A stretch of 59,701 nt of DNA, from the IMG/VR virus record IMGVR_UViG_3300028592_000011, positions 1 to 59,701 of that record; one strand, written 5' to 3'. The notes beneath the pieces were generated by a model. It saw nothing but the letters and a program-made list of their open reading frames with translations. It ran no database searches and was not told the origin of the DNA. Below, in pieces: positions 1 through 59,701 of the stretch. The stretch is from a virus. Its lineage: Duplodnaviria > Caudoviricetes. The number at the start of each line of letters is the position of its first letter. Position 1 is the first letter of the stretch. The translations under genes and the position numbers were made by a program.

Positions 1-111
1 CATGTCTCCAGAATTCAGGTTCGCAACATGTGCATGTGCACACGCCCAATCGCATCGCGATTTGCTGTGAGCGCGTGCGGCATTTCGATCTGATCGCATT
101 GCGATAAACCG

Positions 112-495
112 ATGGCCCGTCACTCTCAATCCCGCGAAGTCGCAGAACTGAAAGGCGCGACGCGGAAACATCCAGAGCGCTACCGCAAGACGCCGCCGGC
201 CGTCGAGCAGCCGCTGGGAACGGCGCCCGCTCACATGAGCGATGAGGCGCAGAAGTGCTGGTTCGAGCTCGAATCGCTGGCGCCGACGGGCGTGTTGAAG
301 GGCGCTGACCGCGTGGCGTTGGAAACGCTCGCGAATCTGCTGGCCGAGTATCGGAAGAACCCGCCCGAGTTCGCGGCCGGCAAGTACACGCACATGATCG
401 GCATGCTGGCACGTTTGGGCATGACGCCTGCGGATAGGCAGAAGCTTGGCACCGAGAAGCCAGAAGACAACGGCAACGAGTTCGACGCCTTCTGA
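112..495 (+). CDS. terS: Terminase small subunit (P27-like)
   Basis: Directly upstream of terL; C-terminal LGMTPADR motif. Confidence 0.85.
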   Translation: MARHSQSREVAELKGATRKHPERYRKTPPAVEQPLGTAPAHMSDEAQKCWFELESLAPTGVLKGADRVALETLANLLAEYRKNPPEFAAGKYTHMIGMLARLGMTPADRQKLGTEKPEDNGNEFDAF

Positions 496-2152
496 TCTCG
501 CGAAGAAGTACGCCGACGATGTCCTTGCCGGGAGGATTGTTGCTGGAAAGTACGTGCGGCTCGCGTGCGAGCGCTTCGTTCGGGATCTCGCGCGCCAGGA
601 CTGGGCGTATCGCTTCGATGAGGCGGCAGCGAACAAGGCCTGCAACTTCATGCAGCTCATGCCGCACACGAAGGGCAAGTGGGCGGCGAAGAAAGAGCGA
701 CTGGTCTTTCAGGCATGGCAGTGCTTCATTGAGTGCAACCTGTTCGGCTGGCTGCACCGTGAGACCGGGAAGCGCCGGTTTCGAGAGAGTTATGAAGAGG
801 TTCCGAGGAAGAACGGCAAGTCTCTGAGGCTTGCGGCCCGCGGCATCTACCTGTTCTGCGCGGATGGTGAGTCCGGCGCGGAAGTTTACTCCGGCGCGAC
901 CACCGAGAAGCAGGCGCACGAAGTCTTTCGGCCTGCGTGGCAAATGGTGCAGAAGCTGCCGAAGTTGCGCGAGCGATTCGGCATCGATCAGGCCGGGAAT
1001 CCCAAGAACCCCGGCCCGATGTATGTCACGGAGGACATGAGCAAGTTCGAGCCACTGATCGGCAAGCCCGGCGATGGTTCGAGTCCGCATGCAGCGCTGG
1101 TAGACGAATACCACGAGCACGACACCGATCACATGGTCGATGCCATGCAGACGGGCATGGGTGCTCGAGAGCAGCCGCTGTTGTCGATCATCACGACGGC
1201 CGGCTCGAATCTCGGCGGGCCGTGTTACGAGAAGCGCCGGGACATCATTCGAATCCTTGAGCGGCAGGTCGAAGACGAGACGATCTTCGGCATCCTGTAC
1301 GGCCTTGACGAGGACGATGAGTGGCAGGACCCGCGCAGCCTGCAGAAAGCCAATCCGAACTACGGGATCTCTGTATTCCCTGAGTTCCTGCTGGCGCAGC
1401 TGGAGCAAGCGAAGCGCTCAGCATCGAAGCAAAACGCGTTCCGGACGAAGCACCTGAACGAGTGGGTCGGGGCGCGAACCGTATGGATGAACATGCTCGC
1501 CTGGCAACGCCAGAAGCGAACCATGGTCGTCGAGGACTTTCGCGGCGTCCCGTGCTGGATGGGCGTCGACCTTGCCAGCAAATTGGACGTGGCCGCACTG
1601 GTGATGCTGTTCGAGCGTGGCCAGGAGTCGTTCTGCATCCCGCGGTTCTACGTTCCCGAGGCGGCGCTCGAAGAGAACGACAAGTACCGCCAGTTTGCGA
1701 CCAGCGGCGATCTGATCGTGACGCCGGGCGCACAGACCGATATCGCGTTCATCGAGGAAGACATCAAACGGTTCGCGTCGATCGTGAGTCTGCAGGATGC
1801 CGGCTTCGATGACTGGCAGGCGAACGACCTCATGAACCGCCTTCAGAGCACGAGCCTGAAGGACAAGGTGGTCAACTTCAATCAGACGGTGCGCAACATG
1901 AGCGAGCCGATGAAGGAAGTTGAGGCACGCGTGATCAGCCGTCGACTCTGGCACGACGGGAACCCGGTGATGACGTGGATGATGGGCAACGTCGCGGCGA
2001 AGATCGACGCGAAAGAGAACATCTATCCGCGCAAGGAAAACGAGAACGACCCGAGATGCAAGATCGATGGCCCGGTTGCGCTCATAACCGCGATGGGGCG
2101 AGCGCTCGTGACGAGAGAGCCCGATAAAAAATATCAGATGATTTTCGTCTGA
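446..2152 (+). CDS. terL: Terminase large subunit
   Basis: Walker A VPRKNGKS, Walker B LVDEYH, ITTAG, GVDLAS nuclease motif, KIDGPVA. Confidence 0.97.
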   Translation: MAPRSQKTTATSSTPSDLAKKYADDVLAGRIVAGKYVRLACERFVRDLARQDWAYRFDEAAANKACNFMQLMPHTKGKWAAKKERLVFQAWQCFIECNLFGWLHRETGKRRFRESYEEVPRKNGKSLRLAARGIYLFCADGESGAEVYSGATTEKQAHEVFRPAWQMVQKLPKLRERFGIDQAGNPKNPGPMYVTEDMSKFEPLIGKPGDGSSPHAALVDEYHEHDTDHMVDAMQTGMGAREQPLLSIITTAGSNLGGPCYEKRRDIIRILERQVEDETIFGILYGLDEDDEWQDPRSLQKANPNYGISVFPEFLLAQLEQAKRSASKQNAFRTKHLNEWVGARTVWMNMLAWQRQKRTMVVEDFRGVPCWMGVDLASKLDVAALVMLFERGQESFCIPRFYVPEAALEENDKYRQFATSGDLIVTPGAQTDIAFIEEDIKRFASIVSLQDAGFDDWQANDLMNRLQSTSLKDKVVNFNQTVRNMSEPMKEVEARVISRRLWHDGNPVMTWMMGNVAAKIDAKENIYPRKENENDPRCKIDGPVALITAMGRALVTREPDKKYQMIFV

Positions 2153-2370
2153 TCGCTCACCGATCCATCTGCATGACGCCTGTAATGGTGTCGAACTGAA
2201 AGCTCAGCGACCCGGGAACCATCCGGGAATAGGTAAACGATCCGGCCGTCGGCGAGGCATAGATCCTTCCGATGATCGGTCCCGCCACGGACGAGGACTG
2301 CGATGACATCCAGCCCCGTCTGTTGCGCGAGCTTACGAGTGTTCTTCTGACTCATGAGTTGGCGTGCCAT
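2134..2370 (-). CDS. Hypothetical protein inserted antisense in head operon
   Basis: Fills the terL-protease gap; protein-like composition. Confidence 0.5.
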   Translation of the reverse strand: MARQLMSQKNTRKLAQQTGLDVIAVLVRGGTDHRKDLCLADGRIVYLFPDGSRVAELSVRHHYRRHADGSVSDQTKII

Positions 2371-2386
2371 AGGCCGCTGATCTTAC

Positions 2387-2410
2387 ACCCGCCCAACGAG
2401 GCGGGTTTTT
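2387..2410 (+). terminator. Intrinsic terminator-like hairpin
   Basis: ACCCGCC-caacga-GGCGGGT followed by T run. Confidence 0.65.
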
Positions 2411-2428
2411 CATTTCTGGAGACCGCAA

Positions 2429-3028
2429 ATGCTCAAGCGAGCGTACAGCTTGTTCGAGATCAAAGCTGCTGACGACGAAAAGCGCGAGCTGACTGGCATT
2501 GCGACGACACCGTCCGTGGACAGCTATGGCGACATCGTCGAGCCGAAAGGCGCGGAGTTCACACTGCCGATTCCGTTCCTGTGGCAGCACAACTCAAGCC
2601 AGCCAATCGGGCATGTGACGAATGCGAAGGTCACGAAGGACGGCATTGAAGTCGTCGTGAAGCTGGTCAGCACGGATGAGCCGGGCAAGCTCAAGGAGCG
2701 CTTGGACGAGGCTTGGCAGAGCATCAAGCTGAAACTCGTTCGTGGTCTTTCGATTGGCTTCTCGCCCATCGAATACTCGCGAATCGAAGAAACATACGCG
2801 TATCGGTACATCAAGTGGGCGTGGCGCGAATTGAGCGCGGTCACGATACCCGCAAACGAAGACGCGCAAATCATCACCGTAAAATCGATCAAGTCAATCG
2901 ACCGTCAGCTGCTGGCCGCGTCAGGCCGTGAGCAGCGTGGCGGCGTCGCCTTGATCAAATCTCACCCGGCGTCTCGGGAAACCACCGTCCGCAAACGCGG
3001 ACCCGTGCAAATCATCCCGAGGAAATAA
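2429..3028 (+). CDS. HK97-family prohead protease
   Basis: LWQH, GLSIGF and ELSAVTIPAN motifs. Confidence 0.93.
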   Translation: MLKRAYSLFEIKAADDEKRELTGIATTPSVDSYGDIVEPKGAEFTLPIPFLWQHNSSQPIGHVTNAKVTKDGIEVVVKLVSTDEPGKLKERLDEAWQSIKLKLVRGLSIGFSPIEYSRIEETYAYRYIKWAWRELSAVTIPANEDAQIITVKSIKSIDRQLLAASGREQRGGVALIKSHPASRETTVRKRGPVQIIPRK

Positions 3029-3030
3029 CC

Positions 3031-4449
3031 GTGAAGAAGACTCTCCAAGACCAGATCAAGGATCTGGAAAACACCCGTGCGGCGAAGGCGGCGCGCCTGG
3101 GCGAAATCACTCAGAAATCCATCGACGAAGAGCGTTCGATGGATGAGGAAGAGGCAACCGAGTTCGACGACCTGAGCGCCGATGTCGAGCAGGTCGACAA
3201 GGACCTCGTCCGCCTGCGCAAGCTGGAGACCTTGCAGGTGAAGTCGGCCGCTCGCGTCACTGTCGACGCTGGCGTGGATCCGGCAGCTGCTTCGAAACAG
3301 CGTGGCACCCCGCACATCGTGCCGCTGGATAAGAAACGCGACAAGGGCCTGGACTTCGCCCGATATGTTGGCTGCTTGGTGGCCGGCAAGGGCAGCATCT
3401 CGGACTCGCTTCAGTTCGCGAAAGGTCGTTTCAAAGACGACGCGATGCTGCACAAGGCGTTGGACCTGCGTAGTCGCATGAGTGCCGAGCAGATCGTGAA
3501 GACTGCTGTCGACATCGGCACGACCACCGACTCGGACTTCGCTTCGCCGTTGGTTTACTACGCCAACATGGTGAACGACTTCATCGACTTCCTGCGTCCT
3601 CAGACAATTGTCGGCCGCATTCCTGGTTTGCGTCAGGTCCCATTCGACATCCGCATGGCTCGACAGACTGCAGGCTCGACTGCGCAGTGGGTGGGTGAGG
3701 GCGCGCCGAAGCCGCTCAGCCGCCAATCGTTCGATGCCGTGACCTTGGGTCACACCAAGCTCGCAGTGATCACCGTGATCACGGAAGAGTTGGCGAGGTT
3801 CTCCAGCCCGTCTGCGGAGACTCTGATCCGTAATGACTTGGCTGCGGCCGTGATTGAGGCATCGGACTCCGACTTCGTGGATCCGGATAACGCCGGCTCT
3901 GCGAACGTGAAGCCGGCATCGATCATCAACGGTGTCTCGGCTGTCGGCAGCGGCGGTACGTCGGAAGCCGATGTTCGCAGCAACGTGAACACGATCATGT
4001 CGGAGTGGATCACCAACAACAAAGGCGTTGTCGGTGGAGTGTGGATCATGCCGACGGTCGTGGCGATGCGCCTGTCGACGATGGTCAATTCGCTGGGTCA
4101 GCCGTCGTTCCCGACCATCAGGGCGGATGGCGGTACGTTCTACGGCCTACCGGTGGTGACCTCGCAGTCGAACGGCCTGCTGAACGGCTCTGCCAACGGC
4201 AAGGTCGTGATTCTGGCGAACGCGCCGGAGATCCTGCTGGCGGATGACGGTCAGGTGTCGATCGACGTGAGTCGCGAGGCCTCTGTGCAGCTCGAAGACA
4301 CGCCGACCAATCCGGTGGTGGCCGCGACGGTTCTGGTCAGCCTCTGGCAGCAGAACCTGCTCGGCATCAAGGCAGAGCGTTACATCAACTGGACCAAGGC
4401 ACGCAGCACCTCCGCTTCGTGGCTGAACTCGGTCAACTGGGGCGAGTAA
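3031..4449 (+). CDS. Major capsid protein (HK97 fold, N-terminal delta domain)
   Basis: Coiled-coil N-terminus, WVGEG..KP motif, C-terminal WQQNLLGIKAER. Confidence 0.93.
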   Translation: MKKTLQDQIKDLENTRAAKAARLGEITQKSIDEERSMDEEEATEFDDLSADVEQVDKDLVRLRKLETLQVKSAARVTVDAGVDPAAASKQRGTPHIVPLDKKRDKGLDFARYVGCLVAGKGSISDSLQFAKGRFKDDAMLHKALDLRSRMSAEQIVKTAVDIGTTTDSDFASPLVYYANMVNDFIDFLRPQTIVGRIPGLRQVPFDIRMARQTAGSTAQWVGEGAPKPLSRQSFDAVTLGHTKLAVITVITEELARFSSPSAETLIRNDLAAAVIEASDSDFVDPDNAGSANVKPASIINGVSAVGSGGTSEADVRSNVNTIMSEWITNNKGVVGGVWIMPTVVAMRLSTMVNSLGQPSFPTIRADGGTFYGLPVVTSQSNGLLNGSANGKVVILANAPEILLADDGQVSIDVSREASVQLEDTPTNPVVAATVLVSLWQQNLLGIKAERYINWTKARSTSASWLNSVNWGE

Positions 4450-4465
4450 TCGTTCTGGGCAACGT

Positions 4466-4492
4466 GTGGCCGGGGACTTCAACCCCGGCCAC
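4466..4492 (+). terminator. Hairpin after capsid gene
   Basis: GTGGCCGGGG-acttcaa-CCCCGGCCAC, weak T tail. Confidence 0.55.
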
Positions 4493-4506
4493 CTTCTGAG
4501 GCTGCT

Positions 4507-4683
4507 ATGAAACTCATCGCGAACAAAGAGATGTACTACGCCGGCAGGATGCTCAAGGCCGAAGAGGAGTTCGAGTGTGAGGAGAAGTTTGTTGATGTTC
4601 TGATTCTCGTGAGTTCCGCGCGAAAGCCTAAGCAAGAGAAGCGCGGCTACAAGCGTCGCGACATGGTCGTCGAATCTCCGTGA
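4507..4683 (+). CDS. Small head-associated protein (58 aa, not in ORF track)
   Basis: Translated by hand: MKLIANKEMYYAGRMLKAEEEF...GYKRRDMVVESP; stop overlaps portal GTG. Confidence 0.7.
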   Translation: MKLIANKEMYYAGRMLKAEEEFECEEKFVDVLILVSSARKPKQEKRGYKRRDMVVESP

Positions 4684-6038
4684 ACGTCAAGACTCAGGTC
4701 GCTACGCTGTTTCGAAAAGCGGCCGGCATGCTTGCGCCTATCTCGGGCAGCACGTGGTCATGGTGGCCGCGCGTGCTCGAATCGTTCACGGGCGCCTGGC
4801 AGCAGAATGTCACTGTCGACCGCCCGACCGTTGTACAGAACTGGGCGGTGTTTTCGTGCGCGACGTTGATCGCGGGCGATATTGCGAAGATGCCGGCGGC
4901 GGTGATGGACTTCGACCGCGCACAGCGGATCTTCATTCCGACGCTGAACCGTCCGGTGCTGCGGCGTCCAAACCGCTATCAGACGTATGTTGACTTCATG
5001 CGGATGTGGGTACTGTCGTTGCTGCTCAATGGCAACACGTACGTGCTCAAGCAGCGCGATGACAATGGCTTCATCGTCGCTCTATACATCCTCGATCCCT
5101 GCCGAGTCACGCCACTCATTGCGGACGATGGAGGGATCTATTACCAGCTGAGCGAAGATCGCCTGTCACAGCTTGAGGAAAGCGTGGTTGTGCCTGCGAG
5201 CGAGATCATCCACGACCGACTATGGACGATCTATCACCCGCTGATCGGCGTGTCGCCGATATTTGCGTGTGGAGTCTCTGCCATGCAGGCAGCCGCGATC
5301 CAGCAGAACAGCGCTCTTTTCTTTCAGAACATGAGCCGGCCGAGCGGGATTCTCACTGCGCCCGGTTCGATTTCCGACGAAACCGCGACTCGATTGAAGA
5401 CAGCTTGGGAGGCGAACTACTCCGGCGCGAATGCCGGCAAGGTCGCAGTGCTCGGCGATAGCCTGACATACAGCGCGATGAGCATTACTGCCACTGATTC
5501 GCAGCTCATCGAGCAGCTGAAGTTCACCGGCGAGATGATCTGCGCCACGTTCCATGTGCCGCCGTACAAGCTGGGGCTCGGGCAGATGCCGACGGTCAAC
5601 AACGTCGCGGGCCTCAATCAGCAATACTACGACCAAGCGCTGCAGCCGCTCGTGGAGAACATCGAGCGCCGGCTGAAGGATGGCCTTGAGGTGAGCGATC
5701 CATCCGAAGTATGGCTGGACGAAGGCGTCTTGCTGCGTATGGACCCATCGACGCGCATGGACTCGCACATCAAGGCGATCAGCGGAGCACTGCTCGCGCC
5801 GAATGAAGCGCGGCGCATGGAGAACTGGGCACCGCAGGTAGGTGGCGACGTGCTGTATCTCCAGCAGCAGAATTTTAGCCTTGCGGCGCTGGCCAAACGT
5901 GACGCGAAGGACGACCCGTTTGCGAAGGAATCAAGCGTTGCGCCATCACCGGTGAGCCCGTCCGAAGAAGAGTTGGACAAGGCGTTTGCTGACGAACGAC
6001 GCGAATCTCCGCTTACGCTACGAAAGAAGGCTGCATAA
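4680..6038 (+). CDS. Portal protein (HK97 family)
   Basis: RRPNRYQT, LLLNGNTY, GVSPI, FHVPPYKLG and PNEARR motifs. Confidence 0.95.
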   Translation: MNVKTQVATLFRKAAGMLAPISGSTWSWWPRVLESFTGAWQQNVTVDRPTVVQNWAVFSCATLIAGDIAKMPAAVMDFDRAQRIFIPTLNRPVLRRPNRYQTYVDFMRMWVLSLLLNGNTYVLKQRDDNGFIVALYILDPCRVTPLIADDGGIYYQLSEDRLSQLEESVVVPASEIIHDRLWTIYHPLIGVSPIFACGVSAMQAAAIQQNSALFFQNMSRPSGILTAPGSISDETATRLKTAWEANYSGANAGKVAVLGDSLTYSAMSITATDSQLIEQLKFTGEMICATFHVPPYKLGLGQMPTVNNVAGLNQQYYDQALQPLVENIERRLKDGLEVSDPSEVWLDEGVLLRMDPSTRMDSHIKAISGALLAPNEARRMENWAPQVGGDVLYLQQQNFSLAALAKRDAKDDPFAKESSVAPSPVSPSEEELDKAFADERRESPLTLRKKAA

Positions 6039-6947
6039 ATGGACCTGAAGAGCTTCGCCGCCGTCGTGATGAAGCACGTTCGGGAGTATGTGCAGCCAGC
6101 GATCGATGAACTCGCACAGAGGATCGACGCGATTCCTGCTGGTAAAGATGGGCGCGACGGCATCGATGGGAAAGACGGTTCGGCAGGCCGTGACGGCATC
6201 GACGGCAAGGACGGAGCACCCGGCGAAAACGGCCGTGATGGCGTGGATGGCAGGGACGGATCGCCAGGAGAGCGAGGCGCTGACGGTAAGGACGGTCGTG
6301 ACGGTGTCGATGGAAAGGACGGCCAGCCTGGCGCGAATGGTCGCGATGGCGTTGACGGGAAGGATGGCGCACCCGGCGCGGATGGCAAGGACGGCCGCGA
6401 TGGCATCGATGGAAAGGATGGTGCTCCGGGCCTCAACGGTAAGGACGGCGTCAATGGAATCGCTGGGAAGGATGGTGAGCCGGGTCGCAATGGTATCGAT
6501 GGCAAGTCCGTCACTGTGGACGACGTGCTGCCTCATTTCGAGCAGGCGTTCACGAAGTGGGCGCTGGATTTCGAGCGCCGTGCGCAGGACATCCACACGC
6601 GATTGCTCGCGAGTTTTGATAAGCCGAAGGACGGCATCGATGGCACGAACGGCAAGGACGGCTCTGACGGCCTCGGCTTCGACGATATGCGCGTTGAGCA
6701 CGACGGTGAGCGCGCATTCACACTGATCTTCGAACGCGGCGAGCAGCGCAAAGAGTTCACGTTTCAGCTTCCTGTCGTGCTCGAGCGCGGCGTGTACAAA
6801 GCCGGCCAGGATTACGAGCGTGGCGACGGCGTGACGGCGGATGGCAGTTATTGGATCGCGCAGAAAGCCAAGCCGAGTGGCCGCCCTGGGCAGTCGCCGG
6901 ACTGGCGATTGAGCGTCAAGCGCGGCCGTGATGGGAAGGGCGCCTAA
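6039..6947 (+). CDS. Collagen-like (Gly-X-Y) head/neck fibre protein
   Basis: About 41 consecutive Gly-X-Y triplets; C-terminal Y..GD.VT..GS.W domain. Confidence 0.85.
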   Translation: MDLKSFAAVVMKHVREYVQPAIDELAQRIDAIPAGKDGRDGIDGKDGSAGRDGIDGKDGAPGENGRDGVDGRDGSPGERGADGKDGRDGVDGKDGQPGANGRDGVDGKDGAPGADGKDGRDGIDGKDGAPGLNGKDGVNGIAGKDGEPGRNGIDGKSVTVDDVLPHFEQAFTKWALDFERRAQDIHTRLLASFDKPKDGIDGTNGKDGSDGLGFDDMRVEHDGERAFTLIFERGEQRKEFTFQLPVVLERGVYKAGQDYERGDGVTADGSYWIAQKAKPSGRPGQSPDWRLSVKRGRDGKGA

Positions 6948-7303
6948 TGGCACTGATCACCACGGACCAAGCGCTGCTGCAAATCCGCGGTGGTGACGAA
7001 GTCGACGAGGACGAGTTGCAGGAGATGGTCGACGCCGCTTCCGCGATGGTCCTGAACTATCTCAAAAGCGCATCACCCTACGTTCCCGAGATCGACAGCA
7101 GCGGCGATCCAGTGGTCGACAGCTCGGGCGATACCGTCTACACCGAGAACGTCCGACCGGAAGTGCAGCAGGCCACCAAGATGCTGGTCGGCTACCTGTG
7201 GCGCAACCGTGACGAAAACGCAGATGGCGAGTTCGAGCGCGGCTATTTGCCGATGCCGGTGACAGCGATTCTCTATCCACTCAGACACCCAGCAATAGCA
7301 TGA
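6947..7303 (+). CDS. Head-tail connector (gp6-like)
   Basis: AAS..VLNYL, VQQA.KMLVGYLWRNR, LYPLR; position. Confidence 0.85.
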   Translation: MALITTDQALLQIRGGDEVDEDELQEMVDAASAMVLNYLKSASPYVPEIDSSGDPVVDSSGDTVYTENVRPEVQQATKMLVGYLWRNRDENADGEFERGYLPMPVTAILYPLRHPAIA

Positions 7304-7524
7304 ACGAAACAGTCAAGATTCTCCGCGCTTTCCGTCCTGGCGACGTGGTGTTTATCGAAGTTCCGGGTTCCCTGAGTTGCGAGGCTCACGCGAGGTATTC
7401 GGAGCATCTCAGTGCAGGACTGGAAGGAACGGGCGTGAAAGTCGTGATCCTTACAGAGGGGAGCCGCGTGGCCGCCGCTGAAGAGCATGTGGTAGCAACT
7501 GAAGAGAGTGCGGACACGAAGTGA
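7300..7524 (+). CDS. Hypothetical protein
   Basis: Overlap-coupled to both neighbours. Confidence 0.6.
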   Translation: MNETVKILRAFRPGDVVFIEVPGSLSCEAHARYSEHLSAGLEGTGVKVVILTEGSRVAAAEEHVVATEESADTK

Positions 7525-7871
7525 GCCTGTCTGCCGGCCGTCTGCGCCACAAAATCAAAATCCAAGAGCCGAGGCAGCAGCAGGACCCGAATACGGGCGC
7601 GATCCGCACGGTGTGGGTGGACTTCGCCACTGATGTCGCGGCTGAGATCGCGCCGCTGAGCGTGCGCGAGTTCATCGCGTCGAGCCAGATGCAGAGTCAG
7701 ATCACTGCGCGCATCACGATCCGATATCGCGCGGGACTCACGGCGCAGATGCGGATCCTGCAGCCGAGCACCGGGAAAATTTATAACCCAGCTGGATGGC
7801 TGGCGGATCCGGACAGCGGGCGCGAGTACGTGACCGCCCCGTGTAGCGAAGGCGCGAACGCGGGAGATTGA
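7521..7871 (+). CDS. Head closure / head-tail adaptor (SPP1 gp16-like)
   Basis: AGRLRHKIKIQ, PLSVREF, ITIRYR. Confidence 0.9.
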   Translation: MSLSAGRLRHKIKIQEPRQQQDPNTGAIRTVWVDFATDVAAEIAPLSVREFIASSQMQSQITARITIRYRAGLTAQMRILQPSTGKIYNPAGWLADPDSGREYVTAPCSEGANAGD

Positions 7872-8398
7872 TGGACTTCGTTGTGCTCGCCACTGGCCAG
7901 TCGGTAACGGCTGATCAGGTGGAGTACGTCCGCGAGATGCACGCGGTCGGGAAGTGTGGCGCCATTGCGATCTCCGACATGTACGAGCTTGCGCCATGGG
8001 CCGATGCGCTCGTGAGTCAGGACCCGAACTGGTGGGCAAACAATCCCGAAGCATCGGAGTTTACGGGCCGGAAGTTCTGCGGTGGCTTCCATCCGGGCAC
8101 CGAGCGGTTGGAGCAGACCAGCGAGTTCCATTCCGGGCCGAATAGCGGCCTGCAAGGAATGCGCGTGGCGAGAGACGTGTTCCGGGCGAGCCGCATTGTG
8201 CTGATCGGCTTCGATATGCACGGTACGCACTACTTTGGTCCGCATCCAGATCCGTTACCGAACACGACGCCCGAGCGATTTCTGGCGCACATGAGGCAGT
8301 TCGCCGCGTGGCGGTCTGGCCTAGCCATCAACTGCACGCCGGGTTCGGCGCTGAAATGGTTTCCAACAGGCGATCTGCGTGAAGTTCTACGTCCTTGA
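7871..8398 (+). CDS. Maf/DUF115/GT42-like putative glycosyltransferase, paralog 1
   Basis: VLATGQS, PWAD, NSGLQG, RIVLIGFDM, HYFG motif order resembles the sialyltransferase/Maf fold. Confidence 0.6.
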   Translation: MDFVVLATGQSVTADQVEYVREMHAVGKCGAIAISDMYELAPWADALVSQDPNWWANNPEASEFTGRKFCGGFHPGTERLEQTSEFHSGPNSGLQGMRVARDVFRASRIVLIGFDMHGTHYFGPHPDPLPNTTPERFLAHMRQFAAWRSGLAINCTPGSALKWFPTGDLREVLRP

Positions 8399-9272
8399 CG
8401 AGCGCCACGTTTGGTTTGAGCCGATCATCAAGTCGGCCAAGGCGCGAGGATACGACGCTCGCCGAATCTTTCGCGGCGAGGAAGTGAACACAGAGGGCGT
8501 CGGGTTCATTCGATGCCACGCTGAACCTCAGGCGCTGCAGAAAAACCAGCGCGACTACGACCTGATGGCCGCTCGCCTGACGATGGTTCAGGACGAGACG
8601 CAGGTCAGGCTGTACGAAGACAAGAGCGGGCAATCCGCGCGCTGGTCCGAATGGATGCCGCCGACATGGCGATTCACCGATCGCGACGAGGCGCTGCAGT
8701 TCTGCGAGCGGGACGCACCGTATCCGCTGGTCAGCAAGGCGGATGTCGGGGCGAGCTCGGTCAACGTTCGCATCCTGAAGGACAAGCACGAGGCGATTGC
8801 GCACGTCGCATCGTTATTCGCTGCGGGCGTTCCGGTGCATCACTGCGCCGGCAATGCGAAGTCGGTTCAGAAGGGCTACGCACTGCTCCAGCAGTTCATC
8901 CCGCACACGGTCACGTGGCGCGTGAATGCGGTCGGCACGAAGCGTGCGGCCTTCATGCGCTACTGCTACCCCGATAGACCGGTGGCGCAGACGGGGAACG
9001 TTGAGCCAGTCATGACCGTGACCTCGCAGGTCGAATCGCTGCTGGAGTTTTCCAACAGGTTCCTGGAAGCGGCGGACACCAGGTGGTGCGCCATCGACGT
9101 GCTTCAGAACGGCGATCAGTGGCGATTGCTGGAAACAAGTCTTGCATTTCCATGGCCGTCGCCGGGCCGGTGCAACGACGCGCCGTTTTTCGGCACGAAG
9201 CGGCGCTGGATAGACATATTCGACGTGATGCTTGACGAGATCGAGGCTGGAACGTGGCAGAAGAAGCAATAG
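8379..9272 (+). CDS. ATP-grasp (RimK-like) ligase
   Basis: EDK..Q, PPTW, YPLVSKADVGASS, LLQQFIP, AIDVL...LLE. Confidence 0.8.
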   Translation: MKFYVLDERHVWFEPIIKSAKARGYDARRIFRGEEVNTEGVGFIRCHAEPQALQKNQRDYDLMAARLTMVQDETQVRLYEDKSGQSARWSEWMPPTWRFTDRDEALQFCERDAPYPLVSKADVGASSVNVRILKDKHEAIAHVASLFAAGVPVHHCAGNAKSVQKGYALLQQFIPHTVTWRVNAVGTKRAAFMRYCYPDRPVAQTGNVEPVMTVTSQVESLLEFSNRFLEAADTRWCAIDVLQNGDQWRLLETSLAFPWPSPGRCNDAPFFGTKRRWIDIFDVMLDEIEAGTWQKKQ

Positions 9273-9571
9273 CGATAGCAACCCAGATCGCCGCACGCCG
9301 GCCGCTGTGGCGTCGATGCCTGTCGCGCGTGTTCGTCCTGTACATCGTTCTCAACATGGCGCTGTGCGCCGTCGTGTTCCTGCCGTGGGCGTTACCGCGA
9401 GAAACCATTTCCGGGCTGCTGGGCCGGTGGATCTCGACAGAGCAGGGATGGAAGCGCGTCGCTGGCCTGCTGCTGGGTGGGATTGCTGACCGTATCTATT
9501 GGTGGGAGCCCGATCACTGCGTCGAAGTCTACAAATGCGAGCATCGCGCGCGCGAGGTGCTGTACCCCTGA
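9254..9571 (+). CDS. Small membrane protein
   Basis: Hydrophobic segment; ETISG...ID...W..DHC pattern. Confidence 0.65.
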   Translation: MAEEAIAIATQIAARRPLWRRCLSRVFVLYIVLNMALCAVVFLPWALPRETISGLLGRWISTEQGWKRVAGLLLGGIADRIYWWEPDHCVEVYKCEHRAREVLYP

Positions 9572-10260
9572 TGGATACCAGCAACCTCCGGCGCGCGGTG
9601 CCGGACTACGATACCGTCTCACTCAAGCGCTCGTGGATGCGGGCAGCGTTACCCGTCTTCGAGCAGCTAGGAGAACTGTCTGTCTTTCGTGCGATGTCCA
9701 TTGGCACGCGTCAGATTCTGTATCAGGCAATTCGAGCGATGGGCGCGACCAGCGTGCTGGACATCGGCACGTACACAGGGACCAGCGCTCTCAACTTCGC
9801 CCTGGCGACGGGCCGCGAAGGAAGCGTCGTGACGGTGGACATCGTCGACGCCAACGCGCCCGACGGATTCTGGGCCGTGGACAAGCGCCCGCGTTCGCCG
9901 CGTCAGCTCATGAAGGCAGCCGGGGTCGCGGAGCGCGTCGAGTTCGTGACGATGGATGCGAACGCCTACCTTCGCGAGACCGATCGCACGTTCGATTTTA
10001 TCTGCATCGACGCAGCGAAGACTGAGCAGGATACGTACGAGCAAATGGGGCTTGCACTGGCACGGCTACGACCTGACGGCCTGATCTTCATGGACGACGT
10101 ATTCGCCGATGGCGAGCCAATGCCGTCCGGTTACTTCGAGCCCGCACATTGGAACGTGCTTTGCCGCCTCGTGGATGAGGGTGTGGAGATCCATCCGATC
10201 CCAATCACAGAGACACTTCATGGCGCCCGGATTGCTTGTGCGTGGGTGATCGGCGAGTGA
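9571..10260 (+). CDS. Class I SAM-dependent (O-)methyltransferase
   Basis: VLDIGTYTGTS, VTVDI, FDFICIDA; ATG overlaps upstream stop. Confidence 0.88.
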   Translation: MDTSNLRRAVPDYDTVSLKRSWMRAALPVFEQLGELSVFRAMSIGTRQILYQAIRAMGATSVLDIGTYTGTSALNFALATGREGSVVTVDIVDANAPDGFWAVDKRPRSPRQLMKAAGVAERVEFVTMDANAYLRETDRTFDFICIDAAKTEQDTYEQMGLALARLRPDGLIFMDDVFADGEPMPSGYFEPAHWNVLCRLVDEGVEIHPIPITETLHGARIACAWVIGE

Positions 10261-10901
10261 GAGATCGGATCGTCGCCCATCGCGGAAATGCGATGGAGCA
10301 CCGGGAGAATTCTGTCGCCGCGATTCGCTCCGCCGTTGAACTTGGAGCGCGGTTCGTCGAATTCGACGTGCAGATGTCGAGCGACATGGTGCCTGTCCTG
10401 ATGCACGACGCTTGTTTGCTCCGAACTGTGGGCAAGGACCGTGATTCCTTCGATACGAGCGCTCAGGGACTGAAGGCGCTGGGTGTCGAGCCCTTGTCCG
10501 AAGGCATTGCCGCGCTGGGAGATGCGACGGCGTTCGTTGAGATCAAGCGCGACAGCGTGACGAAATTCGGCGCTCGCGCGGTTGTTGATCGGGTGTGCCA
10601 GCACTGCCCGCCGGATCAATGCGTGATCATCTCGTTCGATTACGACGCGACGCTCCTGGCTCGAGCCAAGGGCTACCGCATCGGCTTCGTCCTGCCGGAC
10701 ATGGGCAAGAGGAGCCGGGCGAGCTGTGACGTGCACAAACCCGAGTACGTCTTCGTCGATCAGAAACACGTCACCGGCCCGGTGTGGCCAGGATTTCTGT
10801 GGGTGTCCTACGAGGTTGCAGATAGAGCGATGGCTGCGCGCCTGATTGGCTACGGCGTTGACCTGCTTGAGACCATGCGCGTCCGGCAGATGCTCCAATG
10901 A
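10257..10901 (+). CDS. Glycerophosphodiester phosphodiesterase (GDPD family)
   Basis: IVAHRG..EN, VEFDVQ, VLMHD, VEIK. Confidence 0.9.
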   Translation: MRDRIVAHRGNAMEHRENSVAAIRSAVELGARFVEFDVQMSSDMVPVLMHDACLLRTVGKDRDSFDTSAQGLKALGVEPLSEGIAALGDATAFVEIKRDSVTKFGARAVVDRVCQHCPPDQCVIISFDYDATLLARAKGYRIGFVLPDMGKRSRASCDVHKPEYVFVDQKHVTGPVWPGFLWVSYEVADRAMAARLIGYGVDLLETMRVRQMLQ

Positions 10902-11617
10902 TCGCAGTCATAACGTTCAAGTGGTCGAAGCCAGGCTATCGAAGCACGTTCCTGCCGGTGCACGTCAACACGCTCCGACGGATGGTGGCCCGACATTACC
11001 CGCATCCGTTTCGATTCATCTGCGTGACTGACGATCCAGCGGGGCTGGATCCCGAGATCGAACATATCCCGCTATGGGATGACTACTCAGCGATCTCGAA
11101 TCCGTCCTGGCCGTCGGGCCCGAGCTGCTACCGCCGATTGAAAGTGCACTCGGATTGGTTCGCGGATCAGATTGGCCGCGGGACACGCATGGCTCTCATC
11201 GATCTTGATGTCGTGATCACGGATGACCTGACGCCGATCTTTCATCGAGAGGAACCGTTTCTGATGTGGGAGACCGGTAATCCATCCATCACGCACTGTG
11301 CATCGATGGTGATGGCGAGGGCGGGCGCTCACCCGGAGATATGGGACACGTTCGATTCCAAGACCTCGCCGCGCCTGGCAACACAGGACGGGCGGATGAA
11401 GGGCAGCGATCAAGCGTGGCTCTACTACGTGATGCGGAAACAGCTCGCCGGGTGGGGCACCAGACACGGCGTGTATTCGTATCGCGACCATTGCGTGAAG
11501 CAATATCAGAGCAAGCTGCCGAAGGGCGCGCGCATGGTCATATTCCACGGTCGGCCTGACCCTTGGTCCTATTCGGCGCTCCAGGCGTCTCCCTGGATTC
11601 ACGATCACTACTACTAG
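10898..11617 (+). CDS. GT-A fold glycosyltransferase (GT8-like)
   Basis: FICVTD, DLDVV (DxD), SDQAWL, IFHGRPDPW. Confidence 0.82.
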   Translation: MIAVITFKWSKPGYRSTFLPVHVNTLRRMVARHYPHPFRFICVTDDPAGLDPEIEHIPLWDDYSAISNPSWPSGPSCYRRLKVHSDWFADQIGRGTRMALIDLDVVITDDLTPIFHREEPFLMWETGNPSITHCASMVMARAGAHPEIWDTFDSKTSPRLATQDGRMKGSDQAWLYYVMRKQLAGWGTRHGVYSYRDHCVKQYQSKLPKGARMVIFHGRPDPWSYSALQASPWIHDHYY

Positions 11618-11619
11618 CG

Positions 11620-11988
11620 ATGACGCCCTCAGTATTCGCCATCGTCTCGGCATCCAGCGCGTGCCGGGCAGTGCTCGGCAGCCCGCCGAACATGCGCTTC
11701 TATCCGTTTGGCGAGGCGCCGCAAGGCAAGCCTCCGGTTTACGCCGTGTGGCAGATGCCGTTCAGCACGCCGGCTAACTATTTGGGACAGGTGCCCGACG
11801 CGGACAATGCCCGAGTGCAGATCGATGTTTATGGAACGGATCAGGCGGCCGTCACCACAGCCGGGCTTGCTATCCGGGATGCGATCCAGGAACACGCGAA
11901 CATGATCAACGCGGCTCAGCGTCCGCGCGATCCCACGACGCGCAACTACGGCTACATGCTCGACTTCGAGTTCGTCACGGACAGATGA
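11620..11988 (+). CDS. Tail terminator (DUF3168-like)
   Basis: YPFGEAPQ, PANYLGQVPDAD, VQIDVY. Confidence 0.82.
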   Translation: MTPSVFAIVSASSACRAVLGSPPNMRFYPFGEAPQGKPPVYAVWQMPFSTPANYLGQVPDADNARVQIDVYGTDQAAVTTAGLAIRDAIQEHANMINAAQRPRDPTTRNYGYMLDFEFVTDR

Positions 11989-12509
11989 CGACATGCGTCG
12001 TGCTTGCTACCGGCGAGAGCTTATCGCCGTGGCAAGTCGCGCACGTTCGAGCCGCACACGACGAAGGCCGCTGTAAGGCGGTCGCCGTGTCGGATGCTTA
12101 CCAGCTCGCGCCATGGGCGGATGCGATGGTGAGCAATGACATGCGGTGGTGGCGGCAGCACCCGGAGGCGGTGAAGTTCGCTGGCCGGAAGTTCTGCGGG
12201 GCTGATTACCGGGGCACCGAACGATTGCCACCCAACCCGACGTTTCCAGCCGGGACTAACAGTGGACTACAGGGCATGCGCGTGGCGGCAATGCTGGGAG
12301 CAACGCGGATCGTCCTGCTTGGGCTCGACATGAAGGGCACCCACTACTTCGGCAAGCATCCGTCGACGCTGAAGAACTCAACGCCCGCTGATTTCGAGCG
12401 GATGCTGATTCAGTTCCGCCGATGGAGATCGGACGCCGAAGTCATCAACTGCTCACCGGGTAGCGCGCTCACGTGCTTCAAGACCGCGAATCTCGCCGAC
12501 GTGTTGTGA
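11985..12509 (+). CDS. Maf/DUF115/GT42-like putative glycosyltransferase, paralog 2
   Basis: Clear paralog of 7871-8398 (VLATGES, PWAD, NSGLQGMRVA, LGLDM, HYFG, INCSPGSAL). Confidence 0.6.
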   Translation: MTTCVVLATGESLSPWQVAHVRAAHDEGRCKAVAVSDAYQLAPWADAMVSNDMRWWRQHPEAVKFAGRKFCGADYRGTERLPPNPTFPAGTNSGLQGMRVAAMLGATRIVLLGLDMKGTHYFGKHPSTLKNSTPADFERMLIQFRRWRSDAEVINCSPGSALTCFKTANLADVL

Positions 12510-12588
12510 CACCGTGCAAGCCGTGTTCGGCCGCACGTCGGTTCCTGCCTCAGAAACTGCGTGATCGATTGGAGCAGTTGGAACAGCG

Positions 12589-13071
12589 ATGGCGGAAGAA
12601 GTTGAAGGACTCGGCGAACTCCTGAGGACGCTTCAGGCGCTGCCGAAAGAGATCGTGAGCGTCAAGGGTGGACCGGTGCGCACTGGCCTGAGAGCGGCCG
12701 GGAAGGTCTGGCAGCGCGCGGCGCAAGCAAACATCGATCGCATCGTCGCCGCGCCGAACAAGGACGGCCGACCCAGCGTGTCGAGCGGCACGCTCAAGAA
12801 CGCCGTGATCGTGAGTCGTGACCCCAATCCGCAAAGGTCAGGTGCGAATGAGCGCGTGCTGGTGAGGCTCCGAAAGAAGGGGCGCGCGCCAAATGGACAA
12901 TCGGTTCATGCGTACGGCGGCATGCTCGAGTTCGGCAATGAGCAAGTACCGGCCAAGTCTTGGCTACGTCCTGTCGTGCCCGAGAAGTCGTCCGAGGCGC
13001 TGAGCGTCTTTATCACCGAGACACGCAAGGCGATTGATCGCGCCGTGAAGCGAGCGCGTCGGAAAGGTTGA
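12589..13071 (+). CDS. HK97 gp10-like tail completion protein
   Basis: VEGL..L, SGTLKNAV, LEFG, WLRP. Confidence 0.85.
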   Translation: MAEEVEGLGELLRTLQALPKEIVSVKGGPVRTGLRAAGKVWQRAAQANIDRIVAAPNKDGRPSVSSGTLKNAVIVSRDPNPQRSGANERVLVRLRKKGRAPNGQSVHAYGGMLEFGNEQVPAKSWLRPVVPEKSSEALSVFITETRKAIDRAVKRARRKG

Positions 13072-13088
13072 TTTAAACCAGTGTTTGG

Positions 13089-13136
13089 AAGCCCGCCTTG
13101 AGCGGGCTTTTTATGCCCGCCACGTGCGGGTTTTTT
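13089..13136 (+). terminator. Two tandem intrinsic terminators
   Basis: GCCCGC-cttga-GCGGGC-TTTTT and GCCCGC-cacgt-GCGGGT-TTTTT. Confidence 0.7.
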
Positions 13137-13156
13137 CATTTCTGGAGAACTGAAAC

Positions 13157-13639
13157 GTGGCGAAGCGAACACAGGGCACGATGCTCTATCTCATCGTGCC
13201 GGCAGAAGACGCGGAGCCCGCGGAGTTGCTGCGGGTTGGGTGTGTGACGAATCTGACAGGTATCAGCGCGACACGCGATCAGATCGAAACGACGTGCCTG
13301 GAATCGCCGGCGCGCACGTATGAAGCCGGCATGCCGACCCCTGGCACGGCCACCTTCACGATCAACTTCGAACCGGAGGATGCGTCGCATCTGGCGGTTC
13401 ACTCGCTGTTCCGATCCGGCAACAAAGTGGACTGGGCAATCGGTTGGTCGGATGGCACTGCTGATCCGGCGCTCGACACCGATGACACGTTCGACATCCC
13501 AGACACGCGCACGTGGATCTTGTTCAACGGCTTCGTGAACGACGTGCCGTTCGATTTTGCCCTCAACACGGTGGTGACATCGAACATCGGCATCCAGCTG
13601 TCCGACTTCCCTGAGATCTTCCCGCGGACGGCGAGCTAA
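13157..13639 (+). CDS. Major tail tube protein
   Basis: TQGT.LY, DQIETTCL, G..TPG, W.IGWSDGT, PFDFALN. Confidence 0.85.
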   Translation: MAKRTQGTMLYLIVPAEDAEPAELLRVGCVTNLTGISATRDQIETTCLESPARTYEAGMPTPGTATFTINFEPEDASHLAVHSLFRSGNKVDWAIGWSDGTADPALDTDDTFDIPDTRTWILFNGFVNDVPFDFALNTVVTSNIGIQLSDFPEIFPRTAS

Positions 13640-13642
13640 CCC

Positions 13643-14005
13643 ATGGACTTCGATACCGAACGTCACGCCGTAGTCGTGAAGCACAAGGACAAGGAAGTCA
13701 CTTACTACATCCGCGAACTCGGCTACTACGAGTTCCAGGAACTGAATCAGGAAGCGGCGCGCACCTATCCCGACACGAAGGATAGTGAGCGTCGCGGCCT
13801 GAAGGTCCTGCACGACACGGCCGTGGCTGCCATCGAAGACAAGGAAGGCAATCCCGCGTTCACGCATGCGACTTGGAAGCGGCTACCGAAAGAGCCCGCG
13901 ACCGAACTCACGAACGCCGTCATGAAAGCGCAGGGCATTGATCTTGAGAAGGCCCGAGAAGAGGCCGACAGCGACGCGTCGGAGGACACCGAGGGAAACG
14001 CGTAA
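13643..14005 (+). CDS. Tail assembly chaperone (gpG-like)
   Basis: Between tube and tape measure; ends in slippery site. Confidence 0.8.
   Translation: MDFDTERHAVVVKHKDKEVTYYIRELGYYEFQELNQEAARTYPDTKDSERRGLKVLHDTAVAAIEDKEGNPAFTHATWKRLPKEPATELTNAVMKAQGIDLEKAREEADSDASEDTEGNA
13993..13999 (+). promoter_or_regulatory. -1 programmed frameshift site G GGA AAC
   Basis: X XXY YYZ in frame; the -1 frame is open into the 14074-14307 ORF. Confidence 0.85.
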
Positions 14006-14307
14006 CGGTCGACGATCTCTGGCACGAGATCGCGTGCGCGATTGGACGACCGGTACGCGAATGCAAACGGACGATGAGCCACAAGGAATGGATGGATTGG
14101 CTCGAATACTTCAACCGCAACGGACGACTCGATCCGATCCGCATGTACGACCGTGGCTCGGCACAACTGTGTTCGATTGTGGCTAACGCATTGGGAGGCA
14201 GCGGAACGATGGAAGATTTCCTGCCTTACCGACCGAAGCCGAAGCTCGACAACCTGGACGATTTCGTCAAAGCCTTTGGCATGGTGAAGCATGGCCGGAC
14301 TCGGTAG
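13993..14307 (+). CDS. gpT-like frameshift extension of tail chaperone
   Basis: -1 frame reads RVTVDDLWHEIACAIGRPVRECKRTMSHKEWMDW... Confidence 0.8.
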   Translation, partial: GKRVTVDDLWHEIACAIGRPVRECKRTMSHKEWMDWLEYFNRNGRLDPIRMYDRGSAQLCSIVANALGGSGTMEDFLPYRPKPKLDNLDDFVKAFGMVKHGRTR

Positions 14308-16528
14308 CCTTTTCATCGATCTACTTGCGCGGACAGGAAAGTTCGAGACGGATATCGGCCGTGCCGCGCGCGTGGCTGAGAAGCGGGCGAAGGAGATTGA
14401 TCGATCTTTCAAACGGCTTGGCTCGCGTATCACTGGCGCACTTGGCGGGATCGCAGCTGGATTCTCACTCGGCGCGATTATCACCGAGACGGCGAACGCT
14501 GAGAAAGCACTAGCCGCGCTCGACAATGCCGTCAAGAACAATGCGGGCGCGGCTGGACTGTCGACCCGAGAACTCTCCGACATGTCTTCGGAGTTGCAGC
14601 GGCTCACCACATACGCCGACGACTCGATCCAGGGGATGCAGTCACTGCTTCTGACATTCCGTCAGATCAGCGAGCCGGAGTTCAAGCGGGCACAGGTTGC
14701 AGTACTGGATCTCGCTACTGCCCTTGGTCGAGATCTGAACTCTTCGGCGCTGCTGGTTGGTCGAGCGCTGGCTGATCCTGAGAAGGGGATGAAGCAACTC
14801 GCACGAGCCGGGGTTGTGTTGTCGGAGTCCCAGCAGGATCTCATCAAGAATCTTACTGCGACAGGGAAGGTGTCGGAGGCACAGGCGGCGCTGCTCTCGC
14901 AATTAGAAGCACGATTCGGGGGCGCTGCCAAAGCAGCTAAAAATACCCTGGGTGGCGCCATTGAAGGCTTGAAAAACTCGTTTGGTGATCTGCTCGAAGC
15001 GGAGTCCGGCGTGAGCGCGCTCACGAAGTCGGTCAACGAGCTATCGGATGTCCTTTCCGATCCGAAAACCAAGGAGGGCGTGGATGCCATCCTCGGCGCT
15101 ATCGCACGCGGCGCAGCTAATTTGGCGCAAACGATTGCAGCGGTTGGCAATGCCTTCAAATGGTTCTTCGAGAATTCCGACAAGTGGCATCCGCTCTTCC
15201 AAGGAATCAACTACGCCAGAAAGGAACTCGACTTCTTCCTGTCCGATGTAGATCTCCTGAAGGATCAGATTCGGTTTCTCGAAGAGCAGCGTGACACTAT
15301 CCCCCTTGTGTTCACGCTGGGCTTCAGCAACCTGAACCCTGATAGCTTCCTTGGTGTCCTCACTAAGGGCGATATCGCGAAGCGCATTCAGGAGATGAAC
15401 CGTGAACTGGCGCGGCTGCAGTACGATCCTAACCAATCGAGTGGGCCAAAGAACCCGCGCCGTCGATCCGCTGCTGTAGAAGCCGCTCCATCCGAAGAAT
15501 TCGAGAAGCTTTCGTCAAAACTGCAAGAGCAGATCGCACTGTACGGCAAGGTCGGCAAAGCGGCCGAGGTCAGTTACCAGATCCAGTCGGGTGCACTGGA
15601 TGAACTGAGCGGGAAGGAGCAGCAGCAGCTGCTCGCGCTCGCCCGTCGCTACGATGCCATCGTTGCGTCTGTCGACGCCGAGAAGAAGCTCTCTGAGGAA
15701 CAGAAGAAGGCCGTCGAAGAAATCACGAAGATGACGCAATCGCTGGAGCAGCAGGTTGCGACGTTCGGCATGGGTGAGACGGCAACGATCGCCTATCGAG
15801 TCGCTCACGGTGATCTGGCACTCGCGTTTCAACAAGCTGGCGCGGATGGCGCGGCATTGAAGGACAAGCTGCTCGATCTCACGCTGGAGCTGGAGGTCAT
15901 GACCGATGCCGCGAACGGAGCGGCAGAAGCGATATCTGACTTCGCCCAGCAGAACAGCGAGAGCTTGAATCAAAGCCTCGAAGCATTCGAAGCAGACTTC
16001 GAAGAGCGATTCATCAAGGGCGTCGACAAACTCACGGCGTATCAAGAGCAAGCCGCACGTAACACGCAGGACATCATCGCCGACACGCTCCTTTCCGGAT
16101 TCGACAAGGGCGTGGACGGAATCCTGAAGTCCTTCGGCGACATGATCGTCAAACTGGTCGGGCAGGCGGTCGCGGCGGACATCGCCGGGAAGCTGTTCGG
16201 CGCTGCTGGTGGCGGAACCGGTGGCGGATGGGTTGGCATGGCTGCGGGCTGGCTCGGCGGATTGGCTGGTAACCGTGCGATAGGCGGCCCGGTGCTCGCT
16301 GGCATGAACTACCACGTCAACGAGCGTGAGCCCGAGTTCTTCAGGCCGCGCGTCGGTGGCGACATCATTCCGCTGTCGAAGATGCCAAACATGGGCGGCG
16401 GTATGTCCCTGACGCAGCACTTCACCGTGAAGCCCGAAACAGGCGAGCGCGTGACCCGGCGAACCGAACAGCAGATCGCGGCCGCTGCATCTCGTGGCCT
16501 GGCCATGGCCAGCAGGCGGAACAACTGA
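14291..16528 (+). CDS. Tape measure protein
   Basis: GSLFIDLLA.T..F start, long helical Ala-rich body, RAIGGPV...VNE..PE C-terminus. Confidence 0.92.
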   Translation: MAGLGSLFIDLLARTGKFETDIGRAARVAEKRAKEIDRSFKRLGSRITGALGGIAAGFSLGAIITETANAEKALAALDNAVKNNAGAAGLSTRELSDMSSELQRLTTYADDSIQGMQSLLLTFRQISEPEFKRAQVAVLDLATALGRDLNSSALLVGRALADPEKGMKQLARAGVVLSESQQDLIKNLTATGKVSEAQAALLSQLEARFGGAAKAAKNTLGGAIEGLKNSFGDLLEAESGVSALTKSVNELSDVLSDPKTKEGVDAILGAIARGAANLAQTIAAVGNAFKWFFENSDKWHPLFQGINYARKELDFFLSDVDLLKDQIRFLEEQRDTIPLVFTLGFSNLNPDSFLGVLTKGDIAKRIQEMNRELARLQYDPNQSSGPKNPRRRSAAVEAAPSEEFEKLSSKLQEQIALYGKVGKAAEVSYQIQSGALDELSGKEQQQLLALARRYDAIVASVDAEKKLSEEQKKAVEEITKMTQSLEQQVATFGMGETATIAYRVAHGDLALAFQQAGADGAALKDKLLDLTLELEVMTDAANGAAEAISDFAQQNSESLNQSLEAFEADFEERFIKGVDKLTAYQEQAARNTQDIIADTLLSGFDKGVDGILKSFGDMIVKLVGQAVAADIAGKLFGAAGGGTGGGWVGMAAGWLGGLAGNRAIGGPVLAGMNYHVNEREPEFFRPRVGGDIIPLSKMPNMGGGMSLTQHFTVKPETGERVTRRTEQQIAAAASRGLAMASRRNN

Positions 16529-17169
16529 TGCTGGTTCCAGACACGACCGAGATCTTCCCTGCCTGTCCGTCGTTCGGCTTCACGTCAGGGCCGCGATACA
16601 AGACGAAGATCATCGAACGCGAAGGCGGGCACGAGCGACGCACGCGCAAGTGGTCGCGACCGCTGCATCGATACGCGTCGGTGCCCATCGGTAACCGGGC
16701 AGAGGAAGAGATTCAGGAGATTCTTTACTTCTGGCACGCGATGGGCGGCATGGCCACGGGCTTCAGGCTCAAAGATTACGCCGATTTCAAAAGCTGCAAG
16801 ACACACGAGACGGCGACGCCGCTGGATCAGCCGTTCATTCTGATTGAGGACAGTCCGGGCGGATATCAGCTGGTCAAGACCTATGCGATCGGCTCGATTC
16901 AGCAGGTCCGAGAAATATACAAACCCAATGGCGACACGATCCGCGTGGCGAATGAACTAGGCGAGGAGCAACCGGAGAGCGCTTGGACTGTGGATGAGGG
17001 GACGGGGTTGTTGACGCCCGAGTCCAGTTTCGCAGGCACACCGACGAGCTGGGGCGGGGAGTTCTACGTCTACGCCCGATTCGACAGCGAGCTCGACATT
17101 GCCATCGCCGAGCAGCGCATTCAGCAGTGTGATTTCTCGCTGACTGAGATTCGGATTCCGCGCGTATGA
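16528..17169 (+). CDS. Distal tail protein (DUF2460, GTA-like)
   Basis: GP.Y.T.I....GG.ERR...W, GFRLKD..D, QLVKTY, RFD. Confidence 0.85.
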   Translation: MLVPDTTEIFPACPSFGFTSGPRYKTKIIEREGGHERRTRKWSRPLHRYASVPIGNRAEEEIQEILYFWHAMGGMATGFRLKDYADFKSCKTHETATPLDQPFILIEDSPGGYQLVKTYAIGSIQQVREIYKPNGDTIRVANELGEEQPESAWTVDEGTGLLTPESSFAGTPTSWGGEFYVYARFDSELDIAIAEQRIQQCDFSLTEIRIPRV

Positions 17170-18092
17170 AGACAATCGCGGCAGATCTACTCGCACATCT
17201 GCGTGGCGAGGTGTCGACCCTCGCGATCTGCTGGACGATTGAGAAGGGCAACGGCGAAGTTATCCGCTCTACGGACCACGACCGTGACATCGAGATCACA
17301 ACCGGGCGTTACGCGGGCGTGTATCGAGCGGTCGCGAACTTCACCGCCTCCGATGTGCGCTCCACGAGCGACATGTCGGTGGACAACATGGAGGTGGATG
17401 GCGCACTTGCCGACGCCTACGAGATCCCAGACATCACGGTTGCAGAGATTGAAGCGGGCTTGCTGGACAACGCACCAGTCGAAGCGTTCGGGGTGAACTA
17501 CAACGCGCCTGACCAGGGGCAATTGATCGAGCGCCGTGGATATCTCGGCATTCCGGCGCGTGACTCGGATGGCCGATACAAGATCGAAGTTCGCGGACTC
17601 GCGCAAAAACTCCAGCAGAACATTGGATGGACGTACTCCGACCGCTGCAACGTGGTGGAGTTCGGTGATAGTCGGTGTGGATTCAACGTGGCGGCGGTGA
17701 CGCGCACAGCCGTGGTGACGGCGGTGTATAGCCGGCGGCGATTCGATATCGAGATCACGGCCGGTGATGCGGCTCCCAACGCTACTTACTTTGACGGCGC
17801 GAAGCTCACGTTCACGAGCGGCGACAACAACCAGTTTTTCCGCGAGGTGAAGCGGGTGACGACGGTGGGCGATACGCTGACGGTCACGACGTGGGAAGAG
17901 TTTCCGGACGAGCCGGAGGTCGGCGATACCTTGACGCTTCCGCCAGCGTGTAATCGTCTGCTCTCGACCTGCCGAGACGTTCACAACAACATCATCAACT
18001 TCCGCGGCTATGGCGTCTTCGTGCCGGGCGTGCTCGAGATGATGAAGGGAAACTCGAGATCTGAGACATCCAGTGGCGGTGGTGGAAAGTGA
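17166..18092 (+). CDS. Baseplate hub (DUF2163/BR0599, GTA-like)
   Basis: TDHDRD, C....GD.RC, C.....TC....NN..NFRG Cys motifs. Confidence 0.88.
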   Translation: MKTIAADLLAHLRGEVSTLAICWTIEKGNGEVIRSTDHDRDIEITTGRYAGVYRAVANFTASDVRSTSDMSVDNMEVDGALADAYEIPDITVAEIEAGLLDNAPVEAFGVNYNAPDQGQLIERRGYLGIPARDSDGRYKIEVRGLAQKLQQNIGWTYSDRCNVVEFGDSRCGFNVAAVTRTAVVTAVYSRRRFDIEITAGDAAPNATYFDGAKLTFTSGDNNQFFREVKRVTTVGDTLTVTTWEEFPDEPEVGDTLTLPPACNRLLSTCRDVHNNIINFRGYGVFVPGVLEMMKGNSRSETSSGGGGK

Positions 18093-18538
18093 TCAAGGGC
18101 GCGCATGTGATCACCGCCGACCAGCTGATCGTGGCCGCCCGCGCACTGAAGGATGTTCCCTGGCGAAACCAGGGCCGTACAGCGGATGGCGTTGATTGCG
18201 GCGGCTTCGTTGTGTTGGCCCTGAGGAATGCCGGGCATGACATTGCGAAGTACGTCGGCGAGCGCCTGCCGCACCAGTATCACCGTCGCGCAACCCCGAA
18301 GATATATGAGTTCGCTGCTCGTCATGGGGAACGGATCTCCAATCCGTGCCCCGGCTGCGTCGTGTTGTTCAAGTTCGATGGCGACAAACAACCGAGGCAC
18401 TTCGGCATCGTGACTTACGACGGCAATGTCATTCACGCGGATACGATTCGCTGTCGTGTGCTGGAGCATGGTTTGCGGGCGCAATGGGCGCGGTGGGCGC
18501 ACTCCTATTGGAAGATTCCGGGAGTGCAGTACGCGTGA
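18089..18538 (+). CDS. NlpC/P60 tail peptidase
   Basis: PW..QGR...GVDC.G, HFGI, IHA. Confidence 0.88.
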   Translation: MIKGAHVITADQLIVAARALKDVPWRNQGRTADGVDCGGFVVLALRNAGHDIAKYVGERLPHQYHRRATPKIYEFAARHGERISNPCPGCVVLFKFDGDKQPRHFGIVTYDGNVIHADTIRCRVLEHGLRAQWARWAHSYWKIPGVQYA

Positions 18539-21500
18539 GTAACACGGGCCAGATCGCTGGAGCGATACTTGGCGGCGTTGTGGGTTTCCTTGTCGGTGGT
18601 CCGACGGGTGCCTTGTATGGCCTGCAGCTAGGTTTACTCGCCGGCACGATAATTTCTCCGACGCAACTGCCCACGATGCTGGGGCCACGGCTCGAAGATT
18701 TTCGAACGACGGCGGCGCAAGTGGGAACGCCTGTCGTTCGTTCCTGGGGAACGATCGCTGTACCGGGCACCGTGCTCTGGCTCGGCGCGGTCGAAGAGGT
18801 CGCCACTACCGAAGAGATCGACGGCGGGTTGTTCGGTCCTGATCAGTCCGTAACGACGTACACCTATTACCAGTCCATTGCCGTCGGTCTGGTCGGGAAT
18901 GAGATCAGCGGAATCCTGCGCGTATGGGAAAACGGCGAGCTCGTGTATGACGCGCGAGACCAGCAGATCGGCGAGACCTCGGATGAGTTCCTGGAGCGAT
19001 TCCAGGCCTCGCGTCGCTGGCGCGGAGGCGTGGAGATCTACACCGGCACCGAGGATCAGATGCCGGACCCAACGATTGAAGCTGCGGAGGGCGTGGGCAA
19101 CGTGCCGGCCTTTAGAGGTCTTGCCTACATCATCTTCAACCGTCGACAGCTGCTGGATGGGCAGGGCCGTCGTCATCCGCAGTGGCGCTTCGAGGTCTTC
19201 AGCGGTACCGGAGAGCGAGCATACATCCCGCCCACGCCACTGCCCGACAGTGTCATGTCGGGATATCAGGCCGATGTGATCATGGTGCACTGGGACCGCG
19301 GTCTGGTGTATTTCGTGGACCGAACTGGAGGCGCGGATCAGGAAGGTTTCCGCGTCTTTCGGCTCAGCGACAACACGGAGATTCGGCAGCAACTGTTTAC
19401 CGATGCGCTTGCGGAGAGTGCGAGGCCTGATCCGAACATTGGAGTCGGACAGCCGACGGTTGGGTATCTGGGACACATCTATTTCTCGTGGTTCACGACG
19501 GTCAACAACGTGGCCATCGCTCGGATTGATCCCGACACGATGGTCATGGATTTGTATCGGCCTTCCGGTGGCAGTTCGGATTTCTGGCGAGAGGCTGTCA
19601 CGTTCTATGTTCACCGCTACGGTGACTTGATCTTCACGGTATCTCTTTCTGGCGGGCACTTCAGCTTGTACAACGGACTGACCCTTGAAGGCTCTCCGAT
19701 CTGGTCGCCGGGTGGCGCATACACAACTGGAAAAGTCTGTCGCGGAAATTTCTTCGTAGAAATTGAGGATCTTCTCAACAATTGGACTTTCGCCTACGGA
19801 CTGGCCTACGACCCCGCGACATCGGGCACGTCTCTGCCGATCCTGCTTCGCAGAGTTTATGCGGGCAGGAGGGCTTTCGGTAATCGACTGCTATGGGGAA
19901 GCGAACCCTACGGCACCATTCAGCCGTCGCAGATCGTGCCAGCGTGGACGCGCATTGAGGAGGTCAGAGTATTCCTGTGGGATGAAACTGATCGAACGTT
20001 CTTGATCGGGCTACGTGGCGGCGAAAGCTCGGGCGGCGAGTCGGATCGGTTGTTCAAATGGGACCCGGACACCTCATCGGTGGTCTGGAACGTCGAAACG
20101 AGCTTACCCGTCTATAATGGTCAGCTGAATCTATCTCGCGTGCAGAACAGCCGAATGGCTTGGCCGACTGCCAGTCGAGTCACTCGATACTTCAACACGA
20201 GAGACGGAACCTACCAAGACATCGACTGGAGCGAGGAAGCGGATAACTCCTTCACGGGAGAGCAGGTCTTCGACGGCGGCAGTAACCGCATGGTTACGTT
20301 TGAGATTGGGCGCGGGCCGGTGGTGCTGGAGTTCGGTACACCGTCGCCGCGAGACGTTTCGCTCGCGACCATCGTCTCTGACGTTTGTTACGAATGCGGT
20401 CTCAGCGACGAAGACATCGACGTAGCCGATCTGGAGTCTCGATACGTCCACGGATATGCACGCACGCGTCCTATGGCGGGACGCGCCTGCATCGAACCGT
20501 TGCGCATGGTGGGATTTTTTGATTGCGTTGAATCGGGTCGCGTCCTGAAGTGGCCGACGCGAGGCAAGGCGGCAGTCGCGACCATCGACGCAGACGAACT
20601 CGGCGCGCACGAGGGCGAAGAGGCGCCGCCCGCTGTGACGACGAAGAAGCTCAGTGCGCTTGAATTGCCGCGCGCCATACGGGTGCACTACCTGGCGCCC
20701 TCGCGAGACTACGAACCGGGCGAACAGATCAGCCCGGTGCGACTGACCACCGATGCCGTGAATGACGTGGACGTGGATCTGGCCGCTGCATTGGACGATG
20801 ACCAAGCGGCGCAGATCGCAGAGATCATCTGGGCGGATGCATGGAGGGCCAGATGGGTTCATGAGACAGCTATCGACCGATACTGGTCTCCGTTGGAGCC
20901 GGCCGACGCAATCATATTGCCGGTCGATGGCCGCAACGAGCGCGTGCGGATCGCGACGATGACCACGTCCGATCTGATTCTCAAACGACTTGAACTGGTC
21001 CGTGATGACGATGGGGCGTATGAGTCGACGGCAGTCGCTGAGGTCCCGCAACACCAGCCCGGCAGGCTCATCTCCTACGGGAGCACGAGCCTGCTGATGC
21101 TCGACTTGCCAGCCTTAGTGGAAGCGCATGATGACGCGGGCTTCTACGCGGTGGCTTCGCGAGGCGGCTCGGGGACGGCATGGGCTGGGGCGGTCATCTA
21201 CCGAAGCGCCGATTCAGGCGCGACGTGGGCGGAGGTGGGCTCTGTCAGCAGCGAGGCGACCACCGGGTGGATTGAGGCGCCGCTGGAGCCCGGCATCACA
21301 GGCACATGGGATTACGAGAGTGCCATCGATGTCACGATTGCGACGGGGACGCTGGAGAGTCGGTCGAGGGACGCCGTTCTGGCCGGCGCGAACATGGCAG
21401 CGATTGGCGTGGATGGTCGGTGGGAGATCGTCCAGTTTGCCGATGCGGAGCTGATTGCAACGAATCGCTATCGCCTCACAACGCTGTTGCGAGGTCGGCG

Positions 21501-22014
21501 CGGTACGGAGCACCTGATCGACACCAGCGTCATTGATGACTATTTCGTGCTGGTGTCTGGGCCGGGCGTCGTTCGATTGCCGCTGTCGACCGGCCAGATC
21601 GGGGCGACGATGCTCTACCGTGCGGTGACCATCGGGACCTCAATGGCGTCTGCGCCCACATCGTCCTTCGTGGGGCACGGCATGGCGCTGGAGCCGTTCT
21701 CACCAGTGCATGTACTCGGTGCGCGCGACAGCTCGGAAGACGTGGCCATCACGTGGACACGTCGAGATCGCATCTATCAAACCATGCGCTCTGGGGTGGA
21801 GCTGCCGAACTCCGAAGTCAACGAGTCCTATTCTATCGACATCATGGACGGGTCCTCGGTCGTGCGTACGCTCACGAGTTCGACACCGTCGGTGGTCTAC
21901 ACCGCCGCGGATCAAACGACTGACTTCGGTGCACCTCAATCCGAGGTCACCGTCCACATCTATCAGCTATCCGCATTCGTCGGCCGTGGCACGCCGGCAG
22001 AGGCCACGATATGA
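18535..22014 (+). CDS. Tail tip / central fibre ('megatron'-like) protein
   Basis: GPRLED, PAFRGLAY, LPR...V.Y, WEIVQF..A, LLRGRRGT, W.RRDR; GTG start overlaps upstream stop. Confidence 0.88.
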   Translation: MSNTGQIAGAILGGVVGFLVGGPTGALYGLQLGLLAGTIISPTQLPTMLGPRLEDFRTTAAQVGTPVVRSWGTIAVPGTVLWLGAVEEVATTEEIDGGLFGPDQSVTTYTYYQSIAVGLVGNEISGILRVWENGELVYDARDQQIGETSDEFLERFQASRRWRGGVEIYTGTEDQMPDPTIEAAEGVGNVPAFRGLAYIIFNRRQLLDGQGRRHPQWRFEVFSGTGERAYIPPTPLPDSVMSGYQADVIMVHWDRGLVYFVDRTGGADQEGFRVFRLSDNTEIRQQLFTDALAESARPDPNIGVGQPTVGYLGHIYFSWFTTVNNVAIARIDPDTMVMDLYRPSGGSSDFWREAVTFYVHRYGDLIFTVSLSGGHFSLYNGLTLEGSPIWSPGGAYTTGKVCRGNFFVEIEDLLNNWTFAYGLAYDPATSGTSLPILLRRVYAGRRAFGNRLLWGSEPYGTIQPSQIVPAWTRIEEVRVFLWDETDRTFLIGLRGGESSGGESDRLFKWDPDTSSVVWNVETSLPVYNGQLNLSRVQNSRMAWPTASRVTRYFNTRDGTYQDIDWSEEADNSFTGEQVFDGGSNRMVTFEIGRGPVVLEFGTPSPRDVSLATIVSDVCYECGLSDEDIDVADLESRYVHGYARTRPMAGRACIEPLRMVGFFDCVESGRVLKWPTRGKAAVATIDADELGAHEGEEAPPAVTTKKLSALELPRAIRVHYLAPSRDYEPGEQISPVRLTTDAVNDVDVDLAAALDDDQAAQIAEIIWADAWRARWVHETAIDRYWSPLEPADAIILPVDGRNERVRIATMTTSDLILKRLELVRDDDGAYESTAVAEVPQHQPGRLISYGSTSLLMLDLPALVEAHDDAGFYAVASRGGSGTAWAGAVIYRSADSGATWAEVGSVSSEATTGWIEAPLEPGITGTWDYESAIDVTIATGTLESRSRDAVLAGANMAAIGVDGRWEIVQFADAELIATNRYRLTTLLRGRRGTEHLIDTSVIDDYFVLVSGPGVVRLPLSTGQIGATMLYRAVTIGTSMASAPTSSFVGHGMALEPFSPVHVLGARDSSEDVAITWTRRDRIYQTMRSGVELPNSEVNESYSIDIMDGSSVVRTLTSSTPSVVYTAADQTTDFGAPQSEVTVHIYQLSAFVGRGTPAEATI

Positions 22015-22691
22015 CGACACCGATTCTCGGCATGGACGAACTCGCGGCGGCTCAAAGCCAGCCCGAGGTCATCGTCAATGCCGCCCTCCGTGCGCTCGAA
22101 GCGGCGCTGCAGATCTCTGCACTCGGATACCAGAATGATCCACCGGGCTCGCCGAGCGAGGGCGATCGCTATTTGGTGGGCAACTCGCCGACCGGCGCGT
22201 GGACGGGCCATGCGCAGGAAGTGGCGTATTACTCCGGCGGTTGGCAGTTCCTGGAGCCGCGACCCGGCTGGCGCGCATACATCCCCGGTGACGCCGAGTA
22301 CGTGTATGACGAGAGCAGTTCGGGGTATTGGGAACCGGGCGGTCCCGGCGGGCCGCCTCCATATGATGTGGGCGCAATGGTGGCGGGCGTTCCAGATGCC
22401 GACGCTGTGTGTCTGCGATATTCATTCCCGCGCGAAGTGACATTCGCGGCGGGGTTGTCTCCGTCGCAAGGCGTGGCAGGTGTGGCCGCGACCGGTGAGA
22501 CCGACTTCGACATCCAACAGAACGGGGTGTCGGTGGGCACGATGACCTTCGCTGCCGCTGCCACGACAGCGACCTTCGACATGGACTCAGAGACGGTCTT
22601 CGAAGTCGGCGACGTGCTCACCGTCATCGCACCCAACACGCCGGATGCGACGCTCGCGGATATTTCTTTTGTGCTTTCTGGTACGCGCTAG
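22011..22691 (+). CDS. DUF2793 tail fibre-associated protein
   Basis: AQ.Q.EV.VN.AL, PP.SP.EGD.Y.V...TGAW.G, W.F..P..GW. Confidence 0.82.
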   Translation: MTTPILGMDELAAAQSQPEVIVNAALRALEAALQISALGYQNDPPGSPSEGDRYLVGNSPTGAWTGHAQEVAYYSGGWQFLEPRPGWRAYIPGDAEYVYDESSSGYWEPGGPGGPPPYDVGAMVAGVPDADAVCLRYSFPREVTFAAGLSPSQGVAGVAATGETDFDIQQNGVSVGTMTFAAAATTATFDMDSETVFEVGDVLTVIAPNTPDATLADISFVLSGTR

Positions 22692-22702
22692 AGGGTGACG
22701 AA

Positions 22703-23725
22703 ATGACCTTGCGGTTCTTTGACGGCTGGGATCACTACGCAACAGCCGATGCAGCCGAGATGTGGAGTGCATTCGATGGCACTTCGTCCGGGCAATCTAT
22801 CGCATCCGGCGCGGGGCGTCGCGGTGGAAATGGGTGGACGTGCAACACAACAGGTCGAGGGTTGACTATCGCAATCCCGTCGACCTCCACTGTCATACTG
22901 GGGTTCGCGTTGAACATGGGTGCCGCGCCAGCGTCAGCCATGAATATCGTTGAGCTTCGAGAAGTATCAACGCTGCACATTGCACTGAGAATTAACACAG
23001 ACCTGTCCGTAAGCGTTCTACGAAACACGACTGTGTTGGGTACGTCCGCATCCGGTGTCATTACCGCTACGGGATTCTGTTATGTAGAGCTGAAGACCCT
23101 GATCAACGACAGCACCGGCACTTACGAGGTTCGGGTAAATGGAGGAAGCGTCCTTTCCGGAACGGGCGCTGACACGCGGAACAGTGGAACGTCTGGCGTG
23201 ATCACAGTCGCCTCGATTCTCTTCGCCCGAGGTGGGCAGATATTCGATGACTTCTATATCTGTGACGGTGCTGGATCGGTCAACAATGATTTCCTCGGGG
23301 ACCGTCGCGTTGATGCCTATTTTCCAAGCGCCAACGGCAACAGTTCGCAGATGGTGGGCAGTGACACAGATTCCACCGACAACTATCTGCTGGTGGATGA
23401 GACCAGTCCAAACGACGACACAGACTACGTGCAGTCGGACGTGCTCAACAACAAGGATACGTACACGTTCCAGAACATGGTGCATACGCCGTCATCGATC
23501 TCGGGTGTTATGGCACTCGCGAACGCGAAGAAGGACGATGCCGGAACTCGTTCGATTGCCATCGTAACGCGGTCGGGCGGTGCTGACTATGACGGGTCAT
23601 CGCATGCGCTCTCGACCAGCTATACCTACTATCGCGATATCCTGGAGACGGACCCGGCCACGTCGGCCGCATGGTCTCTGAGCGGATTCAACAACGCTGA
23701 GTTCGGGCCCAAGGTGGCGGTATGA
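22703..23725 (+). CDS. Virion beta-sandwich protein (tail fibre / receptor-binding candidate)
   Basis: Ser/Thr/Gly-rich; DD.YI.D motif; follows DUF2793. Confidence 0.6.
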   Translation: MTLRFFDGWDHYATADAAEMWSAFDGTSSGQSIASGAGRRGGNGWTCNTTGRGLTIAIPSTSTVILGFALNMGAAPASAMNIVELREVSTLHIALRINTDLSVSVLRNTTVLGTSASGVITATGFCYVELKTLINDSTGTYEVRVNGGSVLSGTGADTRNSGTSGVITVASILFARGGQIFDDFYICDGAGSVNNDFLGDRRVDAYFPSANGNSSQMVGSDTDSTDNYLLVDETSPNDDTDYVQSDVLNNKDTYTFQNMVHTPSSISGVMALANAKKDDAGTRSIAIVTRSGGADYDGSSHALSTSYTYYRDILETDPATSAAWSLSGFNNAEFGPKVAV

Positions 23726-23937
23726 CGGTCGCGCGCACTACCCAGGAAGTTGCGCTAACGCTCAGCGCGGTGACTCCAGTAGCGCGCGTTTCGCAGGCCG
23801 CGACACTGGTGCTCAGTTCCAACTCGCTGCATGCGATCACGTCGCAGGTCTGCGTGCTGATGCTCAGCGAGAACGTCCCCGATGATGTCGTTGGATCGAA
23901 CGCCAACAAGTACCGTCAGATCCAGATCGCCTGTTAG
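23722..23937 (+). CDS. Small tail protein
   Basis: Three repeats of a (R)xxQxxxxVL-like unit; ATGA-coupled. Confidence 0.55.
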   Translation: MTVARTTQEVALTLSAVTPVARVSQAATLVLSSNSLHAITSQVCVLMLSENVPDDVVGSNANKYRQIQIAC

Positions 23938-24077
23938 AGCAGTCGTCGTATCACATGCACGATGACGGCGATGATGATGAGCAGGATGAAAATCGCGGTG
24001 GCCATGCCGAAACCACGCACGGTGGGCCATAGCGTCCAGTTGGCGAGCCAGCACCAGAAATATCTGATGCGTCCCAT
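23934..24077 (-). CDS. Small single-pass membrane protein (47 aa, not in ORF track)
   Basis: Translated by hand: MGRIRYFWCWLANWTLWPTVRGFGMATAIFILLIIIAVIVHVIRRLL. Confidence 0.5.
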   Translation of the reverse strand: MGRIRYFWCWLANWTLWPTVRGFGMATAIFILLIIIAVIVHVIRRLL

Positions 24078-24115
24078 AAGAGAACATCCTTTATGAAGGG
24101 GTTAATGCGGTTCGT

Positions 24116-24124
24116 TGGTATAAT
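24116..24124 (+). promoter_or_regulatory. Extended -10 promoter of HNH gene
   Basis: TGGTATAAT ending 9 nt before the ATG. Confidence 0.55.
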
Positions 24125-24133
24125 CTAGTCACA

Positions 24134-24784
24134 ATGCACCTAAAGCCAGTGATTCCAGGATCAAAATTCAATCGCTGGACAGTACTGCGAGAAGCGCCGC
24201 GAGCAAATCCTAAATGCCCCCGCTATTTCTGTAGGTGCGATTGCGGAACTGAGCGAATCGTGGCTTGGGGGGCAATTAAATTGGGCAGGTCCAAATCTTG
24301 TGGATGTCTTCGCAACGAGAAGACCGTCGAACGAAGCACGCTTCATGCTCATGCAAAGCGCGACAATGTGACATCGACATATCGCGCATGGCGAAACATG
24401 CTGAATCGATGCTATGTGGGAACAAACGAGTCTTACTATCGATACGGCGGTCGTGGAATAACTGTTTGTGATCGGTGGCGAGCTTCGTTCGCTGCATTCC
24501 ATGCAGACATGGGCAGTAGTCCTGGTAATGGGTTTTCGCTCGATAGGCGAGACAATGACAAAGGCTACTGTAAAGAGAATTGCAGGTGGGTTTCTTCTGC
24601 AGAGCAGGCGAGAAACAAATCCACGAATGTAATCATAGAATATGATGGAGAAAGGAAGCCCTTGGTGGATTGGGCGATATCTTCCGGCATTACTTATAGC
24701 GCCATTGTGCAGCGAATTTATGCAGGCTGGAGCATTCATGACGCGCTTACTAGACCGACCAGGATAACTTCCAGGTCCAAGTGA
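24134..24784 (+). CDS. Free-standing HNH homing endonuclease-like protein
   Basis: C.CDCG, SKSCGC, YGGRGI.VC.RW, SLDR.DN..GY...NCRW; lower GC than flanks. Confidence 0.85.
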   Translation: MHLKPVIPGSKFNRWTVLREAPRANPKCPRYFCRCDCGTERIVAWGAIKLGRSKSCGCLRNEKTVERSTLHAHAKRDNVTSTYRAWRNMLNRCYVGTNESYYRYGGRGITVCDRWRASFAAFHADMGSSPGNGFSLDRRDNDKGYCKENCRWVSSAEQARNKSTNVIIEYDGERKPLVDWAISSGITYSAIVQRIYAGWSIHDALTRPTRITSRSK

Positions 24785-24802
24785 TGGTCACTCAATCGCG
24801 CT

Positions 24803-24827
24803 AACGCCCCCTTCTGGGGCGTTTTTT
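24803..24827 (+). terminator. Intrinsic terminator
   Basis: AACGCCCC-cttct-GGGGCGTT followed by T run. Confidence 0.7.
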
Positions 24828-24864
24828 ATGCACAACGTCATTCGATCCCCACGAGCGAACCTCC

Positions 24865-25254
24865 GTGTACCAGCGCCTAATTGATCTCGTTCTCTCGCTC
24901 ATTGCCCCGCCGAGGAATGCCGGTGCTACTGAGATGCGCCGACACGCGGTCGCGCTCTCGGTCGCTGTCGCCATGATCTACGGCTACATAGCTATCTCAT
25001 GGGGCGCGCTGTCGTCAATTGGAATCTCTGGCTTTGCCAAGGCCGACGATCTGGAAAGCCTGCAGGACGAAAGCGCGGAGGTGCGAGTGACGCTGTATGG
25101 AATCGCGATCCGCGACCTGTACCGCTCGTGCCGGAATGCGGCCGACTACGATGATCGGCTCGCGCTCAACGAAGAGCTGCAGCGGGTTCGCGCCAAGTAC
25201 GAGAACGCCGTCGGCGTGCCGTACCTCCTTCCTCCGTGCATTGAGGGAAGGTAA
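24865..25254 (+). CDS. Membrane protein of lysis cassette (holin/antiholin or spanin candidate)
   Basis: One TM segment and a helical C-terminus; immediately before endolysin. Confidence 0.55.
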   Translation: MYQRLIDLVLSLIAPPRNAGATEMRRHAVALSVAVAMIYGYIAISWGALSSIGISGFAKADDLESLQDESAEVRVTLYGIAIRDLYRSCRNAADYDDRLALNEELQRVRAKYENAVGVPYLLPPCIEGR

Positions 25255-25262
25255 ACCAACCC

Positions 25263-25781
25263 ATGACTCCAGCTGATCTTGCGGCATTCATGCCGCTTGC
25301 GGGCCCGCGTGCGTCGATCTACGCCGAGCCGCTGACGCAAACGATGATCGAGTTCGGCATCGACACGCCGAAGCGACAGGCCGCCTGGCTGGCCAACCTC
25401 GCTCACGAATCCGGCAGCCTGCGCTACGTCAAAGAGATTGCCAGCGGTGCTGCGTACGAAGGCCGGCTTGATCTCGGCAACACCCAGCCGGGCGACGGCA
25501 AGCGCTTCAAAGGCCGCGGCTTCGGTCAAATCACAGGGCGCGCGAACTATCTCGCCTGCGGGCAGGCGCTTGGTTTGGACCTGATCGCGAATCCGGAATT
25601 GCTCGAGCAGCCATTGCCGGCCGCCCGATCCGCCGGGTGGTTCTGGAAAGTGAAGCGTCTCGCGCCGCTGGCCGACGACGACAAGTTCGGCTCCGTGTGC
25701 CGATTGTGGAATGGCGGTTTCAATGGAATCGATGACCGTATCCAGCACTGGCTTCGGATACGAAGGATTCTCGGACTGTGA
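25263..25781 (+). CDS. Endolysin, glycoside hydrolase family 19
   Basis: AHESG, LGN...GDG..FKGRG..QITGR.NY, NGG.NG..DR. Confidence 0.92.
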   Translation: MTPADLAAFMPLAGPRASIYAEPLTQTMIEFGIDTPKRQAAWLANLAHESGSLRYVKEIASGAAYEGRLDLGNTQPGDGKRFKGRGFGQITGRANYLACGQALGLDLIANPELLEQPLPAARSAGWFWKVKRLAPLADDDKFGSVCRLWNGGFNGIDDRIQHWLRIRRILGL

Positions 25782-25791
25782 GGTTCTGCAA

Positions 25792-26055
25792 ATGAAAGCT
25801 TTCTTCGATGAACACGGCACCAAGATCTACGGTGGCGTGACTGCATTTCTCGGTGCGCTCGCGACGCTCATTTCGACGGGCGCGTTCACCCAGTTGATGA
25901 CGCCGGTTGCGATCGGCTGGCTCAACATCTTTGTTTCTCTGGCGACCGCCACCGTCGGTGGTATGACCATCGCGCGCGGGTTCAATAACAGCACTCAAGC
26001 GAAGGTCGCCAGCGCTCTTGAAACGGCGATCAAAGCTCAATCCCCGAAGGAGTAA
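25792..26055 (+). CDS. Holin candidate (2 TM)
   Basis: Two hydrophobic helices and a charged C-terminus; after endolysin. Confidence 0.6.
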   Translation: MKAFFDEHGTKIYGGVTAFLGALATLISTGAFTQLMTPVAIGWLNIFVSLATATVGGMTIARGFNNSTQAKVASALETAIKAQSPKE

Positions 26056-26059
26056 TCCC

Positions 26060-26395
26060 ATGCGAAAACTCGCGATCATTCCCTTACTGCTGATACTCAC
26101 GGCGTGCGCCTCGCTCGGTTTGGCACCGGCGAAAACGTTCGACGAACGCTGGTCCTACGCTCAAGGGCAGACCACCGGCCTGCGCGACGCATCCACACGA
26201 GCACTCGACGCCAAGCTCATCACTTCGGGCGACATGGAGTACTGCATCGCTGTGGCCGACCGCTCGACGCAGATGCTGACCATGGCGAGGGCTGCCTACC
26301 ACGTCGGCGACATCTCGACGGCCGAAGGGCGCTTGCTTTTGGTGAGCAACATCTTGACCGATCTCGAAACGTACCTGACCCAGAGGGCTAAGTAA
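26060..26395 (+). CDS. Lipoprotein (outer-membrane spanin candidate)
   Basis: MRKLAIIPLLLILTAC lipobox; AGGAG RBS. Confidence 0.7.
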   Translation: MRKLAIIPLLLILTACASLGLAPAKTFDERWSYAQGQTTGLRDASTRALDAKLITSGDMEYCIAVADRSTQMLTMARAAYHVGDISTAEGRLLLVSNILTDLETYLTQRAK

Positions 26396-26586
26396 TGAAC
26401 GAGCAAGTGATGGCAGCCGGCCTGATGCTGGTCAATACGCTGCTTCAGCGAGCGATGCAGGTGTCGTCACGGATTCAGGCCGGGACGCTGAGTCAGGACT
26501 TCCTCGACGCCCAGCAGATCGAAGATGGCGAGGCGAGGCAGCGTCAGTTGGATGCGCTGGAGCGCGCGAAGGCCAAAGGGCGGTAG
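26395..26586 (+). CDS. Hypothetical protein, last gene of the rightward unit
   Basis: TAATG coupling with upstream gene. Confidence 0.6.
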   Translation: MNEQVMAAGLMLVNTLLQRAMQVSSRIQAGTLSQDFLDAQQIEDGEARQRQLDALERAKAKGR

Positions 26587-26777
26587 GGGATTACGAGGCC
26601 GGTCTGCGCTTCGTGGCCTTGAACGCGGCCAGACGTTCCCGCAACGGAATCTCGCGATGAGTAGCGAGCGGCGGCGCTATCGTCAATGGTGACGGGCCAG
26701 GGCAGTTGAATACCTCAGCTCGCTTGCTTTTCGGCTTTCGAGTCACAGTGACCTCCTGAATGCCTCGAACCCAAGCG

Positions 26778-26996
26778 TCAGCCGGACACACGCTCGTTCC
26801 ACGCTGCCATAGCCTTTCGTTGGGTTTCCTCTTTGCTGCCGCTCCAGCCCTCCGCGAATGCCTTTCCCCGAGCGCCATAGCCAGTGCATACGATGTAATG
26901 GTCAATCTCGTGCCCTTGGCCGCTTGGACCGTCCCGGCGGAGAGCTCCCGATCCACCGCAAAACGGGCACTGCTTAAGGTCGTAGGTTCTAGTCAT
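26778..26996 (-). CDS. Lar-family restriction alleviation-like Zn-finger protein
   Basis: LKQCPFCGG ... A..AWN.R. Confidence 0.7.
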   Translation of the reverse strand: MTRTYDLKQCPFCGGSGALRRDGPSGQGHEIDHYIVCTGYGARGKAFAEGWSGSKEETQRKAMAAWNERVSG

Positions 26997-26998
26997 CG

Positions 26999-27163
26999 TC
27001 AGTGCCTTTTGGACTCTCGCCCCTGGATGTAATCCTCGACCGCATCTTGAATCACTTGCGCCAGATCGTTCTTCGATTCCATTGTCGCATCATCCGGTAA
27101 GAAGTGGCAGGCCAGTTCCAGGCACAATGGATCGAAGCTGTACTCTCGATTGATGCCAGACAT
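26999..27163 (-). CDS. Hypothetical protein
   Basis: MSGINREYSFDPLCLELA..., GGAG RBS. Confidence 0.55.
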   Translation of the reverse strand: MSGINREYSFDPLCLELACHFLPDDATMESKNDLAQVIQDAVEDYIQGRESKRH

Positions 27164-27267
27164 ATCCGTTCTCCGTGGCATGGAATGGGCTATCGGTCGC
27201 CCGGTCGTTCTTTGCTGGGATGCGATCCTAGCCGGCCGGATCTGTGTGCGTCTGCCGCGCAGCCGCC

Positions 27268-27459
27268 TCATCGCTCCGAATCCACCTCCCGCCGACACCG
27301 CGGGCACAGCGGCCGGTCGTCTTCAGGGTGCCGGTCGCGCTCCTGAAAGGTGTTACCGCACTCCGAGCAGGTGCATTCGACCCGCGGAAGCTTCCCGGGC
27401 TTGAGCATCGATCCCAACTCCGGTTTGTGCTTGCGCCTGTAAGTCGTGATGCGCCGCAA
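27268..27459 (-). CDS. Small Zn-ribbon protein
   Basis: CSECG and CPRC. Confidence 0.5.
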   Translation of the reverse strand: MRRITTYRRKHKPELGSMLKPGKLPRVECTCSECGNTFQERDRHPEDDRPLCPRCRREVDSER

Positions 27460-27582
27460 CGTCCCTCTGCTCCCGTCCTTCTAGACTGGGCAGAGAGGGT
27501 GCCACACGAACGCCATTCCCCAAAACCGGGAATCACCTATTCGGCCTTTATAAGCGTCGGTCCCCAATGAACGGACCGACCA

Positions 27583-27813
27583 TTGAACCACCTCTACAGC
27601 AAGCGGCAGGAGAAGCTGTGCGCGCTCCTGAAGGAATGCCGGCTGAAGGCCGGACTCACTCAGCAGCAGCTCGCTGATCGCCTGAAGCGCAGCGACAACT
27701 TCGTTTCGTACGTCGAGCGAGGGGAGCGGACATTGGGAGTGCTCGAGTTCCTCGACTACGTCGAGGCGATGGGCGCCGATCCGAAGGGGCTGCTCGGCAA
27801 GCTAATTAAGTGA
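27583..27813 (+). CDS. XRE-family HTH regulator
   Basis: R.KAGLTQQQLA..L......VS.VERGER.L. Confidence 0.88.
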   Translation: MNHLYSKRQEKLCALLKECRLKAGLTQQQLADRLKRSDNFVSYVERGERTLGVLEFLDYVEAMGADPKGLLGKLIK

Positions 27814-27985
27814 GCGGCCCTTTGCCGGTCAGCTGGTACGAGTCCACTTTCTCGTAGCCGTCCAGGTCGAACACGTCGATTCGACGCACGAGTACGAGCT
27901 TGGTGTCGAACACGTACTCGACGTTCCACAGCGTCCCATCCTTATCGCGCACGATGTCGCCCTTCGTGAAGTCTGTGGGTTTCAT
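27806..27985 (-). CDS. Hypothetical protein
   Basis: F.KGDIV SH3-like start; ATGA-coupled. Confidence 0.55.
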   Translation of the reverse strand: MKPTDFTKGDIVRDKDGTLWNVEYVFDTKLVLVRRIDVFDLDGYEKVDSYQLTGKGPLT

Positions 27986-28179
27986 GGCTCGCGCTTCCGC
28001 ATAAACGTCTCGATGTAATCCGCCCGATCGCGCCACAGATCGTACTCGCCCATTGCCTCGCGAGCAGCCTCATCGTCACCGGTCTCGTGCAGGTACAGGC
28101 ATCCCGACGCCCAGCGCTCCTGCATTACGATTGTTTGGGCGAGGGCGCCGATGATGGGCTGGATGTCAGGGCGGGGCAT
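27982..28179 (-). CDS. Hypothetical protein
   Basis: Coupled to both neighbours. Confidence 0.55.
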   Translation of the reverse strand: MPRPDIQPIIGALAQTIVMQERWASGCLYLHETGDDEAAREAMGEYDLWRDRADYIETFMRKREP

Positions 28180-28568
28180 TATTTACGCCCGCGTATCAGC
28201 GCCTGAGCGACGCCAAGAACGGGGACGCCAACGAGGGCAACGCCAACTAACGACGGACCGCCAAAGTAGCTGTTTATGACGGCCGCGAGGATTGCTGTGA
28301 CTCCGATAGCAGCTCCGAGCCACTGACCGCGCCAGTGAGACTTGATGTTGGCGTCCGTACTCGTTTGCTCAATCGCGAGCCGGTGAGATTGCTCTTGCTC
28401 TACCATGCGCAAGATACGATCACCGCCGCCCGGAATAATCCGGTCGAAATGCTCAAGCGCAGCTGGTGGAGGGAGTGGCCCAGACCACTCCATGGATACT
28501 TGTGTCTGCTTACGCTGCGGGACAGTGGGCTGCGGAGGCGGGGCCTTCACTTTTGCGGGGTGCTTCAC
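28179..28568 (-). CDS. DUF2335-like membrane protein
   Basis: SGPLPPP..L..F..I.PG..DRI..M.E.EQ.HR plus two TM segments. Confidence 0.8.
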   Translation of the reverse strand: MKHPAKVKAPPPQPTVPQRKQTQVSMEWSGPLPPPAALEHFDRIIPGGGDRILRMVEQEQSHRLAIEQTSTDANIKSHWRGQWLGAAIGVTAILAAVINSYFGGPSLVGVALVGVPVLGVAQALIRGRK

Positions 28569-28737
28569 GGCTGATTACCGCCCTGAAGTCACGGCCGATT
28601 CGTTCCCAGTCTGACCGCAGTGCATCAGTGGCAGAAGCGGAAAGCTCGGGTTCCACGCGTTCGCCGAAGATCTCGGCCGGACTACCGAGGCCTCGTAGAA
28701 GGCCGCGCCAGAAGGATTTGCGCATCGGTGTACCCAT
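28510..28737 (-). CDS. Small partner upstream of DUF2335 gene
   Basis: F..G..., DALRSDWERIG.DF; overlaps DUF2335 start. Confidence 0.55.
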   Translation of the reverse strand: MGTPMRKSFWRGLLRGLGSPAEIFGERVEPELSASATDALRSDWERIGRDFRAVISREAPRKSEGPASAAHCPAA

Positions 28738-28848
28738 GAAGTCACTATAACACCTGTGAGACGGCCCACAACCGGACATAGTTCCAGGTCTGGAGACGAC
28801 TCCGTCGGCGTATTCAGCCCTCCGTACTATCCCGCTCCCTCCTGATCA

Positions 28849-28956
28849 GAGAGTCCATTGAGAGGGGAGCGGCTCAACGCCGCACAACGGCCACTCCCGG
28901 TACCGTGCGAAGGTAACGCACCACGTCTATCCGTGGTCCCCTCCCAATGGACTCTC
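28849..28956 (-). ncRNA. Putative structured RNA (20-bp closing stem with 3-4 internal hairpins)
   Basis: 28849-28868 pairs with 28937-28956; the single mismatch is G.U on the minus strand. Confidence 0.6.
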
Positions 28957-29121
28957 CTACTCATCGCAGTTCAGAGGAGTGGCACCGGCCACCTCGGCGG
29001 ACTCGTCGGTCTCGCCCGCAATCAGGCAGTCGATGTGGGCTTCAACATAGTCGAGCTCGACAAGGCCTTTCTTGAAGTCGCCCAGGATGGCTCGAAGCGT
29101 CAACCGTTCTTCTCGTGTCAT
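28957..29121 (-). CDS. Hypothetical protein (54 aa, not in ORF track)
   Basis: MTREERLTLRAILGDFKKG...; GGAG RBS. Confidence 0.5.
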   Translation of the reverse strand: MTREERLTLRAILGDFKKGLVELDYVEAHIDCLIAGETDESAEVAGATPLNCDE

Positions 29122-29124
29122 GGC

Positions 29125-29379
29125 TCAGCTCCGTTCAGACTTATCCACCGGCTGCGGGTAGTGCGCCCACTCCTGGTCCGGGGCGGGATCGGCCGGCATG
29201 GGGGCGGGCGCCGGTGTCCTGCCCAGGTAGTGTACGGCAGCCATGAGCCCGAAGATCAGGGCGGCGAACAGCAAGGATGCCGCAATCAGCCAGCCGGTCT
29301 CGGACGGGATCGGCGGGTGAGTGTCGGTTGGGCGCTCGGTTTGAACGCTGGTGTAGCGAAGTGAAGATCCGTCGTCCAT
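29125..29379 (-). CDS. Small membrane protein
   Basis: One TM segment (WLIAASLLFAALIFGLMAAV); GGAGG RBS. Confidence 0.5.
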   Translation of the reverse strand: MDDGSSLRYTSVQTERPTDTHPPIPSETGWLIAASLLFAALIFGLMAAVHYLGRTPAPAPMPADPAPDQEWAHYPQPVDKSERS

Positions 29380-29429
29380 TTCGTCCTCCGAAATACAGTT
29401 GCAACTCATTGTTTCTACGTGCGCCAATC

Positions 29430-29633
29430 ACGCCTATTTGGGCCATTAAAACAATGGCGCCGAAGTAGGCTAAAATCAGGAGAAATCCCTTTACGATCAG
29501 GTGATTAACATGGCGCCGATTCGAGTTCTTTTTTGTTGCATGGGGAGCACACGGCGCATCTAAAGTCACCTGGAAAATCAAAGCGTTAGAGGGTTGCTCT
29601 CCGATTCTCTCCGATTCCCCTCCGTTATACAGG
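29430..29633. other. Probable attP region
   Basis: AT-richer gap right after the int stop; tandem CTCTCCGATT repeats (arm-site-like); ATGGCGCCGA twice; core not identified. Confidence 0.5.
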
Positions 29634-30716
29634 TCACTTTTTAACATTGATTTTCACCCACTCACCGCGGCCATCAACGTAGGTCGCAGTGGACTTCGGG
29701 TCCTTGTGACTGAGCAAGTCTTGAGGGTCCACATCGCCCTGCTCCTTGTGCAGTCGGGCCGCCAATGACCGAATCTCGTGGAAGGTTGGCGGCGCCTTGT
29801 CAGCCCAGTCGATGCCCAGCTTCGCGAGCTCGGCGGAGAATACCCGAGTGATCATGTCCACGTGCAATGGCTTGCCGATCGTGGCGCCCTTGACTCGCTG
29901 GGTCTGGTGTACGAGGTAGATACTCACGATGCCAGTCTTGCGGCACTGGCTGACGACATCCTCGAGACTCATGCCAAAGACGTTCAGGCGTAGATGCATC
30001 GGCAGGAAGAAGCGTGCGCCTGTTTTGGTTCGCTCGCACCACCAGCCACCATCGCGGAAGTCTGTGAATTTCGCATTCCGAACGCTATCCCGGTCTTTGC
30101 CAGCCACAAGCGCGAGGGCGATGGCATTGCGTAGCCATACGATCTCGGTGGTTTTGTAGAGCCTCATAAGCACGTCCAGCGTGAGCCTGGAGCGCTTCAC
30201 CTTGACCTTGACCTCATCCAGCACCCGCGCCGGGTTGTCCTTGCGCCAGCCCTTGGCGATCATCCTGTCGAAGCAGTCGACCAAGAATGACCGGAATGCC
30301 TGAGCAGTGCGGGCTTTGCCTTCCGAGGTGATCTGGTCAATCACCTTGGCACAGTCCTGCGTGCTGATGCGCGAGGCGGCCAGATCAGCCTCGAAGCACC
30401 GACGTAGGCGGTTCAGCTGGCTCTTGCGGGTGCGTCGCGTATTCGGCCTGGAGTCGCGCTCCTCCAGGATCTTCTCGAAGATGTCGCACCACTCGCCCCA
30501 AGTGTTAGCTGCTCCGGTGATGCGCTCGAGCAGGCTAGGGCGCTTCGATGCGAGGTACACCTCTGCGGCGAGAACTTCCTGGATGGCCTTCGTCCGATCG
30601 CGGCCGAGCCCATGCTCGACGCCAGTCTCGGGGTTCGTCCACGAGTAGTAGCCATCGCGCACTCGCATACCAGGCCGAAGGGAACGATTGATCGCTTTAC
30701 GCTGCCTTGGAGCCAT
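29634..30716 (-). CDS. int: Lambda-type tyrosine integrase
   Basis: Arm-binding N-domain (GYY.W..P.TG...GLGRDR..AI), KTG, FHEIRSL, LLSHK, Tyr in TATYVDGRG. Confidence 0.93.
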   Translation of the reverse strand: MAPRQRKAINRSLRPGMRVRDGYYSWTNPETGVEHGLGRDRTKAIQEVLAAEVYLASKRPSLLERITGAANTWGEWCDIFEKILEERDSRPNTRRTRKSQLNRLRRCFEADLAASRISTQDCAKVIDQITSEGKARTAQAFRSFLVDCFDRMIAKGWRKDNPARVLDEVKVKVKRSRLTLDVLMRLYKTTEIVWLRNAIALALVAGKDRDSVRNAKFTDFRDGGWWCERTKTGARFFLPMHLRLNVFGMSLEDVVSQCRKTGIVSIYLVHQTQRVKGATIGKPLHVDMITRVFSAELAKLGIDWADKAPPTFHEIRSLAARLHKEQGDVDPQDLLSHKDPKSTATYVDGRGEWVKINVKK

Positions 30717-30906
30717 AGAAACCAGCTGCCTTCGATGGGTCGCGACCGATGAAGACCGCGCTCGGATCAACATAGTACGGCTTCCCGACGCGCTCAGGAG
30801 CTGGGAAAATCCACCCGTCGCGGGCCCAGCGCTGCAGCGTCTTGATGTTGGGCACCGGATCGAACCGAGCAGCTGCCCATGCCTGCAATGTGATCTTCTT
30901 GCTCAT
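30697..30906 (-). CDS. xis: Excisionase (lambda Xis-like)
   Basis: ITL..W......P...TL.RW...G.I.P.P...G..Y; overlaps int start. Confidence 0.88.
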   Translation of the reverse strand: MSKKITLQAWAAARFDPVPNIKTLQRWARDGWIFPAPERVGKPYYVDPSAVFIGRDPSKAAGFYGSKAA

Positions 30907-31001
30907 TGTGAATACGTTTCGACATCAATCCCCCTTTATGACGTGCCGCCCGATCTGGTTGCCGGGCTGGCGGTTAGTAGAACTTCCTAGGTCGGAGCGG
31001 G

Positions 31002-31238
31002 CTACTTAGCCCGCCCGACTTTCACGCGACCGGTGATTGGGGTAACGACCTTGCTCGACGACGCAAACGTCGTTGACGTGGATAGCTTGCCAACCTCGCG
31101 CAGTTCGTACACTGCAGCTTCGATTGTTCCGTTATCGCTCTCGGCAAGATCTGCCCAGTCGGTGTCGGCAACGTAATAAGTCTCGCTTCCATCTTGCTGC
31201 TTCTTCACATATAGCTTCTGGGGAAATTTCATCATCAT
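31002..31238 (-). CDS. Hypothetical protein
   Basis: AGGAG RBS; early-left orientation. Confidence 0.6.
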   Translation of the reverse strand: MMMKFPQKLYVKKQQDGSETYYVADTDWADLAESDNGTIEAAVYELREVGKLSTSTTFASSSKVVTPITGRVKVGRAK

Positions 31239-31273
31239 CTCCTGTGGTTAAAAAAGGTCCAAGGTTGCAATTC

Positions 31274-31471
31274 TCAGCTGATCACATAGCTGTTAAAAAA
31301 GACGCGAGACGGGCTGCCGCCGACCGGCTTGGCATACGACGGAGTCACCCATGACTCCTCATTGTCGGTGGCCAGCTGGGTCCAGCGATCGAAATCTGCC
31401 TCGCGTGATTTCGGGATGACGAACCAGTCGCCATCGTTGGACGCGAGAATGAATGGGCCTTGTTCTGTCAT
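31274..31471 (-). CDS. Hypothetical protein
   Basis: MTEQGPFILASNDGDWFVIP...; GGAG RBS. Confidence 0.55.
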   Translation of the reverse strand: MTEQGPFILASNDGDWFVIPKSREADFDRWTQLATDNEESWVTPSYAKPVGGSPSRVFFNSYVIS

Positions 31472-31610
31472 GGTCAACTCCGTCACTCGGAACGGGTCGC
31501 GAGACCCATCCACATCAAAACCATTGATGCTGTGAAATGGCCGTCCATTTCGTAAATGAGCGCGAATATGAACAGGCATGCCGCGCCACAGAGAAGTGTT
31601 GTGCGGTTCA

Positions 31611-31799
31611 TCACGGAGCTGATTCCTTGCCCTTCGCTGACTGATGCTTCTGGATTGCCTTCTCCAGTCGAGCGTTCACGCGATCGCGCTCGGCATCGCT
31701 GAGAAATCCATGCAGGTAGAGCATGCTCCGGCACTGCTGGAGACGTTCGAGCATGTTGGTCGCCGGCCACGGCACAACTTCGGCATTTAGCTTGATCAT
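31611..31799 (-). CDS. Hypothetical protein
   Basis: Operon context. Confidence 0.5.
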   Translation of the reverse strand: MIKLNAEVVPWPATNMLERLQQCRSMLYLHGFLSDAERDRVNARLEKAIQKHQSAKGKESAP

Positions 31800-31803
31800 C
31801 TCG

Positions 31804-32178
31804 TCATCGCTCCATTAGTTCGCTGAGCTTGACCCAGCCGAGTTCTTCAGCGCCGGGCACCATTGGCCCCTCATAGCCGATCAACAAGAATGTGTCTTTG
31901 CTGATCCGCTCGGCGCGTTCGGTGTCCTCTGGCGGCACGTGTGGCAGCCAGAACGCGACGGCCTTCTGCAACTGCTCGACCAGTTGCTCCAGCTCGGCGA
32001 TGCGAGCGCCCAGCTTGGTCACCGACTCCGACAGCGCCAGGTTGTCGTCGTCGTACTCTTTGAACTTAGCGTCGGCATCGGCGGCGAGGTACCATTCGCC
32101 GTCGTCACGCTGTAGTCGCCTGATGTATGGCAAGCGATCCAAGCCTTGGAAACCTAGAATGATGGAGTACTTCTGCAT
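31804..32178 (-). CDS. Ead/Ea22-like coiled-coil protein
   Basis: DGEW...AD motif, ARIAELE coiled coil. Confidence 0.5.
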   Translation of the reverse strand: MQKYSIILGFQGLDRLPYIRRLQRDDGEWYLAADADAKFKEYDDDNLALSESVTKLGARIAELEQLVEQLQKAVAFWLPHVPPEDTERAERISKDTFLLIGYEGPMVPGAEELGWVKLSELMER

Positions 32179-32611
32179 ACTCAGGGCCTCAACTTGTAGC
32201 TGGTCATCGACGCTGCGAAGCTCGCATATCGGTGAACACGCCTGGCACATCCTCTCGGTATGCCCAGTTGGACACCTGCTGCTTGCTGATGGGATGAAAC
32301 GCTCGGCAGCACCGATCACAGAAGAGATGCACCGGCGGACGCTTGTAGACGATCGGCTTGCGACCGCAGCAGCGGCCTTTTTCATCAAGGGTGCTCACTG
32401 GTCCGCTCCGGTTCTCATCCTTCGACGGGCTCGGAATCAGCCTTCTCCCACGCGGAGAGAACGGCCTTTGAGATGGCGATTTCGGCAACACTCATGAGGT
32501 CGCGAGTTCGCGCGTCTGAGAGCAGCACGTCACCGTACGATTCTTTGATCGAAGCCTGGATGTTGATTAGCTTGCCAGCGAGTCGCATCGTCTTGTCTCG
32601 ATTCTCTTTCG

Positions 32612-33025
32612 TCACAGACTTTCTCTCCGGTTCGCTGTTGAGCCTGTCCGCTGGAATGCGCAGGCAGGGCAATCTGGCGTGCACATTTGCAGTCCCTTGT
32701 GAGGTTCGAACGTGTGATGGAGCGCCAGTGGTGCCGGCGCATCCCCAGGGCACGTTTCCAATCCGAGGCGCTGTCGTAAATCGGCCAGTGCGCCTTCGGC
32801 GGTAGGCTCAGGGCGCGTTTCCTGAGCGGCTCCGCGACCTTCGATGACATGCGTTAGCCGAACCTTCGTGACGGTCTTGTAGCCTTGGCTTTCCCAATGC
32901 GGCACGCCATGGACGCGGATGATGTTGAACGCGCCGTACTGGTCTTCCATGATGTCGACGGACTCCCACAAATCCTTTGCGTACTTGAGCGCTAGATCGA
33001 ACTGATCGCGATTGAAGTCACCCAT
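32612..33025 (-). CDS. Modular hypothetical protein
   Basis: GGAG RBS; C..CPAC near C-terminus. Confidence 0.5.
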   Translation of the reverse strand: MGDFNRDQFDLALKYAKDLWESVDIMEDQYGAFNIIRVHGVPHWESQGYKTVTKVRLTHVIEGRGAAQETRPEPTAEGALADLRQRLGLETCPGDAPAPLALHHTFEPHKGLQMCTPDCPACAFQRTGSTANRRESL

Positions 33026-33187
33026 GGCCCGATCCCTCTCCCTCCGGTGAGTAGCCGCGCGTGTTGTCACACTCCCCGGGATCGTGCTCCGGCACGATGC
33101 TGGAGGGGTGATTGCCATGCACCGGGCATCGCGGGTTCAGGCCGCAATCGTCATGACATCGGCAGGCTTCTGGGAAGGCTTGCATGG

Positions 33188-34201
33188 CTACTCACCCGCC
33201 TTCGTTTCGGATGACGTGGCCACCTCGATGAAGGCGACGAGGTGGTGAGTGCGACCGAGGTAAGGCCAGAGCCAGCGTCGTTCAGCGCCCGGCTCCGGAT
33301 CAAAGTCAAGCGACTGTCCTGGCGGCACTAGGACGGCTTTGTACGAAGCGGCGTGCAGGCTCACGCGATCTTCGACGTCGTGGTGCTCAAGGAGGGCAAT
33401 GTGAGTCACCGCTGGCGGTTGCGATGCTCGCTCTTCCCGCAGCGTGTGCAGGTCAACGAATTCCTCGTTTGTCACGATGTTAATCGGCCACGGCTCGCCG
33501 CCTTCAATCCAGGCGCCCTCATCGTGGTCGTAGCGCTCAGAGCGCAACGTCCGCTCGTTGTCATCATCTGGGACCGGCATGGTGTAGCTGTCGTACGGCC
33601 CGCCATACGTGGGCACGCGGCCAAGCTCGGGATGCTCCAGGTGCATGAAGTAGGGCAGCTTCGTGAACGGGCAACGCGTACCCTCGAATGCCGGATCGAC
33701 GCAAAGAGCAGGAGCCGGTTCGTGAGCGGAACTACAGCCGCAAGTCGGGCAGTGCGGCGGCTCTCGCGTCGTGCCGGTCGGGTCGGGGTGGCAGGGCGGT
33801 TCGTTAGAAGCTCTAAGGCGCAACACCTCGGTTTCAAGCCAGTGCTCATAGCCGAGGTTTGGTGCCTGACGCCACTCGTTGTATAGCGAGTCTCGGGCCT
33901 GTTGCTCGGTGACGGCACGGGCCGAGCCTCCGTGTGACGTATCCTGTGCCGACGCAGGCTTGCCTACGATCTCTGTAACAGGGGCGGTGGAGCACTTCTG
34001 GCAGGCCCCGCTGTCGCAATCGCATTTCTTCGTCCGTAACCGCTCGATCTCATTCGCCGCTTCGGCGAGGGTGTCAGCGAGAACTGAAAACATCTGCCCG
34101 ATTTCTCCGTCGCCGTGGCGATCGGCGCTTCGGGCGCACGCGGCCGAGCCGTCACGCAAACGCGGCAACAACTCTTTCGATGTCCGAGTGATGTCGTTCA
34201 T
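33188..34201 (-). CDS. Modular (Ead/Ea22-like) hypothetical protein
   Basis: AA.EIERLR, several Cys pairs, VPTYGGPYDSYT module. Confidence 0.65.
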   Translation of the reverse strand: MNDITRTSKELLPRLRDGSAACARSADRHGDGEIGQMFSVLADTLAEAANEIERLRTKKCDCDSGACQKCSTAPVTEIVGKPASAQDTSHGGSARAVTEQQARDSLYNEWRQAPNLGYEHWLETEVLRLRASNEPPCHPDPTGTTREPPHCPTCGCSSAHEPAPALCVDPAFEGTRCPFTKLPYFMHLEHPELGRVPTYGGPYDSYTMPVPDDDNERTLRSERYDHDEGAWIEGGEPWPINIVTNEEFVDLHTLREERASQPPAVTHIALLEHHDVEDRVSLHAASYKAVLVPPGQSLDFDPEPGAERRWLWPYLGRTHHLVAFIEVATSSETKAGE

Positions 34202-34386
34202 CGGAGTCCAAGCTCCTTTTCCATGCTGTGCAGGCGAGAGCGCTCAGCGTTGTAGGTCGCCCAGTCCTTGCACTGGTCGCTGTGCCAGCAGGCGCCCTTC
34301 TCGCGCTTCTCCGCACGAACGCTCGCGGCCAGCCTGTCCACTTTCGAGCGGAGTTCGGTTAACTCGGTCGTCATCGTATTTGTCAT
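34198..34386 (-). CDS. Hypothetical protein
   Basis: ATGA-coupled on both sides. Confidence 0.5.
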   Translation of the reverse strand: MTNTMTTELTELRSKVDRLAASVRAEKREKGACWHSDQCKDWATYNAERSRLHSMEKELGLR

Positions 34387-34676
34387 GACTGCAATTTCTC
34401 CCGGATCAGCGCCAAACCTTCCTCTTCCTCTCGGTCGATGGCTATCCAGTCGGTGAGATGGGCGCCAAGCTGATCCGAAAGATCGGCGTGCCGTTTGAGC
34501 AGCCCGACATGCCACTCGAACGCCGCCCGCCATGCCAGTGCGAGCGCGTCGTAACGACGTTCGGCATACAACTCGTCCGTCGAGTCGGCTTTGAGCTTGC
34601 GCTCGTAGTGCGCTATTCGATTCTTCAGTTCGCCGATGCTCAAGGTGTCTTTGGGGAGCGGGGTAGGGTTGCTCAT
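34383..34676 (-). CDS. Hypothetical protein
   Basis: ATGA-coupled. Confidence 0.55.
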   Translation of the reverse strand: MSNPTPLPKDTLSIGELKNRIAHYERKLKADSTDELYAERRYDALALAWRAAFEWHVGLLKRHADLSDQLGAHLTDWIAIDREEEEGLALIREKLQS

Positions 34677-34984
34677 CGGTCGCTCCTCGCCATGGCGGTG
34701 TCTGCGAGTCGATCGCACTTAGCTTCCAACTGCGTGATCCGTTTTCGCTGCGCCTCGGCCTTCTGACAAAGGGCCTTCATGACCGCTGCCGAGTCGGCTC
34801 CTTCGTCGGATACCTCTGCGATGCGCAGTACCTCCGAGTGAGGCATCTGAAGCTGTTCGATGCGCTCGATCAGCATCAGCAGCTCGGTCGCCTTGACCGG
34901 AATCCAAGGCTCGCGTGCGTTCTGCTCGGCGTAGCGACGCAGCCTGCTCAGGAGGTCCGAGGTTCGCTGAGTAGCGTCGCTCAT
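34673..34984 (-). CDS. Ead/Ea22-like coiled-coil protein
   Basis: LL.LIERIE.L and RI..LE motifs. Confidence 0.55.
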   Translation of the reverse strand: MSDATQRTSDLLSRLRRYAEQNAREPWIPVKATELLMLIERIEQLQMPHSEVLRIAEVSDEGADSAAVMKALCQKAEAQRKRITQLEAKCDRLADTAMARSDR

Positions 34985-35193
34985 TGTTCCTCCGGGTATA
35001 CGGCCTTCATGCCCGCCTTGGCGACGAGGTACTTGTACGTTTCCTCGCGCATCACGACCAGGATGGTTCCTTCCTGCAGCGTCATGCGCTTGGCCTGCAT
35101 AGGCTCCAGCGAGCGCAGGCCTTGATAGGTTTCCTCGCTCATGAACCCTATCGGGTCAGAAGTGCGCTGAGTATCAGAAGGGGATGTCATCAC
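34981..35193 (-). CDS. Hypothetical protein
   Basis: AGGAG RBS; coupled to next gene. Confidence 0.55.
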   Translation of the reverse strand: MMTSPSDTQRTSDPIGFMSEETYQGLRSLEPMQAKRMTLQEGTILVVMREETYKYLVAKAGMKAVYPEEQ

Positions 35194-35367
35194 ATTCTCC
35201 TTGGTGACCGCGTCGCGAGTGGCAATAGATTTCTCGCTGCTTGCTATTGCCGCACGGTAGGTAGTGACAGCTGTAAGGCGGGCTGTAGCCAGCCTTGAGC
35301 AGTTTTCGGTAGTGCGAGCACGACATCCCTGGCGGACGATTCCACCTGAGAATCCAGTCTGTGCGCC

Positions 35368-35709
35368 TCATGGCAGTCTCCGGATGTATTCGAGCGCGGC
35401 GGCGCGGATGGCGAGTGGCGCTGTCGATGCTTTGTTCACTGGAGGGCCAAGCGATTCGATATCGCAGTACCAGTGCGCCTCGTAGCGGCCGAAGTTACCA
35501 ACCTCGACGCCGAGTACTCGCTTGTTCAGCGCATCCAGAATCAGCCCGGCGTCGGCCCAGGTGGTGAAAGAGGGCGTGCGAACGGTTCCTGCATGCTCTT
35601 GGCTGGGGAACCAATAGCCAACAATGCTTGACCGCTTCCAGCCGAGCAGTTTTTCACAGATGGCTTCGTTCTCGATGCCCAGCTCGTCGGGTGTGCGATG
35701 AGCAGTCAT
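35368..35709 (-). CDS. Phage ABA-sandwich/BC1872-like protein
   Basis: EKLLGW, P.FTT..DA, TAPLAI..AAL. Confidence 0.55.
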   Translation of the reverse strand: MTAHRTPDELGIENEAICEKLLGWKRSSIVGYWFPSQEHAGTVRTPSFTTWADAGLILDALNKRVLGVEVGNFGRYEAHWYCDIESLGPPVNKASTAPLAIRAAALEYIRRLP

Positions 35710-35891
35710 TCTTGTGTCTCCAGTACGAGCTCGCCGGCCTTCGCTATGGGCTTGCCGTAGGGTTCGCCGATGCACGTGTGCGGCATCCCGTCGAACTCGA
35801 TAAAGCGCTTCTTCTCTTCTGCCACCCATACGCCGCACTTCACGCAGCAGATGTTCAGCAGGACCTTGAAGCGGGATAGGTGGCCGATCAT
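35706..35891 (-). CDS. Small Cys/His protein
   Basis: C..CG and H.C; coupled. Confidence 0.45.
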   Translation of the reverse strand: MIGHLSRFKVLLNICCVKCGVWVAEEKKRFIEFDGMPHTCIGEPYGKPIAKAGELVLETQE

Positions 35892-36196
35892 GCTGCCCCC
35901 ACAATGATGATCTCGTTTTTCCACAACCATTCGAGCCACTGGTTCTGGGCTCTGTAGCTTTCGGCCTGCAACTGCTCTTGCGAGTAGATCGATTGCTTGA
36001 ACCGACCATCGATCACTGCATGGCACATATCGCATCCCGGGGCCGCGCAGATATCTGGTGGCTTGAGGGAAGTGCCGCCCGTACCGCCGACTCGGAAGTG
36101 GCAGAGCACGGTGTACTGCGGATCGCGCCGACAGAATTCCGGCAGCCGGAAGTAGCACGGCTTTCGCTCGGCCAGCTTGCGAAGATCACGCGGCAC
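35888..36196 (-). CDS. DUF1364/YbcO-like nuclease-domain protein
   Basis: C..RLP..C......VLCH.R.....G...KP.D......C..CH..ID. Confidence 0.8.
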   Translation of the reverse strand: MPRDLRKLAERKPCYFRLPEFCRRDPQYTVLCHFRVGGTGGTSLKPPDICAAPGCDMCHAVIDGRFKQSIYSQEQLQAESYRAQNQWLEWLWKNEIIIVGAA

Positions 36197-36638
36197 GGGC
36201 TTCGCGCTCCTCTTTGATCTGATGCCACATCGGATCAGGATCGGGCACCCAGCAGCCGATCTCCGCTCCCTTCTGCTGAACGAATTCGTAGAACGCATTG
36301 AACTCGACGGTGGACAGCTTGTTCTTAGCGCCGTTCTCGTCCGTAGTGGTCGTGCGTCGAGGGCGGGTGATGATCTCTCCGAAGATCTCACGCTCCACCG
36401 TGCCGAAGTAGGCACGCAGGAACACGTCATGCAGCTCCGGCGCGGTGTAGCCAGTGAACTCGCTCAGTGCTTTGTACGCGACGCCAAACAGCGCATTGTT
36501 CTGCGGATCGCTGCGCTCCTTCTTCACGCGAGCGATCGTGATCTTCCACGCGACATCCTTGGCGAGCGCAGACAGGACAGCGACGATTCGCGTCAAGCTG
36601 CGCTCGCCTGGTTGCAGGGTGAAGGTCTGGTCTTTCAT
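36186..36638 (-). CDS. NinB/Orf-family recombination protein
   Basis: KERS..QN motif, T..LS..EF..F.E.V. Confidence 0.7.
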   Translation of the reverse strand: MKDQTFTLQPGERSLTRIVAVLSALAKDVAWKITIARVKKERSDPQNNALFGVAYKALSEFTGYTAPELHDVFLRAYFGTVEREIFGEIITRPRRTTTTDENGAKNKLSTVEFNAFYEFVQQKGAEIGCWVPDPDPMWHQIKEEREARAA

Positions 36639-36841
36639 GCGCGCCTCGTCACCACAAGGTCGGACATCGGGTCACGGCTGTTGATTCGTCGAACACTCAG
36701 AACGATGCCGTGCGGGGCAACTCGCCTATAGATGTCGAATCGCAGACGCTTCGGTGGATTCTCGATGGTCACGCTACGGCCCACCGGCATCGTGTAGATG
36801 GGCCACTTGCGGTTGTGGGGGATGCGGGCGGTAAGTCTCAT
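36635..36841 (-). CDS. Hypothetical protein
   Basis: KWP...M.VG.S pattern; coupled. Confidence 0.5.
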   Translation of the reverse strand: MRLTARIPHNRKWPIYTMPVGRSVTIENPPKRLRFDIYRRVAPHGIVLSVRRINSRDPMSDLVVTRRA

Positions 36842-37908
36842 GCCGCGATGTCCTTCGAAAGGTCCATCGCCAGAATCCACTCGATGACCTTGGACGCCGG
36901 CACGTTGTAGTGACGGGTCAGGACGCCGAGCAGTTCATCGTCGGCCGGCTTCTTGATGGAGGCGAGGCGGGCCTGCTCACGCTTGACGCGCTCTTCCTCT
37001 TCCTTGGCCTTGCGGGCCTCGGCCTGCTGGCGCTCGAACTCGGCGCGCTCCGCTGCGAGCTTCGCGGCTTCGGCGTCACGGGCCGCTTTGGCTGCTGCTT
37101 CTTCCTTGGCGATGCGCTTGCGCTCGGCCTCGGCGGCCTGCTGTTGAGCGAGGCGCATCTGGCGTAGTTCCTCGGCCTGCTTCGCCGCCTCGGCATCGCG
37201 AGCAGCCTTCGCCACGCGCTCCTCTTCAGCAAGCCGGGCGCGCTCAGCGGCCTGGCGTTGCTCCTGCTCGGCGCGCAGCTTCGCGAGTTCTTCCCGCTCG
37301 GCCACGATGCGCGCCTGTTCGGCTTCGTGGGCGACGGCAGCGGCGTGCAGCTCGCGGAGCCATGCCAAGCCCTCGGTTTTTGCGGCTTCAGCCCGCTCGC
37401 GGAACTCCTCGAATGACTCATCCACCGCAATGCCTTCCACGTCGCCGATGTGGTCGGCGATCAGCTCAGCGCCCGAAGTAGGGGAGAGCATCCGGTTGCC
37501 CCGCAACTCGGCGACGCGCTCCTGCAGATCGGCCACACGCTTCAGCTCGGCGGCGATCTTGGCTTGCTTCTCGGCTTCGCGTGCGTCGTCCCAAGCATCT
37601 TGCAGCTTCTGCAGACGGTCTTCCTCTGGCTCGATCAGCGCAATAAGGCGCTTCTCTTCGGCGATCACAGCCCGGCTGAACTTCGTCGCTTCGTCACGCG
37701 CTTCCTTGCCGCGGTTCTGAATGTCGACGCGCAGGTTCTTCAGTACCATGCGGGATGAGTGGACCTGCTCACGGCCGTCAACGTTGGTGATGACCGTGAT
37801 ATCTGCAGACTTCGCGGCGAGCTCACGTAACTCATCCTCGGTCTGAGTGAGGACGAGGGCTTTCTTGGCGCGCTCGACGACGGTCAGCGCAGTGGTTTGC
37901 TCGGTCAT
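36838..37908 (-). CDS. Long coiled-coil protein of recombination module
   Basis: E/A/R-rich heptads; ATGA-coupled to exonuclease. Confidence 0.75.
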   Translation of the reverse strand: MTEQTTALTVVERAKKALVLTQTEDELRELAAKSADITVITNVDGREQVHSSRMVLKNLRVDIQNRGKEARDEATKFSRAVIAEEKRLIALIEPEEDRLQKLQDAWDDAREAEKQAKIAAELKRVADLQERVAELRGNRMLSPTSGAELIADHIGDVEGIAVDESFEEFRERAEAAKTEGLAWLRELHAAAVAHEAEQARIVAEREELAKLRAEQEQRQAAERARLAEEERVAKAARDAEAAKQAEELRQMRLAQQQAAEAERKRIAKEEAAAKAARDAEAAKLAAERAEFERQQAEARKAKEEEERVKREQARLASIKKPADDELLGVLTRHYNVPASKVIEWILAMDLSKDIAA

Positions 37909-38549
37909 GCTGCTAACCTCAAAAGTTCTTTGGTTTCCAATCGCACCTCGGCCATGAACCTGTTGGCCTCGGCTTCGTATCCAGCAATGTCGAATTCCGC
38001 GCGCTCCATCGTCACGTAGAACACGCGAAGCTTTTCCGGGAAGTTCGGGTTGTAGCTCATGAAGTGGTGACGCTTGGCGCCAGTGATCCACAACTCATGG
38101 CAGCATTGGTCCATGTACGTCTTCGGGATTTTCTTCCCTTCCATCACGTACGCCATGTGGTTTGCATCGTTCGGGCATTTGATGCTCACCAGCTCTTCGA
38201 AGTCGCCGATGTAGGCATCCAGCGAGCAGCCGTAGTCATGATCCATCGCAAGAAAGCCACTTCTCTGAAGGATCACGCCAGCGAGCGCTTCGAACTTACC
38301 GAAGGCTTCCGGCTCCAGGTCGATGCCGCGTTGCATGTCACGCGAGGTGTAATCGTCTTCCTGAGACTTGCCAGTAACGCGCTCAAGCACCAACTTCGCG
38401 CGTAAGTTAGTACGGCCAGCCGATTCGCCCTTGCCGCTCTTGGGCTTCGACAACATGGCGCTGGCTACCGAGCCAGTAAGCCGTCCGATCCTGGCCGCAT
38501 ACCAAGCCTCGCTCCGCTGCTCGGCGGTGATCTCAATGAAGCGGCTCAT
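37905..38549 (-). CDS. YqaJ/lambda-exonuclease family protein
   Basis: QRSEAW...R.G.LTGS, M.RG..LEP.A, CSLD, IKCP, Y..Q. Confidence 0.9.
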   Translation of the reverse strand: MSRFIEITAEQRSEAWYAARIGRLTGSVASAMLSKPKSGKGESAGRTNLRAKLVLERVTGKSQEDDYTSRDMQRGIDLEPEAFGKFEALAGVILQRSGFLAMDHDYGCSLDAYIGDFEELVSIKCPNDANHMAYVMEGKKIPKTYMDQCCHELWITGAKRHHFMSYNPNFPEKLRVFYVTMERAEFDIAGYEAEANRFMAEVRLETKELLRLAA

Positions 38550-39313
38550 GTCTTCACCTTCGCGGCTTCTTTCTTAACCGCCTCCCACCACGTCACATCG
38601 TGTTGAGTCGCGAAGTCACGCAGTTCCTGCGCGGTCTTGTTCCATGCCTCCTGCAGCTTCTTGAGGCCGCCCTCGGCGGTCGTTCGCATGTGCTTCTGCC
38701 AATCCTTGTAGTCGGCAGGTGCGACGGGCTTACCGGCGGCTGGGTTGCTGGCGCCGTTGCCGTCGTTGTCCTCTCCCTTCATGACGATGTTGAAGATGTC
38801 CAGCGTGAGGTAGCGCCGGCCATAACTTTTGGTTGAGCCAAAGGCGTGCGTAGGCGTCTTGTTGACGTTGCCTTTGATGCCGGCGATGTCGAGCGGAACA
38901 TCGCCGCGATACTTCCGGGTATGCCCAGCCTTGTGAGAGCAATAGCAAATGACACGGATATGGCCTTCCTTCGGGCTGTCTTCTTCATCAAAAGACAAAG
39001 AAAACCCGTGCTTGGTGTAGACCGGCACGGCCGCGTCGCTCAGGGTCTCCAGGCGCGTGTACCATGAGTGCGTCTGCTCGTTCTCGGCGTCGCGCTCGAC
39101 CGCAGGCATCTCCTTCTGGCATGCGGACATAGCATCGTTGAATGCGACCTCGGCATCGCGAGCCACCATCTCCTTATGGTGGGCAAACAGGCGATCCATG
39201 ATCTCCAAGTTGATGTTGGGGTTGGATGCAACCCGCTCGATCACTTGGATCAGCGATGTCGCGCTGCTCAGTGGCTCGGGCTGCGCGACCGGCATTTCAA
39301 CTACGGCGTTCAT
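38546..39313 (-). CDS. ERF-family single-strand annealing protein
   Basis: Y..LE, H..GH, GST.SYGRRY, D.DG. Confidence 0.9.
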   Translation of the reverse strand: MNAVVEMPVAQPEPLSSATSLIQVIERVASNPNINLEIMDRLFAHHKEMVARDAEVAFNDAMSACQKEMPAVERDAENEQTHSWYTRLETLSDAAVPVYTKHGFSLSFDEEDSPKEGHIRVICYCSHKAGHTRKYRGDVPLDIAGIKGNVNKTPTHAFGSTKSYGRRYLTLDIFNIVMKGEDNDGNGASNPAAGKPVAPADYKDWQKHMRTTAEGGLKKLQEAWNKTAQELRDFATQHDVTWWEAVKKEAAKVKT

Positions 39314-39315
39314 CG

Positions 39316-39498
39316 TTAACCTGCCTTCCTGCGAAGAAACTCTGGAATGTGCTCATCGTCTTTGTACGGCTCCAGGTACGCGTAGGGCTTCCCGGCCGTG
39401 CTCTCGATGCGCACGTATGCGTTGTGGCGCTCGCACAGTTCCGCGATCTCAGCGACGGTCATGTGCGGCATGATGATTACGAGTTCGGGCGTGTTCAT
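39316..39498 (-). CDS. Hypothetical protein
   Basis: C-terminal IP.FLR motif; coupled. Confidence 0.55.
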   Translation of the reverse strand: MNTPELVIIMPHMTVAEIAELCERHNAYVRIESTAGKPYAYLEPYKDDEHIPEFLRRKAG

Positions 39499-39683
39499 TC
39501 GGCGATCCTCTTAAACAGAGCCGCGTTCATTTCGAGCAGGGTTCGCAGCGCCGGTTGCCCCGGTCCACAAAGCATCGCTCGCTCTTCATTCATTGAAGCC
39601 GCCATCAGCGCCTCCAGGCGATCGTGCGCCGTGAGCACCTTGGTGCCGTCGCTGCCTGGGAACGTGATGATTTCGGCTGTCAC
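39495..39683 (-). CDS. Hypothetical protein
   Basis: AEIITFP start; RBS. Confidence 0.55.
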   Translation of the reverse strand: MTAEIITFPGSDGTKVLTAHDRLEALMAASMNEERAMLCGPGQPALRTLLEMNAALFKRIAE

Positions 39684-39703
39684 AGTCCTTTCTCCAACCC
39701 TGG

Positions 39704-40090
39704 CTAGGCGGCGTCGGCCGGAATGTTTGCTTCAATCCAGTCGGCGATCTGAGCGAACGACTTGCCTTCGTCGTTCATGAAGGCGAGGTAGTGAGCGACG
39801 GTTGTCTGATACTCGCGCTCTTCGTTCCTGACATCCGCAGTCAAGCCGAGCCGTTGGCGGTCGATTCCCTCGATGAAGTCGTGGCTGCCGGTCGCCATTC
39901 GATGGCCGTGAATGCGGCAAGGTCGATCCTCATCTTTGATTGGCCCTGTCCAGCCGTTTGGCGAGATCACATCCAGCAGCACGCCCAGGCAGCACATACC
40001 GCCCTCTTCGGTACGGAGTACTCCACGGGCTTGTGGGATTTGTCCGCTACGAAGCTTTTCGAGCCACCGCTGTTTGATTTCGGCTTTCAT
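39704..40090 (-). CDS. Conserved phage hypothetical protein
   Basis: W...LRSG...Q..G.L, CCLGV, ND....F..IAD.IE. Confidence 0.7.
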   Translation of the reverse strand: MKAEIKQRWLEKLRSGQIPQARGVLRTEEGGMCCLGVLLDVISPNGWTGPIKDEDRPCRIHGHRMATGSHDFIEGIDRQRLGLTADVRNEEREYQTTVAHYLAFMNDEGKSFAQIADWIEANIPADAA

Positions 40091-40330
40091 GATGTTCTCC
40101 TGAAAAGGTCCAACTTCGTTCGTGTGCGCTGAGGATCAGTCGTTGACGATGGCTTGGAAGAAAGCACCAATGAACGCTGCCCCGATGGAACCCCAGATGA
40201 CCCAGCCCCAACTCTTCACCTCGAGCCCCCAGCCGAACAGCATCACGCAGACGCTGAGGGCCATGGCGATGAACATTCCGAACAAGCTGATTGCGAGTTT
40301 CATTTGTCGTTCTCTCTGAGGGTGCGCAGC

Positions 40331-40543
40331 TCACTTGTCGATTGCGTTGAATGCTTCGACGGCCTTGTCGATGCTGTCAGTGACGTAGGCGCTATTGCCT
40401 CCTGCGCTCACCTCATATTTCACGGTCGTAGTCGGGATCACCGTGACGATTACGCGCAGTCGCTTGCTTCCCTTTGGGCCAGCCGCTGATGCGTAATCGA
40501 ACTCGTGTGTCAAGGATGTTGGGATTTCAAGTTGGTGTATCAT
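40331..40543 (-). CDS. Hypothetical protein
   Basis: GAGG RBS. Confidence 0.55.
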   Translation of the reverse strand: MIHQLEIPTSLTHEFDYASAAGPKGSKRLRVIVTVIPTTTVKYEVSAGGNSAYVTDSIDKAVEAFNAIDK

Positions 40544-40559
40544 CGTTAGGTCCTCTCTA

Positions 40560-40754
40560 TTACTTGCTCGTGCATTCGCAGGGCTCTTCGCATCCATCGG
40601 GAGCATCGCAGGCAGGTACCCATCCTGCGCCTTCGCACTTTGGGCAGTCTTTCTCGGCTCGCGCTTCGATCTGCTCATGGCGTTCACATGGCTTGCAGTA
40701 GTCGTCCATTTGCTTGCCATGCGGGCAGCGTCTCGTGTCATGAATATCGAACAT
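40560..40754 (-). CDS. Cys-rich small protein
   Basis: CPHG, C..C, CPKCEG.G. Confidence 0.5.
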   Translation of the reverse strand: MFDIHDTRRCPHGKQMDDYCKPCERHEQIEARAEKDCPKCEGAGWVPACDAPDGCEEPCECTSK

Positions 40755-40762
40755 CGCACGCT

Positions 40763-41356
40763 CTACACGCTGAGTAGGCTGTCGCGCAGCGCCCTGATCC
40801 AGGCATTACGGTCGTTCGTGCGCTCGACTTCCTCGGCATATGCCTTCTCGTGGTAGGCGACCATGCGGCGCGCTTCGGTGATCTGCTTGGCAAGCCATTG
40901 CGAGCCGGTCAGACGCTCGGGCTCGGTGATGTATTTCTCGTTGCAGTCCCAGTCGATGCTCTCCCTGATCTGATCGATCATGAACTGCTTGTAGTTCACG
41001 TGATCGGGCGTTGGGGGTTCCCACTTGACGACCTGGGCCAGCATCGCGTTGTACTTGTTGCGAAGGTCGATGTATTCGCGGCGGCGCTCGTTGCAGCGAT
41101 CAACCTCAGCGACGTACGCGCTCTCGGCCGCGCTCGCCGCATCAACAAGGCTCATGGCATCCAAGCGCGCGAGTTCGGCGCGGGCGTCTTCCAGTGCCTT
41201 TCGGTTGTAATCGCTGGGCTCGAAGCGCTCAGGGATCGGGGCGTCTGCCGGATCGTCGCGCATCAGAATCAAGGCGCCGAATGCGCGAGCACAGCCAAGG
41301 GCGTACTGCTCGAACGTGATGCCGTCTTTGATCGGCGCTGTGTATCCAGTGGGCAT
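40763..41356 (-). CDS. Conserved phage hypothetical protein
   Basis: MPTGYT...CARAFGA, W.PPT..H. Confidence 0.75.
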   Translation of the reverse strand: MPTGYTAPIKDGITFEQYALGCARAFGALILMRDDPADAPIPERFEPSDYNRKALEDARAELARLDAMSLVDAASAAESAYVAEVDRCNERRREYIDLRNKYNAMLAQVVKWEPPTPDHVNYKQFMIDQIRESIDWDCNEKYITEPERLTGSQWLAKQITEARRMVAYHEKAYAEEVERTNDRNAWIRALRDSLLSV

Positions 41357-41392
41357 TGCTTATCTCCGACTATCTAATGATTTGTGCGATGG

Positions 41393-42133
41393 CTATGCGA
41401 TGAGCGCCTGCTGGGACATTTGACGCTCCCAGGTTGGCGCGCTGCTGTGAGCTTCGATCCGGCTTGCGATGACGATCGCGCGTTGAGCTGCCGTCGGCGG
41501 CGGATACATGCCGAAGCGTTTTACGCTGCCGCCGTTTACCGCGGCGTTGGTGGAGTCGCCAGAGGAAAGCGGCAGGCGCGTGAATATCTGCATGTCGAGC
41601 ATGCGCAGCCCGTGGAGCTTGCACCGAGGGCGCCCGTGCTTGTCACAGATCACGTCCATGGCTTGACCCATACGAGCCCACCATGCTGGAGTGCCTGGCG
41701 TCGCCCATTGCCCGGACGAACCGAGCGCAACGATCTCGAAGTGGCTGACGAGCCATTCCAGATATTCCAAGCTTTCGTGCATATGCCAGACCGGCACGCC
41801 CTTGATGCGATGGCCCCAGCGCAGCCAGTCGCGCACCCACCGGTAGTTCTGTTCCTCGGTGCCGTCGATAATGTCCGGGATGATTGCCCAATCGAAACAG
41901 GGGTGGCGGTAGAACGTGAGCAGCCATTCGACGTAGCCATCGTAGTCAACCTCACCTTGGCCTTTCTGCCAGATCGGGTACGACGAACAGTCAGTGATGA
42001 TCGATCGGGCCACTTCCAGTGCCACAGGCAGATCATCAGGCCGGGCATACGGGATCAGCACATCACGGCCTTGGATAAAGCGCGCGGGTGCGTCCCTTGG
42101 TCCGCCTATAGGTGTGCCGTGGTAGCACTTCAC
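41393..42133 (-). CDS. TGT-fold / DpdA-like transglycosylase
   Basis: TDCSSY (DxG-like), IPDII, VPVWH, ALGSS, LHGL, SGDSTN in TGT barrel order. Confidence 0.65.
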   Translation of the reverse strand: MKCYHGTPIGGPRDAPARFIQGRDVLIPYARPDDLPVALEVARSIITDCSSYPIWQKGQGEVDYDGYVEWLLTFYRHPCFDWAIIPDIIDGTEEQNYRWVRDWLRWGHRIKGVPVWHMHESLEYLEWLVSHFEIVALGSSGQWATPGTPAWWARMGQAMDVICDKHGRPRCKLHGLRMLDMQIFTRLPLSSGDSTNAAVNGGSVKRFGMYPPPTAAQRAIVIASRIEAHSSAPTWERQMSQQALIA

Positions 42134-42372
42134 GGGCGCGTCGTCCTGATGTCCGTGCCGTGGTGGTGCGCATCCAGCGTTTGAGTCCCGCCAAACTTTT
42201 CGTGCAACTCATCCGCGATTGACTCGTGGTAGTCGCCAGTCTCGAAGTCAGCGACAGCTTGCTGTATGTCTTCGACCATGATCACGTTCTGAGACTCGAT
42301 CGTCAGCCTGTATTCGACCCGCGCCTTTGTCTTCGGGCAGATCGAGAAGAATCGTTGCGTGTAGTAATTCAT
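42130..42372 (-). CDS. QueF-like T-fold protein
   Basis: N-terminal CP, VE, HE...D.L, H.G..I.T; GTGA-coupled to TGT-like gene. Confidence 0.55.
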   Translation of the reverse strand: MNYYTQRFFSICPKTKARVEYRLTIESQNVIMVEDIQQAVADFETGDYHESIADELHEKFGGTQTLDAHHHGTDIRTTRP

Positions 42373-42399
42373 GACTCAACTCTCGATCAGTGCGAAGGG

Positions 42400-42477
42400 T
42401 GGCGAACCGGACGGGATTCGAACCCGCACAAAACGCATTGAAAGTGCGTTCGCTTTGACCAATTTGCATACCGGTTC
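42400..42477 (-). tRNA. tRNA-Glu(UUC) with encoded CCA
   Basis: GAACCGG/CCGGTTC acceptor stem; ACGCA-CT TTC AA-TGCGT anticodon arm; GGTTCGAATCC T-arm; G-CCA end. Confidence 0.88.
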
Positions 42478-42484
42478 ATGTCAG

Positions 42485-42733
42485 TTAAATCCGCGACCGC
42501 AGGAACGCCGCGAGCACGCGAATCACGTCGACGTAATCCTGCGGCGCAGGGTCGAACTTGATGCCGTCGCGATCTGCGATGATCTTGTTGCCTTCAGCAA
42601 TCGCGGCGGCGAGCTGGTAGTCCAGGATCGATGACGTATCGATACCGTTGTCGACGCACCAGTCCAGAACTGCACAGGCGCGCTGCTCAGGGTTGAGGTG
42701 AGACCAGCGGGGAATGTTTGGTGCGGCCATCAC
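42485..42733 (-). CDS. Hypothetical protein
   Basis: Coupled in operon. Confidence 0.55.
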   Translation of the reverse strand: MMAAPNIPRWSHLNPEQRACAVLDWCVDNGIDTSSILDYQLAAAIAEGNKIIADRDGIKFDPAPQDYVDVIRVLAAFLRSRI

Positions 42734-43146
42734 AGCGTCTCCGGGATACGCTCGTCATCGCGCAGCAGTTGAATCAGATCCGCGATGGCTGCAGCCTCAG
42801 TCGGTCCCCAGCCGTAGGCGCCGTCTTCCTCTTCACCGGCCGGGTACGCGCACCAGTCGTGCTCACGGCACGGGATAGGCGGGCAAACGTTGACGGTGAC
42901 GATCGGCTTGCCGAGGTAGCCCTCAGCCAGCGCGCGCTCCGAAAAATCGCCGACTCCTGCAGTCCCGGCAGTCGGCGAACAGGGGGACGAAGAGGCAGGC
43001 CGTTCTACTAGAGGCGGGATACGGCTCATGGGTTGCTGCGGGCCTGTGTCTTCGGGGATCGCGCTGGAAACAGCGGTGCGCTTCGGGAAATCGTTCCTTC
43101 GCTCAAGCGGCAGGAATGCAATGTTGATCAGGTCGAGGGTTTTCAT
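42730..43146 (-). CDS. Hypothetical protein
   Basis: PPIP.R..DW.A ... G.G.TE..AI.DL. Confidence 0.6.
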   Translation of the reverse strand: MKTLDLINIAFLPLERRNDFPKRTAVSSAIPEDTGPQQPMSRIPPLVERPASSSPCSPTAGTAGVGDFSERALAEGYLGKPIVTVNVCPPIPCREHDWCAYPAGEEEDGAYGWGPTEAAAIADLIQLLRDDERIPETL

Positions 43147-43508
43147 GCGGCACCCGTTGCTTTGACGATGGCAGCGCGGGCCTCTTCGAGCATGGGGTGC
43201 GTGACCGTTACGAGCGCCGTATCTTTGAGTGGCTTTGCGTCGTCCCACATCTTCTGGGCGGTGAACACCAAGTTCCGCAACGCCTCCAGCAGATCGGGCG
43301 CGGCGGCGATCAGGCGGGCGTTCGCTTCGGCTTCCAGTTGGTGACAGCCGTGCTCGCCGCGCTGGATTTCTCGCACGGTGTTGAAGTGACACTCGCAGAT
43401 CGACTTCGCGGTGTGCGGATCGTGCGATGTCCAGACGGCAGTGTCTGCGTCGTTCTCGGTGCAGAAGTCGTTGACGACCCAGGGGCCGGGAGTGTGACGA
43501 GCGCTCAT
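43143..43508 (-). CDS. Conserved phage protein (HTPGPW family)
   Basis: HTPGPW ... ANARLIAAAPDLLEAL. Confidence 0.75.
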   Translation of the reverse strand: MSARHTPGPWVVNDFCTENDADTAVWTSHDPHTAKSICECHFNTVREIQRGEHGCHQLEAEANARLIAAAPDLLEALRNLVFTAQKMWDDAKPLKDTALVTVTHPMLEEARAAIVKATGAA

Positions 43509-43738
43509 GACCGCACCATCCAATCTCGCCCCTCGTACTTCATCGGGTCGCGCGAGTTACGCGGATCGCCTGCCAACAGATCGCGCATGAGCTGCGAGGG
43601 GTAGCGCAGCGTGATCAGCGTCAGCTTGGCGCCGGCGAAGATTCCAAACTTCTGCCGCAGCGAGCGGCGGCCGTCATAGACGGGGCGCGCGGTGATGCGC
43701 TCGTGCATGAGCGGCTGTATGGGGAGGTTGGGGATCAC
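43505..43738 (-). CDS. Hypothetical protein
   Basis: Coupled on both sides. Confidence 0.5.
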   Translation of the reverse strand: MIPNLPIQPLMHERITARPVYDGRRSLRQKFGIFAGAKLTLITLRYPSQLMRDLLAGDPRNSRDPMKYEGRDWMVRS

Positions 43739-44175
43739 GGCTGGACCTCGGTGTGCTCAGCGACGAAGCGCTCAATCCAGTCGGCGGCTTCATTCGCCGT
43801 CTTGGCCTCATCAACCAGGAACGGTCCCGTAAGTCCTCGTTCGCGTGCATGGCGGGCGGCGACGTGGCATCCGAAGAACTGGTTGGCTTCGTCCTCGGAA
43901 GAGAATTCGAAGTGATCGAGCACCACCTGATCGTCGTGGGAAACACATTCTCCGTCGCGCAGTTCCGGGCCGGATTCGGTCAGCAGGAATGCAGTTTGCA
44001 GATCCGTGCGATACGCGTAGTGCCCGAAGGCGCACATCGGGGTGTCGCAGTGGCCATAGCTGTACATCGCGAACTTGTCCGGGTTCGGCGATTCCCGCAG
44101 CGCCTTCGCGACATTGAGCAATCGTTCTGCGTTCACTTGGTTTATCTCCCTCGTCCTAGGCCGGCCGATATTCAT
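43735..44175 (-). CDS. Hypothetical protein downstream of tnpB
   Basis: ATG overlaps tnpB stop (ATGA); alternative GTG with GGGAGA RBS; C.T..CA.GH motif. Confidence 0.65.
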   Translation of the reverse strand: MNIGRPRTREINQVNAERLLNVAKALRESPNPDKFAMYSYGHCDTPMCAFGHYAYRTDLQTAFLLTESGPELRDGECVSHDDQVVLDHFEFSSEDEANQFFGCHVAARHARERGLTGPFLVDEAKTANEAADWIERFVAEHTEVQP

Positions 44176-45281
44176 GCCGCCGCCATCGCCAGCGATGACG
44201 AAGACTCGTTCCCGCGCATGGAGGCTCGACACCTGAGCCCGACAGTCAGAATGTTTCTCGCGGCGTTGATGTCGCGATCATGCTTGGCTCCACACTCCGA
44301 GCATTCCCACTGCCTTACAACGAGACCTGTCCGGCCTGCGGGACCCGTGAGGGCTCCGCAGCCGCTGCAGGCTCGCGTTGTGAATCTCTCGTTGACGATC
44401 TCAACCGTTCTGCCGGCGTACTCGCCCTTGTATCGCAGCTGGTCGCGCAGCAGCCCCCACCCAGCATCGAGCACGGACTTCGCCATCCGTGTCTTAGCCA
44501 ATCGAGTGCTACTCACGTCGCCGATGAATATCTGGTCGTACTGGCGCACGAGCAGAGTCGAAAACTTGTGCATGGAGTCGCGGCGCTGATTTACGGCGCG
44601 GCGATGCAACCGCTTAGCCTGACGCCTATGGCCGCGGCGTTGTGCCTGAGCGATCTTGATTTCCAGTTGACGGTAGTGGCGCCCCTCAAGGCGGTCACCG
44701 TCACTGGTCACGGCTGTATCCTTGCAGCCCAGATCAATCCCCACTGCCTCGCGCTCTGGCGCTGTCTGCTCGATCTGTACTTCCACAGGGATGCACAGCC
44801 ACCACGTACCGCAGGCGTCTTGTGCGAAACAGCCATCGCGAAACCGCACACCATCCAGTCGCTCGCGCTCGAACACGCGGAATGACTTCCCACAGAAACG
44901 GATTCCAGCGCCTTTGCGCTTGATGGTGACGGCCTTGAACGGCACCCAGCCGAGACTACGACGCGCGCCACGACTCACGCGCCAGCGAAGACGTGGGCGC
45001 TTCGCGATCCGCCGCTTTGCGGCGTACTCGCAGTTGATGCGCTGGATTGTGTCGGCCCCGATGTGTTCGAAGTACTCAGACGCACCGGCGCTCAAATTGC
45101 ACAGATCGAAACCGCTCAGCCACTTGGCGTTTGCACGACGGTTGCGATCCGCTGCATCGATGCTGGTGGCATTGGCCCAATTCCAAACATCGTTGCATTC
45201 GATGGCGGCCGCATTCAGCCACGCATACGCATTAGTCTGCACCTTGAGTCGCAGAGTGCGCGTGAGCGAGGCGGTGTGCAT
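44172..45281 (-). CDS. tnpB: TnpB-family RNA-guided nuclease, rearranged RuvC-II, no transposase
   Basis: VGIDLG, IFIGD, VNERFTTRACSGCG, WECSECG..HDRDINAARNI. Confidence 0.92.
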   Translation of the reverse strand: MHTASLTRTLRLKVQTNAYAWLNAAAIECNDVWNWANATSIDAADRNRRANAKWLSGFDLCNLSAGASEYFEHIGADTIQRINCEYAAKRRIAKRPRLRWRVSRGARRSLGWVPFKAVTIKRKGAGIRFCGKSFRVFERERLDGVRFRDGCFAQDACGTWWLCIPVEVQIEQTAPEREAVGIDLGCKDTAVTSDGDRLEGRHYRQLEIKIAQAQRRGHRRQAKRLHRRAVNQRRDSMHKFSTLLVRQYDQIFIGDVSSTRLAKTRMAKSVLDAGWGLLRDQLRYKGEYAGRTVEIVNERFTTRACSGCGALTGPAGRTGLVVRQWECSECGAKHDRDINAARNILTVGLRCRASMRGNESSSSLAMAAA

Positions 45282-45324
45282 TCAAACTCTCCCAGTTGGC
45301 CTAGGCCGGGTGGCTTCGGTGTGG

Positions 45325-45672
45325 TTACTTCGAAAGCTTCTCGATCTCGGCCTGCAGCACAGGCTTCGCGTTCACGACCAAGTTGTAGTAGTGAGTTGCG
45401 AGCTGGAACGTGGAGCCGATCGTTGAGGGAAGCTCGGCGTCGAATGCGTCGAGCATCGCGGCAAGCTTGGTGCGCAAGCCGTGGTTGCTTCTTTGATCGC
45501 TGCGGCCGGCGTAGTAGGCGATTGCGGCAGGAACCGACATCGCAAGGAAGATCGTCAGCGGCGTGGTCCAGCCAGTGATCTCGCCGCACGAGTCCGTGTC
45601 GCCGACCAGGCCGACCGAGATCAGGGTCGTTGAGACGATGATGCTGGCAGTGGCAAACAGAGCTTTGTTCAT
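45325..45672 (-). CDS. Membrane protein, first gene of PL operon
   Basis: Two hydrophobic segments; directly downstream of PL. Confidence 0.65.
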   Translation of the reverse strand: MNKALFATASIIVSTTLISVGLVGDTDSCGEITGWTTPLTIFLAMSVPAAIAYYAGRSDQRSNHGLRTKLAAMLDAFDAELPSTIGSTFQLATHYYNLVVNAKPVLQAEIEKLSK

Positions 45673-45711
45673 CTTGCTTCCCCGGTGCGGTTTTGGCGTC
45701 GGCGTGGAAGC

Positions 45712-45755
45712 ATCATCTTGCACGCACGTAAGGATGTCAATACATCAACGCAAGA
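45712..45755 (-). promoter_or_regulatory. PL promoter with two operators
   Basis: TTGACA-17-GATGAT; operators TCTTGCGTTGATGTA and CCTTACGTGCGTGCA. Confidence 0.75.
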
Positions 45756-45799
45756 TTTTACGCGCTCGTGCGCAGGCAGGGATTCGGGTGCACGGGCAC

Positions 45800-45824
45800 A
45801 AAAAACCCGGCTCTAGGCCGGGTT
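45800..45824 (-). terminator. Terminator of repressor transcript
   Basis: AACCCGGC-ctaga-GCCGGGTT followed by T run on minus strand. Confidence 0.7.
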
Positions 45825-45871
45825 CTCTGGGTTGCTTTTGGAGGGTGTGCGCTAGGGGCAGGGCTGCGTGG

Positions 45872-46090
45872 TTAGCGATCCTTGTCCGCACCAGCGTCCC
45901 GACGCTGGCCGTAATCGACCACAGCGTGGCAATCACACATTAGATCGAGCCAGTAGCCCCGATCCTTGGTGATGCTTTTTTCTGCCTCCGCGACGGAGAT
46001 CATCCGGGCAAGGTCAAGCATCACCCGATATTTTGAGTCGTCGGTATGGGTCGTGACATTCCCGGTTACTCTTCTTGATTCATCGGCCAT
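45872..46090 (-). CDS. Small protein co-oriented downstream of repressor (rex position)
   Basis: GGGAGA RBS; between cI and its terminator. Confidence 0.6.
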   Translation of the reverse strand: MADESRRVTGNVTTHTDDSKYRVMLDLARMISVAEAEKSITKDRGYWLDLMCDCHAVVDYGQRRDAGADKDR

Positions 46091-46140
46091 GGATTCTCCC
46101 TTTCTGATTGTTGTGGGTGATCCCTAGGGTGGTTCGCCCT

Positions 46141-46590
46141 TTAGCGTTTTGCTCGCTCAATCGGCGTGACGTTTCCAGCCGTGCGCTTGGCTTCCTCCAG
46201 CTGTCGCTTGTGCTCGAACGCACGCTCGATCTGCTCGTTGATGGCGTAGAAGTCCTCTTTCGGCAGGCTCTCCAGTCGCTGCGCCAGGAGGATGGTGGAA
46301 AGCTTGTAGTCGGTCAGGGCCTTCTCTGCATCGGGCGTCATGGGCTCACCTCTCAGGAGGGCTTTGGGGAGCCCGAACGTGCGGTGAGTCGCCTCGATGG
46401 TATCCGGGCCCACCTCCTGGAGCTCGCGAAAGATGCGAGACAGGGTGGCCTCCGAGATCGGGTGGCCTTTGGCTTTGTAGTGCCGAGCAACGGCACCAAG
46501 GTTCAGTCGGCCGTCGTTTCGCCACAGCTCCTTGTACGGCTGTGCCGCGGCCTCGATGAGTTCCTTGAAGGTTAGTTGTCGCTTTGCCAT
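46141..46590 (-). CDS. CI-like repressor (HTH, no S24 peptidase domain)
   Basis: LGAVARH......ISEATLSRIF HTH; divergent from cro-like gene. Confidence 0.7.
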   Translation of the reverse strand: MAKRQLTFKELIEAAAQPYKELWRNDGRLNLGAVARHYKAKGHPISEATLSRIFRELQEVGPDTIEATHRTFGLPKALLRGEPMTPDAEKALTDYKLSTILLAQRLESLPKEDFYAINEQIERAFEHKRQLEEAKRTAGNVTPIERAKR

Positions 46591-46630
46591 CACTGAAATG
46601 GTGTGCGGGTCCGGTGCCCGCGACAACCAA

Positions 46631-46674
46631 CCTTGCGGCGATGTATTGAAGTCCTTGCGGACATGTAATATGTT
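46631..46674 (+). promoter_or_regulatory. PR promoter with two operators
   Basis: TTGAAG-17-TATGTT; CCTTGCGGCGATGTA and CCTTGCGGACATGTA, 22 bp apart. Confidence 0.72.
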
Positions 46675-46681
46675 GGCGCCT

Positions 46682-46897
46682 ATGTCCACAGACCTCGCCT
46701 CCAAGATTCAGGAATTGATCGGCGCTGGCGTCAATGAGAGCCAGATCGTCACCACCCTCAACGCCGAAGGCGTGGAGGTGACCTTGCCCACGATCAACCG
46801 CATCAAGAACGGACTCATCAAGCGGACTAGTTTCGACATTGGTAGTGCTCTGGTGCGCCTCCACAAGAAGCGCGTTCGTTCTGGTCGTGCTGCCTAA
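46682..46897 (+). CDS. Cro-like HTH protein
   Basis: PTINRIKNG......F..G..L..L. Confidence 0.75.
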   Translation: MSTDLASKIQELIGAGVNESQIVTTLNAEGVEVTLPTINRIKNGLIKRTSFDIGSALVRLHKKRVRSGRAA

Positions 46898-46941
46898 CCC
46901 TCGCTGAGGGGTTCCGTTCCTCACCGTCATCGTCGGCCCCC

Positions 46942-47439
46942 GTGGCAAAAAAATTTTCGCCAAAAATGGTCAGTCAAAAGAAATCAAATAATGTGACTCA
47001 GCTTGAGCTACCAACGTTCAAGCCGGCGGAGCGCGTGGCGAAGCCTCAGTCCATTGATGTGATCGCCTTGCTGCCGACCATTCGCAACATCCCCACGTTG
47101 CACAAGGCGATCGAGGTAGCTCGTGAGCTATCGGGTCTCCAAGACAAGGAGATCTACGACGAAGTAGGGATCGATCCTGGCGCCTTCTCGCGGATGACGG
47201 CCGGTACAGCTTGGTATCCCCAAGACGCGCGCTGGCAAAAGCTGACGAAGAAGATCGGTCATCTTCCGCTTGCTTGGCAGTGCGAGGCCGAGGGCTACGA
47301 CTTCGCGACACTCCGAAAGCACCAGACCGATGCGGAGCGCGAGGCCGAGTTCTGGAAGCGACGCTGCGAGCAGATCGAGCACGAACGCGAGATCGAGCGA
47401 AAGGCCGTGCAGGAATATTTATGCGCCCCTCGTCGTTAG
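46942..47439 (+). CDS. CII-like HTH regulator
   Basis: SGL.DKEI....GID.G.FSR; position after cro. Confidence 0.6.
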   Translation: MAKKFSPKMVSQKKSNNVTQLELPTFKPAERVAKPQSIDVIALLPTIRNIPTLHKAIEVARELSGLQDKEIYDEVGIDPGAFSRMTAGTAWYPQDARWQKLTKKIGHLPLAWQCEAEGYDFATLRKHQTDAEREAEFWKRRCEQIEHEREIERKAVQEYLCAPRR

Positions 47440-47737
47440 TCATGGTAACGGCCGCCCCTACGTCCGTGATCAAACTTAATCTGGGTTTTGGATTTTCTAC
47501 ACTGGTCGCCGCTCTGCGACAACCCCTGACACGTAGCGGTTTTCCCTCCGGTCGAGTCGAGAAAGTCCTAGAAATTGCCGTTAGTTCTGAACTTGAGGCG
47601 GATGACAGGACAACCGATTCAGGGACTGTCTCAACCGCTGGCAATTATCCCGACACGGGATATCCCCGACACACCGTTCGCTTATGCCCGTTCGGTGCCC
47701 AATGATTTCCCCGCGCCGATATCCCCTGAGCGCGGAC

Positions 47738-47772
47738 GCCGCCGGTACATCTTTGCCGGCGGCTTTCTTTTC
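47738..47772 (+). terminator. Intrinsic terminator (tR-like)
   Basis: GCCGCCGG...CCGGCGGC followed by TTTCTTTT. Confidence 0.65.
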
Positions 47773-47784
47773 TGAGGTGATGTT

Positions 47785-48216
47785 ATGCGCAAAGTGAAAC
47801 GCTGGCGCTACTTCTGCGATCACTGCAAGAAAAGCGGTGGATCAGCACCTCACATGGTGAAGCACGAACGAGGCTGCACCGCTAACCCTAACCGTTACTG
47901 CGGTGTATGCGATCGCATCGGCTTGAGCGCAGCCCCGCTGGCAGAACTGATCTCGCTGGTGAAGGCCATCGGTAAGCCAGAGCACAACGAATTCATCGAC
48001 TACTCGTGGTGGAGCCTCGACCAAGCAGCGTTTCAGACTTTGCGTGAGAAGGCGGACAACTGCCCCTGCTGCATTCTCGCAGCCCTGCGTCAGGGCAATG
48101 GCCAAGCGACAAGCGATGTCGATTTTGATTTCAGGAAAGAGATCAAAGACGTGTGGAAGGACTACAACGACGACGCCTATCAGGAGCGCATGGGCTCGTA
48201 CTACGGGGGTTACTAA
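47785..48216 (+). CDS. Zn-finger protein
   Basis: CDHC..H...C, C..C, CPCC; GAGG RBS. Confidence 0.65.
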   Translation: MRKVKRWRYFCDHCKKSGGSAPHMVKHERGCTANPNRYCGVCDRIGLSAAPLAELISLVKAIGKPEHNEFIDYSWWSLDQAAFQTLREKADNCPCCILAALRQGNGQATSDVDFDFRKEIKDVWKDYNDDAYQERMGSYYGGY

Positions 48217-48440
48217 TGAGCCAGCCAACCCAGAACCAACGTTTGCTCTCATACCTCAAGCGCCGCAAGTACATCACGCGCGCGCCGGCCTTCACGGAGC
48301 TGGGCATCGCGAACTTATGGCAGCGCTGCGCAGAGCTGCGCGAGATGGGCCACCGCATCGACTCGCGATGGCACAAGACGCCCGACGGCGCCAACGTGAA
48401 GCAGTACTGGTTGGTCGAAGGGCGGAAGAGAGCAGCGTGA
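48216..48440 (+). CDS. Winged HTH protein (HTH_39-like)
   Basis: TQ..RLL.YL, IT...A...LGI..L..R..ELR..G..I. Confidence 0.7.
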   Translation: MSQPTQNQRLLSYLKRRKYITRAPAFTELGIANLWQRCAELREMGHRIDSRWHKTPDGANVKQYWLVEGRKRAA

Positions 48441-48495
48441 CCAGAGTGATCACATTTCGGCGGTCCGAGCTGCAAGCGGTCTTAGCGTAGCCCAC

Positions 48496-49278
48496 ATGGC
48501 GCGTATCCGAACCATCAAGCCGGAGTTTCCCCACAGCGAAAGCATGGGGCGCGTGTCTCGAGATGCGCGCTTGACCTTCATCGAACTTTGGACGCTCGCC
48601 GACGATGAAGGGAGGCTTCGCGGAAATTCGCGAATGCTCGCGAGCCTTCTCTTCCCCTATGACGACGATGCGAAAGACCTCATCGACACATGGCTGGCGG
48701 AGTTAGAGCGCGAAGCGTGCGTCGTTCGTTACCAGATCGATGGCGCCAGCTACGTTCAGATCTGTAACTGGTTGGAACATCAGAAGATTGACAAGCCATC
48801 CAAGTCGAAAATCCCACCATTCGCGGCACCCTCGCGAATCCTCGCGAATCCTCGCGAAGGTTCGTCGGAGGATCTAAGGATCAAGGATCAAGGAGAGGAA
48901 GGGAAGGGAGAGGATCGTGTATCTCACGCGCGCGAGGGCGAAGCGGTTGGGTTTCACACCGTTCGCGAAACCTATCCGGAGTTCAGCGGCCGACAGGATT
49001 GGATCAGCGCTCAGCACTACGCAAACCTTCGCGTCGAGCGTGATGGCCTGACGTGGAGCGATCTCCATGCGGCAGTCGAGCGGTACCGGGCCTATTGCGA
49101 TTCCGGCGGCGTGAGCAGCCCGCAGTTCGTGATGACGCCTGCGAAGTTCTTCAGCGGTGCTGACAAGCCTTGGCTTCAGGAGTGGAAGCCACCGCCCAGC
49201 AAATCCCAGGTCAAGCAGGACAAGAACATTTCCGTGGCCCAGCAATGGTTGAGTAAGCAATCCGATGCGACCCAGTGA
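48496..49278 (+). CDS. Replication initiator
   Basis: MARIRTIKPEF, ADD.GR, NW..HQKID; internal iterons. Confidence 0.82.
   Translation: MARIRTIKPEFPHSESMGRVSRDARLTFIELWTLADDEGRLRGNSRMLASLLFPYDDDAKDLIDTWLAELEREACVVRYQIDGASYVQICNWLEHQKIDKPSKSKIPPFAAPSRILANPREGSSEDLRIKDQGEEGKGEDRVSHAREGEAVGFHTVRETYPEFSGRQDWISAQHYANLRVERDGLTWSDLHAAVERYRAYCDSGGVSSPQFVMTPAKFFSGADKPWLQEWKPPPSKSQVKQDKNISVAQQWLSKQSDATQ
48831..48917 (+). repeat. Probable replication origin iterons
   Basis: CTCGCGAA x3 at 10-bp period, then AGGATC repeats and a purine tract inside the initiator gene. Confidence 0.65.
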
Positions 49279-49765
49279 CAAACCGAAGTTCGTGACGACG
49301 CTGGTCGGGCTCGCGGCAATCAAGAACCGCGAGCTCACTGGCGAGGCGATCGACCTGTGGTGGCTCTCGATGGCGAAGTGGTCCATCGAAGATTTCACAT
49401 CGGCGGCGGCGCATCTGGTGACCGAGTGCCAGTTCATGCCGACGCCGTATGACTTCGCGCAGCTTCGTAAGGCCGGCGAACTGACGGCCGGCGAAGCATG
49501 GGAACGGGTTCTTGGCGGCGCCAAGTTGGAGTTGGGCAGCCGCGCTTACCGGGCTGCTCAGATCGTGGGTGGCCAGGTTGCCATCCGTCACGCAGACATC
49601 GAGCGTGATCTGCCATTCATCCAGAAGCGATTCATGGAGGCGTACGGCGATCTCAGCGATGTTGATTCCGTGCGCGAAGCACTACCTCAGATCGCGAATA
49701 TCGACGTTCTCCCGGCGCTGCCATCGGGGCGCGGTGGGTTCGCTCGTATCGGATCTGTGTCCTAA
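49265..49765 (+). CDS. Replication accessory (helicase loader/inhibitor-like) protein
   Basis: F.P.P, A.EAW..V, VGG, F...Y; follows initiator. Confidence 0.6.
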   Translation: MRPSDKPKFVTTLVGLAAIKNRELTGEAIDLWWLSMAKWSIEDFTSAAAHLVTECQFMPTPYDFAQLRKAGELTAGEAWERVLGGAKLELGSRAYRAAQIVGGQVAIRHADIERDLPFIQKRFMEAYGDLSDVDSVREALPQIANIDVLPALPSGRGGFARIGSVS

Positions 49766-49794
49766 CAACCGCGGCAGCGTCCGCAGAGGTCAAC

Positions 49795-50709
49795 ATGTTT
49801 TTCAAGAATCTCGTCGTCTACCGCTTGCCCGCCGACTGGGCTGTGTCTGCTGCCGAACTGGAGGAGAAGCTGGCGGCGCGCTCGCTCATGCCATGCGGCA
49901 GCTTCGACATGCAGAGCCGAGGTTGGGTGTTCTCCAGCGATCTTGGCCGCTACGTCCACGCAGTCAACGGCCAGCTTCTGATCGCGCTCGGCGTCGATCA
50001 GAAGATCCTGCCGGCCAGCGTGATCAATCAGGCCACTGCCGAGCGTGCGAAGGGACTGGCGGAGGAGCAGGGCTACCCCGTGGGCCGTCGGCAGATGCGT
50101 GAGCTCAAGATGCGCGTCACCGAAGAACTGCGCGGCCGCGCACTGACTCGCAAGCGCATCACTCATGCCTGGATTGATCCTAAGAACGGATTGCTGGTGG
50201 TGAATGCGTCGAGCGAGGGCAAGGCCGAAGAGGTGGTCGAGGCGCTGCGCAACGATCTGGGCAGCTTGCAGGTTACGTATCTCGAGACGGAGCGCTCGCC
50301 GTCGGCATCGATGACTGCCTGGCTGGCGCTGGGCGATGCGCCAGCAACGTTCTCCATCGATGCTGATTGTGAGTTGCAGGCGGCAGACCAGAGCCGGCCG
50401 ACAATCCGGTACGCGCGATGCCAGCTGGATGCGAAGGAAATCCGCACCCAGATCACCGGTGGCATGTTCGCGACGCGCCTTGGCCTGACCTGGAAGGATC
50501 GCGTTGCCTTCGTCCTCAACGAGAAGCTGCAGCTCCGGAAGATCGAGTTCCTGCTGATCGGCAAGGACAAGCCGGCCGACGGTGAATCAGTCAGCCCGGG
50601 CGAGCAGTTCGACATCGACTTCACGCTGATGACCGGCGAGCTTGCGGCACTGTTGAGCGATCTGCAGCGGGCGCTTGGTGCCGGCGAGGGTCTGGCTCAG
50701 GCGGCGTGA
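49795..50709 (+). CDS. rdgC: Recombination-associated protein RdgC
   Basis: MFFKNL.VYRL, S.GWV, KILP.SV, MT.WL, DF.LMTGEL. Confidence 0.93.
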   Translation: MFFKNLVVYRLPADWAVSAAELEEKLAARSLMPCGSFDMQSRGWVFSSDLGRYVHAVNGQLLIALGVDQKILPASVINQATAERAKGLAEEQGYPVGRRQMRELKMRVTEELRGRALTRKRITHAWIDPKNGLLVVNASSEGKAEEVVEALRNDLGSLQVTYLETERSPSASMTAWLALGDAPATFSIDADCELQAADQSRPTIRYARCQLDAKEIRTQITGGMFATRLGLTWKDRVAFVLNEKLQLRKIEFLLIGKDKPADGESVSPGEQFDIDFTLMTGELAALLSDLQRALGAGEGLAQAA

Positions 50710-50712
50710 CGT

Positions 50713-50937
50713 ATGAATAACCGCATCGACATCGAGCGATTGAGGCAGTTATGCGCAAAAAACCTCAACGCCGTGCAGATCGCGGCGCGCCTCGGAGTGA
50801 CGTCGGAGTCGGTGAGGGAAGCCTGCAAGCGCCACGGGTTAACTGTCGCTGCGGCTCCCCTCGGGAAGCAGGGCATTTGTTCTGTATCGACTGCCTCACT
50901 GCATACCGAAAATGCTACGACAGGCCGAAGTGAGTAA
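50713..50937 (+). CDS. Small HTH protein
   Basis: QIAARLGVT..SV. Confidence 0.6.
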   Translation: MNNRIDIERLRQLCAKNLNAVQIAARLGVTSESVREACKRHGLTVAAAPLGKQGICSVSTASLHTENATTGRSE

Positions 50938-51083
50938 GCCGCGCTGGCGTTGGCACTGGGGGTGTGGCTGGTGGGAGCGCAGCACCGAGAACACATTCGA
51001 GGTATGGGACCCGGATTGTGATCATCCGATTATAGGATTTCGTCCATGAGCGAGCCGCGCACGACAAAGAAGGTGATCATTCG

Positions 51084-51500
51084 ATGAAAAAACCGATCCT
51101 TTGCATGGATTTCGATGGAGTCATCCACAGCTACACAAGCGGCTGGAAAGGCGCACGAAATATTCCCGACCCGCCGATGCCTGGAGCGCTCGACTTCATC
51201 AGCGATGCCATGTTGGCCGGCTGGGATGTCGTGATTCATAGCTCTCGTGCCCGGCACTTCGGCGGTATCGGTGCCATGCGCAACTGGCTACGCGAGCATG
51301 CCGGCAACCAGTGGGATTGCATGGGCCCGAGCTTCTGCGATGTGCGCTTCGCCCGCTGGAAGCCGTCGGCAACGCTGACGATCGACGACCGCGCCATGCG
51401 CTTCACCGGTGTATGGCCTTCACTGGTCGCCATGAAGAAATTCAAGCCCTACAAGCATGACATGCAGTTGAAAACTGTAACCGGAGGAGATATCCCATGA
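51084..51500 (+). CDS. HAD-superfamily phosphatase-like protein
   Basis: DFDGVIHSY, HSSR, KP, IDDRA. Confidence 0.8.
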   Translation: MKKPILCMDFDGVIHSYTSGWKGARNIPDPPMPGALDFISDAMLAGWDVVIHSSRARHFGGIGAMRNWLREHAGNQWDCMGPSFCDVRFARWKPSATLTIDDRAMRFTGVWPSLVAMKKFKPYKHDMQLKTVTGGDIP

Positions 51501-51667
51501 GCGAGATCAACAGAGCACTGCAAGATCAGCAGGCCAAAGACGTTGGCGAGGCATTCAAGGAGATCTTCGGCAACATTCCCGTCATCGATCACAGCAAGGA
51601 AAAGCTGCGCTTCTTGCAGGATCGCATTGCCGAGGAGCAGCAGAAGGCCCGTGCTGAGCGGCCATGA
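51497..51667 (+). CDS. Hypothetical protein (56 aa, not in ORF track)
   Basis: GGAGGAG RBS; ATGA-coupled on both sides. Confidence 0.55.
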   Translation: MSEINRALQDQQAKDVGEAFKEIFGNIPVIDHSKEKLRFLQDRIAEEQQKARAERP

Positions 51668-52179
51668 CCGACCATCTCCCGTCGAAGGATCTGACGCTGG
51701 CCGAAGCGCTTGAGCTGGTGCGTAAGCACGAGGGCTGGTTCAAGGAGCAGGAGGTTCCGAGCGTATCTCGCACGCTGGTCCGCGAGCTCGACCGCCTCAA
51801 CGCTCTCGTGAACAAGCTCTCCATTGAGCACGCATGGGCCGTGGGTCACGCGCGTGAGCTTCGCACCACCCTGACCGGCATCTCCACCTGCAGCACCTGC
51901 GAGGCGTGCAGAGGGGCGGCGCTGAGGGCGTTGGGCGATCCCCTCCAGACTGAAACAAGGGCTGCTACTTCGAGAGACGCGCGTAGTACCGAAGATGCGG
52001 GTAGGTCTGGCCCATACACCATCGAGCCTCACGGCGACGGCCATGCGCTCTATAGCGGCCGTGATCAGATGCACCACGGATGGAATCTCGCGCGCATCAC
52101 TGAGGCAACGCCCGAGACATTGCAGCTGATCGAGCAGGCGCTGAACGCGAGAGCCGCGCAACCTCCGGGAGATGAGTAG
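51664..52179 (+). CDS. Modular hypothetical protein
   Basis: CSTCEAC; ends RAAQPPGDE. Confidence 0.55.
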   Translation: MTDHLPSKDLTLAEALELVRKHEGWFKEQEVPSVSRTLVRELDRLNALVNKLSIEHAWAVGHARELRTTLTGISTCSTCEACRGAALRALGDPLQTETRAATSRDARSTEDAGRSGPYTIEPHGDGHALYSGRDQMHHGWNLARITEATPETLQLIEQALNARAAQPPGDE

Positions 52180-52646
52180 TGATCCGTGTGCGCAACCCAA
52201 GCCTCGAATTCAACTGGCTGCCGAACAGTCTGCGCAAAGGACTGTCGACGCCGAGGCTCGTGATCGTCGACCGGAACGATTGCGGCGGATTCTGTTGCCA
52301 GCCCACTCTGGAGAGGTGTGTGCATCCCTGGGTGGAGATGGATGTCGCCGAGGGAGCGGTGATTGGAGTCTCAAGCAACGAGTTGGACATCGCAGGAACC
52401 TTGGCTCACGAGTACCGACACTACTGGCAATGGTTCAGCTATTCGAAGTCGATGGCTCAGTCGGTATGGAATCATCGCAGCACCGACTACAAGGCAGCGA
52501 TCATCAGCTATTTCCGTTCGTACTGGTGGGAGATGGATGCGCTCAAGTTCCAACTGAAGTATGCACCCGACGACGTGTCTCGTCTGTGGTGGGACTGGTT
52601 GATGGAGGCGCCGTGCGGTGAGCACGCCGCCAAGGCGGGCCCGTGA
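52179..52646 (+). CDS. HExxH zincin-like metallopeptidase
   Basis: LAHEYRHYWQ and distal WEMDA. Confidence 0.6.
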   Translation: MIRVRNPSLEFNWLPNSLRKGLSTPRLVIVDRNDCGGFCCQPTLERCVHPWVEMDVAEGAVIGVSSNELDIAGTLAHEYRHYWQWFSYSKSMAQSVWNHRSTDYKAAIISYFRSYWWEMDALKFQLKYAPDDVSRLWWDWLMEAPCGEHAAKAGP

Positions 52647-52927
52647 AGCACCCAATCTTCCACGTCGGCGAGCGCTGTTACATCGACATCAGCAACACCG
52701 CCCCGCGTTATTCGCAGCTGGAGTGCGAGGTCACCGGGCCGCTGATGAATCGACCTGTCTATGACGAAACGGGCCGAATGCTGGGCTACTCCATGGCGTA
52801 CAGGCTCAAGCCTGACGAGCTTTGTGAGGAGGTGTGCGCTCCGGAGCAGATGCTGCGTAAGAAATGGGAGCGCTGTGACTGGGGCATGTTGCGCGGGATC
52901 TGGCAGCCGAATCGGGAGGCGCGGTGA
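52643..52927 (+). CDS. Hypothetical protein
   Basis: F.VGE SH3-like start; coupled. Confidence 0.55.
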   Translation: MKHPIFHVGERCYIDISNTAPRYSQLECEVTGPLMNRPVYDETGRMLGYSMAYRLKPDELCEEVCAPEQMLRKKWERCDWGMLRGIWQPNREAR

Positions 52928-52955
52928 CCGACCTCGCCGAGACGCTCTCTTTCCA

Positions 52956-53150
52956 ATGAGGAGAAAAATTTTGAAAGGTTCAGACTGGGTTCTGGTTTGG
53001 TCGTGGGCGGCGTTCCTGCTGTTCCTCGGCCCGTTTCTCATCTCAGCCCGCGACAGCCTCATGGTGTTCGTTGGCTTGGGGATTCTTGCTGCGCTGGTCT
53101 ACTTCACGCAGCGTCGTATCGTTCCAATCATCCAGGAGAAAATTAAGTGA
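52956..53150 (+). CDS. Two-TM membrane protein
   Basis: Hydrophobic; coupled to SPFH gene. Confidence 0.55.
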   Translation: MRRKILKGSDWVLVWSWAAFLLFLGPFLISARDSLMVFVGLGILAALVYFTQRRIVPIIQEKIK

Positions 53151-54001
53151 GAAAGATCCTATTGGTCATGATTGCGCTGGCGCTCAGCGCGTGCTCGAAG
53201 GTTCCTGCCGGCAATGTCGGCATCAAGTTCTACCTGCTGGGCGGCGACAAGGGCGCGGACACCGAGGAGCTTGGGCCCGGCCGATACTGGATCGGGGTCA
53301 ACGAGGAATTGTATCTGTTCCCCACGTTCACGCAGAACTACACCTGGACCAAGGAGCCGATTGACGGCGACGCCGCTGACGAGTCGATCACGTTCCAGAC
53401 GAATCAGGGCCTGTCGGTCAATGCGGATGTCGGCATTAGCTACGCAGTCGATCCGAGAAAGGTCACCGATCTATTCCAGAAGTATCGCAAGGGCATCGAA
53501 GAGATCACCGACACGTACTTGCGCAACATGGTTCGCGATGCACTTGTGACAGCTGCCAGCACGCGCGAGATTGAGATGGTGTACGGCCAGGGCAAGGCGG
53601 AGTTACTGGCCGAGGTTGAAAAGCGCGTCCGCGAGCAGGTCGACCCGCTGGGCATCAAGATCGAACGTTTGTATTGGGCCGGCGACTTCCGGCTGCCAGC
53701 GACAGTGACGGCCGCCATTGACGCCAAGATCAAGGCCACGCAATTCGCTCAGCAACGCGCCAACGAAGTCGCGGCCGCCAAGGCCGAAGCAGACAAGGCC
53801 GTCGAAGAGGCGCGCGGCGTTGCTGAATCCACCTTGCTCAAGGCGAAGGCCGAAGCCGAAGCGATCCGCATCAAGGGATCTGCGCTCTCCGAGAATCCCA
53901 AGCTCGTGGAACTGTCCGCCGTCGAGAAGTGGGACGGCAAGATGCCTCAGTTCACCGGCGGTGGTGCTATCCCGTTTGTGACGGTGCCACAGGGCAAGTG
54001 A
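53147..54001 (+). CDS. SPFH/band-7 (prohibitin-like) lipoprotein
   Basis: LSAC lipobox, VPAG.VG, A..EA repeats, EKWDG..P. Confidence 0.88.
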   Translation: MRKILLVMIALALSACSKVPAGNVGIKFYLLGGDKGADTEELGPGRYWIGVNEELYLFPTFTQNYTWTKEPIDGDAADESITFQTNQGLSVNADVGISYAVDPRKVTDLFQKYRKGIEEITDTYLRNMVRDALVTAASTREIEMVYGQGKAELLAEVEKRVREQVDPLGIKIERLYWAGDFRLPATVTAAIDAKIKATQFAQQRANEVAAAKAEADKAVEEARGVAESTLLKAKAEAEAIRIKGSALSENPKLVELSAVEKWDGKMPQFTGGGAIPFVTVPQGK

Positions 54002-54002
54002 C

Positions 54003-54389
54003 GTGAGGTGGACCGAGGAGCAGTTCGCCGACTTCCAGCGCGGGCGCGTACAGCCTGCGCCGGCCAAGCCGCGGAAGTATCGCAACAAGCCTTGCCAGGC
54101 GGACGGCGAGAAGTTCGATTCGAAGCTGGAAGCGACTCGTTTCCAGCTTCTGCAGCTGCAGGAGAAGGCCGGCGAGATCCGCGACCTTCGCGCGCATGTG
54201 AGCTTCCCGTTGATGGTGGGCGACGCACTCATCGGTGCCTATGAGGCGGACGCCGTCTATACCGAAGTCGCGACCGGACGGAAGGTGGTCGAGGATTCGA
54301 AGGGAGTCCGAACGCCGCTTTTCCGTTGGAAGGCACGCCACTTCAAGGCGCAGTACGGATTCGCGATTACTGAGGTTCGAAAGCGATGA
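54003..54389 (+). CDS. DUF1064 PD-(D/E)xK endonuclease
   Basis: KY.NK....DG..FDSK.EA, Y.AD..Y, VED.KG. Confidence 0.85.
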   Translation: MRWTEEQFADFQRGRVQPAPAKPRKYRNKPCQADGEKFDSKLEATRFQLLQLQEKAGEIRDLRAHVSFPLMVGDALIGAYEADAVYTEVATGRKVVEDSKGVRTPLFRWKARHFKAQYGFAITEVRKR

Positions 54390-54595
54390 GCGCAGTCAAA
54401 GAGCGATACCTGTCCTACGGCGCAAACCTGGGCTTCGTGCGGCTGTACTGTGGCGCGTGCAAGTCTGAAACATTGCACCGATCCCAGCTGTGCATCCACT
54501 GTGGCACGGCTGCGACCATCGTCCAGCGCGCCAATGCGATGTCAGCGCAGCAGCAGTACAAAGATGGGCTGCAGTTGCGACGGAGGCGGGCATGA
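54386..54595 (+). CDS. Small Zn-finger protein
   Basis: C..C....H....C..CG. Confidence 0.55.
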   Translation: MSAVKERYLSYGANLGFVRLYCGACKSETLHRSQLCIHCGTAATIVQRANAMSAQQQYKDGLQLRRRRA

Positions 54596-55131
54596 AACGC
54601 GATCCAGTTTCTTACGTCGACCGTGGCAGGCCCGGTCTGCGCTATGTGGATGGCCAGTTGCCAACGGTGCGGGAGCCGGAGGCGGTCCCGCATAAGGTGC
54701 TGACCAAGGAGGCACTACAAGAGCGGGGCGACTCCGAGTTCCCAGATGCAGACGCCGCGCTCGAGCACTGGGCAGCGTGGGCGAAATCGGCTCTGTCGAG
54801 CATGGGCTGGCCACCGCGGACGCTGCTCGCGAGGATCATTGAATGCGGTGTGTTAGGTGCAGCTCAGCGTGGGAGTGGCATGCTGTTGGTGGTCGGCAGC
54901 ATGGTTGAATATGACGAGCTGTGCGCATGGGTAGAGGCGGCGGTCATGCGGCTCACGCTCACCGAGCGAAACGTTATCGTACGTGCGTACATGCATTTCG
55001 AGTCACCAGAGGCATCGGCGCGGGAGCTTGAGATGTCCGCATCGAACTTTCGTCAGATCCTGTACCGTGCGCGCCGATCTGTTCGTGACTATCTCGACGG
55101 CAGAAAAGCTGCAAAGGCAGTTGTGTTATAA
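54592..55131 (+). CDS. Late gene regulator (Q-like, sigma region-4 HTH)
   Basis: L..WA.W, AV..L...ER.VI...Y, C-terminal HTH; precedes promoter and terminator. Confidence 0.7.
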   Translation: MKRDPVSYVDRGRPGLRYVDGQLPTVREPEAVPHKVLTKEALQERGDSEFPDADAALEHWAAWAKSALSSMGWPPRTLLARIIECGVLGAAQRGSGMLLVVGSMVEYDELCAWVEAAVMRLTLTERNVIVRAYMHFESPEASARELEMSASNFRQILYRARRSVRDYLDGRKAAKAVVL

Positions 55132-55149
55132 CAAAACACCCCATAGGAT
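55121..55149 (+). promoter_or_regulatory. pR'-like late promoter
   Basis: TTGTGT-17-TAGGAT at end of Q-like gene. Confidence 0.45.
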
Positions 55150-55171
55150 GCTCGCATCCAATGCTTTCCCC

Positions 55172-55202
55172 GAGCCCCGCTTCGTGCGGGGTTCTTCGTT
55201 TC
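55172..55202 (+). terminator. tR'-like terminator
   Basis: GAGCCCCGC-ttcgt-GCGGGGTTC followed by TTCGTTT. Confidence 0.6.
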
Positions 55203-55280
55203 TGGCCGCTCCGTCCAACACCTCACGCTAACCCCTAGCATCGCGGGCGAGAGGCGGCCACCTAACATTCGGAGCCTCGC

Positions 55281-56486
55281 ATGTACTTCCACCGTTTGAT
55301 CGTGGCGGTTGCCCTGTGCCTGATCGTGACTGGCGTGGCGATCGCGGCGGAACGATCTGCGGTCCCGTCCGTCACCTATACGTTGCTACGCTCGGGCGCA
55401 TCGCTCGGGACGCATGAGTCGAAGGAGTCGTGCGACATCGCGCTCCAGGCACAGCGGACAATCGATGCAACGAGGACATCCGGACAGATCCGCTACGTCT
55501 GCCGGACCGATGAGGCGTTAACCGTTCAGTACGGGCCGAACCCGACCTGCCCGGCGCTGCCAGCACCGCAAGGGCGTGTTGTTGATTGTCCCGCAGGGTT
55601 CATCGGCGCATACACGCAGACGCTGTCCTATACGCGCGCCTCGTATCCAACTTGCGCCATTCCTGGCCAATGGACGCCCGCTGAGCCGCCGGCCGGCATC
55701 TGTGTTCCTGTTCCGCCGCCCGAGCCCGAGGATCTGCCGCCGCCAGCGAATGTCCGCGCCCAAGGCATAAGCACGAGCGCGATCCGTGTTACTTGGGATG
55801 CGGTCACCGGCGCTTCGGCATATTCGCTTGAGCGCTGCATCGGCGCGACGTGCGCCGGGTTCTCGCAGTTGCTGTGTGTGCCGGGCCTGAGTGGCAATCA
55901 CTCCGGTCTGCCGGCCAATCTCACCGCCCGATATCGCGTTCGCGGCTCGCGTGATGCTGCCTGCGGTACCGCCGCCGGCAACCTCGGCGAGTACAGCGCG
56001 GTCGTCAGCGGCACGACGTTGAGCGCGCCGGCACCGACGCCGGTCAATTGCGCCGTCAGTGCGTGGAGTGCTTGGAGCGCGGGTGCCTGGTCGGCCTGTA
56101 GCGGTGGCCAGCAGTCGCGGACCGAAACACGCACGCGCACGGTGACGACGCAGCCTGCGAATGGTGGCACTGCCTGCCCGGCGTTGATCGAGACGCGGAC
56201 CACGACGCAGGCGTGCAGCTTGCCGGCGACTGGCACGGCGACGCTCCCGTGGACCGCGCCGACGCACAACACGGACGGATCAGTGCTCACTGACTTGGCG
56301 GGCTACCGAGTGGTGTGGGGCCAAGATCCAAACGCGCTGACCAATGTGCAGCAGGTTGGGCCTGCAGTCGGAACCTACACCGTCACCGAGCTATCACCGG
56401 GCACTTGGTATCTGGCGGTGAAGGCATTCAGCGCCAGCGGTCGCGAATCCGACTTGTCGGCAGTGAGATCAAAGGTCATTCGCTGA
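55281..56486 (+). CDS. Secreted Cys-rich protein: signal peptide, FN3, thrombospondin type-1 repeat, FN3
   Basis: Signal peptide; PP.NV...S..I.VTW and WTAP...DG...L.GY.V.W FN3 motifs; C.VS.WS.WS...RTRTV...P.NGG..CP.L.E. Confidence 0.8.
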   Translation: MYFHRLIVAVALCLIVTGVAIAAERSAVPSVTYTLLRSGASLGTHESKESCDIALQAQRTIDATRTSGQIRYVCRTDEALTVQYGPNPTCPALPAPQGRVVDCPAGFIGAYTQTLSYTRASYPTCAIPGQWTPAEPPAGICVPVPPPEPEDLPPPANVRAQGISTSAIRVTWDAVTGASAYSLERCIGATCAGFSQLLCVPGLSGNHSGLPANLTARYRVRGSRDAACGTAAGNLGEYSAVVSGTTLSAPAPTPVNCAVSAWSAWSAGAWSACSGGQQSRTETRTRTVTTQPANGGTACPALIETRTTTQACSLPATGTATLPWTAPTHNTDGSVLTDLAGYRVVWGQDPNALTNVQQVGPAVGTYTVTELSPGTWYLAVKAFSASGRESDLSAVRSKVIR

Positions 56487-56490
56487 TTTC

Positions 56491-56715
56491 GTGATGACGT
56501 ACTACGAGCATCGAAAGCTGAGTGATTGCGAATATCTCACGCAGCTGTTCGCGGCTCACACCTCGACAACCAAAGCAGCGGCGGCGGCTGGTGTGAACCG
56601 AACCACGCTCTATAAGATTGCCGCTCGCTGCGGTTTCAGCATGCCTCAACGGCCAGCGGGCAACCGCGGCACTGAAGCCTGGCAGCGCCTCACCGCTGAG
56701 TCTCGGGCGCACTGA
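56491..56715 (+). CDS. Fis-like HTH protein
   Basis: TKAA..AGVNRTTLYK. Confidence 0.65.
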   Translation: MMTYYEHRKLSDCEYLTQLFAAHTSTTKAAAAAGVNRTTLYKIAARCGFSMPQRPAGNRGTEAWQRLTAESRAH

Positions 56716-57983
56716 TGGCCTGGGAAGACGTAACCGCCAGCTTCTCGGAGATGCCCGCGGAGCTGGGCGGCACCGATGGCCGCAAGGTCATGCTGGATAT
56801 CCCCAGCGAGGATTGGGGCGAGCAGGTAGGCACAGGCGCGTCAGCAACGCGTATCGTTGGTGGCGCCTTCGACGGATCAGACTCGATTCGACTGGTCCCG
56901 CCGACGGTTGACGAGAGCTACGCTTGTATCCTGCGGTTTCTGGACCTCAGTGACGGCGGCGACAAAGACGTTGCGCAGGTCAACCTCGGCTTCTGCATCA
57001 AGGCAGGCCCCACGTATTGGAGCCTTGCAGGTGAGGATAAGCTGACCGGCGTTCAGGCGAGCACCACGGTAGGTGGCGAACCGAACGCCTCGCTATCTCG
57101 TGCGGCCATCTTCGATGCGCACAAGGCGCCCGGTGATGACCGGCGCCTGTACTCGATCACGGCAACCACCGTTGCAAGCTATCATCAACCGCCCTCGGGA
57201 ACCTTCCCGGACACGGGCGATGACGAAGATAAGTTGCTCATCCTAGGCAACACCTCGGATCATGACAACGATCCGCCGCTGGTCAACTCCGAGTGGCTGT
57301 ACTTCGAGCAAGAGGTCGACTACCGGCAGGACCGCGGTAACGCGAACGGCCGCAACCGATTGGATGTCTGGTCGCGCGACGGATATCTGGGATATCTCGA
57401 GATCCCGCTGAGCTGGCGTGAAACCGGACCAGATCCAGACGGCGATCCGTGGGACTTCTCATATCGCTATGCCCGGGTCATTGAGTTCATCGGTGGCTAC
57501 TGGAACGATCAAGCCACACCTGACGAGGACAACTATCTCGAGCTGTCGCACGTCATCGTCGCGGTCAACCGGGCGAAGGACGCGCGGATTGGGCCGCCGG
57601 AGGAGTTCACGGAGGGTGAGGACCCAGATCCGGATCCGGACACGACGCCGAATGCGTTTTCGTTCACGGACCAGACCGGTGTCGCGCGCTCAAGCACGAT
57701 CACCTCAGCGCCGGTCACGATCACGGGCATCGATGCTACCGTTACGTTCGATGCAACAGGTGGGACAATCGATGTCAACGGAGACGGTGATTTCCAAACA
57801 TCTCGCGATGTGACGAACGGTGATCAGATCAGGGCTCGGCATACGAGCAGCGCCAGTTACCTCACTGCGGTCAATACATTGGTTGAGGGTGGCGGCGTCT
57901 CGGACACGTTCACCAGTACGACCTTGGAAGAAGGCGAGGTCATCCCTCCAGCCTATCGATGGTTCAGAGTGCCCCGCAGATGA
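56715..57983 (+). CDS. Acidic beta-rich protein with C-terminal DTTP..F.F.D domain (virion/adhesin candidate)
   Basis: Jelly-roll-like N-part, DP linker, Thr-rich C-domain. Confidence 0.6.
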   Translation: MAWEDVTASFSEMPAELGGTDGRKVMLDIPSEDWGEQVGTGASATRIVGGAFDGSDSIRLVPPTVDESYACILRFLDLSDGGDKDVAQVNLGFCIKAGPTYWSLAGEDKLTGVQASTTVGGEPNASLSRAAIFDAHKAPGDDRRLYSITATTVASYHQPPSGTFPDTGDDEDKLLILGNTSDHDNDPPLVNSEWLYFEQEVDYRQDRGNANGRNRLDVWSRDGYLGYLEIPLSWRETGPDPDGDPWDFSYRYARVIEFIGGYWNDQATPDEDNYLELSHVIVAVNRAKDARIGPPEEFTEGEDPDPDPDTTPNAFSFTDQTGVARSSTITSAPVTITGIDATVTFDATGGTIDVNGDGDFQTSRDVTNGDQIRARHTSSASYLTAVNTLVEGGGVSDTFTSTTLEEGEVIPPAYRWFRVPRR

Positions 57984-58471
57984 CCGAATGTATCGCCAAG
58001 ATCAAAGCCTGTCAGGGTGATCAGGCCAAGCTCGACTATGCGTTCGACCTGACCGAGCGTTTCGCGATTCCGCGGCAGCCGAACCATCCGTACGCGGAGA
58101 GCGCCTGCGTGCGGCCGACCGAGGGCGAAACAGGGCGTCAGTATCGCTCAAGCGGTGGCGTCACCAACGGTGATGACTTCGAACCGCAATGGCCGGCAGA
58201 GGATGGCGGCGAGGTTGTTGACGGCTCACTCACGTGGACCGGTGAGGACATCACGTTCGAGAGCCTGCGCTACCGGATCGACAGCGTCGAATGGACTGCG
58301 CCGGATGGCATCACGCTCTCGGATGAACTGGTCATCGATCAGCCAGCACTGCAGGAGGCGCGAGTCACCGTGGCAGGTGGTGTCGCCGGCCAGAAGTACC
58401 GCATCGTCGGCGTGGTCACGACCACGACTGGCCTCGAGTACGAAGTGCGGATTGAGTTGAAGGTGAAGTGA
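57980..58471 (+). CDS. Phage fibre-adaptor-like protein
   Basis: LDY.FD ... GG..G..Y.I...V.T..G with an inserted EP.WP....V.DG..TW module. Confidence 0.55.
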   Translation: MTECIAKIKACQGDQAKLDYAFDLTERFAIPRQPNHPYAESACVRPTEGETGRQYRSSGGVTNGDDFEPQWPAEDGGEVVDGSLTWTGEDITFESLRYRIDSVEWTAPDGITLSDELVIDQPALQEARVTVAGGVAGQKYRIVGVVTTTTGLEYEVRIELKVK

Positions 58472-58618
58472 TGCGAAACTTTGAGCAGGTCCAGCAGCCT
58501 CTCGGCCATGCTAGCCAAGCTGAGTACGCGATCACGTTGCCGGCGAGCGGGGACCGGATCACTGCCACATCTATAGCTTTAGGTGTATGCGGCGGGTCAA
58601 TCGCCGGGTCATCCACCC

Positions 58619-58780
58619 ATGGATGACCTCACCCAAGCCCTCACGCGCCTCGCTGAAGCAATCGAACGCCAGGCCCAGTCCATCGACACCCTGGCCCACG
58701 TCATCGCATCTCAGTATGTAGAGGATGATGAGGGCGCGCAGTCGGATACGTATCTGGACGGAACGCCGATTCCCAGCTAG
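58619..58780 (+). CDS. Hypothetical protein
   Basis: Coiled coil plus C-terminal YLDGTP. Confidence 0.55.
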   Translation: MDDLTQALTRLAEAIERQAQSIDTLAHVIASQYVEDDEGAQSDTYLDGTPIPS

Positions 58781-59199
58781 TCGCGCTTCGGCCAGAACGG
58801 GTTCAGATCGCAGCACCCGCTGTCCTTGGCGCCAACGCAGTTACAGTAGTCCGGGAAGCACCCGGCATAGTTCTCGTCACGGTCGGTCGCGACGATGAGT
58901 TGATCGACGCTACGAGCGCGGATGTACTCGGCCAGAGCCTTGCCGTTCTCGGTCAACCACCCGTGGCGCGGTGAAGTGCCGTAGTCGATTACGCCAGCGT
59001 GGCCAAAGGCACTGATGAGGAGCCATGCAACCTGCGGGCTGCAGCCCGACTCCAGGGTCTCGTAGCTATAGCGCCCATCGATTGAGACGGAGCAAAAGAA
59101 GTTGCGTAGAGCCTGGAACACATGCGGCTCGCCAGTTCCATAGCCGTAGCCGAACACGTGCGATTCCCAGTCGGTGAAGTAGTCATCTATCGTCTTCAT
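58777..59199 (-). CDS. Hypothetical protein, antisense to late operon
   Basis: FG.GYGTG, IDYGTS...GWLT, Cys-rich tail. Confidence 0.6.
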   Translation of the reverse strand: MKTIDDYFTDWESHVFGYGYGTGEPHVFQALRNFFCSVSIDGRYSYETLESGCSPQVAWLLISAFGHAGVIDYGTSPRHGWLTENGKALAEYIRARSVDQLIVATDRDENYAGCFPDYCNCVGAKDSGCCDLNPFWPKRD

Positions 59200-59217
59200 A
59201 GATCGCGAGCGTAAGTT

Positions 59218-59580
59218 GTGCCATCTCTGCTACGCAACCATCGCGCACCGTCACACAGCGGTAGGCAGCACACACCTCGACGGGATGCAGGCCAGCGGAC
59301 GCGCAAGCGCTTCTATGACTCGGCACTATGGCAGCAGACCCGAGAGGCAAAGCTGCGCCGTGATCCGTTCTGCCAGTGCTGTGCGGTCGATGAGATCGTG
59401 ATCGAGGCAAGGCACGTCGACCACTGGACGCCACTGGCTCAGGGTGGCCACCCGACAGCCGATGACAACCTCGTATCGATGTGCGTTCCATGCCACTCGC
59501 GCAAGACCCTGGCCGAGCAGGCAGGGACGGCGCTGCCACGCGTCATGCCGAGCCGGCCGCGTTGCATTGCGATTGCGTGA
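59218..59580 (+). CDS. HNH endonuclease (HK97 gp74-like packaging cofactor)
   Basis: FY.S..W, P.C..C, VDH..P...GG....NL...C..CH.RKT; upstream of terS on the circular map. Confidence 0.88.
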   Translation: MPSLLRNHRAPSHSGRQHTPRRDAGQRTRKRFYDSALWQQTREAKLRRDPFCQCCAVDEIVIEARHVDHWTPLAQGGHPTADDNLVSMCVPCHSRKTLAEQAGTALPRVMPSRPRCIAIA

Positions 59581-59701
59581 GAGTGGTGCGATGCACGGTA
59601 TACCAAACGTCAAGGAAAACTTGATTTGACACTTCGATGCGGCAGCGAAGCAGTCGCGGTGCAATATGGTGCGAGGCGGCGGGGGGAAGTACGTATTGCG
59701 C

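Follow-up and report, generated by a model that had tools for sequence, protein, structure and literature searches.

IS1341-group elements, which are about 1.3 kb long and consist of a left end, tnpB and a right end, are present in multiple copies in bacteria and also occur in phages. TnpBs with a rearranged RuvC-II site have been described in two reports, which state that RIIr-5 TnpBs carry Gly in place of the RuvC-II Glu, with another Glu compensating (Altae-Tran et al. 2023, PMC10691335), and that TnpB2 and Fanzor have an alternative Glu ~45 residues away, the TnpB2 protein TvTnpB being active (Jiang et al. 2023, PMC10530073). TldRs, or exapted TnpBs, are reported to lack transposon ends, to occupy a fixed context, sometimes in prophages, and to be nuclease-dead, with conserved guides that target promoters (10.1101/2023.11.30.569447). 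As for spread without a transposase, a review (PMC13565253) states that the spread of IS605 in a plasmid population was aided by TnpB without TnpA. The Seg/Mob homing endonuclease genes of phage T4 are nuclease genes that sit between phage genes in variable slots. In this study, we analyzed a tnpB of the IS1341 group in a virus record of 59,701 nucleotides (IMG/VR record IMGVR_UViG_3300028592_000011; hereafter the window). The locus is probably an IS1341-type TnpB cassette that is immobilised yet intact, stranded in a variable slot of a lambda-like temperate phage.

The gene and its operon comprise the following features.

43735..44136, minus strand: downstream gene, 133 aa from GTG 44136, no family match
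44172..45281, minus strand: tnpB ORF, 369 aa, with OrfB_IS605 and TNB domains and invariant catalytic and Zn columns
45325..45672, minus strand: first operon ORF, a predicted membrane protein of 115 aa starting MNKALF, no family match
45712..45754, minus strand: PL-like promoter TTGACA-17-GATGAT, overlapped at 45730-45754 by a 25-nt operator-like motif

A first-pass annotation of this DNA had described the product as a full-length TnpB with the Asp residues of GIDLG and DRDINA, and our results agree. Both Pfam domains scored above the cut-off (OrfB_IS605, PF01385, 2.1e-13; Cas12f1-like_TNB, PF07282, 3.1e-22), and the solved TnpB of ISDra2 (8bf8/8exa) was matched by profile at 5.8e-33. D183 of RuvC-I (GIDLG) and D335 and D337 of RuvC-III (HDRDINA) occupy invariant columns of a 17-sequence alignment, as do all four Cys of the Zn finger (C305, C308, C327 and C330; 17/17 sequences). 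The replacement of the RuvC-II Glu by Gly in IFIGD, with a Glu 7 residues before the first Zn-finger Cys, had also been noticed; these residues are G254 and E298 (NERFTTRAC, 44 residues after G254), and each is invariant in the 17 sequences. In a profile alignment, G254 is paired with the 'GTEHL' Glu of ISDra2 TnpB (8bf8_A/8exa), which we take to be the catalytic RuvC-II residue. Of 140 columns highly conserved in the family, the window TnpB is off consensus at 2, the same number as the family median. Judged from these alignments, the ORF is intact and the catalytic residues are present.

By its motif alone, we provisionally assign the protein to the RuvC-II-rearranged TnpBs, which are recognized by Gly or Pro in place of Glu and a conserved Glu ~45 residues downstream. 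As described in the two reports, RIIr-5 (PMC10691335) and TnpB2 (e.g., TvTnpB; PMC10530073) share with the window TnpB the Gly at RuvC-II and a Glu that follows it by 44 residues and precedes the Zn finger, along with a DRDxN-type RuvC-III, a C4 Zn finger and a 3'-end omegaRNA, which is predicted in the window. The earlier comparison of the active site to Fanzors and some TnpB clades thus fits, and the G254/E298 rearrangement is, on the alignment, a clade-wide and already published trait with nothing particular to the phage copy. The TAM of TvTnpB, given as NTGAC (PMC10530073), also resembles the putative TAM of the window's clade, NNAC, derived from ten left flanks of relatives. Unlike RIIr-5 and TnpB2 as described there, the window copy lacks a left end and carries a shortened scaffold.

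The closest relatives of the window TnpB (80%) are full-length IS-type copies, and on the tree it groups with two of them (P0002 and P0003). One MAG harbors four copies of the clade that are 94-96% identical over 1261 nt, a genome (G001) harbors three that are 95-99% identical over about 1320 nt, and a MITE-like derivative retains both element ends; together they indicate a clade that is mobile in bacteria and occurs there in multiple copies. The annotated absence of tnpA was confirmed: Y1_Tnp and resolvase searches found no Y1 or serine tnpA and no resolvase in the 59.7-kb record, where tnpB is single-copy. A Y1 transposase was found in 0/5 MAGs carrying close-clade TnpB. In phages, TnpB hits were obtained in 315 records, and Ralstonia phage Heva carries a 48%-identical gene named ISPa83.

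The 3' end of the gene coincides with the following features.

44145..44164, minus strand: putative guide-encoding flank CCGGCCTAGGACGAGGGAGA, 20 nt, adjoining the scaffold on its 3' side
44165..44171, minus strand: right-end terminus ATATCGG, in register with the clade consensus (G/A)CACCGG
44165..44314, minus strand: omegaRNA-like scaffold, inside the tnpB 3' end plus 7 nt, from a model match and a long-range stem
44183..44200, minus strand: short 7-bp hairpin with a CUGG loop, the stub of a long covarying stem
44222..44240, minus strand: scaffold hairpin P1 (GGGCUC / GAGCCU), in which four pairs covary

Alignment of homolog 3' flanks, which had been proposed as a way to find the scaffold/guide boundary, placed it at 44165: the mutual similarity of relatives stops 6/7 nt after the stop codon, at the right end of the element, and ATATCGG occupies this position in the window. 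A match to a diverged contig of run X2 (record 12) reaches 44164 only, a weak hint of the same border. The covariance model R1, built from 14 relatives with the window left out, matched 44165-44244 end to end (70.7 bits, E 2e-14), with a 48-position internal deletion in the window; the model matched 21/68 loci, every one in the close clade. A covarying long-range stem lengthens the scaffold from 44244 to about 44314, and 20 of the 35 pairs in the consensus structure show compensatory changes. Both hairpins that the first-pass annotation saw in the last ~70 nt of the gene belong to this structure. Four pairs of P1 have compensatory changes in 6-10/17 sequences, and the 7-bp hairpin stands in for ~60 nt of internal scaffold in the relatives. 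The deletion is clean, with the closing helix, P1 and the basal stem all retained. The window is accordingly predicted, on sequence and covariation, to encode a naturally shortened omegaRNA scaffold of about 150 nt that is structured, overlaps the gene 3' end and ends at the right end. Rfam matched no family in 43800-45700 (two chance-level hits, E about 4), and single-sequence folding of the tnpB 3' region was uninformative (z -0.95).

By analogy with other TnpB systems, the guide would be encoded at 44145-44164, a flank that also includes the Shine-Dalgarno (SD) of the downstream gene (44145-44150). A very compact, truncated or trans-supplied guide had been suggested; the scaffold is indeed very compact, but the guide appears neither trans-supplied nor lost, as the scaffold stays in register to its end at 44165 and phage DNA comes next, the arrangement of any IS copy. 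Elsewhere in the window the flank is matched only in part, over 10 nt at 45300-45309, and the proposed comparison with phage genomes gave no exact 20-nt match elsewhere in IMG/VR (exact scan). The reported overlap of the tnpB stop with the next ATG is literally present as ATGA at 44172-44175; however, this ATGA is part of the conserved right end (14/17 aligned relatives), and the most likely start of the downstream gene is GTG 44136, preceded by the SD GGGAGA. In contigs of other runs, the match covers 44070-44135 and goes no further. The statement that there is no room for normal IS ends holds for the left end, which is absent, but not for the right end, which normally lies 6-7 nt past the stop and is present.

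Upstream, the stop codon of the preceding ORF (45325-45327) leaves 43 nt before tnpB, as annotated, and this gap is composed of two parts.

45282..45287, minus strand: GTTTGA, all that is TnpB-specific ahead of the ATG, delimited by the borders of run contigs
45288..45324, minus strand: phage intergenic stretch of 37 nt, common to contigs with another gene next (records 5 and 16; loose ends at 45288 in X1 and X2)

The 6 element-specific nt compare with 446 nt of room upstream of tnpB in Heva and 154 nt in LPSTLL. The left ends of relatives are about 60-250 nt long with hairpins, and the subterminal hairpins characteristic of mobile IS200/IS605 are missing from the window copy: two clade left-end profiles (nhmmer) found nothing adjoining tnpB, their best hits (E 1.7 and 0.18) being elsewhere in the window. 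The 37-nt stretch carries the SD GGGAGA (45288-45293) and a TAM-like CCAC (45310-45313), which lies 19 nt upstream of the tnpB ATG and adjoins a 10-nt identity to the guide flank. The upstream self junction reads CCAC+CCGGCCTAGGCCAACT.

Contigs from three public metagenome runs (X1, X2 and X6) share the window sequence from 45288 onward and are joined there to non-tnpB DNA, in which a different ORF begins 5 nt past the SD shared with tnpB. The slot is thus variable, since another gene occupies the same joint in three runs. An X2 contig is ~99.5% identical to the window over 45299-46100. Empty-site alleles had been proposed as a check, and these joints go part of the way; they are partial, with no complete alternative allele recovered, and no TnpB-less allele with the TAM and the full 16-20-nt target was retrieved. 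In X2, X6 and X9 the tnpB body (44240-45273) was uncovered save for one short conserved patch, and for X1 the search covered about 35% of the run; such holes were not counted as absence.

The TnpB-free contigs also bear on an exact 10-nt direct repeat, CCTAGGCCGG, that flanks tnpB at 44155-44164 (copy 2, within the guide flank) and 45300-45309 (copy 1). These are its only two exact copies in the window (empirical P about 0.004). IS200/IS605 elements are not known to make a target duplication. Because of this, and because copy 1 lies in DNA common to tnpB-less contigs, a target-duplication-like origin ranks low, and we attribute the repeat to a phage intergenic unit that is present twice. The 22-nt upstream unit had no exact match in IMG/VR (exact scan).

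The transcriptional context was as annotated, with tnpB being the second ORF behind a lambda-like PL-type promoter whose 25-nt operator-like motif is the same as that in the cI/cro intergenic region. The stranded cassette may be summarized as follows. An IS1341-type (TnpB-only IS200/IS605) copy appears to retain its nuclease gene in full, along with the right-end terminus and the cis omegaRNA scaffold, and to have lost its left end, such that tnpB is fused 6 nt after a phage SD that serves another gene in related contigs. Excision or transposition by a Y1 transposase would thereby be precluded, and tnpB would be read as part of the repressor-controlled early-left operon. Upon induction or infection, the operon transcript would give rise to TnpB and to an omegaRNA with the neighboring phage DNA (CCGGCCTAGGACGAGG...) as its guide. 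The RNP would cut alleles of related phages in which the guide-flank sequence lies next to the TAM and the cassette is missing, and recombinational repair would copy the cassette in, a TnpA-independent 'non-restorative' homing.

We extend this scheme tentatively, as possible but rather unlikely in its full form: a left-end-less TnpB with a ~150-nt omegaRNA may persist in temperate phages as a PL-expressed, RNA-guided, free-standing homing endonuclease that cuts co-infecting or resident relatives at the conserved intergenic unit CCAC + CCGGCCTAGGACGAGG preceding a cassette gene and is copied without a transposase. Its own upstream unit, with 10-nt seed identity only, would escape cutting and might be bound for autoregulation. 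As with T4 Seg/Mob and the TnpA-independent TnpB homing outlined in PMC13565253, the target would be an allele without the nuclease gene, and by the homing analogy the insertion breaks the cut site, so that the carrier would be protected. The difference from Seg/Mob is that recognition by the window TnpB would be RNA-guided. If the cassette is active, it would represent a natural case in which TnpB spreads from phage to phage purely by homing, needing neither transposon ends nor a transposase, and would link OMEGA systems to phage homing endonuclease biology. Its naturally trimmed omegaRNA, with the covarying core kept despite the 48-position deletion, would be of practical interest for miniature genome editors.

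Unlikely, too, is that the cassette is an inert relic, brought in by illegitimate recombination and decaying with no activity that matters. The loss of the left end, the lack of tnpA, the 48 missing scaffold positions and the variable slot would all accord with a relic, as would the sign flips of the GC skew at both cassette borders, which suggest unameliorated foreign DNA. On the other hand, the ORF is uninterrupted, with no more deviations at conserved columns than the family median, and the scaffold was trimmed without loss of its closing helix, P1 or basal stem. Short forms moreover recur: tails are 43-46 aa in 93/133 relatives and short in 15/133, the short ones requiring 12 changes on the tree (133 rows), and tail shortening appears to be recent and to have arisen independently.

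Domestication, the central proposal of the first-pass annotation, is improbable. A co-opted early nuclease or regulator could, for example, tune the PL operon through an RNP on the partial match CCAC+CCGGCCTAGG (10-nt seed), which lies 19 nt ahead of the tnpB ATG, or attack host or competitor DNA. The intact ORF, the missing left end, the tight packing, the phage SD, the repressor-controlled promoter and the TAM-like CCAC with its 10-nt identity to the guide flank are in keeping with such a role. A parallel compact case exists in phage contig L087, in which tnpB is separated from the gene upstream by 3 nt and overlaps the one downstream through ATGA; compact forms could be selected in phages. 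Immobilised TnpBs predicted to be active are also described in PMC10691335. The catalytic site is nevertheless intact, whereas the TldR-type regulators are reported to be nuclease-dead (10.1101/2023.11.30.569447), and the window tnpB has no conserved context. Its nearest relatives are full-length copies of a mobile clade with the same active site, other contigs bear another gene at the same joint, and the guide is adjacent DNA, as in any IS copy, with no second target in the window. A syntenic tnpB orthologue was absent from IMG/VR and the reference phages searched, both incomplete collections. Both neighbor proteins had no relatives in IMG/VR, and tblastn against reference phages gave two weak hits for the upstream protein and none for the downstream protein. 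The 5.5 kb around tnpB matched reference phages by blastn in short patches only (22 records, none covering at least 80%), and none of 80 loci found via a 246-aa gene 2 kb away (41393-42133) encodes tnpB or either neighbor. The features that resemble domestication, namely the absence of tnpA, the tight packing and the odd active site, are usual or have a trivial explanation in this RuvC-II-rearranged clade, and the cassette looks like a variable selfish passenger rather than a tamed phage function.

An ordinary recent transposition of an element at 44165-45309, with an unusually short 28-nt left end starting CCGGCCTAGG, after the TAM CCAC and before CCGGCCTAGGACGAGG, is very improbable: the right terminus is exact, CCAC fits the NNAC left flanks of relatives and the repeat gives element and target the same beginning, but the first 22 of these 28 nt (45288-45309) precede a different gene in contigs of three runs and are thus phage DNA rather than element DNA, a left end like those of relatives is undetectable at the window copy, and the record holds one copy only.

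A third copy of the 10-nt repeat, with a 9/10 match, lies inside a terminator hairpin. A hairpin AACCCGGC-CTAGA-GCCGGGTT followed by a T-run at 45800-45824 (minus strand), absent from the terminator-scan output, was read directly from the sequence.

The tnpB gene of this phage is intact and has a cis scaffold and a canonical right terminus, lacks a left end and lies in the early operon. It is most probably an immobilised, apparently functional TnpB of the RIIr/TnpB2 type with a naturally shortened omegaRNA, and it occupies a variable slot of the early operon of a temperate phage. The first-pass annotation, which had proposed a domesticated TnpB with a Fanzor-type rearranged active site, was largely right in observation but over-read normal features of this TnpB clade.

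The 59,701-bp window is a whole IMG/VR virus record, and the presence of a large terminase and a lambda-type integrase identifies it as a temperate tailed phage.

Features of the phage, tnpB and the immunity region
446-2152, large terminase
29634-30773, lambda-type integrase
44172-45281, minus, tnpB ORF, 369 aa
45740-45712, minus, sigma-70-like promoter (TTGACA-17-GATGAT)
45730-45754, 25-nt operator-like motif overlapping the promoter
45800-45824, minus, hairpin/T-run terminator following the cI-like ORF and an accompanying 72-aa ORF
46141-46590, minus, cI-like ORF
46682-46897, plus, cro-like ORF (phrog_6831 match)

The region 45712-46897 is a predicted lambda-like immunity region. The only other copy of the 25-nt motif in the window (46632-46656) lies in the divergent region between the cI-like and cro-like genes, and the PL- and PR-like promoters each have one copy, in inverse orientation, mirroring OL and OR of lambda. 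With tnpB as the second ORF past the promoter at 45740-45712, after a predicted 115-aa membrane protein, the earlier label of a PL operon is reasonable.

The tnpB product scores above the cut-offs for Pfam OrfB_IS605 and the Cas12f1-like TNB domain. A protein database search gave at least 7702 relatives at E ≤ 0.001 among 8000 candidates scored; relatives are mostly 385-392 aa long, and the nearest non-self ones, P0002 and P0003, are 80% and 79% identical. When the protein was aligned with 16 relatives, D183 (GIDLG), G254 (IFIGD), E298 (NERFTT), the four Zn-finger cysteines and HDRD (D335, D337) were invariant. A profile of this alignment matched the solved ISDra2 TnpB (8bf8/8exa) at 5.8e-33, where the Glu of 'GTEHL', which we take to be the catalytic RuvC-II residue, faces G254 and a Pro faces E298. 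Altae-Tran et al. (2023, PMC10691335) describe RIIr-5 as the largest rearranged group, with Gly for the RuvC-II Glu and another Glu compensating. Likewise, Jiang et al. (2023, PMC10530073) report this rearrangement for Fanzors and 'TnpB2', where the alternative Glu is ~45 residues off, compared with 44 residues from G254 to E298 here. The motifs had thus been read correctly, but the rearrangement is a published trait of the whole family rather than something special to this gene. Of 140 highly conserved columns, the protein departs from consensus at 2, equal to the family median, and these columns give no sign of decay. GC content is the same in tnpB and its neighbours (about 0.60-0.62). GC skew (43900-45500) takes a negative sign within tnpB and a positive one in the genes on either side, though all are minus-strand genes; this sign flip at both gene borders is a weak hint of foreign origin. 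Long open frames run antisense to tnpB in the window (44280-44885 and 44722-45426, plus), and in locus L085 one of 389 aa (6025-7194, minus) covers the entire gene. Such frames may be mere GC-rich codon bias; a 2026 cyanophage preprint (10.64898/2026.02.14.705889) reports that peptides were detected from such a reverse frame.

Relatives and their flanks were taken from genomes, viral contigs and metagenomes. The alignment of homologous 3' flanks that had been suggested for locating the scaffold boundary was run: 17 aligned 3' regions are conserved through the stop codon plus 7 bases, ...GGCATGA(G/A)CACCGG, and then diverge, and the window scaffold ends at 44165. Copies in different contexts end exactly at this stop + 7 point (L164/L165, 86% over 1302 nt; L083/L085, 79% over 1248 nt), as do three copies in one genome (G001; 95-99% identical, ~1320 nt). 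The final ~130-200 nt of the ORF hold a conserved, covarying fold, with compensatory changes in 10 of 32 predicted pairs in the 17 sequences and in 20 of 35 in 14 full-length relatives. A covariance model built from these 14, with the window left out, matched the window once, end to end, at 44165-44244 on the minus strand (70.7 bits, E 2e-14; next-best score 11.4 bits), with a 48-position internal deletion. Of the 68 loci searched, 21 were matched; every one belongs to the close clade (≥ 59% identity), and 7 lay outside the training set. The window retains hairpin P1, the invariant GCGGGAACGAG, the base of the long stem, and the closing helix with the 3' terminus, with G-U pairs in ATATCGG; a CUGG tetraloop stands in for the inner ~60 nt. 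The 'two hairpins' seen earlier near the 3' end are P1 and this tetraloop-capped stub. The short C-terminal tail is the protein shadow of the deletion. Such tails occur in 15 of 133 relatives, against tails of 43-46 residues in 93, and they require 12 independent changes on the tree. There the window clusters with P0002 and P0003, both full-length. The shortening is thus both recent and recurrent.

Given the model match and the retained elements, tnpB does not lack a guide. Its scaffold ends in register, and the 20 nt that follow, CCGGCCTAGGACGAGGGAGA (44164-44145), would be the guide. Of the proposed 'compact, truncated or trans-supplied' guide, a shortened scaffold stands, but the scaffold is in cis and the guide is not absent. 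Similarly, 'no room for normal IS ends' holds for the left end only, as the right end is present with its ATATCGG terminus in register. The ATGA overlapping the stop codon is part of this right end, being conserved in 14 of 17 rows. The ATGA supplies the ATG of a continuing downstream ORF in viral contigs L083 (7155-8111) and L087 (3044-3481), metagenome contig L167 (1293-1610) and the window (44175); this could be a chance effect of GC-rich sequence, or the gene behind the element could be translationally coupled.

Complete relatives have a conserved left end of ~60-250 nt with hairpins; nhmmer searches with two left-end profiles found none beside tnpB, their best matches (E 1.7 and 0.18) lying elsewhere in the window. 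Contigs from public runs were compared with window 43300-46100. Contigs in runs X1, X2 and X6 agree with the window from 45288 on and are preceded by other DNA; one X2 contig (2373 nt) spans 45299-46100, differing at 4 positions and by 1 gap. The alternative form reads, on the minus strand, ...CCGGCCTAGGCCAACTGGGAGA, 5 nt, then a different ORF (MRYLHISA...). Being common to contigs with a different ORF, 45288-45324, including the Shine-Dalgarno GGGAGA, is phage DNA, and only GTTTGA (45282-45287) before the tnpB ATG is specific to the cassette (tnpB, scaffold and right end). The same 37-nt intergenic sequence is present in contigs from three runs, where the genes flanking it differ on one side or on both, and it looks like a mosaic boundary where gene cassettes swap. 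Two run contigs align over 44070-44135 and end there, which agrees with the next gene starting at GTG 44136, behind GGGAGA, and not at the ATG of the ATGA; the reported overlap of the stop with the next ATG is literal, but that ATG belongs to the right end. A MITE-like derivative of the IS clade (L326; G002:C20:44500-49000, reverse, ~2680-3120) keeps both ends, joining the left end and first ~25 codons to the final ~200 nt (scaffold and right end) without the nuclease gene.

The repeat CCTAGGCCGG has exactly two copies in the window, 44155-44164 and 45300-45309, flanking tnpB; when 20,000 placements were drawn at random, 0.43% had a repeat of ≥ 10 nt in the 50-nt flanks. Read along the coding strand, each copy has the form CCGGCCTAGG-N4/6-GGGAGA-N5/8-start codon, and a third, CCGGCCTAGA, forms the loop and an arm of the terminator hairpin 45800-45824. 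Rather than a target duplication, which is not favoured, we infer two copies of a phage intergenic unit heading successive cassette genes.

TnpB processes its own mRNA into omegaRNA, and the operon transcript would supply the protein as well as the omegaRNA, with a guide that would match the adjacent unit. In ten complete relatives the left flank ends in AC (CGAC, CCAC, CAAC, TAAC, TGAC), which makes an NNAC TAM plausible; it would resemble NTGAC, the TAM at which TvTnpB cleaves DNA according to Jiang et al. (2023, PMC10530073). The upstream unit of the window itself, CCAC+CCGGCCTAGG followed by CCAACT, should escape cutting, since it shares only its first 10 nt with the putative guide. Cutting would be expected in a relative that has NNAC+CCGGCCTAGGACGAGG but no cassette, and recombination could then copy the cassette in. 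A 2026 review (PMC13565253) describes TnpA-independent 'non-restorative homing' for IS605 on plasmids. Among the sequences compared, no such empty allele was recovered, and the homing step is thus hypothetical.

No evidence supports domestication or co-option by the phage: synteny is not shared, the slot is variable and the clade is mobile. For the two neighbouring proteins, no relatives were found in IMG/VR or reference phages, the arrangement is absent from all 80 related loci, run contigs have other DNA in the slot, and the clade is multi-copy in bacteria. As noted earlier, no transposase was found in the window; Y1 transposase (PF01797) was likewise found in none of five, possibly incomplete, MAGs with close-clade tnpB (G001-G005, behind L002, L029, L003, L037 and L004). 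G001 carries its three 95-99% identical copies though no Y1 transposase was found in this possibly incomplete MAG. Unlike the window, Ralstonia phage Heva (gene annotated ISPa83-like) and Salmonella phage LPSTLL have normal left-end room. A 59%-identical tnpB in viral contig L087 has a still shorter scaffold, begins 3 nt past the preceding ORF and has a stop codon that overlaps the following ATG; given this parallel, compact, end-less forms may recur in phages. Elsewhere in the phage, a queuine tRNA-ribosyltransferase-like gene (41393-42133, minus; phrog_887 at 7.5e-52), possibly encoding a DpdA-type DNA-modification enzyme, is widespread, with 184 IMG/VR relatives, the nearest at 78% identity (L242).

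Follow-up and report, generated by a model that had tools for sequence, protein, structure and literature searches.

The window, a stretch of 59,701 nucleotides that represents the complete genome of a temperate siphophage, contains between a regulator gene and the terminase gene a gene for a modular protein of 401 aa, in which a genuine but reduced, four-cysteine form of the thrombospondin type-1 repeat (TSR) is combined with FN3 domains and a predicted signal peptide. Our preferred, albeit tentative, interpretation is that this protein may be made late in infection, exported and, being non-catalytic, bind glycans of the bacterial envelope or matrix. The initial annotation had read the gene product as a secreted protein rich in cysteine, with a signal peptide, two FN3 domains and an adhesin-like, modular make-up, and our analysis supported each of these points, export as a prediction. 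No paralogue of the protein was found in the phage genome. The mature protein consists, in this order, of an N-domain, a Cys-rich domain, a first FN3 domain, the TSR-like domain and a C-terminal FN3 domain:

55271-55274, plus strand: ribosome-binding site GGAG, 6 nt 5' of the ATG (direct reading of the sequence)
55281-56486, plus strand: gene for the modular protein with predicted export, 401 aa (translation identical to that quoted in the initial annotation)
55281-55349, plus strand: Sec-type signal peptide, aa 1-23, predicted cleavage between AIA and AE (by inspection)
55350-55538, plus strand: N-domain, aa 24-86, beta-beta-alpha-beta with Cys51 and Cys74, mobile, no named family (model)
55539-55730, plus strand: Cys-rich domain, aa 87-150, with invariant Cys90, Cys103, Cys125 and Cys141, mobile, no named family (alignment and model)
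55731-56030, plus strand: first FN3-like domain, aa 151-250, with four conserved Cys (PHROGs, model, Foldseek)
56043-56219, plus strand: reduced thrombospondin type-1 repeat, aa 255-313 (Pfam TSP1_spondin, PF19028)
56226-56483, plus strand: C-terminal FN3 domain, aa 316-401 (Pfam fn3, PF00041, aa 319-391)

Judged by eye, the N-terminus has all parts of a Sec (SPase I) signal peptide, namely a basic n-region (MYFHR), a hydrophobic core (LIVAVALCLIVTGVA) and a small-x-small site of the A-x-A type. In the AF2 model residues 2-19 form a separate helix, and a hydrophobic N-terminus was present in 11 of 11 aligned relatives. The protein contains 15 cysteines, of which 14 follow the signal peptide; all 14 were invariant or at least 90% conserved in an alignment of 11 full-length relatives, which fits folding outside the cytoplasm. 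From these features we infer that the protein is exported and its signal peptide cleaved. A lipoprotein reading was rejected, since the lipobox pattern [LVI][ASTVI][GAS]C was absent from the end of the signal peptide; its only cysteine is that of VALC, where Leu occupies position -1.

The spondin-like TSR that had been proposed for the protein was upheld as a homologue but not as a canonical member of the family. In the Pfam scan the segment matched TSP1_spondin with an E-value of 1e-8, far beyond chance, yet its 35.8 bits miss the curated cut-off of 41 bits and therefore do not constitute a curated-threshold match. The residues expected to form the CWR layers, i.e. the Trp ladder of strand A (WxxW; W262, W265 and W270) and the alternating Arg of strand B (R280, R284 and R286), are present, and W13, W21, R31, R35, R37 and all four cysteines (C257, C273, C299 and C312) were invariant in alignment A2, which comprises 10 phage or metagenome copies. 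Since there are only four cysteines instead of the six that form three disulfides, we classify the domain as a reduced TSR homologue. The missing third disulfide and the likewise absent CSxTCG motif are both commonest in eukaryotes. The TSR domain was modelled with a pLDDT of 87 and strands at positions 8-10, 28-41 and 53-62. Foldseek gave no match to this model at E <= 0.001, with TSR entries in 9 of the 10 top rows, and in VIA 10 of the 11 top rows were TSRs by title, the best at Z 4.2 with an rmsd of 3.0 over 50 residues and none at Z 5 or above. In addition, all 10 matches of a phage-TSR profile against the PDB were TSR domains (best match R-spondin-2, E 8.3e-4), and phmmer reached an animal coadhesin through the TSR segment alone (P0062). 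Elsewhere PF19028 scored 21-40 bits in single-copy relatives and 57.4 bits in a two-copy relative (P0047).

PF19028 was built for the C1-C4 class of TSRs, as stated in bioRxiv 10.1101/779553, and the phage domain shares with the spondin-type repeats of this family (clan CL0692; F-spondin, R-spondin, coadhesin) the N-terminal cysteine before the Trp strand that defines this class, the WxxW motif followed by alternating Arg on the next strand and, as far as the model indicates, the long three-strand layout; GGxxCP and ETR segments are in common with the coadhesin TSR. It differs from them in the loss of the second cysteine of CSxTCG together with its partner, in a third Trp shifted by two residues, in its score below the Pfam cut-off and in its occurrence in a bacteriophage protein.

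The two N-terminal modules were found in further combinations: the N-domain precedes a TSR also in P0037, P0041, P0044, P0047, P0051, P0055 and P0060 and forms repeats in P0108, and the Cys-rich domain is present in 5-10 copies in P0093, P0096 and P0099. A search of the ESM atlas with aa 24-150 gave no feature match and, by structure, only unnamed bacterial proteins of 69 aa, so that both domains stay without a family name. The first FN3 domain, modelled as a beta-sandwich, had no Pfam match; in PHROGs it matched FN3 segments of phage tail proteins (E 7.5e-5 to 1.8e-3), and it contributed to the Foldseek matches of the whole model, which consisted of tandem-FN3 arrays only and were uninformative on the remaining modules. 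The C-terminal FN3 domain scored above the Pfam cut-off (32.4 vs 25 bits) and was modelled with a pLDDT of about 86-93. Searches of Pfam, PHROGs, NCBIfam and PADLOC revealed no catalytic, toxin or eukaryote-specific domain in the protein, TSR and FN3 being the only domains recognized; NCBIfam and PADLOC gave no match to it.

All relatives found came from viral contigs without a cultivated source or, in a few cases, from metagenome-assembled genomes (MAGs). Scans for the TSR yielded 68 viral loci vs 14 in 185,579 species genomes, with different patterns used in the two scans. The possibility that a host gene had been captured, raised in the initial annotation, was rejected, as the domain is rare in genomes, where it occurs in MAGs only, and the phage context of the gene is conserved. 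Among 50,697 GenBank phage records neither tblastn nor megablast gave a match to the protein, to the 9.7-kb region or to a multi-TSR relative, and at E <= 1 only marginal FN3 matches in actinophage minor tail proteins were obtained. The sequencing runs containing the stretch included no RNA run; they comprised one soil-metagenome DNA run, from which the stretch may originate, and 13 runs with small shares. A literature search in full texts retrieved no paper on phage TSRs or exported phage FN3 proteins; PMC7824862, which it returned, deals with the unrelated TSP N-terminal module. The C-terminal FN3 domain had 85 relatives in IMG/VR, and 63 of 73 distinct viral ORFs with this domain were signal-peptide-like by a home-made rule, compared to 79 of 651 other ORFs at the same loci; judging from these ORFs, the domain appears to mark a large, unstudied family of signal-peptide-like phage proteins. 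Of the 46 loci examined, 23 had within a few genes a gene that is Q-like or serves lysis, packaging or virion structure, and some family members are located apart from clear late genes.

Several relatives carry the N-terminal modules and/or the TSR fused to Beta_helix/NosD domains (P0039, L102, L118, P0147, P0158, P0171 and P0225), to a GH140-type apiosidase domain (P0154) or to DUF4874/DUF4832 (P0157). Among 40 relatives of the N-terminal modules, picked mostly from longer matches, 6 contained an enzyme-like domain and 25 had no Pfam match. In phage proteins the reduced, four-cysteine TSR is a mobile module that is joined to unnamed mobile modules and to putatively polysaccharide-active domains. 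Moreover, TSR arrays occur on host-contacting phage virion proteins, among them a crAss-type muzzle protein with 10 TSRs and other large virion proteins. These arrays of up to 10 copies (L114, L104 and L121, in low-G+C viral contigs) belong to the same Pfam family as the TSR studied here but exceed the Pfam cut-off many times and are located at the C-terminus of proteins of 1,500-2,500 aa that have no signal peptide, so that a TSR as such need not be exported.

The gene context comprises the following features:

54490-55131, plus strand: putative regulator of late genes, 213 aa, with weak resemblance to Q and to sigma-70 region 4 (Pfam, PHROGs, NCBIfam)
55172-55204, plus strand: terminator-like hairpin with a 9-bp G+C-rich stem and a 5-nt loop (55172-55194), followed by TTCGTTTCTG (hairpin scan)
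56491-56715, plus strand: helix-turn-helix-like protein, 74 aa, 4 nt past the stop codon of the TSR gene (same-position relatives in L004/L139 and L011)
56715-57983, plus strand: protein of 422 aa with an N-terminal jelly-roll and a C-terminal Ig-like domain, its start overlapping the preceding stop codon (ESM atlas, Pfam)
57959-58471, plus strand: Gp77-type fibre-tail adaptor domain protein, 170 aa (Pfam PF23148, 35.5 bits vs a cut-off of 27)

The initial annotation had placed the gene behind a Q-like gene, a putative pR' promoter and a putative tR' terminator. By itself the terminator-like hairpin is no more than shuffled sequences give (1 found vs 1.5 expected), and the intergenic region folds at -52.1 kcal/mol with a z of -2.24. 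The same arrangement is kept 5' of the relatives in L003/L099, L006, L010, L100 and L101, where the stems differ, the tail TTCGTT(T)CTGG is the same and 3 of the 9 hairpin pairs show a compensatory change; these loci establish a conserved terminator in front of the gene. The regulator matched Sigma70_r4_2 (E 6e-4) and Phage_antitermQ (PF06530; E 0.047, 14.1 bits vs 26) in Pfam, both below the cut-offs, as well as the activator family phrog_248 (8.3e-5) and the Q-like phrog_79 (1.6e-4) in PHROGs, and its NCBIfam matches (sigma70-ECF, PA0613 family, ArpU) were all far under the cut-offs, so that it cannot be assigned to the lambda Q antiterminator family. A consensus scan detected no sigma-70 promoter near the gene. 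An SPFH lipoprotein, itself an exported accessory protein, is encoded two genes upstream.

In lambdoid phages accessory genes, such as stx in Stx phages, are located behind Q, pR' and tR'. Like these, the gene studied here is the first one behind a regulator and a terminator, and is therefore probably expressed only when the late operon fires; its position in the gene map suggests that it is the first late gene, as had been proposed. In contrast, the comparison with the toxin slot of Stx phages did not hold: the gene encodes no toxin, the regulator is no clear Q, and instead of lysis genes, with the endolysin at 25263-25781 and thus 30 kb away, the gene is followed by the small helix-turn-helix protein, a polysaccharide-lyase-like protein, the fibre-tail adaptor and then the terminase. 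Unlike a sporadic insert, it has also been retained together with its neighbours in different phage lineages. In L101, the closest relative, hairpin, TSR protein with predicted export, helix-turn-helix protein, lyase-like protein, adaptor (76% identity, same position) and terS follow one another as they do here, and L101, L003/L099 and L002/L116 each encode a homologue of the 422-aa protein just 3' of the TSR/FN3 gene. Altogether, linkage of the gene to a fibre-like protein and the fibre-tail adaptor was found in four phage lineages, and the tight packing within the block, with a 4-nt gap and overlapping stop and start codons, fits a late operon. For the 422-aa protein the ESM atlas provided PL14 and PF14099 as leads with sub-threshold feature scores of 0.83-0.85 and TM values by row of up to 0.68, and Pfam a match to Glucodextran_B (E 1.7e-3); a resemblance of its jelly-roll to polysaccharide lyases is thus suggested as a lead only. 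A predicted complex of this neighbour with the mature TSR protein (score 0.00, mark 0.32) counts neither for nor against binding. A Rosetta-stone link between the two was discarded after BLASTP against P0060, which has a TSR and a large C-terminal domain, showed no similarity, and a spanin reading of the TSR protein was dropped with the location of the candidate lysis genes at 24865-26395. Lipobox lipoproteins at 53147 and 26018, together with a membrane protein adjoining the endolysin, were counted in favour of a Gram-negative host.

Taken as a tentative model, the gene would be transcribed with the late genes of the phage from a start behind the late regulator and through the conserved terminator, and Sec would carry the protein to the periplasm of the host, probably a Gram-negative bacterium, where about seven disulfides would staple it. 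It would then be released at cell lysis or act in the envelope shortly before. The most likely target would be a bacterial polysaccharide, either in the envelope or in the extracellular matrix, and the phage might benefit in that the protein works with the lyase-like fibre protein, whose gene is the second one downstream, or coats cells and debris so that progeny escape trapping. FN3 and TSR domains imply binding only generically, and FN3 domains in bacterial enzymes can be mere spacers; the link to glycans is suggested by the module fusions and the lyase-like neighbour, i.e. by association. The initial annotation had instead considered eukaryotic grazers, matrix or receptors as targets of an effector released at lysis. 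TSRs are indeed best known as adhesion modules of animals and apicomplexans, as described in PMC3417536, and the TSR segment is 47% identical to an ascidian coadhesin TSR. We nevertheless regard a eukaryotic target as extremely improbable, because the TSR subfamily of prokaryotes and phages occurs joined to domains of bacterial type and on phage parts that touch the host, the protein has no toxin or eukaryote-specific domain, and the features commonest in eukaryotic TSRs are both missing. Given the fusions to bacterial-type polysaccharide-active domains and the TSR arrays on host-contacting virion proteins, a bacterial surface glycan is the more economical target.

A fairly unlikely alternative is that the protein is a lysogenic-conversion or superinfection-exclusion factor, which would be made by the prophage, reside in the periplasm or envelope and block adsorption or DNA entry of other phages or alter the lysogen surface. 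The phage encodes an integrase (29634-30770), the protein has a predicted export signal, an exported lipoprotein is encoded nearby, and the location of some family members distant from clear late genes would also agree with such a role. Cor, Llp and Bor are exported phage envelope proteins, of which Cor and Llp block other phages. The 401-aa protein resembles them in being phage-encoded, predicted to be exported and proposed to act in or on the host envelope, but it has neither sequence similarity to them nor a lipobox, and it is much larger and modular. The conserved terminator, the tight coupling to the downstream fibre and adaptor genes and the scan without a promoter-like site of the gene's own also argue against this role, as does the lack of a PADLOC match, though PADLOC covers exclusion proteins poorly. 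We consider it very unlikely that the protein is instead an adhesin associated with virion or fibre, with a hydrophobic N-terminus that does not work in export or with decoration of particles after lysis. Its linkage to the fibre-like and adaptor genes and the TSR arrays and FN3 domains on phage structural and tail proteins would fit this role. Fraser et al. reportedly described in 2006 the display of Ig-like and FN3 domains on phage structural proteins; Hoc-type decoration is known as well, and FN3 modules on phage proteins are presumed to adhere weakly to surface carbohydrates. The protein shares with these the phage-encoded FN3 modules, through which the PHROGs tail-protein matches arose. 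Its canonical A-x-A signal peptide, conserved across the family, and its fourteen conserved cysteines, which favour folding in an oxidizing compartment beyond the cytoplasm, set it apart from them and make its intracellular assembly into the particle improbable; we know of no tailed phage that exports a part of its virion.

Beyond this phage, the gene draws attention to a large family of signal-peptide-bearing proteins encoded in late regions of phages. It is quite improbable, though conceivable from the sequences, that signal-peptide-bearing FN3/TSR proteins represent a widespread unrecognized class in tailed phages that would be adhesins exported before lysis, fold in the periplasm with the help of the disulfide machinery of the host and act outside the cell, either as a coat on host polysaccharide and debris against trapping and for release or by loading onto freed particles. 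Such loading, if true, would complete virion maturation outside the cell, and a phage built in the cytoplasm would thereby gain disulfide-stapled adhesion modules. Should the ligand of the 401-aa protein be a host exopolysaccharide, the protein would also provide small glycan-binding modules that disulfides keep stable. To our knowledge tailed phages have, apart from lysis and exclusion factors, no known need for binding proteins that are exported, and a conserved late exported adhesin therefore suggests that a step coinciding with lysis or following it has gone unstudied.

The 401-aa protein encoded by the TSR gene begins, as proposed in the initial annotation, with what looks like a Sec signal peptide (residues 1-23); its predicted cleavage site falls between AIA and AE. 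The many cysteines noticed in that annotation amount to 14 in the mature part, and across an alignment of 11 full-length relatives (43-94% identity) each of them is either invariant or conserved to at least 90%. Combined with export, this even and conserved cysteine set suggests that the protein folds oxidatively outside the cytoplasm. The signal-peptide core, (V/A)G(L/I)CL(I/L)V (window 55302-55340), is conserved in sequence, beyond mere hydrophobicity, across otherwise diverged relatives, namely at the N-termini of the related proteins P0001-P0006 and of those at the related loci L003, L006, L008 and L101. With a mean pLDDT of 77 and a pTM of 0.29, the AF2 model describes the single domains well but not how they are placed relative to one another:

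aa 26-83, N-domain, beta-beta-alpha-beta
aa 97-132, small Cys-rich beta domain
aa 159-245, first beta-sandwich
aa 257-311, TSR-like unit of three strands
aa 318-400, second beta-sandwich

Both FN3 domains seen initially are borne out, the C-terminal one by a score above the Pfam cut-off and the first by PHROGs matches to the FN3 parts of tail proteins and Foldseek matches to tandem-FN3 arrays. For the spondin-like TSR the homology stood and the full form did not. The segment matches Pfam TSP1_spondin (E 1e-8, 35.8 bits) without reaching the cut-off of 41 bits, and when the full 401-aa sequence is used as a phmmer query, this segment alone provides the link to the ascidian coadhesin P0062. A profile built from ten TSR copies of phage and metagenome origin, searched against the PDB at E <= 10, matched ten sequences, all of them TSR domains, including R-spondin-2 (E 8.3e-4), F-spondin TSR1 and TSR4, complement C9, C8 alpha and beta, and MIC2. 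Folded alone, the domain reached a pLDDT of 87; Foldseek gave no significant match for this model, with TSR entries in nine of the ten top rows, and the Foldseek-independent VIA search (48,161 chains) placed them in 10 of its top 11, led by BAI1 TSR3 (Z 4.2, rmsd 3.0 A over 50 residues). Because no VIA row attained Z 5, the fold evidence taken alone is weak. The conserved residues comprise the tryptophans W262, W265 and W270 and the alternating arginines R280, R284 and R286. PF19028 was created for the C1-C4 class of TSRs (bioRxiv 10.1101/779553), and the N-terminal cysteine of the phage TSR fits this class. The phage TSR lacks the second cysteine of the usual CSxTCG as well as the partner of that cysteine. 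By two formal measures, the Pfam cut-off and six cysteines, the segment falls short of TSR membership, and since only four cysteines are present we regard it as a reduced TSR homologue.

The IMG/VR virus record is complete (59,701 bp, rated 100% by CheckV), and PHROGs annotation shows a temperate siphophage with the following map:

112-2152, terS and terL, then protease, capsid and portal genes (PHROGs)
up to about 23.7 kb, tail genes (PHROGs)
25263-25781, endolysin, flanked by membrane and lipoprotein genes
29634-30770, minus strand, integrase, with recombination and replication genes after it
53147-54001, SPFH lipoprotein
54003-54389, DUF1064 resolvase-like gene
54490-55131, 213-aa regulator, directly before the TSR gene
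55172-55204, terminator-like hairpin, 9-bp G+C-rich stem, then TTCGTTTCTG
55281-56486, plus strand, TSR gene (401 aa) with a GGAG site ahead
next, after a gap of 4 nt, 74-aa HTH-like gene
56715-57983, 422-aa gene, its start codon overlapping the preceding stop codon
57959-58471, 170-aa gene overlapping the 422-aa gene, small ORFs after it
59218-59580, HNH gene, with the terminase beyond, across the record's ends

Given this order of regulator, TSR gene and, further on, terminase, the TSR gene, by position, opens the late block, as had been claimed, and the block that it heads contains no lysis genes in the gene map of the window. Three separate HNH endonuclease genes occur in this 60-kb phage (24134-24784; 35888-36430, minus strand; 59218-59580), one adjoining terS as usual and another between the tail and lysis genes. 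Two phrog_4603 paralogues (annotated as alpha-2,3-sialyltransferase), a methyltransferase and a glycosyltransferase break up the head-tail connector region (7868-8398, 9499-10260, 10898-11617 and 11985-12509). Genes for sugar modification are unusual there and may hint at glycosylated virion proteins. Right after the portal gene, a 302-aa protein (6039-6947) carries collagen-like repeats of tail-fibre type and a C-terminal segment matching portal-protein families.

The proposed tR'-like element ahead of the TSR gene is supported by comparison. The intergenic RNA folds with a z of -2.24, the frequency of the single hairpin site not exceeding that in shuffles, and relatives at L003/L099, L006, L010, L100 and L101 have hairpins that differ in their stems and share the TTCGTT(T)CTGG tail, placed about 50-165 nt ahead of the signal-peptide core. 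Compensatory change is seen in three of nine pairs, and a terminator-like site lies at most 330 nt upstream at 20 of 86 loci, compared with 26 of 460 random windows. A sigma-70 consensus scan found no promoter for the putative pR', and the upstream gene taken as Q-like retains that likeness only alongside an equal one to sigma region 4, every match being far below cut-offs.

The closest phage, L101 (terS 91%, adaptor 76% and HNH 78% identity), shares the order of hairpin, exported TSR protein, small HTH gene, 422-aa homologue, adaptor and terS; its TSR protein has only 250 aa (N-domain, TSR, FN3), and its 422-aa homologue has 623 aa with a triplicated Ig-like segment. At L003/L099 and L002/L116, too, the exported gene is closely followed by a homologue of the N-terminal 300 residues of the 422-aa protein. 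In the ESM atlas the 422-aa protein, which has an Ig-like C-terminus, shows likeness to polysaccharide lyases of PL14 and PF14099 (feature scores 0.83-0.85, TM by row up to 0.68), matches that serve as leads only, and the 170-aa protein contains a Gp77 fibre-tail adaptor domain above the Pfam cut-off. The two genes sit before the terminase, outside the tail module of this siphophage. Among 46 loci of the wider FN3 family (16 plus 30 more), a late-type neighbour was present at 23:

Q-like: L002, L040, L067
endolysin or holin: L019, L026, L028, L084
terminase or HNH-terminase: L016, L053, L025, L050, L013, L027, L044, L051, L060, L066
tail or structural: L003, L004, L008, L042, L078, L081

Replication-type neighbours were found at two (L011, L021), and the remaining loci were uninformative. 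In some phages additional signal-peptide-like ORFs adjoin the family gene (L002:8459-9151 and 9156-11696; L016:6360-6776, 139 aa, between terminase and portal, with a match to phrog_16194 'tail protein').

A word-indexed search matched 92 proteins, none with an informative name; the full-length ones (P0001-P0009) lie on metagenome contigs no longer than 92 kb. The modules are mobile: P0017 has no TSR, P0016 carries a He_PIG domain in place of the first FN3, and P0039 retains the N-terminal 150 residues and the TSR and ends in a Beta_helix/NosD domain. In P0003, P0005, P0006, P0007 and P0009 a DSDGDGVPD...CP motif resembling the calcium-binding thrombospondin type-3 repeat is inserted between the Cys-rich domain and FN3 (columns ~174-200 of the full-length alignment), and with Pfam TSP_3 found in P0158, type-1 and type-3 thrombospondin modules thus occur in one phage protein family. 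The segment aa 24-150 alone retrieved 207 cluster representatives among 1.84 billion proteins (E <= 1e-3), and its N-domain and Cys-rich domain each recur as independent repeats in some of them. Pfam domains in a biased sample of these relatives (40 of 150 among the matches listed, mostly longer ones) were Beta_helix (4), fn3 (5), DUF1996 (1), DUF4874/DUF4832 (1) and, in one protein, a GH140-type apiosidase with a collagen-binding domain; 25 of the 40 had no Pfam match.

The C-terminal FN3 has 85 confirmed IMG/VR relatives (80 loci kept), and 63 of the 73 distinct ORFs with this domain begin, as judged by a simple rule, with a signal-peptide-like N-terminus, compared with 79 of the 651 other ORFs from the same loci that are at least 120 aa long; several of the ten rule-negative ORFs are truncated or over-extended. 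The TSR profile found 68 distinct loci in IMG/VR, five labelled giant-virus MAGs, and only 14 in prokaryotes (185,579 species, one genome each), counts that are indicative only since the two scans used different peptide patterns. Of the 14, 13 are in MAGs or single-cell assemblies and the sole isolate is a weak partial match; no match was found in any of 50,697 deposited phage genomes. The MAG proteins also have signal peptides or, in Bdellovibrio, prepilin-like N-termini (L093:3699-6266 and L094:6738-8462, starting ..FSLIE..), which suggests that this predatory bacterium bears a TSR on a pilin-like protein. Two groups stand out at the 59 of 68 viral loci examined: high-G+C contigs encode signal-peptide proteins resembling the 401-aa protein, and low-G+C contigs encode proteins of 1,500-2,500 aa with no signal peptide. 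Among the latter, proteins of 1,600-2,500 aa have bona fide TSR arrays at the C-terminal end, as at L114:869-7687 (10 copies, E 1.5e-116, with an N-terminus matching the crAss muzzle family PF25731) and also L117, L120 and L137, and at L104:1328-8008 (eight copies) and also L105, L113 and L133. A further family with a MYPN.YC start (P0035; L107, L108, L119, L123, L127, L131, L132, L134, L143, L146; 290-600 aa, 29-46 Cys, several TSRs plus FN3, no signal peptide) is carried on low-G+C viral contigs of 20-120 kb.

TSRs are treated in reviews as animal and apicomplexan modules (PMC3417536), and our full-text literature search found no paper on TSRs in phages or on exported FN3 proteins of phages. 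New here are the exported, non-virion setting of a phage TSR, its conserved head-of-late-operon position with a terminator, and its tie to a large signal-peptide FN3 family and two unnamed mobile modules. The eukaryotic targets considered initially would make the protein a eukaryote-directed effector, which we judge very improbable; a virion-associated adhesin, attachment after lysis included, is also improbable. Expression from the prophage as an exclusion or conversion factor would suit a temperate phage and is somewhat less unlikely.

We tentatively favour a binder of polysaccharides of the bacterial surface or matrix, made late, exported and freed at lysis. The protein is a chain of binding-type modules that looks exported, is stapled by cysteines and contains no catalytic domain; its gene stands at the head of the late block, next to a lyase-like fibre gene and the adaptor gene of that fibre, in a phage context that is conserved. 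The protein would cross the inner membrane by Sec and fold with periplasmic disulfide formation. A polysaccharide ligand is suggested by the fusion of its own modules elsewhere to beta-helix and glycosidase-like domains and by TSR arrays on phage parts that touch the host. For the phage, such a binder might, speculatively, aid the depolymerase-like fibre, mask receptors on debris or ease release from the matrix.
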